This document shows positions 1 through 64,000 of a stretch of 64,000 bases of DNA, piece by piece (position 1 is the first letter of the stretch; each line of letters starts with the position of its first letter). The notes beneath the pieces were generated by a model, which was not told the origin of the DNA, searched no databases, and saw only the letters and a list, made by a program, of their open reading frames with translations. Source of the DNA: Octopus vulgaris. Lineage: Eukaryota. The stretch spans positions 66,712,001 through 66,776,000 of the forward strand of contig OX597820.1 of the NCBI GenBank assembly GCA_951406725.2. The letters are read 5' to 3'. Position numbers and translations under genes: made by a program.

Positions 1-1295
1 CATGTGGGGTGTGTGTATGCATATATGTGCATGTATAGATATGTATGTATATATATATAAATATATATGTCTATGTGTATGTGATACTATCTTGAAAAAG
101 GACATGTGGGATAACGTCTTCAGTTCATGCTCACAGAGGAAAAAATATAAGGTGGTAGCCATGGTTGGGATGCTTTCATTCATAGGTATTTGCTCATTCA
201 GAGTTGACCTGGGGCTAACTAACATTCACAACTATACATACATCTACATATATACATAAATTTGCCTACACATAGGCACAAACACAGCTTCATTTATATA
301 CATCCATATGCAAAGACACACAAACACTCAACTGAGTCCCATACATACATACATACATACATACACCTCTGCACCTGAGCTTTATACATACACAAACATC
401 TGAGCTATATACATACACACATACATAAAATATACTTATATACATACATAGATACATATGTTCATACATACACGCTCTACTATATAAGGTAAGGTTTAGT
501 ATGTCTCTTTCTTTCTATCCCTCTCTCTCTATGTATCTCTCTTTTTCTTTCCTTCTCTCCCCCTCTCTCTTATTAGTAGCAAGGGGAAACCCTGTCTATG
601 ATGAAGCAGTGGGGGTGGAGGAACTGAAGGAATGGTGGTGGAGGAGGAGGAGGTGGCGGCTGTCATGATGGTGGTGATGATGATGGTGGTGGTGATGATG
701 GTGGTGGCTTTAGGCTGCATGGCAGGTTATTAAAGCATTTGAGTTGTTACCCTGATCTAGGGAGTACTGTCACTGTGGAATGCTGGGTAATTACAGTGTC
801 CTGTCAATGTTGTTGTTTCAGTTTTAGCTCACCATAACCCCATACACCCCCCACTCCAATCCTAGTCTCCCTTCATCCCCATCTCCTCTCTTCCTCTCTT
901 CCTCCCTCCTTACTCTCTCTTTAACAACACTCCCTCTCCTGTAATAATAATAATACCCAGAACTTCTTCAGCAACCCCCACCTACACCACTGCTGCAAAT
1001 GTTACCTGAATCTTCTTTTATGTTCAGAAATTACAGCCCCCCTCCACCTCCAACTCCGACCCCCATCTCGTCCTCTTCCTCCTCCATGTACCTTCTCCCC
1101 TTTCTTTGTCTCCCTGTCTCTTTCTGTCTCCTCATTGACTTTCTCCTCCTCTTTTTCTCTGACTTTACCTCTGCCATCTCTCTCACTCTCTCCTTTTCTC
1201 TCTCTCTCTCCCTCCCACCCACAAACTAACACAGTTTAGTCATTTTGTATTTTGTATTCCACTACTACTACTATTACTACTATCAACTATTACTG

Positions 1296-1327
<32 letters not shown>

Positions 1328-1579
1328 GCTACTACCACTACTACTACCACCACTGCTGCTGCTGTGACTATTACATGCTTGGCCTTCACTGAAAAGCCAT
1401 TACACATCACCAACCTACAAAGGGGACACTTTGTGGTCACTCAGTCTGCTGGAAAGAGCAACCAAATTTCCATCACATTAGATTGAACAAACCTTCTTAA
1501 AACCGGTCACACACAGTAAGGTGATGTGCTATAAAACAGGATTAAAAAAGGATAACGACCCTCCTTGAGTCCTATAGCC

Positions 1580-1780
1580 TCACTCATAAGACCATGTTCC
1601 TAGGTTTTGTGATGTGTATATTAACCCTGGATGGGATGACAGTCTATTGTAGGACTACTCATTTTTTCCAGCTGAGTGAACTGGAGCAATGTGAAATAAA
1701 CGCATTGCCCAGTCCAAGAATTGAAACCAGAATATAATGATCATGAGTGAAACACACTTACTACTGAACTCTGCACTGCT
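1580..1780 (-). mobile_element. Degenerate tRNA-derived SINE (D/E-type head and body with F-type tail)
   Basis: Shares cagctgagtgaactggagcaa-tgtgaaataaa with families D/E and ccctggatgggatg..agtc with the family F copy at 50778-51071. Confidence 0.55.
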
Positions 1781-1799
1781 ATGTGATAAAATTGAGTAA

Positions 1800-2050
1800 A
1801 AGGTGAAAGGTAAAGGATAAAGACCCACCCCTTTCATTTGTAAATGACCATAGGACTGGGCCTAGAAAGTTACTCTCTGAGGCACAAGTCCAGGCTAGGT
1901 TGTTTATGGAAGACCAGCAGTCACCCTTGCATTCCAAGCCTACCTTCTCCATGACACTGATGTTATCCGAGGGAAAAAGGCAAATGCCAACACAGCTTGG
2001 CACCAGTGACATTGCCACTCATTTCTACAGCTGAGTGAAAGCAATGTGAA
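1800..2050 (-). mobile_element. SINE family D, 3' part
   Basis: Reverse complement matches 40870-41090 (tgtagaaatgagt..ctggtgccaagctg..acaacct.gcc..gacttgtgcct..gtaactttctagg..tttacc). Confidence 0.75.
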
Positions 2051-2385
2051 ACAAGAGCTCAAACTTCTGCCAAGGCAACAGTGTCGTCCTCTCAATGATT
2101 AGCCGGAGATGATTTTTAAAATGAGAATATCAGAAATAATCTTGACTACTCTCACAAACGAGAATACTGAAAATGAACCCAACCACTCTCAAAAACGAGG
2201 TTAAAAAAACAGGAAAAATGATCCAGAATCCTTGTCTGGTACAGGACCGATCCCAAAATCTAATCTGTTTGTGCAAGGCCAAACATCCCTGGAAGTTTCC
2301 TCTGAAACCATCCAACGGTTCTTGAGATATCTTGTCCATGGACAAACAAGCAAACATGACTGAAAGCAATAGCAATACCACCCTC
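2050..2385 (-). mobile_element. Helentron-associated non-autonomous element (HINE/DINE-1-like), degenerate copy
   Basis: Reverse-complement match over about 330 bp to 8206-8585 (ctgccaaggcaaca, gatttttaaaatgagaatat, atccagaatccttgtc, tggacaa). Confidence 0.75.
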
Positions 2386-2499
2386 CATCCATCCATCCAC
2401 ACAAACCAGGGTTGCTGTAATCAATATATGCCCTCCCTTGAAATTGCTGGCCTTGTGCCAAAATTTGAAAGCAATATTTTTATTGCCCTTAAATTTTCC

Positions 2500-2504
2500 T
2501 TCCC

Positions 2505-2535
<31 letters not shown>

Positions 2536-2985
2536 GTACCTTCTTTCTTTCTTCCCCCTCTCTTTCTCTCTCTGTACTTCTTTCTTTCTCCCCCTCTCTC
2601 TCTTTATCTCTGTCCTTTATTTCTCCCCTCTTTTACTTTCTCTCTCTCTGTACCTCCTTTCTTTCTCCCCTTCCCTCTCTCTATACCTCCTTCATTCTTT
2701 CTCCCCTCTCTCTCTCTCTCTCTGTACCTCCCTTCTTTCTCCCCTTCCCTCTCTCTATACCTCCTTCATTCTTTCTTTCTCCCCTCTCTCTCTCTATACC
2801 TCCTTCATTCTTTCTTTCTCCCCTCTCTCTCTCTGTACCTCCTTCATTCTTTCTCCCCTCACTTTCTCTCTCTCTGTACCTCCTTTCTTTCTCTCCCTCT
2901 CTCTCTCTGTACCTCCTTTCTTTCTCCCCCTCTCTCTCTGTGTACCTCCTTCATTCTTTCTTTCTCCCCCTCTCACTTTCTTCAG
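2500..2985. repeat. CT-rich polypyrimidine minisatellite (about 25-32 bp unit ctctctctgtacctccttcattctttctccc)
   Basis: More than ten recurring ctgtacctcc/ctatacctcc cores in a CT tract; explains the 302-aa and 192-aa S/L/F/P ORFs. Confidence 0.9.
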
Positions 2986-3538
2986 GTGTTTTTCTCTTCC
3001 TTTCCTTCTAACTTGACATTGTCACAAACCAAAAAATTTCTATTGGTTTTTATTCCTCTACTCTCTATTTTTTTTTCCTTCTTACCTTTTATCATTTTTT
3101 CCTCTTCTCCATCTTCAACCATCTATCTTTATCACTACCACCACAAAAACCATCACCACCACCACCAACACCTATCATTCTATCTACATAATTTTTTTTT
3201 TAATCTTGGGACATTTTCAAAACATTTTTTTTTTTACTAAAACTATTATTATTATTAATGGGAACTTCCTATTTTCCATCATTTTTTTTCTGTTTTGTTT
3301 TATTTTGGTTTTTGATAGGTGGGAGTGGGTCGAGGGTGGAGAAGTTGTCTTGAAGTGATTTATTTGCTTTTGTTAATTAAAATATGTTGCTTTTCAAACA
3401 GAAATGTTTTCCCCCAAATTTATGGTTACTAAAATTAAATGTCCCATTTGTTATTATTCCAGATTATTATTATCATCGTTATTATCAGTATTTTATTATT
3501 ATTATTATTACAATTATTATCATAAATGTTATTATTTA

Positions 3539-3600
<62 letters not shown>

Positions 3601-3601
<1 letters not shown>

Positions 3602-3810
3602 AAGGTGAGTTGATAGAATTGTTAACATGCCAGATAAAAATGCTTTGTAGCTTTTGTCCATTTTTTCAGCTTCTGAGTTCAGTTTTGTCCAAGGTCATCT
3701 TTGCCTTTTATCCTTTTAGGGGTCAATAAAATAAGTGCCAGTTGGGCACCAGGGTCAATGTAATCGTCTTAACCCAAACTTCCTGGCCTTGTGCCAAATT
3801 CGAAACCATT
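3601..3810 (+). mobile_element. SINE family B
   Basis: aaaggtgagttgatagaa..ttctgagttca..tttgccttttatccttttaggggtcaataaaataagtgccag..ggccttgtgccaaattcgaaacc, inserted after (ATT)n. Confidence 0.8.
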
Positions 3811-3820
3811 CTTATTATTA

Positions 3821-4210
3821 TACTCTTTTACTTGTTTCAGTCATTTTGACTGCGGCCATGCTGGAGCAGCGCATTTAGTCGAGCATATCGACCCCAGGAC
3901 TTATTCTTTATTCTTTATAAGCCTGGTACTTATTCTATCAGTCTCTTTTGCTGAATCACTAAGTTACGGGGAAGTAAATACACCAGCAATGGTTGTCAAG
4001 CAATGTTGGGGGGGGGGACAAACACAGACACACAATGATACACACACATATATATACACATATACATATATACGACGGGCTTCTTTCAGTTTCCATCTAC
4101 CAAATCCACTGACAAGGCTTTGGTTGGCCCGAGGCTATAGTAGAAGACACTTGCCCAAGGTACCATGTAGTTGGTAAGCAAGCTACTTGCCACACAGCCA
4201 CTCTTGCACC
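3821..4210 (-). mobile_element. SINE family A (tRNA head, CORE-like block, internal microsatellite), small internal deletion
   Basis: Reverse complement of the copy at 6651-7060. Confidence 0.9.
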
Positions 4211-4255
4211 TATTATTATTATTATTATTGTTATTATTATTATTATTATTATTAA

Positions 4256-4478
4256 AAAGGCTGCAAGCTGGCAGAATCATTAGCATGCCAGGCAAAATAT
4301 ATAGCAGCATTTCATTCATCTTACCATTCTGAGTTCAAATTCCACTAAAGTCGACTTGACCCCTTCATCCTTTTGGAGTCAATAAAATAATTACCATTTA
4401 CATACTGGATCAATGTAATCGACTATGCTCCTCCCCCAAATTTCAGGCCTTGTGCCTATACTAGAAAGGATTATTATT
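4256..4478 (+). mobile_element. SINE family B
   Basis: caagctggcagaatcattagcatgccaggcaaaat..gagttcaaattcc (B box-like)..ttcaggccttgtgcctatactagaaaggattatt. Confidence 0.85.
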
Positions 4479-4772
4479 AAAATGGTAGTGGTGGCAGCGA
4501 CAGCGGCTGGTAGAATAATTATGCCTCGCAGTATTTGATCTGGCTCTTCCCAAAACTTCTAGTGAACTCGGGGCTGTAGTAGAAGACACTTGTCCAAAGT
4601 GCTATGCAGTCAGACTGAACCCAGAAATATCTCAGTGTTTTGACCTTATTTAAAAGAAGAAATACAGAGGCTGACCCCACAATCAAACAAAAGCAAAATT
4701 ATTAACACCTCCTTCAAAAGAAGGACTTGTCTTCAAAACAGTGGATTTTTCTTCCTTCATGATAATTTATCT

Positions 4773-5318
4773 CAGGGGTTCTCAACCATTGTTTTTGTCT
4801 ATGGACCCCTTTCGTTACGATTCTCTTCTGGTAGACCCCCTGTAAACTAGTTTTATCGATACTTCTTTTAAAATTTCCGTTTTGTTTTTCCCACATTAAC
4901 TTGTGTATGTTTAACTATGTAAAATTTTAGAGAAAGAAATCTGGCCGTTTCTTGCAATACATACCAATACATACATCGAAATAAAGCAGGGATTATCCAC
5001 CATTTTTCATCTATGGACCACATTGATTATTCTTTTATTCTGGTGGATCCCCATAGCCATTCAAAACTAGTTTCATCAATATTTCTTTCACAATTCCTAG
5101 TTTGTTTTTCACACATTAACTTGTGTAAGTTGAACTATGTAAAATGTTAGAGAAAGAAACCTAGCCATTTCTTGCAATAAATACAGCTAAAGCAGAATTT
5201 TTTTCTTAAACCCCTTACATACTACTGTGGATTCTCAAATTACTATCTTGCTTGCATCAATCCCAAAAAATCTTATATGGATACTCAGGGTTCGTATGGA
5301 ACCAGGTTGAGAGCCATG
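4773..5318. mobile_element. hAT (Charlie-type) non-autonomous DNA transposon with an internal duplication of about 115 bp
   Basis: Termini caggggttctcaacc / ggttgagagccatg; subterminal atggacccc-like motifs; 4844-4960 repeated at 5064-5178; TSD not recognisable. Confidence 0.7.
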
Positions 5319-6650
5319 AACTAAACTTTAGCTCATTGTGCGTGCTTTTTTTCCCCCCACTTCTTCAAATTTTTTGTGGTTCAAAATTAATTTAGTTTCA
5401 GCAGACAAGTTTCGCTATGAAAATGTATGGGGATTGTGGCAGGGGGGGGGGAGGGAGGGAGCAGCGGCCAGGTTTTACTCATCCTTAGCTTCCTAAACCC
5501 TGCATTCCACCCTCATTAACCCAACTCCCGTCAGCTTCCTTGCTTTGTAGTTGGTTCATTCATTTTTTTTTAATCAGATCAGGATGCTCTCTACTGGAGC
5601 ACATTTCTTTTTTTTCAACCAAATTAAGTTTAGTGAGTGAGACAGCAACTTCTACCTAGTTGCCCTTCATCCACACCGCCCCCCTCAAATAGCAAAGATT
5701 TGTCGATGTAGTAGCATGTGTGTGTTTGTGTGTGTGTGTGTGTGTGTGTATGTGTGTACCACCCGTCTACTCACACACACACACACACACCACACATGTT
5801 CAAAACTATGGAGGACTCCACCCCACTCCCCAGGGCTGGATACTGATTGCTGAGCAGCGAAGCTACCTTCATAATTGGGAACTGTCTTAATTGATGGAAA
5901 GCATGACATGAAGACAAGTTACTCACCACTCTTCAACTCACCTAAGCGGAAATACTCCTCTCGTGTGTTGTTAACACCACATTATCCCAGAACAAAAGTG
6001 GAATTCAACTTGTCAATTAATTATACACACACACACACACATACACACACACACACATGCACACACACACACATGCGTGTGCATGCTGAGACACAAAATT
6101 ATAAGTCTATTTCGGGGTTGGTTTACCACATTCTTTTCACATCCATTCTTCAGTTCTTACATATTTTACTCCAAACTCTCAATGCTAATTATCTCATTAT
6201 CTACCTTGTGTTTCTGTGATTCTAACATTCTTTTGCTGGTTTCACTCTTTGATCTGTGGCCATGCTGTGGCACCATTATCTTCAAAGAAATTTTTGTTTA
6301 GTCAATTATATTGCTCCTCTCTTCACGAGATTTTGTGACATTCTCCATTGATTTCTGTTTACCAAATGGCTAAGTCAATTTTGGCATAATTAAGGATACG
6401 TACATGTGAGACTTGGAGATGAAATAATGCCTGTAAATAGCAACATGAGGTGTTTTTGTCCAAAGCATCAAAACCTGGTTGTGTGGAGTTTGATGGAGGT
6501 TTGTTTGACTGCTATTTCTAGCAAATTACTAGAACTTCATTTGCTTGTATTCCCCCTAATATTGTGTCTTTGTGTGTGTTTACATCATGTATGTGCTCCA
6601 GCATGACTGCAGCTGCATGGCTGAAATGAGTAAAAGAGTAGTAGAGTATA

Positions 6651-7060
6651 GGCACAGGAGTGGCTGTGTGGTAAGTAGGTTGCTTACCAACCACAAGGTT
6701 CCAGGTTCAGTCCCGCTGCATGGCACCTTGGGTATGTGTCTTCAACTATAGCCTCAGGCTGACCAAAGCCTTGTGAGTGGATTTGGTTGATGGAAACTGA
6801 AAGAAGCCCTTCATATGTGTATGTGTGTGTGTATATATATATATATATATGTATATGTGTGTGTGTGTGTGTTTGTCCCCCCAACATCACTTGACAACCG
6901 ATGCTGGTGTGTTTACATCCCTGTAACTTAGCGGTTCAGCAAAAGAGATTGATAGAATAAGTACTAGGCTTACAAAGAATAATTCCTGGGGTCAGTTTGC
7001 TCGACTAAAGGCGGTGCTCCAGCATGGCTGCAGTCAAATGACTGAAACAAGTAAAAGAAG
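6651..7060 (+). mobile_element. SINE family A, full length
   Basis: Head ggcacaggagtggctgtgtggtaag (A box) and ggttcagtccc (B box), CORE-like accttgggtatgtgtcttc, internal (TA/TG)n, tail ctccagcatggctgcagtcaaatgactgaaacaagtaaaag. Confidence 0.92.
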
Positions 7061-7289
7061 ATATATATAGATGGATAAATATGTATATATAATACATGCG
7101 TGTGTGTGTGTGTATATACACACACACGCATACACACACATATATATATACATTCATATAAAAGATGTATATTTATGATTCTTAGAGTTCTATGCTTTTG
7201 AAAGCCAAAGCCACAATTTGTTTCATCAATATAAATTAACAGAATTCTTTCTCTTTTCCTCTCTATCTCTCACACATACACAAGAACAT

Positions 7290-7331
<42 letters not shown>

Positions 7332-8205
7332 CCCAACCATTGTTTGCTGGTTACTTCATCTGTGATAAACATTTTAACTTCCTTGCAGATTCTCAGGTTT
7401 CTTTGTCATTAAGCTTCCCAAGCAGTTTGTAGATTACACAGAGAGGGTCACCAACCTCCTCTCTCCTCCCACCTCTCTCACTCTTTCTCTGTCTCTCTCT
7501 CTCGCTTTCTACCTTACCTGTCCAAGAAACAATACACCAACAAGTAGGGCACTTTTTATTATTCTAAACAACATGGTTTGAGGGCTGAGCCCCCACCACC
7601 ACCACCACTACCATCACCACTTCCTTTGTTTGTTGTCTAGCTCTTTATATAAATTTAATTACTGCCTCTGAATAATTATCAACTGTTACCTTTTACTGTC
7701 TGATCATGTGACATCATCATCATCATCATCATCATCATCATGATTACTCCTTATTCTCCTCTCAGTGGGGTGAGGTTGTGATTGGACTGACGGGGGGGGG
7801 GGGGAAGACGTTCAAGTAAGGAGTGAGGGCAGTTGTGTGTAGCATTCAATCATGTATGTGTGATAGGTCTTGCCTGGGGGAGCTTACTGTCATTCTAGGA
7901 AATGGCATACCTGATATCATTGCCAGGTAGATCTTGACACATAAAAGAGATTTAGATTGGTTTAGCAGAGAGTGAAAGAGAAGTAAGAGAGGATGTCGGT
8001 GGGGGTGGGGGGTGGGGATAATAAAGTTTTGTAAATGAATAAAGGGAGCAACCGAGGGGCATATAAAGACTGGAGTGGCTTTCCTCTGAAGAGTTCAAAG
8101 AAAATAATGCAAGCTTGTTGGAAATGATCAGCATGGTCAAAGACAGAATAACCATCAGATAGCTTCAGATTCTACAAGATATGACTAATTGATTATCTGT
8201 ATTAG

Positions 8206-8585
8206 TTTATTTCCTCCGCCTTAGTGAAGGCGGAGGTATTGTTTTCAGTTGTGTTTGTTTGTTTGTTTGCTTGTCCATAGACAAGATACCTCGAGAACCG
8301 CTGAATGGATTGGGATGAAACTTTCAGGGATGTTTGGCCTCGCGACTGGCATGAACTTATTAGATTTGGGGATCGATCGGTTACTGGACAAGGATTCTGG
8401 ATTATTTTTCCGTTTTTTTTAAATTTAATTTTTGAATGCAGTCAGGTTCATTTTTAGTATTCTCGTTTGTGAGAGCATTCGAGTTTATTCCAGATATTCT
8501 CATTTTAAAAATCATCTCTCGCTAATTGTTGAGAGGACGTTGGTGTTGCCTTGGCAGAGGTTTGTACACTCTGAGTGCTCTTGCT
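8206..8585 (+). mobile_element. Helentron-associated non-autonomous element (HINE/DINE-1-like)
   Basis: 5' ttatttcctccgcc..ggcggagg inverted repeat, (GTTT)n microsatellite, 3' subterminal ccttggcagagg and short 3' hairpin cactc-t-gagtg, T-rich ends; this is HINE architecture. Confidence 0.8.
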
Positions 8586-8708
8586 ATCATCATTATTATT
8601 ATTAATTATTATCATCATTATTATTATTATTGTTATTATTATTATTATTATTCCGCCGAGGGCCTTGTGCCTACAGTAGAAAGGATTATTATTATTATTA
8701 TTATTATT

Positions 8709-8770
<62 letters not shown>

Positions 8771-9186
8771 ATGTTTGGCTTTTGCTTTGTATTTGTACAA
8801 GTTGACTTCATGTCTCTCACCCAGAGACCTCAAGAGACAACATGTTAGAAGTATAAGTTGGTGTTATAACTAGGGTGCCGTATTTTTGGTTTTGCACAAA
8901 GCATTGTTCTTGAGAATGTCTGTGAAAACATAAGAAAATTAGAAGTTTGTTTTAAAATTAATTTGAAAATAAGGAGATGGTGTGATCTTAAGATGGCAGT
9001 AAAAAGTGTTTGCTATTATGTACATTTAAAAGTACTTTTCACAATATTTACAGATTAAAATGTTTTGGGGTTTACATACACAATATTTTTCAAAGGACAT
9101 ACACAGTTCCCATGAGCACTATTTTTTAATTTCTTCCATTTTTGGATTTCCTGATATCTGAGATAGATATCAATCATCTCCTTTTG

Positions 9187-9257
<71 letters not shown>

Positions 9258-9274
9258 GTTATTATTATTATTGA

Positions 9275-9511
9275 ACTCGAGACTTATTCTTTGTAAGCCT
9301 AGTACTTATTCTATCAGTCTGAGGGGACAAACACAGACACACACACACACACATATGTGACAGGCTTCTTTCAGTTTCCATCTACCAAATCCACTCACAA
9401 GGCTTTGGTCAGCCCAAGGCTATAGTAGCAGACACTTGCCCAAGGTGCCACGCAGTGGAATTGAACCCGGAACCATGTGGTTGGTAAACAAACTACTTAC
9501 CACACAGCCAT
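9275..9511 (-). mobile_element. SINE family A, internally deleted
   Basis: gacttattctttgtaagcctagtac..ggcttctttcagtttccatctacc..cttaccacacagcca. Confidence 0.85.
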
Positions 9512-9915
9512 ATATACATATATATAATCTTCAAGAGATATATTAAGAGTGAGAAAAACAGAGCAGTTATGTATAGGCTTAATGTGCGGATACAATTTTA
9601 TATAATTCCGTCATACAACTTTAGGCTTTGTTTAATTTCTCTAAGAAAACAAGTAGCACAGTTTAAAATTATCAACACCAAGAAAACATTGCATTCCCTA
9701 TAACCCCCCCCCCACTCCTCATTAAATTATTACAAGTATGACTATTGCCATTTCAGATGCAATCAGCAAAATTTATCAGTTGTTGCTGTTATTATCATTA
9801 TTAGTAGTAGTAGTAGTAGTTGTAGTAGTAGTAATAGTGGTGGTGGTGGTGGTGGTGGTGGTGGTGGTAGTAGTCATAGTGTTCTTATTTGTGTGTTTGC
9901 ACACGTGTTTACATA

Positions 9916-9981
9916 TGTGTCTGTGTATGTATGTATGTGTGAATGTGTTTGCATATGTGTGTGTTTTTATATATATGTATG

Positions 9982-10016
<35 letters not shown>

Positions 10017-10051
10017 GTATATGTATGTATATATATATATGTATGTATATG

Positions 10052-10083
<32 letters not shown>

Positions 10084-10132
10084 TATATACATGTATATAT
10101 ATGTATGTATATACATATGTATATATATATGA

Positions 10133-10200
<68 letters not shown>

Positions 10201-10265
10201 GTGTCTGTGTATGTATGTATGTGTGAATGTGTTTGCATATGTGTGTGTGTTTATATATATGTATG

Positions 10266-10300
<35 letters not shown>

Positions 10301-10335
10301 GTATATGTATGTATATATATATATGTATGTATATG

Positions 10336-10367
<32 letters not shown>

Positions 10368-10409
10368 TACATGTATATATATGTATGTATATACATATGT
10401 ATATATATA

Positions 10410-10470
<61 letters not shown>

Positions 10471-10490
10471 TTGTATATATATATATTTGT
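9916..10490. repeat. Tandem duplication (about 284 bp period) of a compound TA/TG microsatellite block
   Basis: tgtgtctgtgtatgtatgtatgtgtgaatgtgtttgcatatg occurs at about 9916 and 10200, followed by the same order of interruptions. Confidence 0.85.
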
Positions 10491-11419
10491 ATATAATCAG
10501 ACAATTCAGCATTGTTCTACTCATAATTGGAAAGTTTGTTATGATAAATTCAATTTTATTGTATATATTTACCACATATGAATATAACTCTTACGATGTA
10601 TGCATGCATGTATATAATTATGCGAATACATGTATGTATATATATATATGTGTGTGTGTGTGTGTATCTATGTATACATACATACATACACAGACAAACA
10701 CACTCATACTTGCATACATCTATCTATAAGAATATATTCTGGTGTGTGTGTGCATACATTATATAGTTTCTGCCTATTAAAACCCATTGTTACCAGATGT
10801 TGAAATATGTGACATTCTAAGCTAGCATCAATGTGGTTTAAATATTTCACTCCAAGATAAGCTGACGACTCCTTCAAAGGCACCAATAAATGGAAAAAAA
10901 TATAACCATACTTACACCTCTTATTTCCCCCTCTTTCATTGTTTTTCTTGTATTATCATTGTCTTCCTTCCACTCTTTCTCTTTTCTCTCTCTTTCTCCC
11001 CCCTCCAACTGTCTCTCCATTTCTTTTCTCTCTCTTTCTCCCTCTCCTACTCTCTCTCCATCTCTTTGTCTGTCTTTCTCTCCTCTCTCTCAGCATCTCT
11101 CTCTCTTATGTGCATATAATCAAATGATTATAGATTATATGCTTGTTGTTTCAGTCTCACGGGGCACCAAATTTGGTAAGGGGTCTTCTACTATAATTTC
11201 GGGTTGACACAAACCTGTATATGAAAATCATGATTGGACCATACCTGTAATTCAAAGACATAAGAGATATTTAAATAACATGTGGGCTAAATATTAAAGA
11301 ATTGTTATATTTTGGGATGGTCGCTTTTGTTTCTTTTTTTTCTCTTTGTGCCAAATAAACACACACACTATATATTCATTCTCCATCATTTATTTCTTTT
11401 CTGATTTTAACTGATGTTC

Positions 11420-11467
11420 ATTGTCTGGTAATCTTTCATCACACATCTGTGACCTCTTCAGTGACAC
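11420..11467 (-). ncRNA. Degenerate minimal type I hammerhead ribozyme motif (Penelope-like relic)
   Basis: Minus strand reads tgtca-CTGAAGA-g-gtcaca-gatg-tgtgat-GAAA-gattacc-agaca: both core boxes and a 6-bp stem II; stem III and cleavage triplet degenerate. Confidence 0.5.
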
Positions 11468-11548
11468 TTAACATCTTCATGTATGCTCTTGTTCTGCTTA
11501 GTCCATTCTGTTATATGATGTGTATCCTTATATCCTTAAGTTTAATTA

Positions 11549-11709
11549 CTGTATTTTAACGTATATAAGGAACCCTCTAATTTTTTAAGCTTAGAGTTTA
11601 TAAAAAATTTTTGTAAAGGATTATCATACTATCCATGTATAAGAAAATTCCATATTTTATTAACCTAATTCTTGATAAAGAAGGTTTCCTTATACACATT
11701 AAAATATGG
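11549..11709. mobile_element. Tc1/mariner-superfamily (Tc2/pogo-like) MITE
   Basis: About 30-bp TIRs ctgtattttaacgtatataaggaaccctct / agaaggtttccttatacacattaaaatatgg, flanked by TA on both sides. Confidence 0.75.
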
Positions 11710-12039
11710 TATATTGTAAAAATGCAAAAAAAAAAAATTACATTTCCTTGTAATTAAAGAGTGTGTGACCACATGAAATATGTCGTCACTGGTAAGTTCC
11801 AGTAACAGGCTGTGGCAATTAGCATGTTAAATAGCTAGAATAATCATTGTTAAAAACAGATGTAAAATGTTTTGTGTGTGTGTGTAGTTATTTTGGGAGG
11901 AGGAAGAATTTCCTGAACATGCCCATTTTGTCATGCCTGTTAAGGAAGAAGCCGACAAGACAACTCATATCAAAAAGATGGTGTGTGACTCTGAGTGAGG
12001 TATGACTGTACAACCCTTACCACTAAACTCAGGGTACTT

Positions 12040-12210
12040 GAAATGTTGGTCACATGACTTAACAGCAAAAAAAAAAAGAAAACCACAGGAGGTGGTTAGG
12101 GTTTGGGTTGGTGGTGGTGGTGGTGGTTGGTGGTTGGTGGTTGGTGGTGGTTTTATAGGACTGCTTTCTTCCGCCATGTTTGGTAGCCTGTGAATTGATC
12201 TACTTTTCAC
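12040..12210. promoter_or_regulatory. Candidate promoter or enhancer island
   Basis: GTCACATGAC (MiT/TFE/USF-type E-box) at 12049-12058 and CCGCCATGTT (YY1-type) at 12171-12180, in unique sequence next to GGT and CT tracts. Confidence 0.35.
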
Positions 12211-12216
12211 AAGATC

Positions 12217-12251
<35 letters not shown>

Positions 12252-12606
12252 TTCTTATAATCCATGATGATGTCTGTTAGCTAATGAGGACAAATGAGTC
12301 AGCTCTTTAGAAAAGAAAACAATCATTTATTTAACCTTTCTTGAAGTGAGATGTCATTGTTGTCGTGGTGGTGATGGCAGTGAGGTGGGTATTGAGGTAT
12401 GGCAATGATAATGGTGGTGGTGGTGGTGGTGGTGGTGGTGGTGGTAGAGCCATGGTGTTGTGCTGGATAGTGGGGTTGTGAGGAAGTGCAGGGTTTTGCT
12501 GTGCTGTGCAGTGTGAATAGCTCAAGTATAAAGGTGGAAGAGAAAAAAATGAAAAAAAGTTAAGAATTCGAGCTGGAGAGAGAGAGGGAACAAAAAGGTA
12601 ACTTCA

Positions 12607-12653
<47 letters not shown>

Positions 12654-13145
12654 CATAGATAGATATATAGAAAGGGAGAGAGAGAGAAATAGTCAGTGAG
12701 AGAAAGAACACACTTGAGAAAGGAAAGGAAAGAGAAAAAAATGAGATGACAAGCGGTGGGGGAAGAGGGCAAAGAAAGAGGATTGAGATAATAATAAAAA
12801 AAATAATAAAGGTGTGTGTGTATGTGTGTGTGTGTGTGCAAATAGGCAGATAAAAGAAGATTCTGAATAACAAAGCACCAAGTTCTATTTCAAAAATGGT
12901 TTTCTTGGAGAGGCAGTACCATTTCCTGACATCTCTAATCATTCAGTTTTTGTTTTTTGTTTTGTTTTGTCCCCCCCACCACCACCACCTTTGCTTTATG
13001 AAGATTCTTTTTATCTATTTTATAAAATTTTTCTTGGAGGTTATTTTTTTTTTAAAAAAAATTATATTTACTTTATTTTGTTTCTTCCTCATTATTGCAT
13101 TGCATTTTTTATTTGTTTATTATTAAAGTGATTGGTTGATTTTTA

Positions 13146-13203
<58 letters not shown>

Positions 13204-13735
13204 GAATTTTTTTTCCAATGCAATGACAATACTGTTCGTTGAGTGAGATATAAAGATAGAGAATAATTTGTATAGGTGTGGCAGAAAGGTGGAGGGAGGA
13301 AAATTATTATTATTATTATTATTATTAGAATAATGACTTTGAAATAATGTCAAGAGGTGTTTTAATTGTATTTTATGGTTTTATTTTATATTGAAATTAC
13401 TGTTTGCCATGTGTATTTAAGTTATTTGTAATGGGGTGAAAGGCGTGAATGAAGACCTTCATATTTCTTTTGCATTCATCTCTACTGAAGATCCCAATAT
13501 TTTAATACTTCTATCACCATATGATTTTTTTTGTTTTTTTTGGTGGTGGGGGTCAGTTTGCTTTCTTTCTTTTTTCCTTATGAAATACACTACCTATGTG
13601 TTTTCAATTAATTTCTGATAATAATCAAAGACTTTGGGAAAGATTTCATAATACAGTTTCAGGCATGGATATCTGTGGTTAAGGACATTTGCTTCTCAAG
13701 CATGTGGTCTTGTGAATGGATTTGAGAAGCAAAAC

Positions 13736-13900
13736 TTAACCATTTGGCATTTAAACTGGCGATATCCAGCACAAATATTCTGCTCGTTTTATATTCAAAC
13801 TTGCCAGCTCCTGCCTCTCACACCTGCTCTACAATGTCACTCTAAAAATAGATAACCATATCTTTGATATTTTAAGCAATGTAATAAACCATGATTTATA
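13736..13900 (+). mobile_element. Possible piggyBac-like MITE fragment
   Basis: Begins ttaaccatttggcatttaaactggc, a degenerate TTAA-CCC-type terminus; other end not found. Confidence 0.3.
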
Positions 13901-14140
13901 TAAGCAAACGATAGATAGGTGTCAATTCATTACAACTGTTTCTAACAAATTTTTTCATTGATAAATGAGTACATTATATATCATTAGAAATACATTTTCT
14001 TCAGATGAATACATGAACTATGCTGTTCAGGACATTTAAAACATTTAAAATCCATGGCATATATATATTTTGTAATTCCACAATCATTGCTGACCTGGTA
14101 TCTTACCATTTAAACACCTTATTCACCTGAATCTTAATAT

Positions 14141-14610
14141 AGGTATGGTTGTGTGGTAAGAAGCTTGCTTCCCAGCCACATGGTTCCAGGTTCAGTCCCA
14201 CTGCATGGCACCTTGGGCAAGTGTCTTCTACTATAGCCTCGGGCCGACCAAAGCTTTGTGAGCGAACTTGATAGATGGAAACTGAAAGAAGCCTATCGTA
14301 TATAAATATATATATATAGAGAGAGATAAAGATATTGATAGATAGATATAGATATATGTATACATATATATTTATTTATATATAAATATATATATGTGTG
14401 TGTGTGTGTATGTGTGTTTGTTCCCCCACTATCACTTGACAACCAATGTTAGTGTGTTCACATCCCTGAAACTTAGCAGTTCAGCAAAGGAGACTGACAG
14501 AATAAGTATTAGGCTTACAAAGAATAAGTCCTGGGGTCGATTTGTTCGACTAAAGGTGGTGCTCCAGTATGGTCACAGTCAAATAACTGAAACCAGTAAG
14601 AGAATAAAAG
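14141..14610 (+). mobile_element. SINE family A, full length
   Basis: Colinear with 6651-7060, with a longer internal microsatellite. Confidence 0.9.
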
Positions 14611-16149
14611 AATGTGATGAGTGCTTTTCAATTCCTGTCTACCAAATTAACTCAGAAGTTATTGGTCAAACAGTAGGTATTGTACCAAATGTTACCCAAT
14701 AACATTCCTGCAGTGAAGAATGAGCCCCTAACCATGTGGTTCCCTAGCAAACTTCTTAACCACACATCCATGAAAGAAAAAGAAAAACAAAAAACAAGAA
14801 TAACAGGCATGGAAAATAATAGTATGCAAAAGAATTGAAATGTAATTTTTCAACTTAGAGATGGCCACCACTGAGGATTAATGGAGAAACTCCACAGATT
14901 CAGGATTAGTGTGTCACACTAGCATCAATAGAGGAGGCGCGGCACCCCTTTTTTGGGGTCTACTATAGGCAATATGTATATGTTGTGGGGGCTTGGAGGT
15001 GACACACAATCTAGCAGTACTAGTGATGTGACTACCAGAGGCAAGTGTCTTCTCACGGTCTCATCCTCCCACCCTGGGCCTACAGGGTAAATGGTAAAAG
15101 TAGGCTCATTTAACCGGGTCGTACATGTCACTTTCACTCACCTTTCAGTAAACTTACTGAAGAGTGGTTCCCTCCTCACCACCTTCACATTTAGTCATAA
15201 TAATTCATTGGTTAGTTTTATATAGAACTCTCAGAAACGCTAGCCTTATTTTTTTGTCTTTTAGTTTTGTTTTACTTATTTTGTTTCTTGTTTTGTTTTG
15301 TTTTGTTTTTTTGTTCCTTCCTCCATGGCTGCTGCCAAATTATTTTTCTTCCTTGTTCATTCATTCATGTAATTTATGAAATATCTTCATATCACTGTAT
15401 GATGATATGCTTCACTGCCTGATATGTAGGATATGACAGTTTGATAATGTAGATGTATCACAAATATAAACATTTATATCGAGAGGAATGTGATGTTTTT
15501 ACTTTAAAAATAGAAACACAACCCAAAGAAGAGACCTTCAACATGTCTATGGATTGGTAGTAGTAGTAGTAGTAGTAGTAGTGTTGGTGGTGGAAGAATA
15601 TAAAGTAAGGTCAATGGTAAATTTCAAAGTTTTTAGTTTGGTGACCTATTGCAGAACTGGTGCCATATGTCAAAAAATATTTGGTTGATAACCAACTACA
15701 TTAGAAGATTATGGTACTGCAAACTGTTTAAGAGTTTCATTGAAGATCTCAATCCATCCAACCCCAAATCCAACCCGTTCCATCAGCAGCAATCGTCTGT
15801 TAGTTTTAGTTTGGAGAAAATTATTTAACTCATAAAATGAAAACTACATGAATTCTTGAATGACCAGGAGATGACCTGGGAGGAAAAAATAAATATTTGC
15901 ATTGATCTCCAATCTCATAAATGTCAAACGTTCTTTTAGAATAGATATTTTTTTTCCATCTAGACATATATGTTTATGCATGTGTGTGTGTGTGTGTTTT
16001 ATAGCCAAAATAGTATTTGCTATCAGTTTTAGCTGAATCAGTATTGTAGCTTAGGTTGATAACTCGGTCAAAATCAGGTGTATATTCTTGGAAATTGAAA
16101 AATTCAGAGACACCAGTCAAATAGAGAAGAACCAAAGTTGATATCAATA

Positions 16150-16300
16150 TTGATATCAAAATTTGACACAGCACCAGCAGTTTCAGGTGAGGGTCTAAGT
16201 TGATTACTTCGACCCCAGGGCTCAACTGGTACTTATTTTGTTGATTCCAAAAGGATGAAAAACAAAGTGGACCTCAGCAGAATTTGAACTCTGAATGTAA
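16150..16300 (-). mobile_element. SINE family B fragment
   Basis: aaatttgacacagcaccagca..cgaccccagggctcaactggtacttattt..aaaggatgaaa..gaatttgaactc. Confidence 0.75.
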
Positions 16301-16304
16301 AGGG

Positions 16305-16432
16305 GAGTGGCTGTGTGGTAAGTAGCTTGCTTACTAACCACATGGTTTCGGGTTCAGTCCCACTGTGTGGCACATTGGGCAAGTGTCTTCTACTATAGCC
16401 TTGGGCCGACCAAAGCCTTGTGAATGGATTTG
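16305..16432 (+). mobile_element. SINE family A, 5' half
   Basis: gagtggctgtgtggtaagtagcttgc..ccaaagccttgtgaatggatttg. Confidence 0.85.
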
Positions 16433-16439
16433 ATATGGG

Positions 16440-16902
16440 TTAACATAGTTCATGGAGAGATTCATTATGACTCAGAATGTGACAAGGTTGGCCCTTTTAA
16501 TTAAGGAGTATAACTCATTTTTGCAAGCTCATTGGACTGGAATAACATGAAATAAAGTTTTATATAAACATGAAATATAAAGTGGCAAGCTGACAGAAAT
16601 GTCAGCACGCTGGACGAAATGCTTAGCAGTATTTCATCTGTCTTCACGTTCTGAGTTCATATTCCACCGAGGTTGGCTTTGCCTTTCATCCTTTCGGGGC
16701 TAATAAATTAAGTACCAGTTGAGTACTGGGGTCGATCTAATCCAGTGGTCCCCTTCCCCCAAATCTCGGACCTTATGCCTAGAGTAGAAAAGAACATGAA
16801 ATAAAGTGTCCTGCGCAAGGACAAAATATATTGCCAGGAATCAAACTCAGAACCTTACGATCATGAGCTGAATACCATAACCACCATGCTATGTGCTTTC
16901 AC
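16440..16902 (-). mobile_element. SINE family E interrupted by a family B insertion
   Basis: Both flanks match the reverse complement of 36188-36512; interrupted at 16578-16791. Confidence 0.7.
16578..16791 (+). mobile_element. SINE family B with target-site duplication
   Basis: Full B body with aacatgaaata on both sides. Confidence 0.85.
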
Positions 16903-17452
16903 ATTACACTATTCCACAGAATAATACCAGTTTCTTCGTATACTTTGTCCAGTTACTGAAATTATGTTTGTATTAAAAGAGTGTATTTTAGAAATAAGAG
17001 CTGACAGAAAAAGGCTATACATTTACTGTTGTTTAAATAGACTTCTACACAGCCTGCCAAAATGGTTTAGGTTCCCACAAGCAGTCAGTCTTATCTTTGG
17101 CATGCTCTGTATAGTCGGAGAACCATCATATTCTTATAAATCTGTTGGCTCCTTTCTCTAAATGTTGTTATAGGTTATTTAACTAATCCAGTGATTTTTC
17201 ATTTGTTAGAGGAAGAACTATGGAAGAATAAAGATAAACGAAAGTAAAATGCTATTGTTGTTCGCCTTTTATTATTTTTTTTTATTTCAATTCTTGAAAT
17301 TCTCATAAAAATTCCCAAAAACAATAATGGCATGAAGTGAAAGACAATAATGGAAAATATGGAATTTAATTAGAAATTGTTTGGCTATTTTTTTTTACCT
17401 AATATTTTAAAATTACTTTTCCCCCTTTTTTTTTACTTTTATTTTTCTGGGA

Positions 17453-17491
<39 letters not shown>

Positions 17492-17789
17492 TCTCTCTCT
17501 CAAGTTTTTGCTTATCTATTTCTCTTATGTGATCTGGTATTCATAATTGGAATTCGAAGTATTCCTATTTTTATGAGAATGTGATGATAATTGTATTTCT
17601 TTCTTCCTTTTTTTTCTTTCATCAGAAGTGCAATGGTGATAACTAACATAGGTATTCACCTATTGACCTTAAAATGGTTCAAATAACGCCATTTCTTCTC
17701 CTCCCTTAACTCTGCATTTCTGTGGTGTTTTCATCGCTTCCATACCAACCTGCTAAAAATAGCAACCGAAACATCATCAACATCACCAT

Positions 17790-17990
17790 CATCATCATAA
17801 TCACTTAACATCTGTTTTCCATGCTGGCATGGGTTGGATGGTTTGATAGCAACTGGCAAGGCTGAGACCCACACCAGGCTCCTGTCATCTGCTTTGGCAT
17901 GGTTTCAACAGCTGGATGCTCTTCCTGACACCAACCATTTTAAAGAATGTACTGGATGCTTTTTGAATGGTACCATCACCATTGCTTTTT
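17790..17990 (-). mobile_element. Family G repeat (RTE-linked, (GAT)n tail)
   Basis: catcat..ttaacatctgttttccatgctggcatgggttggatgg..cagctggatgctcttcctgacaccaacc. Confidence 0.7.
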
Positions 17991-18254
17991 TACATAAAGC
18001 ACACCAACCTACCTTGAGGGTGGTGGGGAATGATAGCTACAGTGATAAATAACAAAGCTGGGATGGTCATGGCTAGAATGTCTTCGATTATAGGTTTACT
18101 TAATATTAAGACTGACCTAGCTCTACTACTATTACTACCACTATTACTGTTGTTACTACTACCACCACCACAACACCCCTCAACTGCTGCTGCTGCTGCT
18201 ACTACTACTACTATTACTGTTGCTGCTACTTCTACTATCTTTAATTTATGAAGA

Positions 18255-18430
18255 GGCCTCTTAAGTAGTCACTCAAGTTGCTAAATATAACAACCAAATG
18301 TTTCTCATATCACACCCTAACTCCCTTATGGAAGGAAGAACATGTAAGGTGATGGAGTCCTTGAGACATTATGCCTGAAAAAACTAAAAGTAAAACATAG
18401 ATGAGATGGTCACGTCTGGAACCTATTCGA
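18255..18430 (-). mobile_element. Old interspersed repeat, family H
   Basis: gctaaatataacaaccaaatg..tcacacccta..gatggtcacgtctggaa, similar to 59975-60135 and the reverse complement of 40046-40230. Confidence 0.5.
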
Positions 18431-19426
18431 TTTATGCTAACAGGTTCTAAACCTCATCAGCGGTTTCATTTGTGATTGGTTGGCATCAGCAGGTCCAGTC
18501 ATGCCCATCCTAGCTTCCTTTGCTGTTTCAGCAAATTCCAGATGTGGTGAAGTGGACATGTGGCATTCATGCTTGACTCCACTGCTTACTTCTTGAAGTC
18601 TGGTACTTACATTGTAGGGAACTTTTTTGATGATCACATTGTTTATGTAGCTGTATTCTTATACAGAACTTTCGGTGCTGGCTTTAATTTCTACAGAAAA
18701 TCTGTGGAGATAACTTCAAAAAGTGATTGAATCACACTGCAAATACAAATGAGACACAATATTGACTTAAAAGTCTTTAATATACTTATTAGTATACTAC
18801 GGTTGTGCAATAAAACAGGGTGTCCCTACCAGCAATTAATATAATTTACAGAATACATGTGGCAGTCCTGTAGGATTACCAAAAAGAATCACACACTGAA
18901 AGACCCACATAATTCAAGTAAGATGACATGAGCAAGCAAAAAAAAAAATCTAATTAATTGGAATTTAGAGAAAGAAAACAAAAACCTAATGGTGACTGTT
19001 GGCAAATCTCCAAGAGATTGTAAACGTACGTGTTTGTATATATGTGTGAATTTCTGAACAGGCTCTTCCACTTTCTACCTTACCACTCTTGCACAGACCC
19101 CACAAACCTGTTATGACTCCTAAATTGTTGACATGGAGGGAAACTGTCTGCTCTTCCATTTTCTATCCCACCTCCTTCCTTTGGCACACAGATTCCCTCC
19201 AAGACACACACATGCATGTATACATACAGGTGATACAGTAAAGCTACCAGCTGCTGCTCTTCTGCTTTCTATTTGACCTCCCTTGTAAAAATTCCATACC
19301 TTCACCACCATCACCTCCACTCCAGCTGTGATTCCTAAATAGTTGATACAGCAAAGAGACCAGCCCTGTTACCTTTGCTCAGCTATCAACACCATCAGCC
19401 TCTCATGTCCATTGTAGCACATCTCT

Positions 19427-19472
<46 letters not shown>

Positions 19473-19886
19473 GTTATGCTTTCTCATCAATGTTATTGTC
19501 TTTAACGGTTGTTATCTCTGCAAACAATGGTTAATTGGAAGTGAAAGGAAAAAAATATATATTTATCCTATTGGACACACATGCAGATGCACATATGTGC
19601 ATACATATACACACACTCACTTATACACGTATACATATACATACATGCACATATATGAGAGAAAGAGTGATATACACACATATGCTGTATATACACATAC
19701 ATGTATGCAGATGTATGCACACACACACACACACTCTAATCTTCACTGCTGTTACCAATTTAGAGCAAAGTAAAGAATGGTCTCCCTAGAAATTAATTAT
19801 TTCACCTAAACACTTATATACATTCACATGTGTGTATATACACACACACATACATACATACATATATATATATATATATGTATGTA

Positions 19887-19929
<43 letters not shown>

Positions 19930-20660
19930 ATGTGTATGTATATATATATATATGTATTTATATATATGTTTGTATATATATATATATAAATATATACAGA
20001 CCTATATACATTCACATGTGTATATATATATATATATGTGTGTATGCATATAAGTATGTATGTGTGTGTGTGTATGTGTGTGTGTGTATGTGTGTGTGTG
20101 TGTGTGTATGCTCATTATATCAATCTCTAAATCTCTCTCTTTTCTGCATAAGGAGATTTCTTCTTTACTTTCCTTTCCAACTATCTACAGGAATCCTCAT
20201 TGCCAACTATTTATAGGCGCTTCATCCATATGTAAATTTCGTATCAGTTGATTCTCTTTCTGAAGAATTTCCAACAGGGGATATCTTATATGTTTCTCAT
20301 ACATGTACAATTTTGTAATTCTGCTTAGTAAAACGAAACATGTGTAATGGCGAATAAATAATATGAAAAATTTTCCAGACTCCTGTCTTGGTATATGTAC
20401 ATGTGAATGTAGATGTGGGGGGAGGTGTTTACATATTTATATATATATGTATATACACACATCTATACACATGTGAATTTACACACACACATATATATAT
20501 ATACACACACATACATGTATGTATGTTTCTACATGTATATATAGTATATGGTATTTATTCCAGCCATTTACATTCTGTTTATGTGTGTGTGTACATATGT
20601 ATATACACATGTATATACAGGTGCATTTGCACACACACACGCACACCTATATATATATAG

Positions 20661-21066
20661 GTGCAGGAGTGTCTGTGTGGTAAGTAGCTTGCTTACCAAC
20701 CACATAGTTCCAGGTTCAGTCCCACTGCGTGGCACCTTGGGCAAGTGTCTTCTACTATAGCCTCCAGCTGACCAAAGCCTTGTTAGTGGATTTGGTTGCC
20801 AGAAACTAAAAGAAGCCCGTCGCATATATGTATATATATATATATATATGCATGTATGTATGTACGTGTATATGTTTGTGTGTCTGTGTTTGACAACCGA
20901 TGGTGGTGTGTTTACATCCCTGTAACTTAGCAGTTTGGCAAAGGAGACCAATGGAATAAGTATTAGGCTTACAAAGAATAAGTCCCGGGGTTGATTTGCT
21001 CAACTAAAAGCAGTGCTCCAGCATGGCTGCAGTCAAATGACTGAAACAAGTAAAAGAGTAAGAGAG
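20661..21066 (+). mobile_element. SINE family A, near full length
   Basis: Colinear with 6651-7060. Confidence 0.92.
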
Positions 21067-22817
21067 TATACACACACATGTATGTATATAGTATGTGGTA
21101 TTTGTTCCAGTTGTTTATATTCTGAGTTCAAATCCCACCAAGGCCAGCTTGGGCCTTCCATTTCCCCCAGGGTTGATGAAATAAAGTACCAGTCAAGTAC
21201 TGGGAGATGGTAAGGAAGGAGGAGTGTGGCAGTGATGCTATCAACTATTCCAATTTCAGGCCTTCAAACTCAATTAGAAATTGTTGTTGTTCTATATACA
21301 GTTATATAATATTATTGTGCTCGTTAAATAAGTTAACTCTGCTTTTCTCTCTCTCTCTCTCTCTCTTTTTTTGGTTTTTTTTTTTTGGTTCTTCTGTAAA
21401 ACTCCAATAATTTGTTGAATTAAGAACAGCCCACTTAGCTTGTCATAAGTAATAACTGCTTTTGGACATCACAATATGTGTGCACATGTGTATGTGTTTG
21501 TGTGTTATGTAATGTGTGTGTGTGTGTATTCTTGTGTGTCATTGTGTTTGTATGTGCTTATAATTGTGGGATGGTTTGTGTTTGAGAGTAAGTCTTTTGT
21601 GTATGTTTTGTATGTATGTGTATATGTGTCTATGTGTCTCTTTATGATTGTGTGCATGCGTGCATGTGTGTGTATGCGCACATGTTGTTATGTGTTGGTT
21701 GCGTTCCTGTGTCTGGCAATATCTTCATAGAATTACTGTCTTCTTCTCTTCAAGATTGGAAACAGTACTAAACTGGTATGAGTGATGGATGGCCTGATTG
21801 ACTTGATTGACAATTTGACTGATAGAGCAGTTGACAAATTGAGTGGTGGACCAAATGGCCAAACAACTGACCAGCAGACTTCCTTGTAACTTAATTGTTC
21901 AACAAAATAGACCAATATTACAAGTGCCAAACTTAAAAAGCAGAAAAAAGTACTGGCAGAGTAATCTCTTTGAAAAATCTTTCAAGTTGTTGCTCCAGAA
22001 TGGCTGCAGTCAATAAAACACATGTATGACATATTACGAAATGTTGCCACAATATTATACCAGAGCACTTTCATGCAAGAATTTAAAGTTTTAGAAAGAG
22101 AGAAAAGAAAAAAAAAATGAAACAGAAATACATTAAGCATCAATATCTGATTTACCATTCTTTTATCTTCTAGAATTTATTTACTCAACTCTTTGAAATT
22201 TTCCTTTTGAGTTCCCAACATATATAAAGCACCTGTATGTGAGATGAAATACACCATAAATATTTGTATGCATTCTGTACCTTCTATTATTGTCAACAGC
22301 TTATATACGTTTCGACTTTGCAAGGATCCAGCCTTGCCTGTCAACAGTGGTTTCGTATTTAAACTTACAATGGAATACGAGATTTGAATATTTTAATGTG
22401 CTCGGTTTTTGTTTTCCCCATTTTGTTTCATGTTTCTGTAACTTTTTATATATTTTTTTAAATATATATATATATATTTCGTTGTTATTTTCTAATTTTC
22501 TCTCGGATTTACGTTGCATTAATGCAGGTGTCTGCACTTGTTTGTCTCGCTGCAAATAAACAAAGTGCACTATTAATTTACTTTATTTCAGTTCTCTGTG
22601 GCTTTGCTAGCTGCAAGTGTATGCACATGATAGTGTGTGCATGTGTGCATGCCTCCATGAACACATGTATTCTGTTGCTGTCCATTCAGGTTAGCTAGCT
22701 ATGTCTGTATACCTTCTACTCTTTACTTGCTTCAGTCATTAGACTGTGGCCATGCTGGGGCACTATCTTGAAGAATTTTAGCCAAATGAATTAACTCCAC
22801 TCTCTTTACTCTTTACT

Positions 22818-23219
22818 ATTTTACTTGTTTCAGTCATTTGACTGCGGCCATGCTGGAGCACTGCCTTTAATTGAGCAACTCGACCTCGGGACTTATTCTT
22901 TTGTAAGCCCAGTACTTATTCTATCGGTCTCTTCTGCCGAACCGCTAAGTGACGGGGACATAAACACACCAGCATCGGTTGTCAAGCAATGCTAGGGGGA
23001 CAAACACAGACACACAAACACACACACATACACATACATATATATACATATATACGACGGGTTTCTTTTCAGTTTCCATCTACCAAATCCACTCACAAGG
23101 CTTTGGTCGGCCCAAGGCTATAGTAGAAGACACTTGCCCAAGGTGCCACGCAGTGGCACTGAACCCGGAACCATGTGGTTGGTAAGCAAGCTACTTACCA
23201 CACAGCCACTCCTGCGCCT
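22818..23219 (-). mobile_element. SINE family A, full length, CpG-retaining (young)
   Basis: Complete reverse-complement copy ending cacacagccactcctgcgcc. Confidence 0.93.
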
Positions 23220-23419
23220 ATATTTATTTATATTATACTTATACTTATTTATTTTCTTTTTAAAGCTTTTGTACTCATTCTATCAGTCTATTTTGCTGAA
23301 CTGCCAAGTCACAAGGATAAGTGGTGGAGGGGGACAAACACAGACGCATAAAGAGACATGAGTAAATTCCACTGCCAAAGTGAATATTTTTGTCTTTTAC
23401 TCAGGCTGTTCCGGTATGT

Positions 23420-23629
23420 CACTCATCTGTAGAAATGAGTTGGCGGCATCACTAGTGCCAAGCTGTATCAGCCTTTGCTTTTCCCTTGGGTAACATTGGT
23501 GGTGTGCGAGAGAGGGCAACAGGTATGGATGGGTGGCTGCTAGTTTTCCATAAACAACCTTGCCCAGACTTGTGCCTTGGAGGGCAACTTCCTAAGTGCA
23601 ATCTCATGGATAGCCATGACCAAAAGGGG

Positions 23630-23635
<6 letters not shown>
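23420..23635 (+). mobile_element. SINE family D, 3' part
   Basis: ctgtagaaatgagttg..gtgccaagctgtatcagcctttg..aacaaccttgcccagacttgtgcct, matching 40875-41080. Confidence 0.8.
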
Positions 23636-23671
<36 letters not shown>

Positions 23672-24632
23672 ATTCTTTCAGGTGAAAGGATATAACTGAA
23701 TGAGCTCTGGCTTGGCTTTATGGTTAATGAGCTCATTTTGCAACCATGTAATTCCTGGCAGTGCTGTCTTAAGGGGTGGTCATACTGAGAAGTTGCCCTG
23801 ATTTATGTATACTATGATACTATGACTAGCCCTCAATAAATAAATACTATAGGGCCCAGTGGATTGATTCCCCCTGGGGGCCAATAATACGTTTAAGTCA
23901 GCTTGGGTTCCGGCTTAGATTGCACTGTATTGCACTTTGGGCATGTGGCCCCTACCAAAACCCTGAATTACTCAATACCTAAAGTGTGGAATATGGTTGA
24001 TGGAAACTGTATAAGCCAAATGTGTGTGTGTGTGTTTATTTTTGCAAGCATATATCAGCAAAAGATATAAATATTGGCAAAACCAGTTGTCTTCAAATGA
24101 AGTCCTTTGCAAAATTTGTTCCTTACCGAATTACAGAAAACCCCTTGCTATTCTCTCCTTCGGAAATACAATGAATCTATGATACTAGGGCCATTGGAAA
24201 CCTGTAACAAACTACACTATTGTACTCAATTACATTATCATCGCAACAACAACAACAATAAATTTAATAATTATAATAATAGATAAGTAAATTGATATAG
24301 ACAATAGAAATACAAAAGCTGTGGCTAATAAGTAAGTCTTCAGCTTTGGATTTGTGCAAGTAGAACTAACACACTAATCCATAGACATCAGACAGATTCA
24401 CTTGAACAAGATCTCCTCTTAATCCATATAAGCTGATAAATTATTTATTTCATACGAATACTAAATAAATGTGTTTTCTTCCTGACTGTTTCCTGATCAT
24501 CAGTCTCCATCAATTAAATCACTTAGATTATATAATATGGCTGGCTTCGTCATCCTCATCATCATCATCACCATCAATATCATTATTCATTTTTTAATGA
24601 TGATAATCATCACCACTATCATCATTATTATA

Positions 24633-25285
24633 AAGGTGGTGAGTTGGCAGAGTCATTAGCAAGCTAGGCAAAACGCTTGGTGGAGTTTCATCTTATCTTT
24701 TCATTCTGTGTTCAAATTCCACCTCGGGTATTAAACTTTGCCGTTCATCCTTTCGAGAGTCGACAGAATAAGTACCAGCTGCGTTCTGGGGTTAATGTAA
24801 TCGACTTGCCCTCTCCACTGAAATTACTGCCGTTGGCAAAAATTTGAAACCATTATTATTATGATCATCAGCATCATCATCATCATCATCATCACAAAAT
24901 AGCAAACTGGCAGAATCATTAGCAAGTCAGACGAAATGCTTAGTGATATTTTGTCAGTCTTTAGTTTATAAGTTCAAATTCCACTGAGGTCGACTTTGCC
25001 TTTCATCTTTTCAGGGTCGATAAATTAAGTACCAGTTACACACTGGAGTCGATGTAATCAACTTTTCTCTCCCCCGAAATGTCAGGCCTTGTGCCTACAA
25101 TGGAAAGGATTATTATTATTATCATTATTATTACTTGTTCTTGTTGTTAATCCGCCAAGGTCAGCTTTACCTTTCATCCTTTCGGGGCCGATTAATTAAA
25201 TACCAGTTGTGTACTGGGGTCAATCTAATCGACCGGGCCCCCTCCCCTAAAATTTCAGGCCTTGTGTCTAGAGTAGAAAGCATTA
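24633..25285 (+). mobile_element. Three head-to-tail SINE family B copies (24633-24855, 24897-25115, 5'-truncated 25150-25285)
   Basis: Repeated ctggcagaatcattagc / ttcaaattccac / tttcatcctttcgggg / taagtaccag blocks separated by (ATT/ATC)n. Confidence 0.88.
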
Positions 25286-26979
25286 TAATTTGTTGTTGTA
25301 GTTCAGTCACAACCTGTGATCAAATGTTTCCTGTCTGTCAGTTGAAATTAGGACTGACCTGCGAACTAAATAATAACTCAAAAGTTTGTTGTTTTGTCAT
25401 TCTAATTTAGGAGATTGGTGTCTGTCCAGCTTCTGTGCATTGATAATTTGTTTGGTAGCCTGGAATTTGTGAGAGATGGTGTAGAATGGTTTCTGCACAG
25501 TCTTGGGAGTACATAGAAGTGAATTGTGGAATTAGCTGAGGTATGCAAGAACAAGGTAGTTGTCATGTCGGTTTGTCCACTTTCACTTTCCCAGAAAAAA
25601 AAAATGTAATCACTGCACACTGAAGAGATTTAAAGAAGAGGAAAAATGAAGACTTGAAAAAGTGTCTTTAGATTACCTTCTTGTTTTCTTTCTTTCTTTT
25701 CTCTTATTACTTTCCATTTAAATATATTTTCTGTTCTCTTTTTGTTGTTGTTGTTGAAATTATCACGTGTGTTACGTAAATAGTTGCCTTAGTAACCTGA
25801 ACATGGTTTCAATGTTGGAATAATAATGGAGAGTGCTGCTTCTGCCAAGGTGACATGCTGCAAGTAAATTGGATGAGGTAGAAGATGATGAGATAAGATG
25901 TGGTCGGAGTTTCCTTTCCAATGAAAGAGCAGCCATAGTTTCAAGAAAGTTTCTATGTTCCATCTTTAAGGAAATGAGAAAACTCGTAGGTCATCAGAAG
26001 ATGGCAAACTTTGATAGAATTTTCTGTGTATTATTTTTGTAATGTATTTAATGTTCTGGTGCCAAATGTGTGAATAGCATCTCACTAGTTAAATTGAGAT
26101 TTCTTTGAGTGTTAGTCATGGCTTGGAAATCTAAAAGACTGCCAGGCTGCAAATAATCCAAACCACTTGATGTTTTTAAAAGGCCAGCACTTGAGGAATT
26201 TAAGTGTTTAGTTTGAAATTCAGTAGAAATTCTATTTGTACATTACTGTTTCTCCCTAACTAAAGGACTTTGATGTGAGAATGTCATTTTCCATTCCTCA
26301 CCATATTTCTTGAAGCTCTATTTTCTTCAAATCCTGACTGTTATTCCTTGAAGCTCTTTGAAAAACTAGACTTTTAATCATTTACACTTTCAAGTGAGGG
26401 ATGATTTTAGCTTTTCAGGTTCAAACCTCATTTTAAGTACATTTCAACATTGATTAGCCCACTTGCACAGTACTAAACTTCTGAAGATTTTTGGTCTCGA
26501 CCATTTTTCTTTTATTCATTTATCTATTTATTTATTTTCTGTCTTATATTTAAATCTCATTGTTTTAATTCCTGTGTAAGAATTATTGACAAAGTGCATT
26601 CAGTTACACATTTCAAGATTTTGAAATAAAATTGACCTGACACATTTTCCTGTCCAGTAGTTTATTTATATCCCAGCCAGGCCTAAAAGACAAACCTAGT
26701 GAGATTACACTATTTATAAGATGATCTTTTAGAAACTATTGTTGCCTTTTAGTTCACAATTTGATGCTGCCACTATTGAATTTGTCCAATATAGTAGAGG
26801 GTTTCGAGGAATCAGAGGAATTCAGTATCAACTGTGTGTACAGTTTGGTAACTATAGTGCATATTGTATTTGAGGGAATTCCGCTGTGTGATATTGTGGG
26901 ATATCAGTGTTGTGTATAAACAGAGCTGTAGAGACTAATGTGGTGCTTATATTGGTATCAACTCCTATAGAGAATATAT

Positions 26980-27180
26980 ACTTTCATAAAGCCCTATGTC
27001 CACTACACATTCTTTATTTTCTCTCCTTGTTTCTTTCTGTGCTCCTTTCTGTGGAAGAGCATAGGCTCGAAATGTTAAAGACATTTTCACTTCCCAAGCG
27101 TTATACTAATACATCTGTTTGTTGTGTACACCACCTGTCTTCGTATTTTGTTTCTTTTGTGAATTCTCCCTATCTATATA
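26980..27180 (+). mobile_element. Penelope-like terminal-repeat relic carrying a degenerate hammerhead motif
   Basis: gtggaagagc-atag-gctcgaaatgttaaagac: a GAAGAG..CTCGAAA core followed by ..taatacatctgtttgttg. Confidence 0.5.
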
Positions 27181-27837
27181 TATGGGTTTGGGTGTGCTTA
27201 TGTATTGTAGAAGCAGCTGTAGAGAATATATAGTAAAGTGTACATGTACTATCAAAAATAACAGCATTTTAGAAGAAATAAGCTAAAAATGGTATTTGAT
27301 AAATTCATTGATACAACATACATTACATATATTTGATATAGACTTGTATAGTTAGAATAATTAAATTTTTATTGAAAATTCTTTGAAAGATTGGATCCAA
27401 AGGGGATTAAGCATAACGAAAAGTTTTATATAAAGTATTTAAATAATTTATTTAGTTTAAAAACAATAAAAACTACTTCATTTCATTGCTGCAGATTTCC
27501 CCAACTATTATTTTATTAATCACTGGTGAGCCGGTGCTGTCAGAAATGATGGTAATACTCTCACATATTAAAAGTTATTCATATTCTCGGTTTACACCAA
27601 AGAACGTAGGGGGGAAAATATTGGCAAGAGTTTACTGCCAACAGACTTGTTGGTTTGGTTTATACGTGAATATTACTGACAAAATCCTTTGCAAATATTC
27701 TTCCTAAACAAAAAAAAAAAAAAAAAAAACTGGAGTTAATGCAGTTCTCTTCATTGGTTCTGCTACTGACTTACATGATAAAAAATTATGTGAACAAAAT
27801 TATGAAAAATTAGTTTGTATATATATATATATATATA

Positions 27838-27966
27838 AGGCACAGGAGTGGTGTGTGGTAAGTAGCTTGCTTATCAAGCACATGGTTCCAGTTCAGTCCC
27901 ACTGTGTGGCACCTTGGGCAAGTGGTTGGTAAGCAAGCTACTTACCACACGGCCACTCTAATGCCT
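27838..27966. mobile_element. Fold-back made of two inverted SINE A heads
   Basis: 27838-27881 is nearly the reverse complement of 27922-27966. Confidence 0.85.
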
Positions 27967-28779
27967 AGGACTGGTAACAAGTTTGAATTAAAGGGCTTAA
28001 CTGACTGAAACTTTGAGGTCACTGTCAACTATATTCTTGTTTAAGAATAGTAAATTTGTACTCTAAGAAGGTATAGGATAACCCCTGAGATTAATGTAAA
28101 ATTGCTTTTACTATAAAAGCAAACATTCAAAAACACACGCAAACAGGTTTGAGGTAGCATGACAGGAAGAGACAGAAGAAAGACAATGCTTGGTCTTAGT
28201 GGATCTATATGATAAAAATACCCTCTAGGCTGGTTAGGAAGGTTGGGTTATGTGAGGGTCAGCCCCTAGTGATATCAGTGACTGCACTGCAAATTGAACC
28301 AGGGTTTCTTACACATCCCAGTTTATTCAGGTTTTGTCTGTTAGTTTGTGGGGGGGTTCCCTCCACCACCACCACCACCCTACCCCAAACAACCTCCCGC
28401 TGTTCCTAGAGAATTATTAAGTTTGTTCTGGTGTTCAGTGGTGCTTGACATGTAACAATAGTACCACATGTATATTTGCTCAACCGTGGCACCTGATGTA
28501 ACTAATTTCGGAAATATTACACAATGTCATTGCCAACAAATCTACAAACATTTATGTTCAGCTAGTTTGCACACACATATACAAATACACACGTGCACAC
28601 GCACACTGAATACATATATACTTACACACTCATAAGCAAGTGTGTGTGTGTGTGTGACTGTGTATAATCACATTCATATTTATATGCACACTCACCACAC
28701 ATGCGCATATGAAATGTATATACATGTATATATTTAAGCACGTGTATTTATGTACCTATATGCATACACACACACACTC

Positions 28780-29265
28780 ACATAGAAGAGCACTCACATA
28801 CATGTAAACATATGTATATATACATATATGTATGCAGATATACATATGCATGTATATGTACATATACACATGCATGCGTGCATACACACACATAGAAGAG
28901 CACTTGCAAATATGTAAATATGTGTATACATACATATATGTATGCAGATATACATGTGTATGAATGTATACACACTCTTGCACACACACATACACACATG
29001 GAAGTGCACTCACAAATATGTAAGCCTACATATGCATACATATATGTATACAGATATACATACATATGTCTATGAATGTATGCACACGCTTACATACATA
29101 CACACACACTCAATGAAGAGCACTTACATATATACATAAATGTATGCAGATATACACATGTATGACTGTATACACACGCTTGCACACAGACACACACATA
29201 CACACATATATAGAAGAGCACTCACATATATATACATACATATATGCATGCAGATATACATATGT
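28780..29265. repeat. Minisatellite of about 100-115 bp period (5 units) with embedded microsatellites
   Basis: atagaagagcactcaca-like anchors at about 28782, 28892, 28998, 29113 and 29210, each followed by a tatgcagatataca-like motif. Confidence 0.8.
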
Positions 29266-29619
29266 ATGTGTACACACACACACACACACTCACACACACA
29301 TGTGCAGAATATTTCAGTGTCATGAATATTTAAATATGGTGAAAAGCATTGACCTTGGATTTGAATAGAACTTATCTAGAGAAACAAAATGAACTCAATT
29401 TAGTCAGTGTAGTCTTTGGGAAATCTTCTGGAATTATGTTGGTTTCAGCATCATCTTTCACATTGAATTTCCTACAGAATGCCTACGTGTATATCACTAT
29501 ATATTTCTTATATAGCTCTGTGTATGTGGTGTGTGTGTGTGTTAACAAGTTGTTGAGATCAAGAACTAAGTACTTTAAGCACTCCGCTTACCAAATTCCT
29601 GTTTGTTTCCACCATCTGT

Positions 29620-29840
29620 CATCATCATTTTAGCGACCACTTTTTCCATGCTGGCATGGGTTGGATTGAATTTGTCGATGAAGATTATCTCCAGCCTGAT
29701 GCCTTTCTTGATGCTAACCCAAGTAAGGTAATATTTCCTTGTGACCAAACATGTTTCTACACAAGACTGGAAACAAAGGACACTACTGGTATGGTGGTGA
29801 CACTCGCTTATGACTGTCATATGATGTCAAGACAAAGGGA
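29620..29840 (-). mobile_element. Family G-related repeat
   Basis: Reverse complement matches 40505-40740; also matches 54255-54470. Confidence 0.75.
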
Positions 29841-30159
29841 CAGTAACACACACATACCCATGCTAGCATGGAAAACAGATGCTAAATGATGATGATTGTG
29901 AGATAAATGAGTCATCTTATGTTGCTTCTGTTGTTCTGTTAAGAGTCTTTATTGTGATGTAAGCATAGTACAGTTGGGTGTGCGCTATGCACGACATCCA
30001 TAAGATTACATAACATGTTATGCAAGTCCCAACTCATCAGGCTACTAAAAAAGCAAGCAAGCAAGCAAGCAGTGGCATGCTGCTTAATCACTGCTCACTT
30101 GTTTATCTGGCCTCACACTCAAACACATGTAGATAGACAGATATACAGACAGACAGACA

Positions 30160-30652
30160 ACAAGCTTCTTTCAGTTTCCATCTAGCAAATCTGTTCATAA
30201 GGCATTGGTCAGCTTGAGGCTTTAGTGTAGTGGTTCCCAAAGTGGGTGTTATTCTCCCCCCCCCCCCGGTGGCGGTGGAAAGTTCCAAAGGCACGTTCAA
30301 GGAAAATGGAGTGATGATGGGGTAGCAATTCATGTAAAAAGTTGGGTGATAATGGGGTAGATATTCATGTAAAAACAACAAAATAATGTTTTTCATTAGG
30401 TTAAGTTTCATTTGTGAAATACAGTTGCTTTTGAATTTACTTCAGAAAGAGGTCTATGTTTGTGACGGTTAATCGGGGTGAGGGCGCTCGGAATGTAGCC
30501 CGAGTGCCAAGGGGGCGGCAGCCCAAAAAAGTTTGGAAACCACTGCTTTATTAGAAGACATTTGTCCATAATGCCATATGGTAGAACTGAACGAGAGACA
30601 AACCTGATTAGGATGAAATAAACTCCTCAACCACACAGCCATGTCTCTGCCT
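30160..30652 (-). mobile_element. SINE family A 5' half, interrupted by a hAT MITE
   Basis: gcttctttcagtttccatct..gaggcttta|insert|ttagaagacatttgtcc..ccacacagccatg. Confidence 0.8.
30228..30545. mobile_element. hAT (Charlie-type) MITE
   Basis: TIRs tagtggttcccaaa / tttggaaaccactg; imperfect 8-bp TSD ctttagtg / ctttatta. Confidence 0.85.
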
Positions 30653-31049
30653 ATGCATGTATGAATCTAAAGAAATAGTGTTATTGCAGTCTATTATGAG
30701 AACAACAAAGAATGGAAGATGATAAGATAATAGCAGTGTTGATATATGGAGAGATGTATAGAAGATTCATATTTTCAACATGATTTAATGTTGGCTTCCA
30801 TATATCTGTGTATGTGCATGTATGCACATAAATGTATATGTGTGTTGATGTCAGAGTGCATGCACATATATATATGCAAGTCTATCTTTCAGTATGTAAA
30901 TCAAATAATGTAATGTGTTTGTGTGTGTATGTGTGTGTAAATGTGTCTGAGTGTGTGCTAGCGTCAGAGTGCATATATATATATAAATATATGTATGTAT
31001 GTATGTGTAAGCGTACCTCTGAAAGTATGTAGGTTTAGTAGTATGTACA

Positions 31050-31080
<31 letters not shown>

Positions 31081-31397
31081 CAAATACAAACACATACGTT
31101 TGCCAGTATGTTTATGGGGTCTCGTGCAAGTGGTGATTGGAAGGTAACAATAGAGAAAAAGAGAGAAGTGTACCTCTGTACGTATGTACACATGTACGTT
31201 TTTGTGTGTGTTGTTGTTGTTGTTGTAATTGTTGTTGTTTCCAAGGTGATAGTTTGGGTTGTTGTGCAGAGCAGTAAATTGCTAAGTTAGAGCTGTTAGT
31301 TTGTGTGTTTTTTTGTTGTTTTTTTTGCTTTGTTTTTTTTTTTTTTTTTTTTTTGCTGGATTACAGCTAAGTGTAGGCAACATAGCATGAATTCAAA

Positions 31398-31431
31398 CTA
31401 CCACCATAGATCAAGTGATCTATGGTGGTAG
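31398..31431. repeat. Perfect 16-bp inverted repeat with a 2-nt spacer
   Basis: ctaccaccatagatca-ag-tgatctatggtggtag. Confidence 0.95.
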
Positions 31432-31754
31432 CACAATCTATGGTTCTTCGACTCTCCTCCCACCTCACTCCATGTCGATGAATGAATGGACATAGGGTGA
31501 GGAAGAAAGGTAGGGAGACAGGCAGACAGACAGGCAGGGTTTGAGAGAGAGGGAGCAAGAAAGTGAAGGAGAGAATGAGAGGAGAAAGGGAAAATAAGAA
31601 TTATTGCTAGAAAGAAACAGGGAAGTAAAGACAAACAGAGGGAGTGTGTAACGGAGAGCAAGAATGAAAAAGAGAGAGTGAGAATGAAAGAGAGAAAGAG
31701 AGAGAGAGGGGGGAGGACAAGAATGTGAAATTAAAGAAATGTAGGAAGAATAAG

Positions 31755-31789
<35 letters not shown>

Positions 31790-31940
31790 AAGAATGTGAA
31801 TTAAAGAGAGAGTTCATATTCTAGAGACATGTATTGAAGCTTAAGTAATGGCCAGTTCTTGTCTGCCTTGCATGGTCTACAACACTTCGCATCATTGACA
31901 TATGGAATAACAAGAGCCAAAAGACAGTTGTATATGCAGC

Positions 31941-31988
<48 letters not shown>

Positions 31989-32184
31989 AAAAAAGAGAGG
32001 GAGACAAACAGAGAGAAAGATAGAGAGTGAGTGAGAAAGAAAGACAGACAGACAGACAGGGGGAGAGAACTCACATTGTTGAAAAAAAATAAGAAGAAAA
32101 AACCCACCAGTAGTCTTTATTATCATGCTAAACACTTCCTGTTAGATCAGCTTGTTGCAATCGTCATTCTTGAGGCCTCCATCC

Positions 32185-32230
<46 letters not shown>

Positions 32231-32447
32231 TTTTTTGGTCTGCTCTTGGTAGTTTTTTTTTTTGTTGTTGTTCATTTTGTAGTTGCTTTTGTTTGTTTTT
32301 GTTATTGTTGTATTTGTTGTTGTTGTTGTGGCTACTGTTGAACCTGCAGTTGTTGCTGTTTTTGTTATTATTATTGTATTTCTTTGTGGTGTTTAGAAAA
32401 TGAAAAGCTGTTCTTCACCAAGAAATTCTTTGATGGTTTTATTTATT

Positions 32448-32486
<39 letters not shown>

Positions 32487-33424
32487 GTTGTTGTTGTGCT
32501 TTGTTGTTGTTTCTTTCCATAAAACCAACAAACCAATTGTTATTGGCATCGAGACTGAAAAATCTTTTCTTATTTTGCTGCAAAGACCTGATCTGGTCTG
32601 GTCTGATCTGGTCTTGTACTCTCAGCATAATATTGACATCGATGCCTGCTGTTAGCATTTAGAAACCGCTTGCAGATCAATGAGGAAGCGATTGAATCAT
32701 TTAGAAGTGGTAATCGAATCTTCCTCACCAGCCAGAGTTCTCCAGAAACTTAGGGTACTGCATTCTTGTGAGACCTATGGGGTAATTATATGCAAATGTA
32801 TCTTTAACCTTTAGCACATTGTAGGTTCATCATGTCACCATATGAGTTTTCTCCCATATAGTAACAGAGGAGTGGTAGAGGAAATAACTCTGGAGAAAAT
32901 GCAGTGTGTTAAATGTTAAATTCATTTCTGCGTTTTAAGTCTATAATTTAAAATTTATAATACGTACATGCCATATTTGGAATCATGGTGTATGTGCATA
33001 GTGAGAGGGTCCCTCTGAGAAAATGGCTTCATAATAGGGAGTTGTAAGCGAATTCAATATGAATTCTTTGTTTAAGATGATATTTAGCCAATTTGAACTC
33101 AGAACGTAAATGCAGACGATGATGATGATGACAAAAATGGCCTCTGATTTAGGCACAAGGCTAACCATTATGAAGGAAGGAGACGAGTTGATATCAACCT
33201 TAGTAATCATCTGTTTTTTTTTCAATTTTGTCAACCATCAAGAAGTGACAGAAACAAATAAATGTTTTAAGATTTCTTTCTATGAAGGCCAGTGTTGAAT
33301 CTTCCAAATTTCTTGCAGATTTTCCTCATCTCACCCTAATTCATCTGTCTGGAGTAATGTGTGTGTCTGTGTTGTGTGTGTGTCTGTGTGTATGTGTATA
33401 GATTTAACATTTTTTAAAATCTTT

Positions 33425-33770
33425 TCATCTTTTACTTAAAGAATTTTTAATTGAATGAATTGACCCTGGTAGGTTTTTGTTCTTTTAAAATCCTGGTACT
33501 TGTCATCCTATTGGGCTCTCTTACCAAACTGCTACTGGTAAGTTACAGGGATGTAAACAAACAGACAAACACTGGTTGTCAAGTGATGGTAGGGGGAAAA
33601 AGCACACACACACATACACACACACATATATGTGACATGATACTTTCAGTTTCCATCTACCAATTCCACTCATAAGGCTTTGGTCAACTTCATGCTATAA
33701 TAGAAGACACTTGCCCAAGGTACCACGCTGGGACTGAACCTAAAACCATGTGATTGGGAACTAAGCTTTG
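33425..33770 (-). mobile_element. SINE family A, degenerate
   Basis: ggtacttgtcat..gttacagggatgtaaaca..ggttgtcaagtgatgg..tttcagtttccatctacc..gaagacacttgcccaaggtacc. Confidence 0.8.
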
Positions 33771-34035
33771 GTTATATATATATATTTTCATTATGCAGTT
33801 TTTTTATCTTTTCATTTAACACATTCATGAAGACATTTTGCTACCATGTAGGTCTTCTGACATTTCTTTCATATTTTAAATATTTTTTTCTTTTACAGAT
33901 GTCTCTCTGACGTGTGTGTGTGTGTGTATGTGTGAGAAAGACTATATCTATTAATCCGTGTGTATGTGTGCGTGTATGGTACATAGACAAACTTTATATT
34001 CAAAGACAAAGCTAGTCATTACTGTATATGTATGC

Positions 34036-34080
<45 letters not shown>

Positions 34081-34494
34081 ATATATATATATATAAAATG
34101 TACACACACATAACACACATATGTATAGTATATATGCATATATATATAAAATGTTCATACACACACACACAGTATATGTACATATATATATATATAAAAT
34201 GTACATAGAGACACACACATATATATATATAAATCTACACACATATTCACACACACACACACACATATAATGTACATCGGTATATACATATATAAAATGT
34301 ACATGCATATATATATATAATGTATATATTTACACATACGCATGCTCACTAACACATAATTATTTGTGCAAATATGCATATATCTATGCACAATATTACA
34401 CAATATAATATTCATATATTATATGTAAATGTATGTACATGATTCTTCTGCTCAACTTCTTATTCTACCTACTTATTGGCATCGTGCTATATAT

Positions 34495-34535
34495 ATTATA
34501 ACCTCTGTATTTTTTCTCTCTATTTCTAGGTAAGT
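34495..34535 (+). other. Candidate recursive splice site (3' splice site directly followed by a 5' splice site)
   Basis: ttataac (branch-like) + ctctgtattttttctctctatttct + AG (34528-34529) directly followed by GTAAGT (34530-34535). Confidence 0.55.
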
Positions 34536-34614
34536 GTCATATATTATACACACATCTTTTTTTCAAGAGTGTTTCATCAACATACATAATGATGTGAGTA
34601 CATAACATTCTCTA

Positions 34615-34619
34615 TATTA

Positions 34620-34681
<62 letters not shown>

Positions 34682-34688
34682 CTTACTA

Positions 34689-34776
<88 letters not shown>

Positions 34777-34803
34777 CATTATTATTATTACTATTATTAT
34801 TAC

Positions 34804-34863
<60 letters not shown>

Positions 34864-34942
34864 AAAGGATTATTATCATTATTAGAAAGGATTGTTGTTA
34901 TTTTTATTATTATTATTGTTGTTATTATTATTATTATTATTT
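34615..34942. repeat. Long interrupted (ATT)n microsatellite
   Basis: Directly visible. Confidence 0.95.
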
Positions 34943-35022
34943 GTTCTTCTTATTGTTGCTGTTATTGTTTCCTTGTTTTCCTTCATCTTTCTTCGTTTCA
35001 TCTCATTCCCATTCTCAGGAAT

Positions 35023-35056
<34 letters not shown>

Positions 35057-35314
35057 TGCATAAAAGACAGAGGGGGGTATTATTTCTTTTACAGCTAGCT
35101 CCTTGTTTGATGTGCATAGCATATTACATAATGAATATGTGTGTGTGTGTGTGTATGTGTGTGTGTGTGTGTGCGTGTTTGTATGTATATGTAAATAGGG
35201 GACATCTTTTCTTCGAAACATATTAAAACACGACTATGTTCAACTTTAATCTTTTTTATAAAGGAATTTCATATTACCTTATTAGTCTGTATATATATGT
35301 GGTTGTATATGTGT

Positions 35315-35362
<48 letters not shown>

Positions 35363-36187
35363 ACATAGTTGCTATGGAGTCTTCATTTCCTCATTTCAGG
35401 TGTGCATCATAATGGGTTTTATGGTTTGTTTTTTTTTATTAATTTTCCATTCTCTCATCTGTTTTTTTATTATTTTTTTTAATTGCCCCCCTGCTTTTAT
35501 TAACTTCTTTTGAACCAAATGATTTTTCTATTTCACACACACAGATGCACACATACAAATATACATTCAAGCAAACAAACACACCAGGAATATATAAACA
35601 TGTTGTTTATCAATAACCTAAGGGACTTTTCATGCTAACATGAAAGTCTAGCCCCTAAAGTCACTTCTGTAGTTTTACAGCTGCAAATAAAATAATACAG
35701 ATACTCTCAACTTCATGTGCTGAGTTCTGTTTCTCCCATTTGTATAACCTATACACACACACACACACATATATATATGTATATTTATATTAATTAAAAG
35801 TGTACAGTAATATAACCATTATAACCAATTTTTCCAATCAGTTTCATACTGGGTGTTAAATTGGACATTAGATAACTACTCAATTGTGTAACCCTATGCT
35901 CATCAGAGCAGGCCATATGGAAGAAAATATGCTGACTTACGGATTCTTACACACATATGTAATATATATATATAAAGTCTTACAAAAGACCATGAGTCAA
36001 AAAACAGGCACACATATATTTGGAAGTATTATGGATCCATTTCAGTCAGTTTTTACATGAGAGATGGGGGGGGGGAACCCAGTCTTGGCACTCAACAAAA
36101 GGGCTGATAGGATGACAATGGTTCTTTTGCACAGAGACCGAGAAAGTGTCAAGTCCAGTTTGAGGGTGCTTATCTACCATATTCAAA

Positions 36188-36512
36188 GTGAAGGCGCATA
36201 GCTTAGTGGTTAGGGTATCCGACACACTGTCCTAAGGTTGCGAGTTCAATTCCCAATGGTGTGTTGTGTCCTTGAGCAAGACACTTTTATTTCACGTTGC
36301 TCCAGTCCACTCAGCTGGCAAAAATGAGTTGTACCTATAAGTCAAAAGTCCAGATTTGTCAGATTCCGTGTCACATTGAATCTCTGTGAGAACTACGTCA
36401 AGGATATGCATGTCTGTGGAGTTGTCAGCCACTTGCATGTTAATTTCACAAGCAGGTTGTTCCATTGATTGGGTCGCCTGGAACCCTCATTGTCATAACC
36501 GGCAGAGTGCTT
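36188..36512 (+). mobile_element. SINE family E, full length (tRNA-derived)
   Basis: Head gtgaaggcgcatagcttagtggttaggg..gagttcaattccc, then gtgtccttgagcaagacact and cactcagctggcaaaaatgagt. Confidence 0.85.
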
Positions 36513-37654
36513 AGTTCTTCCTAATGGTGTAAAAGATTCATTACCTCAACTTCAGCAGTGGATATTCAGAAAAACATGTAATAGATAAAGTAACTTCACA
36601 TATATACGTCCTGGGGCTTTTTGTTGTCTCTTTTCTTAGACATTTTTTTGGGGGGGAGATGCACCTGATATACCATTAAATTCAGTACAGTAGTTGCTTT
36701 GTTGTTGTTTAACCACAGACCAACTACAAAAGCTTTCCAACCTTGACTATCCCATCTATTAAAAGGTATATAGGATTACATTATCAAATATATCTTTTCT
36801 TTTCCCAAGGCTGTGATTTGAGAGAGATTTGGATATGATATCTTCAAAGTCTGCTGAAGCTGCTCCATGTACACATTACATATGTAATATTTTATTCAGT
36901 GGGGGTACGTATGAGAAGTGATAGGGAATACTAGGGAGTACATTATGCCTTGCTCTGGGAATTTCTTGGGATCTAAGAAAAAAATATATATTTGCATATA
37001 GTGAAAACTAGCATTAGCATCACCAGCAAAAGAAACTTTGTTCTCCCTGATAAAATTCCTGTCTGAGGCCTTGATTTTATATGTAAAATATATTTGCATC
37101 ATAAAATGCCCCAGGGGGTCATTTCATGGTATAATGCTTAGCTTCACCAGACTAAATGCCAGACAGTTATTTGCTTACAATTTCTTTTATATAGTTTTAA
37201 GTTCAAATCTCAAAGGGCTGAGGTGGTGGGGGTTTGAGCCCTCCTCCTTCCTTTTATCCCTCCCAGTGGATTTGATGGATGATAGAATCATTTAATGGGG
37301 TCGAAAAGGATCAACTAAATCAACCATATGCTCTCCTTTCCTTTTCTGTAGTCTTCTTTTATTTGCTAGTCATTGAGTTGTGGCCATGCAGGAGCACCAC
37401 CTGTAAGAGTTTAACGAAGCAATCAGCCCTAGTTATTTTTTTTTAAAGTCTGGTACTGTCAGTGTCATTTGCTAAACTGCTAGCTTATTAGAATGTAAAC
37501 AAACCCTCACTGGTTGTCAAGTATTGTAGGGACAAACACATAAACATGCATGCATACACAGACACATAGATACATATATGCATATACATATACTACATAC
37601 ATAATAACATACATACATACAAGCACACAAGCTTCCTTCCACACAGTTTCTTAT

Positions 37655-37822
37655 TTCTTTATTGCCCCCAAAATAGAGGGGACAAACAAGGACAGACAAA
37701 GGGATTAAGTCAATTACATCAACCCCAGTGCGTAACTGGTACTTAATTTTTCAACCCCGAAAGGATGAAAGGCAAAGTCGACCTCAGCGGAATTTGAAGT
37801 CAGAATGTAACGTCAGATGAAA
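37655..37822 (-). mobile_element. SINE family B with the alternative tail shared with 45299-45520
   Basis: agaggggacaaacaaggacagacaaa..ccccgaaaggatgaaaggcaaagtcgacctc. Confidence 0.85.
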
Positions 37823-37976
37823 CCTCTCCTATTGTTGTTGTTGTTCCAGATGTCTCCCACATCTGCCATACGTAGGCATACAATCACATCTCCAGTCTAA
37901 GATTTTTGTCTTTCTCTCCTCAAATTCCCTCCATTGGACAATCTTGTGTGTTTTAATATCTCTGTTTATCATAAGA

Positions 37977-38240
37977 ACCATCGAAATCTTAAGAACCACC
38001 AAGGAGAACAAATATAGGAAGAGTTGACCACATTGCATGACTGAAGGACACTGGATGGTCAGTCAGGGTGACAGAAGGGACATCAAGACAATGGACAAGA
38101 TCAGGAGCCTGACCAAAGACAAGATGGCAAAATGATCCCACCCACTACATGGGGCCTATGTGACCAAGACTGGCCAGAGACAGACAACAGTGAAAGGAGT
38201 CCAGGGAGGGCTTCCTCCTTCGGGAGTAATGAAGCCCTGG
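37977..38240 (+). mobile_element. RTE-clade LINE, 3' end of ORF (pseudogenised)
   Basis: With one frameshift translates as IEILRTTKENKYR/VDHIA*LKDTGWSVRVTEGTSRQWTRSGA*PKTRWQND..GPM*PRLARDRQQ*KESREGFLLRE*, matching the RTE C-terminal pattern GHIAR..RW..V.EW.PR..R.RGRP.TRW.D..W..LARDR..W; stops fall at R and W codons. Confidence 0.85.
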
Positions 38241-38394
38241 TTGAGGTTGGCAAGACTGGACAGTGGGCAACACACAGAGATCCCAGAGTTGTTGTTATTT
38301 TAAACAAGAAGACCTATGACTAAAGATGTTCCAGCCAGGACCATCCTTTATATTTTTTCACAACTTCCGCAGCAGAAGTGTTATGACTGATCCT

Positions 38395-38680
38395 TCTGGT
38401 GGTGCCACATAAAAGTGTCTGAGCAGCGCCATGTAAAAGCACCCATTCTGTGCCATCTAAAAGCTCCTGTGCGGTGCCTCATAAAAGCATCTATGCGGTG
38501 CCATGTGAAAGTGCCCATCACATTCTGTAAAGTGGTTGGCATTAGGAAAGGCATCCAGCTGTAGAAACCAGGCCAAAACAGACTACGGAACCTGGTGTGA
38601 TCCCCTGGCCATGCCAGTTCTTGTCAAGTCGTCCAACCCATGCCAGCATGGACAATGGATGTTAAATGAGGATGATGATA
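38395..38680 (+). mobile_element. Family G element with internal tandem units of about 25 bp and a (GAT)n tail
   Basis: Five gtgcca.ntaaaagc-like units, then gttggcattaggaaaggcatccagctgtagaa and ccaacccatgccagcatgga..gttaaatgaggatgat. Confidence 0.8.
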
Positions 38681-38760
38681 TATCCTTTTATAACTTAAAG
38701 AGTATGATTTTGAGGAAATATTTTCAGCTGTTATCACATACACGACAAATGTTCCCTTGA

Positions 38761-38920
38761 TTGCAGCAGGCCATAGATATTGACTCGTAAGAATCACCAT
38801 CATTTTTCAGCACTATAATGTGGAATATTGACTCGCAAGAGTCAACATTGTTTGCAGCAGGTTGCAGTACCATGCTATGATGTTAACTCGTAAGAGTCAC
38901 CGACCATCATTGCAGCAGGT
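38761..38920. repeat. Three-unit array of GNRA-capped hairpins
   Basis: tgactc-GTAA-gaatca, ttgactc-GCAA-gagtcaa and taactc-GTAA-gagtca, separated by linkers containing ttgcagcagg-like motifs. Confidence 0.8.
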
Positions 38921-39428
38921 TACTTCACCATGCCTTGTTATTTCTAATACTGCCATTGGCTGTTTGACAACTGGTTCTTTCTCTCTCTTATTTCAATTTT
39001 TTTTGGTGTTGTGTTGTTTTCTTTTTCTTTTTTTTTCTTTTTTTTTAAACTACTTTAAATCACCGTTTTTTTTTTTTTTTTTTTTTTTATGTTGTTCCTT
39101 CTCGGAAAGGTCTTCTGAATTAAGGAAGAGAAGTAGAGGGGAAGAAAAACAAAAGCAAACCAGCAACAACAATGATACCTCTTCCCCCCACTCCTCTCTC
39201 TCTCTCTCTCTCGAATATTTACATTTGTCTGCTTCTTTGAACATCAAAAGGTTAAAAGCTGTGTGGAATCTTCTCCAACATCACTGCATTGAACTTGTAT
39301 ATCCGCGACTGTTTCGGGATTTGTGTGCGTGTGTGTATATGAATGTGTGTGTGTGTGTCTGTGTGTCTGTCCACTGTTTGATCCTCTTAATTCATAGTTG
39401 TGTTAGCAATGGACTGTATGCAACCCTC

Positions 39429-39459
<31 letters not shown>

Positions 39460-39494
39460 GATTGATTGATTCCAGTTTCAGCTTATGAGCTGTG

Positions 39495-39531
<37 letters not shown>

Positions 39532-40045
39532 ATATATATATATAGCTATGTCTGTTTGTTGTCTCTTACATTCTGGTTTGTGTAACACTCTGTGTGTGTG
39601 TGTGTGTATGAGACCCATTTTGTAGATTGTATGTGTGTGTATGAAACACTTATAGTATAGACTGTATGTATGTGTATGCATGTGTGAGTGTGTGTTTGTG
39701 TGTGTGTGATATAAGATGCTTGAGTGTCCTTATAGCATGGATTATATGAGTTTATATAGTTCTTTGTAAGTCTGTATATTACTCAAATGTTTGTATACAT
39801 CTGTCGTGTGTGTGTGTTTGGTTATTTGTGTATTGGAGCGATATAATTGTCTGTCTTGTGTGTGTATGTGTATGTGTATTTTCATAGCTGTTTGCTCTTA
39901 CTGACACAAGACCACTTCAGCATGAAGTGGAACCATGTGGAACCACCGTCTTTGATTCTGGCTCCAACATAACCGTATTCCTACAGACATACTTTTGACT
40001 CTTTTTTCCTTTATTCGACAATACTTATAGATCTCGGTGTCCTTA

Positions 40046-40230
40046 TTGTTTAACCCCAGGTCATTTTTGGTTAAGTAAACCTATGATCAAATGCATTCCA
40101 AATACGACCATCTTGTCTTTTGCTCAAGCATTGTTTATCTAATACTATTGAATCTATTCTCAGACAGTAGAGTGTATTGTTTAGGAAATTTGGCTGCTAT
40201 TTCTGGCAGACCAAGTAAGCACCTAGAGAC
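40046..40230 (+). mobile_element. Old interspersed repeat, family H
   Basis: ttgtttaaccccaggtca..acctatgatcaaatgcattcca..gaccatc..tttggctgctatttctggcag; related pieces at 36698-36850, 38290-38345 and 56000-56150. Confidence 0.6.
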
Positions 40231-40316
40231 ATTTTGTTGCTGAAGTGTATATTGTTGTTTTTAAATATTGTTGATGTCATAGTGGTATTTAGCCCTGAGT
40301 CAAACCTCATCCAGTA

Positions 40317-40740
40317 GATGTGTGTGTATGATATACAGGCATGGTAAGAACTTTTGTTTCCCCAACCTCGTGGTTTTGAGTTCAATCCTACCATCTGGCA
40401 TTTTGGGCAAGCATCTTCTATTATGGCCCTGGGCCAACCAAAGCCTTGTGATTTGATTTAGTAGACAGAAACACAAAGAAACCTGTTGCGTGTGTGCATG
40501 CATGCGTGTGTTACTGTCTTCGTGCTTTGACATTGTATGATAGTTGTAAATGAGCGTCACCATCATACCAGTGGTGTCGTCCTTTGTTTCCAATCTGCCA
40601 TGAAAACATGTCTGGTCATGAGGAATATTATCTTTCTTGGAAACAGGTGAGGGTTGGTGACAGGAAAGGCATCTGGCTGTAAAAAATCTATCTTGATAAA
40701 TTCCATCTGACCCTTGCAGGCATGGAAAAGTGGACAGTAA
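40317..40740 (+). mobile_element. Chimeric SINE: family A head joined to a family G-type 3' part
   Basis: ttcccaacctcgtggttttgagttcaatcc..tgggcaagcatcttctatta followed by gggttggtgacaggaaaggcatctggctgtaaaa..gcatggaaaagtggac. Confidence 0.7.
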
Positions 40741-40761
40741 AATTTTGTGTATATATATATA

Positions 40762-41090
40762 GGTGAAGGCGCATTGTTCCATGGTTAGCGTGTCAGGCTC
40801 ACAATCATGAGGTAGTGAGTTTGATTCCCGAACCGGGCTGTGTGTTTGTGCTCTTGAGCAAGATTCTCTATCTCAGCTGTAGAAATGAGTTGCGATTTCA
40901 CTGGTGCCAAGCTGTATCAGCCTTTGCCTTTTCCTTGGATAACATCAGTGGCACGGAGAGGGGAGGCTGGTGTGCATGGGCGACTGCTGGTCTCCCATCA
41001 ACAACCTTGCCCAGACTTGTGCCTGGGAGGGTAACTTTCTAGGTGTAAACACATGGTCATTCAAGACCAACGGGAGTTTTTACTTTACTT
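40762..41090 (+). mobile_element. SINE family D, full length
   Basis: tRNA-like head gtgaaggcgcattgttccatggttagcgtgtc..gagtttgattccc; tail (tttac)n. Confidence 0.85.
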
Positions 41091-41197
41091 CTATATATGC
41101 ATGTATGTATGTGTATGTGTGTTTGTGTATATATACATATATATATGTGTGTGTGTGTGTGTATGTATACACACACACATATATATGCATATATATA

Positions 41198-41338
41198 TGG
41201 GCTTCCACACAGTTTCCATCTTCCAATTTCACTTTGGCCATAGAAGACACTTATCCAAGGTGCTGCATGTTGGGACTGAACCCAGACCCATATGGCTGCA
41301 AAGCAAACTTCTTAACCACACAGCCATGCCTGCACCTA
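41198..41338 (-). mobile_element. SINE family A, 5' half
   Basis: gggcttcc..agaagacacttatccaaggtgc..ccacacagccatgcctgcacc. Confidence 0.8.
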
Positions 41339-42552
41339 TGCTCGCGTATGTATAAATGTATCCAGCTATTTCTTTATCATTCATCTGTGTATGAGTGTAT
41401 ATACATGTGTCTGTGTATAGTATTAGAGAAAGAGGGAGAGTGAGAGGGAGGGAGAGAGTGGGGATGGGAGAGGGAGTTCCACCAATGGATTTGTCCATAT
41501 TTGCACTTGTGTGTGTGTGTGTGTGTGTGTGTTTGCATCTCATGCCTAGCTTCTGGTTTTCCAAAGACTGCTTGCCACATCCTGGTGCTTAAATTGAGGA
41601 CAACTGATCAAATGGTAGACTTGAAGTGTTGCCAAGCTGTGTCAGCATTTCAAAATCGCTTTCGTTCTCTTTCTCTCTCTTTCTCTCTCTCTACCACCTC
41701 ACTCCTTTATTCCATCCTTCCTTCTCTCTCTCTCTCTCTCTCTTCTCCTCTCTTCTCGTCTTTCCAGACAGCTACTCTAAACCGTTCCAACTAAATTTAC
41801 CGGTTATTCTTTCCATCATCGTCATCGTCATCATCATCATCATCATCATTATCATCATTATCGTCATCATCACTATTATCATTGTTATCGTCATCATTAT
41901 CATCATTGCCATCATCATCAATATCTTCAATATCAACATCATCATCATCATCATTGGCTTCATCATCAATCATCAATCAATGGCAAATCTCTACCACCAC
42001 CACTACCATCACAACTACTATTGAAACATCTACCTGTCTGTTTGTCTGTCTGTATGTCTGTCTGTCAAATCGAGATTTCCAAATGATGATAGTGATGATG
42101 ATGATGATGATGATGATGAAACGACGATGGTGGTGATGATGAAGATTGTGGCATCAACGGCAATAATGGTGGCAGTGATGGTGATGATATGAGAATCTCG
42201 AATGATATTTCTGGAAATATCTTTTATTACCCACCCACCCCTCTTGTCACCATCACCACCACCACCACCAGTCACCTGCATCCACATATTTTTGCTAAAG
42301 CTTCCACAATTATAACGTCATACCTTTCTCATGTCACTTAATTACTCTCCTTCCTCCCTCTCCCTCTCCTCCCCTGTTGCTGTTACTCTCCCTCTATCTC
42401 CATTGTTGTATGTGTGTATGTATGTGTGTATGTATACATGTGTGTGTGAATTTGTGTGTGTGTGTGTATATGCTTAGGCATATATGTATACATATATATG
42501 TGTGTATATTTATGTGTATGTATGTATATATATATATATATATACATATGCT

Positions 42553-42583
<31 letters not shown>

Positions 42584-43249
42584 CTAAAATGTATATATGC
42601 ATGTGTGTACATGTACATTTATATATGTGTGTGTATGTGTTTATATGTATGTATACATGTGTGTGTGTGTGTGTGTGTGTGTAAAACCACCCTTCTGCCA
42701 AACCTTGTGGCCCGCAATGTAGTTGACTCCTTGACACACATACATACACTTAACTCAGGGACATTCTCTCCCACCCCTCTCTCTCTCTCTCTCTCTCTAG
42801 CTTGCTTCCCCCCCCCCCCTCTCTCTCTCATTCTCCTCTGTCACATCATATTTTCTGTCAACTTCTCACAGCTAAAATACTTTACCATATTCTCATTAAA
42901 TTGATTGGAGAGGCTAGGCAACTGTGAAAGGTTGAGAGGAGGGGTTATCACTAGTGGTGGGTGATGTTCTTGTGGTGGTCATGGCTTTGCTTTTTTATTT
43001 TTGTTTTTTCTTCCTTTTTTTTTTTTTGCTTCACTACTCTAAATATTTCTCTGCTGGTTAATGATGTTGAAGTTGATATTGGGAGAAGGATGAAGTAAAA
43101 TAAAGAAATAATCAACAAATCCATACCGTTAATAATGATGATGTTGATGGTAATAATAACAATAATAATTTCTTTCATTAGTCACAACGGCATAGATGAG
43201 GGAGACCCCACAAACACACGCACACACACACATATATATATATACAATA

Positions 43250-43400
43250 GGCTTCCTTCAGTTTCCATCTACCAAATCCACTCACAAGGCTTTGGTCAGC
43301 CTGAGGCTATAGTAGAAGACACTTGCCCAAAGTCGCATGCAGTGGGTCTGAACCCGAAACCATGTCGTTGAGAAGCAAACTTCCTACCACCCAGCCACAT
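43250..43400 (-). mobile_element. SINE family A, 5' half
   Basis: ggcttccttcagtttccatctaccaaatccactcacaaggc.. Confidence 0.85.
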
Positions 43401-43454
43401 CTGTGTCTACAGATATATATGTATGTCTATCTATCTATCTATCTATCTATCTAT

Positions 43455-43830
43455 ACTCTTTTACTTGTTTCAGTCATTTGACTGCAGCCATGGTGGAGCA
43501 CCACCTTTAGTCGAGCAAATTGACCCCAGTTCTTATTCTTTGTAAGCCTAGCACTTATTCTATCGGTCGCTTTTTGCTGAACCGCCAAGTTACAGGGATG
43601 TAAACACCCCAGCATCGGTTGTCAAGTGATGTTGGGGTGACAAACACAGACACACAAACATACACACACATACATAACTTACACACACATACATAACTTA
43701 GCAGTCTGGCAAAAAGACCGGTAGAATAAGTACTAGGCTTACAAAGAATAAGTCCTGGGGTTGATTTGCTCGACTAAAGGCGGTGCTCCAGCATGGCCGC
43801 AGTCAAATGATTGAAACAAGTAAAAGAGTA
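43455..43830. mobile_element. Two inverted SINE A 3' halves (43455-43660 minus, 43696-43830 plus)
   Basis: Arms of about 135 bp are reverse complements of each other. Confidence 0.9.
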
Positions 43831-45174
43831 AACATATATATACACACATATAAACACCCATATACTGTATATATTAAGATAGATATCATCATACACAGAC
43901 ATACATTCATACGTAGATTTATGCATATGCTGACAGTTGTGTGGTAGACACAGACAGACAGTGAGACAGACAGACAAGTGGACCAGCAGAGACGGAAAGA
44001 GAGAGAGAATCTCCTTATGTGTTGTCAATGTCAGTATATATCATAGCAAAAGCATATGATCTGACATTCCCTCTACCATATTGCCATCATGTTGAATCCA
44101 CCTCATTTCTAGTGGATGGACTTGAGCTTTTTATTTACACTTCGGTGAACAGCATTAAGGTTTCAATCCAACTCTTTTCCTCCGATGGTTCTAAAACAAT
44201 AAATACAAACAGCAGTGAGGTTAATGGTGGTGGTAGTGGTGGTGGTGGTGGTGGTGGTGTTTTTGGTGGTAATGGCACAGTGTGGTGTATGGTAGTGTTG
44301 TGGTAGTGGTTTGGTTTGGTGTAGTGTATGTGTAAATATAAAAGCTGTAAGGTGATATACAGTGGTGGGGTGGGGTGATGGTAGTTTTGACAGTTTGGGT
44401 GGTACAGTATGGGTGTGGAGGCTGGTAGTTGTGGTGGTGGTGGTGGTGGTGGTAGATATAAGTGTAGAAGCTGTAGTGCCATGTGGTTGTGATGGTTATT
44501 GGTGTGGTAGCAGCAGTGCCAGAGATGGTAGTCGTTGAGGTTGTGATGTCATGTGGTGAAGGTGGTGGTTGCAGTGGTGGTACTGGTGTTGTGGTGGTGT
44601 GGTTGTGGTAGTGTTCTTGTTCTTGTCATACTGGTGGTTGTAGTACCATATGGTGAAATTCATAGTAATTTGGGTGGTACAGCGTAGGTATGGAGGTAGT
44701 AAATAGTACCATTTATTTTGTGGCATTGGGGGAAGTGAGGATGGTAGAGGCCAAAGTGCCATATGGTGGGGCTTTGGCAATGGCAGTGAAGACCTTCTGT
44801 CCTTGCCCTCGTTCAACAATGATTATAGGTGACATAAACAGTAATGTCAGAATGGCTTACCAAGACATCTCAGGGTTGACTAAGTTTCTAAGAAGGAGAT
44901 TAGGGGAGCAGCGGGGTGTGACACGGGAGTTTTGAGGCACAGGGTGAGGGTAGGCAAGGGAAAAATATCATCAGGTGCTTTTTTTTTTTTTTTTTTGATT
45001 AGATCCTTATTCAGCAGATCCATTTTCAAAAGGGATCCAGCTATGACCAGCCTGTTTTATATATATATAAATATATATATAAAATAATATAGGCTAGCAA
45101 AATTTTAGAAACCATCACAACATGGTATACAGATATTATATGATGATGATGATGATGACGACAACGACGAGGTA

Positions 45175-45560
45175 TCATGCTGGTACCATGTAAGAAAACA
45201 CTCCCGTTCACTCTCTAAAGTGGTTGGAATTAGGAAGGGCATCTAGCTGTAGAAACCATGCCAAAACAGACATTGGAACTTGGCAGGAACTTGGTAAAGC
45301 TGGCAGAAATGTTAGCACACCGGGCGAAATGTTTACCGGTATTTCATCAGCCATTACGTTCTGAGTTCAAATTCTGCCGAGGTCGACTTTGCCTTTCATC
45401 CTTTCGGGGTCGATTAAATAAGTACCAGTTATGCACTGGGGTCGATATAATTGACTTAATCTGTTTGTCTGTCCTTGTTTGTCCCCTCTGTGTTTAGCCC
45501 CTTGTGGCAGTAAAGAAATAAGGAACTTGGTAAATCATCCAATACATGCTGGCATGGTAG
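45175..45560 (+). mobile_element. Family G element interrupted by SINE B
   Basis: gtggttggaattaggaagggcatctagctgtagaa before the insertion and tcatccaatacatgctggcatgg after it. Confidence 0.7.
45299..45520 (+). mobile_element. SINE family B, young, with a 14-bp TSD
   Basis: aggaacttggtaaa at 45285-45298 and 45521-45534; CpGs retained. Confidence 0.92.
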
Positions 45561-46437
45561 TGGTGGCACCAATGGTAGTGGTGGTGGTGGAGACAGTCAC
45601 TGCAGTGGAAGTGGTGGTGGTGGTGGTGGTGGTAGTGGTGGTGTAGTGATGATGGCAATGGTGTTGAGGATGTTGATGTACCATTTGTGGACTGATGCAG
45701 ATTTATATTCCTATAAAACACATCCCTAGATGTGAATGGAATTATAACAGTTGAAGACAGTAGTTTGCTTGTTATCCTCATAATATTAGAAAAACATGTC
45801 GCAGCACTTGACAAGCAAGTATTATTGTTTAAAGAATCGGAGCTGCTTTAATTACAAAACAAAATAAATGGAAAGCAATTCAACAGAAATGGTGATGGCG
45901 GTGATGGGAGTGGGTAACTACCTCATGTTGCTATCTTTGTCGGAAAAGAAAATGAAACATTAGCTGAGAAAGATAAGAAATAATAATCTACAACACCTTA
46001 ATTCTTAATTATCACTGAGTGAAATCTTTGTATATAGACTTTCTGAGGATGTCGTTTCTTTACTCTGTTTGGCACTGATAGTTCTGATTTTGGTCTTCTA
46101 TATTTCCATAACTGTTAGTTAAGACTTTGCTGATTTCTTCACAGACAAACACAACATATGACAAACACAACAATAATGATATAACAAACAGTTAAGGAAG
46201 CTTCTGTGTGTTCGTTTGATCTGCTAGAAATAGCAACCAAAACAATATGCTTCAAAATAAAGTATTAGGTGAGTACAGAGCATAATACAATATTAAATAA
46301 ATGTCATAAATTATACAATCAACTTCATTAGCCTACAGTTGTTTCTGCTATTAGAGGCAGCAGACTCAGAGCTGAGTGCGTGTGCATTTATGAAACTAAT
46401 AACATGATTCATATTTCCTTGTCATTTATTTAATTTC

Positions 46438-46750
46438 AGTGTAGGTGTGTAGCTTAACTGCTGGGGCATTTGGTTCACAATCATAAGGCCATTAGTTTCA
46501 TACTTGGCTGTGTGTTGCATCCTTGAGCAAGACATTTCTTTCACATTGCTTGCCAAATTGAGTAGTACCTGCATTCCAACAAGCCAGCCTTGTCACATTC
46601 TGTGTCATGCTGAATCTCCCTGAGGACTCTGTTATGGGTACACATGTCTGTGGAGTGCTCAACCGCTTGGACATTAATTTCATGAGCATGCTGTTCCATT
46701 GATCGGACCAGCTGGAACCTTCATCATCGTAACCGACAGAATGCCAGTTG
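46438..46750 (+). mobile_element. SINE family E
   Basis: ccttgagcaagacattt..ccagccttgtcacattctgtgtcatgctgaatctccctgag..gtctgtggagtgctca, matching 36188-36512. Confidence 0.8.
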
Positions 46751-46906
46751 TCATTTAATTCTGTGTGTGTGCATGCATACATCTGTGTGCATACATATGT
46801 TATTGTCTCTTTGCTTTGACTTCACATGACAGTTTTAGACATTTATCGAAGCCATGCAAGCTGTATCCCTTGTTTCCATGAAAATATGTCTGGAGATGGG
46901 GAATTG

Positions 46907-47468
46907 TTGGGTTGTCTGGAAAGTTCGTGCCAATTTATAGTAGCTTACCTATCGACTTATTTTAGAACGTGGTTGAGTCCATAAAATAGGATTTGACTAC
47001 TCCTCCATTTAGAGCACATTTTAAGCTCTCTTTTCGTGGAAGAAGGTTTATGTTCCTATAACCTGTGTTAATTCTGTAACCCTTTAAAATGGAAGATAAG
47101 AAAGTTCATTTTCGGCACTTGACGCTTTGGGAACCATACAAAAATTGCTGCAGCTCGGCTGGGATGTGTTACCCCACCCTCCATATTCACCAGATATTGC
47201 TCCTTCGGATTTCCACTTATTCATGTCTCTGCAGAATGGTCTCAATGGTAAAAATTTCAATTCCTTGGATGACATAAAAAGATACCTTGATGAATTCTTT
47301 GAAACCAGCTCAATTCTGGGAAGAGGCTATTTTCAAGTTAAAGGAAAGATGGAGACGCATTATGCAACAAAATGGTTCATATTTGGTTGATTAAAAATGT
47401 AATGGCAAGTATTTATTGAGACTTTTTCTTTCCTTTAAAAATCAGCACAAACTTTCCGGACAACCCAA
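46907..47468 (+). mobile_element. Internally deleted mariner transposon (mellifera-subfamily-like)
   Basis: TIRs ttgggttgtctggaaagttcgtgccaattt / aaatcagcacaaactttccggacaacccaa, flanked by TG (mutated) and TA; transposase N- and C-terminal remnants inside. Confidence 0.93.
47089..47394 (+). pseudogene. Mariner transposase remnant (N-terminus fused to the catalytic C-terminus)
   Basis: MEDKKVHFRHLTL, then after the deletion TIQKLLQLGWDVLPHPPYSPDIAPSDFHLFMSLQN.., then frameshifted FWEEAIFKLKERWRRIMQQNGSYLVD*; YSPDLAPSD is the mariner motif. Confidence 0.92.
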
Positions 47469-47584
47469 TATTTAGCTTACTTGAAAACTGGTTAGGGCCG
47501 GCAACAAAAAGGGCATCTCAAGTTATAGGAGTCTGCATCAACAAATTCCGTCTTATCCATGCAAGTATGGAAAGTTGGACATTA

Positions 47585-47900
47585 GATGATGTTGATGTAG
47601 ATCGATGATGATGATGATAACGACGAGAATGGTGAAAGATGGCAATGATGACGATGATGACCATGATGATGACGACAATGACAATGATGTTGACGATGAC
47701 ATTGACAACAATGATGACAACTGATGATGATGATGATGATGATGGTGGTGGCAATGATGGTGATGATGACGACAACAATGGTGACGATGGCAATGATGAC
47801 CATGATGATGACGACGATGATGTTGGCAACAATACGATGACAGTGATGATGATGATGATGATGGTGATGACGATAACGAAGATAATGATGACGATGATAT
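47585..47900. repeat. Degenerate (GAT/GAC)n trinucleotide tract
   Basis: Expanded tail of the family G element that hosts the mariner. Confidence 0.9.
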
Positions 47901-48200
47901 ATGTATTTCCAGCTTTTAATTAAAGACTTGAGCGTTTATGTTTGTGTATGTTGTGTGCTTTTATTCTTGTCTTCTTATTACATCTCTACCCACCACCACC
48001 ACCACCAACACCACCTCTAATTGCCTTACCCACGGTGCCAGTCTTACTTTAATTTCATTGTTTTATTAGAATTCTTGCAAGATCTGTTGATGTTCCTCTC
48101 CCCACTACTGCTGCCAATGTTGTGTCGCTGTCTTCATGTTTTTACAACAGACACACGCACAAACACACACTGTTGTTACAAGAGAAGGAATCTGTTTTGT

Positions 48201-48316
48201 GGGTGGGATTAAGATTAATCTAGCTCTAGATAATCCTACCCCTCTTACAATTGGCATTTTATTGCTTGCTAATATTGCCGGCCAGTAATCCGCTTTTGCT
48301 TGCATTTCACCAGATT

Positions 48317-48317
<1 letters not shown>
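48201..48317. promoter_or_regulatory. Cluster of six K50-homeodomain-type sites (TAATCC/TAATCT)
   Basis: GGATTA 48206, AGATTA 48212, TAATCT 48216, TAATCC 48231, TAATCC 48286, AGATTA 48312. Confidence 0.4.
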
Positions 48318-48371
<54 letters not shown>

Positions 48372-48629
48372 GTTGAAACTTGGTCATTTTCACAGTGGTG
48401 TGGAGAGATTGGTTGCTGTTTGTATTATGTTGTTCTGGTTGGATGTATGTGTGTGTGTGTTGCTGTGTGTGTGTGTCACTGTGTGTATGCACGCACTTGT
48501 TTGCATGTGTGTGAGTGACAGCTGCAGACTGCTTTCTGTATGCATATATATTTGAACATACATACATAAATACTTCCATACACACAAACACATATTCATA
48601 CATACACATGCACATACACACACACACAC

Positions 48630-48662
<33 letters not shown>

Positions 48663-49078
48663 TATATATGCATACATAAATGTGTATACTTCAACGCATG
48701 CATATTTCTGTTGGTTGCATAACTCCTTGTCTCTCCCCCTCTCTCTTTCCCTTCTTTCGTTCCTCTTCCTCTCACCACCCATCTCTCTCTCTCTCTCTTA
48801 CTGTCTGTCTCTCTCTCTCTCTCCCTCCACCCTCTCCCCCTCTCTGCCCCTTTCTGTTTACGTCTGTAAGTAATTGTTTGTCTCTTCAATTTATAATTCG
48901 ATAATAATGAAAAATACTGCGTAAAATTTTTAATCCTTTTCCTTGGGTTTTAAAAAGAAACAAAATTTATTACTATTATTATTATTATTATTATTATTAT
49001 TAAATTTAATCCTTTTGCAATGTAGATATTTGAAACTTGCAGAGACACACTCACGCACACTTATATACATGAATATAC

Positions 49079-49114
<36 letters not shown>

Positions 49115-49374
49115 ACACACACAGGCATACAGAGAGCTTATGTCACTACATTGTGCTTCTGGCCCTTCTCAACATGTAAAACAAGTCGGAGGCTTATACA
49201 GTCATGTTTTTAACTTCTAGTTTCTGATGTGTGTTTTTTCGTTTTTTTTAGTTTGCTCTAGCTAACAAGACTAAGGCCATACTGGAGCTTTGATTTATGG
49301 GCATGTGTGTGTGTGTGTGTCTGTGTATGCATGCATGCATTTTTAAGCCATAAATTGCATTTATCTTCTATTTT

Positions 49375-49925
49375 GTGTTTCAATCATTAGACAGACTGTG
49401 GCCATGTCAGAACACTTGCTTTGAAGGGATTTCGGTCAAACAAATCGAACCCCAGTACTTACTGTTTTAAGACTGGTACTTATAAAAAAAAGCCTCTTTT
49501 GCCCAACTGCTTAGTTATGGGGATGTAAATAAACCAACACCAGTTGTCAAGCAACGGCAGTGGGTACAAATGCAAAACACGCATACACATATATTAACAA
49601 ATACATACATACATGCATGCATTTATACATATATATATATATATATATATATATGCATATACATACAAGATATATATGTATACATGCATATAGATTTATA
49701 TGCATATATATATATATATATAAATATACACACACATATAATGTATATACATAATACACACACACACACATATATATATATAGATGTACATACGACAGGC
49801 TTCCACACAATTTCCATCTACCAAATTCACTCGAAATAATTGTTTGATCTCCTTGCCACACAGTGGGACGGAACCTAAAACCACATGGCCACAAAGCAAG
49901 CTTCTTAAACACACAGCCATGCCTG
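49375..49925 (-). mobile_element. SINE family A with expanded internal microsatellite
   Basis: Tail at 49375-49570 and head at 49795-49925. Confidence 0.75.
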
Positions 49926-50024
49926 GGCCTAGAGTCTAGCCTGGTCCGAAAAAAAAAGAAAAAAAAAAGAGAAATGAAAAAAAAAAAACAGTTCAGAACA
50001 TAAATATATATACAAATAAAAATC

Positions 50025-50155
50025 AATAGCTGTAGAAACACTGCCACATCTGACTGGCCTGGTGCAGCCTTCGGGCTTCCCAGACCCCAGTTGAACCGTC
50101 CAACCCATGCTAGCATGGAAAGCGGACGTTAAACGATGATGATGATGATGATGAT
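50025..50155 (+). mobile_element. Family G 3' end with (GAT)n tail
   Basis: gctgtagaaacactgcc..ccgtccaacccatgctagcatggaaagcggacgttaaacgatgatgat. Confidence 0.8.
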
Positions 50156-50777
50156 CCCTGGGATGCAAAAATGTATTTCTGTAATCTGATTGGCCCCCCT
50201 CAAACAGTCCATCCAGTGGCAGAGTTGGGTTACAAGCAGGAACAGAACAACTGAACACTAAGATTTATACAGATTAAATATACTAGTAGCAGTCAAGTCA
50301 CAGGATATTAAAACCTGGTAAAACATCATAAATTATGGTCTTCCCTCATATTTGGTGGTTGCTAATTCATGCGAATGCAATATCAAACATGCTACGAAAG
50401 CAATATTTTGGAGTTGTAAATATAGTTATTTGTCAAAATACATTAAGGAATAGAATCCAGAAGCAAGCAGGTAGGCTAGCTCTGAGAAGACCTCTCAATA
50501 AAACTATTATTTTTATATGCACACATATACAAGAAGTCTGTTGTATATATATATGTGTGTGTCCTTTTTTCTGTGTTTGTCTCCCACAACCACTTGACAA
50601 CCACTGTCAGTTTGTTTACATCCTCATAATTTAGCTGTTCAGCAAAAAAGACTGACTGATAGAGTAAGATTCATTTGACTAAAAAAAATTTCAAGTTGTT
50701 GCTCCAGCATGGCTGCAGTCTAATGACTAAAACAAGACTAAAAGATATAGGTTTATATGTTTATTAGTATGTTTGTT

Positions 50778-51071
50778 CATACGAGCCATGCCTGGCTCAT
50801 AGGGTCAGTTTCCTGGTTTCCTTGGTGTATAGGTTCCCCACCTGGACGGGACGCCGGTCCGTCGCAGATGAGCTGCAAGATGCAGGAGGAAGGAGTGAGA
50901 GAAAGTTGTGGCAAAAGAGTCAGCAGAAGTTCACTATTACCTTCTGCCGGAACCACATGGAGCTTAGGTGTTTCACTCATAAACACACACATATCGCCCC
51001 GTCTGAGATTCGAACCCGCGTTCCCTCAACCGCAGGTCCGCTGCTCTAACCACTAGGCCATGTGCCTCCAC
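50778..51071 (-). mobile_element. SINE family F, tRNA-derived, CpG-rich (young)
   Basis: Minus-strand head gtggaggcacatggcctagtggttagagcagcggacc..gcgggttcgaatctc with intact A and B boxes. Confidence 0.85.
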
Positions 51072-51242
51072 TGTTTATTAGTATACTGTGTCTTTATTGG
51101 ATGCAGGCACAGCTTTGTTGTTGAGAAGGTGTCCCAACCATGTGTTTTCAGGTTCAGCCCCACCATGTGGCACTGTGAGCAAGTACCTTCTACCAAAGCC
51201 ACCAGTCTGACCAAACCTTTACACACACACACACATACACAT

Positions 51243-51388
51243 ACATGACAAGGAGCATCTTTGCATTGCCGTCTACCAAATCCATCCAAAAGACTTTAGT
51301 TGACCTGTACTGCAACAGGAGATATTTGTTTCAAATATCATACAGTGGAACGGAAACAATAGCCATAAAGTTTGGTAGAGAATTTACT

Positions 51389-51419
<31 letters not shown>

Positions 51420-51600
51420 ACTCACACACACATTTACATGACAAGGAGCATCTTTGATTTGCCATCTACCAAATCCGTTCACAAGACTTTAGTTGACCTG
51501 TAGAAGATATTAGTCCAAAATATCATACAGTGGAATGAAAACAATAGCTAAAATGTTAGCTAGAGAGAACTTACACACACACACACACACACACATATGA
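51243..51600. repeat. Direct duplication (about 190 bp) of a degenerate SINE A segment
   Basis: acatgacaaggagcatctttg..tctaccaaatcc..gactttagttgacctgta..aatatcatacagtggaa at about 51243 and 51436. Confidence 0.85.
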
Positions 51601-51869
51601 GTGTGTGTTTGTGTGTGTATATGTGTGTGTTTTATGTTTACATTTACATTTCATTGCTTGGTCCCAGGCAGTGATAGTGGTGTCATTTCCCATGTCAAAG
51701 GGTCATTTGCTTGCTTTGCACCTTCAAAGACATGGAATATGATACCCCTTGCTAGGAAAACATGTAAGGGTTAGTGATGGGAAAGGCATTATCATAATGG
51801 CTTGGTATATTAATTTATCCCATGCTAGTATGGAAAATAATATGCAAAAGCAAATGTGTATATATGTGT

Positions 51870-52388
51870 GCGTGTGGTAAGAAGCTTGCTTCCCAACCAC
51901 ATGGTTTCAGGTTCAGTCCTACTGCATAGCACCTTGGGTAAGTGTCTTCTACTATAGTTTCAGGCCAACTAAGGCCTTGTGAGTGAATTTGGTTGATGGA
52001 AACTGAAAGAAGCCTGTTGTATATGTGTGTATTTGTGTGTCTATGTATGTCCCCCCTGCCATCACTTGACAACTAATGTTGGTGTGTTTACATCCCTGAA
52101 ACTTAGCAGTTCCAAAAAAAGAGAACTGATAGAATAAGTACTAGGCTTACAAAGAATAAGTCCTGTGGTCAATTTGTTCAACTAAAGGAACTGCTCCAGC
52201 ATGGCTCCAGTCAAATGACTAAAAACGAGTAAAAGAATAAAAGAAATTAGCAGTTCGGCAAAAGTGACCGATAGAATAAGTACCAGGCTTACAAAGAATA
52301 AGTCATGGGGTTGGTTTCTTCGACTGAAAGGTGGTGCTCCGGCATGGCCACAGTCGAAATGACTGAAACAAGTAATAGAATAAAAGAA
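51870..52388 (+). mobile_element. SINE family A with tandemly duplicated 3' tail
   Basis: Tail ttagcagttc..aaagaataaaag occurs at about 52102-52245 and again at 52247-52388. Confidence 0.88.
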
Positions 52389-52489
52389 TATGTTACTGTT
52401 TATATCCTTTCTTTCTCTATTCCTCTCTCTCTCTCTCTGGAATCCACACTGTCCATTTCCATTCAGTTCTAATGTCCAACCGTTTTAGC

Positions 52490-53420
52490 CTCTTATGTGT
52501 TCGGCTCAACCAATAGGGCTGTGCTTCGACTATGGCAGTGGCAGTAACTTCGGTTGGTCGGGGTGAGCGAAGAGATCTAACTAGAAGCGAAGGCATGTAT
52601 GGCGGTGGGACAGAGATGAGGGTGTGGAGGCGGGTGTGGGTGGGTTTTGGTGTTAATAAATATAAGTGTCACAACCATAGCGACAATGATGAATGGTCTG
52701 CAATTTTAAAAGCAGCTTGTAAGAGAGAAGATTATCCTTGGCTCCATGGTGAGACGGGAAGAATGGGAAAAGTTCACCCCTCTCTCTCTCTCTCATCTTT
52801 CTCTTTCCCCTCTATTCTACTTTCTGGCTCCCTCACTCGTGCTCTCTGTCTCTCTTTCTTTCCTGATTTCTCTCTCTCTCTTCCCCTCTCTTCCCCTTTC
52901 TCTCTTTTCTATTTTCTGTCTCCCTCTCTTTCTCTCTCTATCCCACTTTCTTTCTTGTGTTCTCTCTCTCTTTCTTGCACACTCTCTGTTTCTCTCCCCC
53001 CTCTCTCTCTATTCTACTTTCTGTCTCCCTCTCTATCGCACTCTCCTCTCTCCACTGCTTTCTCTCTCTCTCTCTCCCTCACTCCCTCTCTCCCCTCCCC
53101 CTCATCCCCTCCTTCTCTTGCCCCGCCACCACCACCAACCCTCTCCCCAAGAACCAGGTGTTGTGTAACTGTGTGTAACTCCCCTGCATCCCTGCAACAC
53201 ACTGCGTTCCTTCGTTCCTTTTCCTTAATTGTGGTCTTTCATTAGATTTCTCTCATGGTTAATGTCTTACAAACACACCTGTCACTCAGCAGATTATTTC
53301 AGTTCTGTCCAATCGAGGGGGCGGGGGGGAGGGGTTACAATCAACACTTGGCTAGCTGTTGTCCTCCTACTTCCTAGTAGACATTACATAGCTGGCAACC
53401 CTCCACCCCCACCCCCACTG
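52490..53420. promoter_or_regulatory. Candidate promoter region
   Basis: Local CpG excess; CCAAT at about 52510 and 53309; KLF/Sp-type gggtgtggaggcgggtgtggg at about 52620 and ggggcgggg at about 53318, flanking a CT tract. Confidence 0.3.
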
Positions 53421-53679
53421 ACCACAATCAACACCACCACCACCACCATCAGAGCTGCTCTCTATGTTAATCACGAATTATACATGTGGCGATGTTTTCC
53501 CATGCAATATAGAAATGGACACATGCGTGTTCATATATGAAGTACAGAATATACACACACACACATGCACATGTACACACTTATACTCACATATACACAT
53601 TTATGTATATAAAGAATACTGGCATGGAATTGCTTCAGCTGCACTCACATGCATGCAGACACTGAGGCGTGCATAGTCA

Positions 53680-54110
53680 TCATCATCATCATCATCATCA
53701 TTTAATGTCCATCTTCCATGCATGCATGGGTTGGATGGTTTGACAGGAGCCAGCCAGACAGAAGACTGCACCAGGCTTCCGTGTCTGTTTTGGCAGGGTT
53801 TTTATGGCTGGGTGCACTTCTCAACACCAACCACCCTGCAGATTAGACTCAGTGTTTTATACATGGTACCAGCACAGGTGAGGTCAGTTTTGGTATTGTT
53901 TTTACACCTGGATATACTTCCTAACACTAACCACCACACAAGGTGGACTGAGTCCTTTTTACATAGCACCAGCACAGGTGAGGTCAGTTTTGGCATGGCT
54001 TTTACAGCTGGGTACCCTTCCTATCATCAACCACCTGAGTGCTTTTTACACAGCACCAGCACAGACAAAGTCGGTTTCGGAATGGTTTTTACAGCCTGAT
54101 GCCCTTCCTT
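53680..54110 (-). mobile_element. Family G element with three internal repeats of about 90 bp
   Basis: (CAT)n-ttaatgtccatcttccatg..; ttacatggtaccagcacaggtgaggtcagttttgg and its variants repeated. Confidence 0.8.
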
Positions 54111-54254
54111 ATAACAAGCAAACCCAGCAGAATAGCAGTCAAAAATGTAAAAAAACACAAGTAGCTGGGATGCTAGTTTTTTAGTATTAAACTGAAGATT
54201 GTCCAATAGGTAGATTTACATTGATCAGTATTGACAAATTTTGGGGCAAATTAT

Positions 54255-54470
54255 CATCATTATCATTTTGATGTCCACTTCTCCATGCTTACATGAGTCC
54301 GATGGAGGTTGTTGAGCCAAGATTTTCTACAGCCTGATGGCCTTCCTGTTGCCAATTCTCACCCGTTTCCAAGTAAGGTAATATTTCCTCTTTGGCTGGA
54401 CATGGTTTCCCAGAAGACTGGAGATGAAGGTTACTTGCATACCTCTGCACACGCTGTCAAGACAAGGAGA
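54255..54470 (-). mobile_element. Family G-related repeat
   Basis: Matches 29620-29840. Confidence 0.75.
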
Positions 54471-54803
54471 CATCTGTACACATGCACACACAAACACATA
54501 TGCACACACAAACACATATGCACACATACACACATGCACACATTAAATACGGGAGCTTCCATTTTGTGAAAGTATGACTATTGTAAGGGTGGTCAACCAG
54601 AACACACACACTCACCACCACACACACACTCACCACCACACACACTCCAGAATCACTACAGCCACTGACAAAACTAATAGAACATCTAACACTACTACCC
54701 AAACTGCACCTAATACCAATACTACTGCTACATTGACTACTGCCATAACAATCACCATTACCAAAACCTCAACCAACAGTCATATACAAACCTCTGTGTG
54801 TGT

Positions 54804-54993
54804 TCTCTTTTACTTGTTTCAGTCATTTTGACTGTGGCCATGCTGGAGCACCGCCTTTTTGTCGAACAAATCGACCCCAGTACTTATTCTTTAGGAGCCT
54901 AGTACTTATTCTATCGGTCTCTTTTGCTGAACCGCAAAGTTACAGGGACGTGAACACACCAGCATCAGTTGTCAAACGATGCTGGAGGGACAA

Positions 54994-55026
<33 letters not shown>

Positions 55027-55191
55027 CACGACGGGCTTCATTCAGTTTCTGTCTACCAAATCCACTCACAAGGCTTTGGTCGACCCGAGGCTATAGTAGA
55101 AGACACTTGCCAAGGTGCCACACAACGGGACTGAACCCAGAACCATGTAGTTCGTAAGCAAGCTACTTACCACACAGTCACTCCTATGCCT
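54804..55191 (-). mobile_element. SINE family A, full length
   Basis: Complete reverse-complement copy. Confidence 0.92.
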
Positions 55192-55384
55192 AGTTTGTAT
55201 ATATAATTTATCTCATTGTGTCTTCAACAGAAAAATCCACATCAAGTACCTTGCAAACTAAATACAAAAATGAAGTGTGTGTATATATATATATATACAC
55301 ACACACACTCATATATATAAAATGATGATGATACACATAGCTATATACTTCTATATATATATATATATATATCTACTTACATAG

Positions 55385-55435
<51 letters not shown>

Positions 55436-55475
55436 CATACATACATATCTATATATATATATACATACATACACA

Positions 55476-55512
<37 letters not shown>

Positions 55513-57149
55513 GCATGCATACATCTATGTGTGTGTGTATACATATATGCATACATATGCATGTGTGTGTGTGTGTAGGTTGTCTATCCACTCCATGCCA
55601 CACTGAGGGGATAATAAGTAACTGAGCCTCTTAAGAACAATCAAGAAATCAATCATAATTTTAAAGAAATAGATAATCCTTTATAATAATTGATCTCAAA
55701 TTTTACATTGTCTTAACAATTTCTGCACATACTTAGTACATACACGTGTGCTGCATGTGTGGATATATGCGAGTGTATGTATGTATGCCTGTGCGTTTGT
55801 ATCTGCGTAAACATACACACACACTTACATACACATGCACACGTATATACATGTCTTTGTCATCATTGCCAACATCATTGACAGCAGTGGTAACTGCATT
55901 GTTCATGAATAAGTAAAGGAAGAAATAAAATGATTGATTGTTGAATCTAATGTCGGTCATACAAGCCGTGGTAACGGTGGCAGTGATGGTGGTGGAGGCT
56001 TTTATCCCCGGTTAACAACGATCAAGCAGACCTTTGATTAGAGCCTTCCCGCCATGACTCATACGCCTCTAAGATTATGCAGGACTATACTTATCTGATG
56101 TGCCCCGACTATTTTTAGATATGGGATTTGAAAGACTTTTGGTTATTAACATTGCTTTCCCTCTTCTGCTGCTTCCTCTGGCTGCTACCTTCTGCTTTTC
56201 CTTACCCTTGTCATCTTTAATCCTGCATCCCCTCTTATTGTTAAAGATCTTCTAACCATGACTATTTTGTTTCCATTCATAGTATATCTAAGACTTTTCA
56301 TTTTTGTGGGGGGGGTTTCTTTAACATTTGAGGATGTGATTTGAGGAAGATTCGACTGTTTTTTCTTGCAGGCCTAGTTACCACCTAGCTCAATGGCAGA
56401 GGTGATAGACAGATAGGTGGATGTTACATACCCATCAATCAAACTTCCTCAGTCCTGGTGTGAGAAACTTAAAGAATAAAGAAAAAAAAACAAGAAAATT
56501 TCAGATAGACTAAAGAGATAAAATGGAATTAGATGGTCTAGTTTTTTTTTTTTTCCTGTCTTTTCTTCTTTTTTTTTTTTTAAGGGATTTTTTTCCCCTC
56601 CATCCATCAATTGATAGAATTGAAATGTATCATCCATTAATGCTTACAGAAATTGAAGAAGGTGATTGGAGATTTTCTCTTCATATCAGCTAAGAAACTC
56701 CAGTGGGTTGCTATAAATGAAATTTGGAATCGAGGGACACCTCAGAAACCAACTATTCTTGCCTTATATTTGTTGGGGGTTTTTTTGTTTCTTTTTTTTC
56801 TTGTAAGGAAAGAAATGGTTTTTTCTAGTTTTATTTATTTTTTTTTTTTTACTTTTTCTCATTAACCCTTTCTTTGTATGTAGTGATCTTACATGGCCAG
56901 AACTGTTATGACTTGTGATATATTAAGAGGTTTTATACGTGGGGGATACAGTTTTTTTAAAACTAGTTATTGGATCATAGAATTGTTGTACAGGTGATAT
57001 GAAGTTTGTATGTGTCTGTGTATATATATAAAGGATTTATAGGACTGCAAAAAAAAGTGTTTAGAAAACAAACATCAAATTCGGATTAACGACTTTATAT
57101 AACACCACGCTTCCATACATTTCATCATATATAAACATTGCCATGGCCT

Positions 57150-57330
57150 TCAACATACAAAAGGAATACATATATAAAAGCACAGAAGGTAAAAAGTATA
57201 TATGCACATAAAAATACGAAATATATAGAAAGGCCTATTGAGGAAAGGTATATACAAATTGACTAAAACAAGTAATCAAAATGAATTACTAAAGCATGTC
57301 AAGCGACTAAAAAGACTAAAAAATATCAAT
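57150..57330 (+). pseudogene. Possible Penelope-like GIY-YIG endonuclease remnant
   Basis: Frameshifted pieces YIYKSTEGKKYI / TKYI / GLLRKGIYK / NQNELLKHVKRLK resemble the PLE pattern VIY..YIG.T...K.R.Y.H..T.LS.H.W.LK. Confidence 0.4.
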
Positions 57331-57394
57331 TGCCAAAAAAAATTTTTTTACTCCCCTCAATTAAAAATATATCAAAATACATACATACATACAT

Positions 57395-57550
57395 ATGATG
57401 GGCTTCTTTCAGTTTCCGCCTTCCAAATCCATTCAGAAGGCTTTGGTCGGCCTGAGACTATAACAGGAGGCACTTGCCCAAGGTGCCATGCAGTGGGACT
57501 GAATTTGGAACTATGTGGTTGGGAGGCAAGCTTCTTACCACACAGCCATG
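57395..57550 (-). mobile_element. SINE family A, 5' half
   Basis: gggcttctttcagtttccgcc..gcacttgcccaaggtgccatgcagtggg..ccacacagccatg. Confidence 0.85.
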
Positions 57551-57686
57551 TGTATATATAAAGGTGGCAAGTTGGTAGAATTGGTTAGCATGCTGGGCGA
57601 ATATGCTTAGATGCTTATCTTGCCTTTCATCCATCTTTACATTTCAATATATGTATGTATGTATGTATTTATGTATGTATGTGTAA

Positions 57687-57727
<41 letters not shown>

Positions 57728-57799
57728 AATATATATATATACATACATACATGCATACGTACATACATATACATGTATGTATATATTTGTGTGTATCTG

Positions 57800-58005
57800 T
57801 CTTTGTGTGTCCCATTACTTGACAACCAATGCTGGTGTGTTCAGGTCCCCATGCCTTAGCAGTTCAGCAAAAGAGACTGATAAAATAAGTACTAGGCTTA
57901 CAAAGAATAAGTACTGTGGGTCAATTACTTCGACTAAAAAACCCTTTAAGGCAGTGCTCCAGCATGGCCCCAATCAAATGACTGAAGCAAGTAAAAGAAT
58001 AAAAG
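57800..58005 (+). mobile_element. SINE family A, 3' half
   Basis: cttgacaaccaatgctggtgtgtt..aagtactaggcttacaaagaataag..ctccagcatggcc. Confidence 0.85.
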
Positions 58006-58175
58006 GATACATGTGCAACATGGTGCTGGAAAGTCTCTGGCTTTGGGTAAAAGAAAATACAGGATGTTCAGTGTTTGTGTCTTCCATCTTGGATGTTTGC
58101 ATGTTAGCCATAAGCAAAATCACCACTCGTTATAAACGGTATTATTTAGTTGCAGTCTTCCGTGGAAACATCAAA

Positions 58176-58227
58176 GCCATTGAGCTGTTGCCTTGCCATT
58201 GAGCTGTTGCCTTGCCATTGAGCTGTT
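58176..58227. repeat. 19-bp tandem repeat (about 2.7 copies)
   Basis: gccattgagctgttgcctt repeated. Confidence 0.9.
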
Positions 58228-58453
58228 TATTGATTGAAGGACCAGGGGAAATCTTACATCGCTTAGAAGCAGGTGAAGAAAAACGGTGTCCAGAAGACCA
58301 ACTGGCCATAACAAAAAAAAAATATTTTTTTTAAACCTGCCTTAACAAGTTTTGTCCAACCCATGGAAGCATGAAAAAGTGGATGTTAAAAAGAACCCTC
58401 ACAACAACAATATGGCAACCAACACTGATAATGATGAAGACAATGGTACAGGC

Positions 58454-58948
58454 CAGGCATGGGCAACCTTCTTTAAGAAGTCAGTTGCACGAGAGCTAGA
58501 TCATCATCATCATCGTCGTCATCATCATAAAAACAAAGAAATTGTATCTTTTATCTTGTTTCAGTCATTAGACAGTGGTCATGCTAGGGCACCACGTTGA
58601 GGAACTTCTGTTCTCACTAAGCTTAGTACTTATTCTATTGGTCTCTTTTGCCAAACTGGTAAGTTATGGGGACAAAAACACACCAACACCGGTTGTTGTC
58701 AAGTGGTCATGGGGGACAAACACGAACACAAAGACATACACATATACACTGGGCTTCTCTCAGTTTCCATCCTCCAAATCCACTCACAAGGCTTTGGTCA
58801 TCCCAAAGCCATATTACAAGAGACGCCGACCCAAGGTGCCACGCAGTGGAAGTGAACCTGGAACCATGTGGTTGGGAAGCAAACATGGTTCCGGTTAATA
58901 TTTCATTAAGCGAACCATTTAGAAAGTCCCACAGGTTGCCCATGACTG
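58454..58948. mobile_element. hAT-type MITE containing a nested SINE A (about 58548-58885, minus)
   Basis: TIRs caggcatgggcaacct / aggttgcccatgactg; 8-bp flanks gtacaggc / atataggt differ only by transitions. Confidence 0.8.
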
Positions 58949-59419
58949 ATATAGGTCAACTGGTAAAGTCCTTCAAACATGGCATAGAATGCTTTTGAAC
59001 TTTGCATTCTTGGGTTCAAATCTCATCAAAGTTAACTTTGCCTTTTATCTTTCCATTGTGAAGTGGGTCAATAAATTAACTACTGGGGTAATAACATAGA
59101 TTGGGAGTGGGTGGACAAAGGGTGGCAGTTTGTTAGGTGGGGGTAACACTTTTGTGCTTGCTGTATAAACCTATATAAGGTTTGAAGGCCTAGGGTGGCA
59201 TGGAGGTGTGGAAAACTGAAGGGCTGCCCCAGGAGGCACATATTCTAGGTACACCACTATACTTCCTCTTTCTCTCTTTCTCTCTCTCTCTCTCTCTCAG
59301 CCATCATAGATAAAATAATTGGTGTAAATTAGTCATCTGGCACCACCATCACCACCCTCATTTAACACCTCCCTGGTACTTCTCTCACTACCCCTTCCCA
59401 TTCCTTTCCCCTACATTGA

Positions 59420-59462
<43 letters not shown>

Positions 59463-59974
59463 CTCTTGTCCCCTCATAATGACCTCGTCTTCCTTAATAA
59501 GTTACATCATCAACCTTATATAAACACACACCTAATATGACCACTTCGTTATTGACTGCACCAAACTACACACCTCCGCTCTCCTCTTACCACACCCCGC
59601 ACCTTCCTCACATCACACCTGGGCTTTGTTTTTGTTTTTATATTTTTTCTTTGTTATTTCACAGTTTTCCTTTATACCTAATTCTTTCTCCTGACACCAC
59701 TCCCATTTTTTTTCTCACCTGGAAATCTTTCATATATGCTTCACCACCACAGCCATTACCACAAGTTACCATAGCAACAACCATCCACACCCCTCCCTAT
59801 CTGTTACTACTATCTCCACCACACTATCAATGGCACTATATCCATACTATAGCATCACCACTGCCATACTACATCATTCATCTAGCACCACTGCCACCAT
59901 TACCACCAGTTTAGGAGAAACCACCACCTCTGGATGTACTTTCACCACAGCTATCAAATGAGTTATACAGACAT

Positions 59975-60135
59975 GAGAGAAATAGCAGCCAAATCTCCCT
60001 GAGGTCACACCTCACCTCTATCGTCCTAAATAGAAAAGGATATGTTAGAAAGGGGACTAAATATGAACTGATAACATCTGGAAAGTCTTTGATCATTGTC
60101 CAGCTCAGTCAGAGCTGACCTTGGGATGAACAACA
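59975..60135 (-). mobile_element. Old interspersed repeat, family H
   Basis: agaaatagcagccaaatctccctgaggtcacacc..ggaaagtctttgatca..agctgaccttggg..aacaac. Confidence 0.6.
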
Positions 60136-60178
60136 GCAGCCAGTGCTAGTTACACATCCAGCTGACTGCCTTATGTGT

Positions 60179-60210
<32 letters not shown>

Positions 60211-60627
60211 TCCTCTTTTCCCTTGTATTTATCATGTAAATATTGGTATATCATTATTTCACTATAAATGTGTATATATTGCCAGTCAGCCTCACTACAA
60301 CCTGTTTGGTGAGCTGGTCTCATTTACAGGTGTGAGTGTGTGTGTGTCTGTGTGTATGTGTGTGTCAATTCTTAATAATCCTTAACAGACATTAAATGAT
60401 GATGATGGTGATGATGCCTTCCACACACATGCAAACGAACACACATTTACCTCAGTCCCATACATACCCACAGTCGACCTTGCTATAGTCTGTAAGGTGA
60501 TGTGCCGGCTCAAATGTATGTATATTATATATATACACGCACAGACACATATATGTCTGTATAATATATATAGTTACTGGTCCACCTAATGTTGACTATG
60601 TCTGAGTTGACATTTAAAATCTTACCT

Positions 60628-60734
60628 ATTTAAAATTTTAGCTGATGATGGTGGATTATATATTTATGATGTAATCTTTTATAACTGCCTTAAACAAATA
60701 AAATTCTACCAAAACGGTTAGCATAAATTTTAAA
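60628..60734 (+). ncRNA. Degenerate type I hammerhead ribozyme motif (Penelope-like relic)
   Basis: tttaaaattttag-CTGATGA-tggtggatt..aattctacc-aaaac(ggtta)-gcataaattttaaa: stems I and II visible; GAAA box reads AAAA, consistent with CpG decay. Confidence 0.5.
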
Positions 60735-60749
60735 CATCATCCAAGTTTA

Positions 60750-60787
<38 letters not shown>

Positions 60788-61187
60788 CATACTATATCCC
60801 AAAACGGGCTTTTCTCATGTGGGCCAGAAAAATACTTAATCATCCATCAAATGTACATTTACTCTCTTCACAAAACTCTGGTATGATACACAAAGGCATA
60901 TTTCTTGCACCCTAGGGATGGTGCTGCAGCTATACTTACAGGTATCTTGGTCAGCTTTCACAAGAAAAATTGCCACTTGAGTAACTAGAATAAAGTTCCT
61001 ACCAAACCTACCAAAACATCAGACTGAGCGAGAGCTTGAAGACCAAAACTTCAGAATCATTGTTACCCCTCTTCTTGTTAAGGCATAAGTGTTTACTCTG
61101 CAAAATGCATATTCAATAATTCTTCAATCTAATCTTAGATTGTTTTTATTATAACTTGACATAAAAACAAACATTAACTTACTGTGT

Positions 61188-61595
61188 AAGCTTGCTTTAA
61201 GATGGCAAGATGGCTTCAAGATGGCAAGCTGGTTTTTAATATGGCAAGCTGACTTTAATATGGCAAGATGGTTTTAAGATAGCAAGCTGGCTTTAATATG
61301 GCAAGCTGGTTTTAATATGGCAAGATGGCTTTAAGATGGCAAGCTGGCTTTAAGATGGCAAGCTGGCTTTAAGATGGCAAGCTGGCTTTAAGATGACAAG
61401 CTGGTTTTAAGATAGCAAGCTGGCTTTAATATGGCAAGATGGTTTTAATATGGCAAGCTGGCTTTAAGATGGCAAGCTGGCTTCAAGATGGCAAGCTGAC
61501 TTTAATATGGCAAACTGGTTTTAAGATAGCAAGCTGGCTTTAATATGGCAAGCTGGTTTTAAGATGGCAAGTTGGCTTCAAGATGGCAAGCTGGC
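61188..61595 (+). repeat. 19-bp minisatellite (about 21 copies) continuous with a SINE B head
   Basis: Unit aagctggctttaagatggc; the last unit runs into aagatggcaagctggcagaatcat. Confidence 0.95.
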
Positions 61596-61795
61596 AGAAT
61601 CATCAGTGCGTCAGACAAAATGCTTAGCATTTCTTCCAGCCCTTTATGTTCTGAGGCCAATTTTGTCATTCTTCCTTTTGGGGTCAATAAAATAAATTAC
61701 CAACCAAGTACTAGAGTTGATGTAATCGGCCTGCCACCTCCACCCTACCCCACCCCCTTCTCAAAATTGTTGATCTTGTGTCAAAATTTGAAACT
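61580..61795 (+). mobile_element. SINE family B
   Basis: gctggcagaatcatcag..aaaatgcttagc..ccttttggggtcaataaaataa..gatgtaatcg..tgtgtcaaaatttgaaac. Confidence 0.85.
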
Positions 61796-62430
61796 CTTTG
61801 GTGAGCTGGCTTGGATATCTGTACATAGCCTGCATGAGTTCTGTAATTTACCTCTAGTCAACTTCACGACCACCTGTTAGACACATGAAGTGATCAGGAT
61901 ATCAGTTCTCTTTCTCCCTCTCTCCCTCTCTTCCTCCCTCCCTCTCTAAATATCTATATATATGTCTGTGTGTATGTATGTATGTATACCCGTACTACTT
62001 CCCAATTTTGTGTATAACCTGCTGTTTTTTGGTACACACTGTAGCTTCAACTGTCCCAGCTAAGACAGGACACAGTTGTTGGTGGTAGGGTAAAGTAAAC
62101 AATGTTGGTGGTGGTGATGATGGTGATGGTGATGGTGGTGGTGGTGGTGGTGGTGGTGACGGTGGTAGCATGTTTGCTAATGTGTGTGCATAAACAAGGA
62201 GAGAAACAGAAAGACAGACAGTGAGTGTGTCTTGTGTGTGTGTGTGTTTAATGTAATGTATCTTTTTGTGTGGATACTTGGATTGTGGCTTTTATTCACC
62301 CTCTCTATATTTTGTGTGTATATCTTGTGTATATAATTGTGTGTGTGTATATATTTTTGTCCTGCCAGTATTTACGCATCGTGTGTACTTATGTAATATT
62401 TGCAGTCCTCCATGTTTATTTCTTTTGTTC

Positions 62431-62760
62431 CTTTACTTGTTTCAGTCATTTGACTGTAGCCATGCTGGAGCACCACCTTTAGTCGAGCAAATCACCCCCA
62501 GGACTTATCCTTTGTAAATCCAGTACTTATTCTATCGGTCTCCTTTTTTCTGAACTGCTAGGTTATAGGGATGTAAACACACCAACACCGGTTGTCAAGC
62601 AATGATGGGAGGACAAACACAGACACACATATACAACGGGCTTCTTTCAGTTTCCGTCTACCAAATCCACTCGTAAGGCTTAAGGCTTTGGTCAGCCCGA
62701 GACTATAATAGAAGACATGTGCCCAAGGTGCCATGCAGTGGGACTGAACCCAGAACCATA
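62431..62760 (-). mobile_element. SINE family A, 5'-clipped
   Basis: tttacttgtttcagtcatttgactg..gggactgaacccagaacca. Confidence 0.9.
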
Positions 62761-62825
62761 AGAAATAGCTTACCTTTATGTTCTTATGTTTAAAAACTTT
62801 GTTGAACAACACATGCAAAGCAGCT

Positions 62826-62875
<50 letters not shown>

Positions 62876-63104
62876 CTGTATGTTATATTTTAATAATTAC
62901 TGGTATCTTTATATATTAATATATTTTATATGTAAAGCATAATGTTATACATCTAAGTATATTGTTGTAATTGTCATTTTAGTAAATAAATAAATAAGTT
63001 GACATAATATAATGTCTAAAAGTTGATGAATACCACCTATTGATCCCCTCCATTTTCTTATTGCTCTATATATGCATGTATATATTCTTTTACTGTGTAT
63101 ATAT

Positions 63105-63319
63105 TCTTTGACTGCAGCCATGCTGGAGCACTGCATAAAAGGGTATTTTAGGGAAAGAAATCATTCCTGGGACTTATTTTTGTAAACCTAGTACTTAGTT
63201 TTATCACTCCCTTTGGCCAAGCTGCTAAGTTACAGGGACATAAATACACCACCGTCACTTGTCAAGCGATGGTGGGGAGACAAACACAGACACAAAGACA
63301 CATTTGCACAAATATATAT

Positions 63320-63355
<36 letters not shown>

Positions 63356-63358
63356 GTG

Positions 63359-63390
<32 letters not shown>

Positions 63391-63568
63391 TACACACATA
63401 CATATATATATATATTTACACAACAGGCTTCTTACAGTTTCCACCTACCAAATCCACTCATAAGGCTTTGGCAGAAGACGCTTGCCTAAGATGCCACGCA
63501 GTGAGACTGAACCTGGAACCATGTGGTTAGGAAGCAAGCTTCTTACCACATAGCCACGCCTGTGCCTC
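63105..63568 (-). mobile_element. SINE family A with expanded internal microsatellite
   Basis: ttgactgcagccatgctggagcac..cttaccacatagccacgcctgtgcc. Confidence 0.88.
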
Positions 63569-64000
63569 TACATACGTGTGTGTGTGTGTGTGTGTGTATG
63601 TATATGAATATATTTATAACCACATATACTTGTCTGTGTGTGTGTGTGTGTGTGTGAATGAGAGACAAAGAGACAGCAACACAGATGGACAGACAGAGAA
63701 GGGTGGGGGAAAAAAAAAACAAAGTGTTATAAAACCCTGCAAAAAAAAAACTGCCCATGTTGCAGCATCTATACGCACCTCCTACTGGTAAACATTTGCC
63801 AAAGAGCACAGAAGCGTACAGACCTTTAGGTGGGTGTATATGTTGATATACTCCCCAGTTTGCTGTGTGTTTGTTGGGGGGACATTATTTTTCTCTAATT
63901 AAATAATGTTTATCTTACTTGCATGCCAGAAAAGCACACAGGAAGGGGGACTCCCTCTACTTGTGTGTGTATGTGTGTGTGTGTGTGTGTGTGAGTGAGT

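Follow-up and report, generated by a model that had tools for sequence, protein, structure and literature searches.

Whether giant introns need recursive splicing is an open question: stepwise removal is widespread in flies and, in the available portions of two surveys, apparently not in lungfish and mammals (bioRxiv 10.1101/2024.12.11.627982; PMC2773006). The window analyzed here, a stretch of 64,000 nt (G000:C7:66712001-66776000), raises it for the octopus, an animal with very long introns. Does a 3′ splice site that runs directly into a perfect donor at position 34530 serve as a ratchet point? We find an acceptor fused to GTAAGT and joined to an upstream coding exon of dachsous; in our view it is likely a ratchet point, with the next stretch of intron removed from there in a further splicing step. 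The mechanism is already known from flies and vertebrates; octopus dachsous is a likely functional member, with unusually long steps, in a lineage for which we found no report. The original prediction knew of no description of such sites in cephalopods, and in the literature searched, which left most subscription journals outside, no report of recursive splicing in molluscs, cephalopods or octopus was found.

The Window Lies Within a 509-kb Intron of dachsous

1..64000, + strand: interior of the dachsous intron (whole window; intron at G000:C7:66425207-66934382)

The window was extended by 400 kb upstream and 200 kb downstream. A cadherin exon of 1.76 kb was located upstream by tblastn (about 66423449-66425206), and an exon scan revealed a plus-strand series of cadherin exons starting at 66934383. 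The upstream exon is 99-100% identical to dachsous proteins of Octopus bimaculoides and O. vulgaris, which bears out the assignment of the DNA to an octopus in the original prediction. It ends in CILT and the next exon starts with VSASDPDCG; the two are contiguous both in Drosophila Dachsous (P0022; residues 66-582 and 578-640) and in a 3317-aa Dachsous-like protein of Argonauta (P0242), whose exons are collinear with the octopus locus. The long plus-strand intron postulated around the site is thus that of dachsous. It measures 509,176 nt and has the site on its sense strand, the upstream coding exon ending 321 kb before the site and the downstream exon beginning 188 kb after it. Exon scan, tblastn and long-ORF listing gave no coding exon between 66425207 and 66934382, where small non-cadherin or non-coding exons may lie. 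T exceeds A in 80 of the 85 6-kb bins of the intron. By sequence comparison the intron position is an old one: 109 of 118 other Dachsous fragments cease matching just past the exon junction.

Two further features of the locus were observed. The ATG of the first coding exon (about 66423449) is preceded by a strong acceptor, which implies a non-coding first exon farther upstream; none was located within 111 kb upstream of the coding exon. Inside the intron, long minus-strand ORFs of 904, 151 and 601 aa (66632939-66638105) resemble, by eye, a Helitron Rep/PIF1-type helicase element.

Architecture of the Site

34496..34502, + strand: branch-like TTATAAC, putative; candidate A at 34501 (-29); imperfect, with no YTRAY fit
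34502..34525, + strand: polypyrimidine tract, 21 of 24 pyrimidines; TT at -6/-5
34526..34529, + strand: CTAG, 3′ splice site; junction with the upstream dachsous exon in the X4 contig and in RefSeq XP_052825800.1
34530..34535, + strand: GTAAGT, ratchet-point donor, presumably reused after the first step
34530..34593, + strand: candidate cryptic RS-exon of 64 nt, predicted from sequence; frame-shifting, stop at codon 20
34594..34599, + strand: weaker donor GTGAGT; the X4 contig has the same letters and continues past them
34859..34864, + strand: ATTAAA, possible poly(A) signal at the end of an ATT microsatellite; relevant only to a last-exon reading

All elements of the predicted motif stand at their places. 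The branch-like word is present as claimed and its A would lie at -29, but it misfits YTRAY. Upstream of the acceptor AG, the sequence is free of AG over 317 nt. The window contains 11 YAG-GTRAG sites, both strands counted, and this one has the strongest pyrimidine tract: 17 of 20 positions are pyrimidines, compared with 8-12 in the others. The description of the sequence as unique and non-SINE holds, with microsatellites on both sides (TA/CA and ATT): positions 34420-34610 have a single genome match in a search that skips simple repeats, and no interspersed repeat was matched within 464 kb. The original prediction also called the site zero-length. AG does abut GTAAGT directly; the term nevertheless needs qualifying because of the GTGAGT donor at 34594, which makes a 64-nt exon likely.

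Sister Sites Along the Intron

All AGGT words of the 509-kb intron (1308 sense, 1542 antisense) were scored with rough weight matrices of our own making. The three best sense-strand sites, with the window site at the top, all read GTAAGT, and a weaker GTATGT site at 66813655 comes next in the sense-strand ranking.

G000:C7:66604671, + strand: sister ratchet-like site, acceptor plus GTAAGT, among the top three
G000:C7:66858140, + strand: sister ratchet-like site, acceptor plus GTAAGT, among the top three

The 8-mer AG|GTAAGT is, as had been cautioned, uninformative in itself, occurring once where 2.76 are expected and thus below chance. Its juxtaposition with a strong acceptor is another matter: the sense strand of the intron carries 235 AGs that resemble strong acceptors, from which, at the local rate of GTAAGT, 0.04-0.05 fused sites are expected; three are seen (P for at least three, 1-2e-5). 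These three sites split the intron into pieces of 179, 142, 112 and 76 kb. Each has TT at -6/-5 and a weaker downstream donor (+145, +64 and +63; +64 at the window site), and inclusion of the segment so bounded would bring a frame shift or a stop at any of them. This arrangement suggests, from sequence, a hidden 64-nt, stop-containing exon at the window site rather than a strictly zero-length site.

On the antisense strand, an acceptor with a CT-rich tract, followed by GTAAGA at 66701104, equals the sense sites in score; it may reflect either chance or an antisense transcript, and such motifs therefore do arise without a ratchet role. RefSeq isoform X2 (CILT-VS-stop) was considered as support for 66858140 and set aside, as its tail fits four places in the intron and may come from read-through of the exon's own donor.

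The Upstream Exon Is Joined to Position 34530 in One Contig and One Gene Model

Seven of 24 sequence runs, all of them assembled contigs, were compared with positions 34340-34614; the RNA status of runs X1-X4 is a guess. One of these four probable RNA runs (X4) has a contig on the site. This contig is identical to the genome at 34558-34613 (56/56), and 30 letters of its 39-letter loose end were read, matching 34530-34556 with two substitutions. Immediately before 34530 it reads ACG where the genome has TAG; ACG is the last three nucleotides of the upstream exon, and within the intron only 2% of Gs follow AC. The contig then passes the +64 donor into the intron, as a first-step intermediate would, and extends 255 letters beyond 34613. 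Template switching is conceivable as a source of the join, since only 3 of the 12 upstream loose-end letters were read, the RNA status is guessed and the junction carries 8 nt of microhomology with the upstream exon's own donor. The DNA-type runs X7-X9 cover short repeat-like bits upstream only, not the site; their result and the lack of a contig in X1-X3 were given no weight in either direction.

The same junction is found in a second species. O. bimaculoides dachsous isoform X1 (RefSeq XP_052825800.1, P0121) consists of the upstream exon and a 24-aa tail which, over the whole intron, maps only to the site, with 8 of 10 residues matching from 34530 and then 14 of 14 after a 1-nt shift; donor side and use of the site are kept in this model. 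Such RefSeq models are built from RNA aligned across splice junctions, with canonical sites at the intron ends. Because the X4 contig encodes this very peptide, contig and model may go back to common data and not be independent. Together, they support splicing of the upstream exon to the acceptor, the first splicing step, at the position where the original prediction had placed it; re-splicing from the regenerated donor we infer. The read-level standard applied in flies, three offsets and an 8-nt overhang, is out of reach for contigs, and the evidence lies below it. In a gene model of O. sinensis the upstream exon runs instead into 66513334, a poor acceptor that no donor follows; some junctions into this intron may thus be noise. 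In Argonauta (P0242), upstream and downstream exons are joined directly, without the site, and for O. bimaculoides RefSeq models the site-joined form as an isoform. The octopus dachsous entries found, from three species (P0121, P0241, P0243 and P0244), all stop at the 509-kb intron. Their tails derive from the ratchet site (one entry), from read-through into the intron or from the poor acceptor at 66513334; for Argonauta the full-length protein is on record.

Could the junction instead mark an alternative last exon, in which splicing to 34530 and a nearby poly(A) site yield a short Dachsous fragment that is secreted and has some five cadherin repeats? RefSeq does model a 601-aa isoform, the X4 contig would end near the ATTAAA at 34859 if repeat lengths are equal, and a "Dachsous Ex isoform" is named in Drosophila (P0022), though as a different, 1959-aa product. 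Set against this, the contig ends in a microsatellite, where assemblies break, and AWTAAA words near the site are below chance (12 seen, 17.5 expected). Between the octopus species the tail changes both its reading frame and its length (19 vs. 24 aa), as one would not expect of a coding end under selection. Finally, a last exon has no need of a perfect donor at its start, yet all three sites have one. We regard a last exon, the strongest of the alternatives, as unlikely and retain the ratchet point as the preferred reading.

Fused Sites Are Enriched Across the Genome

The original prediction proposed a genome-wide enrichment check. Strict matches (twelve pyrimidines, N, YAG or RAG, then GTAAGT or GTAAHT) were counted over the whole genome: YAG-GTAAGT occurs 154 times, YAG-GTAAHT 164, RAG-GTAAGT 25 and RAG-GTAAHT 109. 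Fused acceptor-donor sites are thus enriched about fourfold over the alternative hexamers and RAG (odds ratio 4.1, p 1.4e-9), with some 116 of the 154 YAG-GTAAGT sites in excess and about a quarter of strict-pattern matches expected by chance; the reversed pattern has 43 genome matches. Ordinary donors behind pyrimidine-rich exon ends were considered as the source and rejected because RAG, at 25 vs. 109, shows no enrichment. A repeat origin was likewise rejected: among 40 cores, only two pairs (L065/L071 and L092/L093) are similar well beyond the motif on its 3′ side. The window site has a purine at -8, and its own class was therefore counted separately; it comprises 19 sites with GTAAGT against 5 with the three pooled GTAAHT hexamers.

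The matches also share orientation and context. Among the first 100 of the 154 matches, 12 neighbor pairs within 300 kb lie on the same strand and none on opposite strands (2.1 pairs expected), compared with five and one among the first 100 of the 164 controls. The 6-kb flanks were taken for 40 of 100 listed matches, chosen across the list and purposely including the C13 clusters, and for 20 of 100 listed controls. T exceeds A on the motif strand in 37/40 matches vs. 9/20 controls, a skew that indicates the transcribed strand only indirectly. YTRAY at -45 to -15 is present in 23/40 vs. 7/20 (background 0.2), TT at -6/-5 in 36/40 vs. 10/20, a strong downstream donor in 11/40 vs. 2/20 and a donor-like word within 25-125 nt in 27/40 vs. 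5/20 (background 0.21-0.23). With a five-site cluster on C13 left out, co-orientation stands at 8 to 0 (p 0.004) and the skew at 32/35. We think it probable that the octopus has a fly-type, genome-wide ratchet system of more than 100 and probably several hundred sites, in which a step covers 75-180 kb, or several times the longest one in flies.

The C13 cluster (L092-L096, G000:C13:4468665-4805422) consists of five plus-strand sites 37-120 kb apart. All read GTAAGTAC and have a donor 45-55 nt downstream, and two share 77% identity over 73 nt; they may have arisen by duplication of ratchet/RS-exon units that precede alternative exons. Other co-oriented clusters of the strict motif, at C13:57416518-57801944, C9:104955602-105622543, C8:15104034-15245009 and C6:97123276-97256282 of G000, are candidates for further recursively spliced giant introns.

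These counts bear on a second alternative, in which the window acceptor is leaky: strong and unselected, it would occasionally capture the upstream donor and give a dead-end product. The abundance of strong acceptor-like AGs in the intron and the poor acceptor joined in the O. sinensis model speak for such a reading; the three acceptors followed by GTAAGT, the 19-to-5 ratio of the site's own class and the use of the site in a second species speak against it, and we judge it very unlikely. Least probable of all is a chance motif combined with an artefactual junction (from template switching, a chimeric assembly or a genome that differs in the organism of the run): the below-chance count of the 8-mer, the microhomology and the want of a genomic control from the DNA-type runs can be cited for it, against the exact departure of the X4 contig from the genome at the junction, its match to the exon there with a dinucleotide so seldom found before G, and the same join in a model from the curated RefSeq pipeline.

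Proposed Mechanism

For the ratchet point, we propose the following sequence of events. As in the fly model (available text of PMC8605326), the acceptor would be recognized across the cryptic 64-nt exon ending at 34593. The first step would place GTAAGT behind the exon end and so recreate a donor whose first seven bases are those of the exon's own donor; the observed join may have come via 66604671 or directly. The regenerated GTAAGT would then outcompete the weaker GTGAGT at 34594, so that no site sequence reaches the mRNA, and further splicing would lead from site to site until the exon at 66934383 is reached, with no trace remaining. Together with 66604671 and 66858140, the site would divide removal of the intron into about four steps, of 179, 142, 112 and 76 kb, to which the GTATGT site at 66813655 may add another.

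If the octopus does have a genome-wide system of this kind, fixed-site recursive splicing exists in molluscs beside insects and deuterostomes, and among the short octopus "isoforms" in current annotation are splicing intermediates that happened to be captured. A named gene with exact coordinates, a junction and a candidate list make the need of giant introns for recursive splicing testable in a third animal lineage.

Comparison with Known Recursive Splicing

Intronic ratchet points are known in Drosophila Ubx, kuz, luna and Bx (bioRxiv 10.1101/006163 and the available text of PMC8605326), with branch points at -36 to -21 (bioRxiv 10.1101/006163) and TT at -6/-5 in 196 of 197 sites (the same two sources). 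The octopus site resembles them in its AG/GT core, long T-rich tract and TT at -6/-5, in the presence of several sense-strand sites in one long intron, in its exon-to-site junction and in a developmental host gene; a weaker downstream donor bounds a short out-of-frame cryptic exon in both, as predicted from sequence for the octopus. The scale differs: recursive fly introns span 11-133 kb and leave in pieces of 2.6-63.6 kb, whereas the octopus intron spans 509 kb, with pieces of 76-179 kb. Fly ratchet points are backed by sawtooth coverage, lariats and mutants, the octopus site by its motif and the exon-to-site join.

Vertebrate RS-exon sites, as described in the accessible parts of PMC8605326 and bioRxiv 10.1101/2024.12.11.627982, share with the octopus site very long introns and, under the mechanism proposed here, exon definition via a poison RS-exon and donor competition. 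Only nine fully suppressed recursive sites are noted for mammals (Sibley 2015, as cited in the same portions of these two sources), in contrast to an excess of about 116 octopus sites under one strict pattern alone, and the available text of PMC2773006 gives little motif enrichment in vertebrate long introns. In insects and sea urchin, that text gives a 4- to >20-fold enrichment of fused sites in long introns, and the octopus counts are alike in showing a several-fold enrichment in an invertebrate with long introns. The two analyses differ in that the survey, in the part available, includes no mollusc, and in that the octopus control consists of alternative hexamers and RAG rather than annotated sense and antisense introns.
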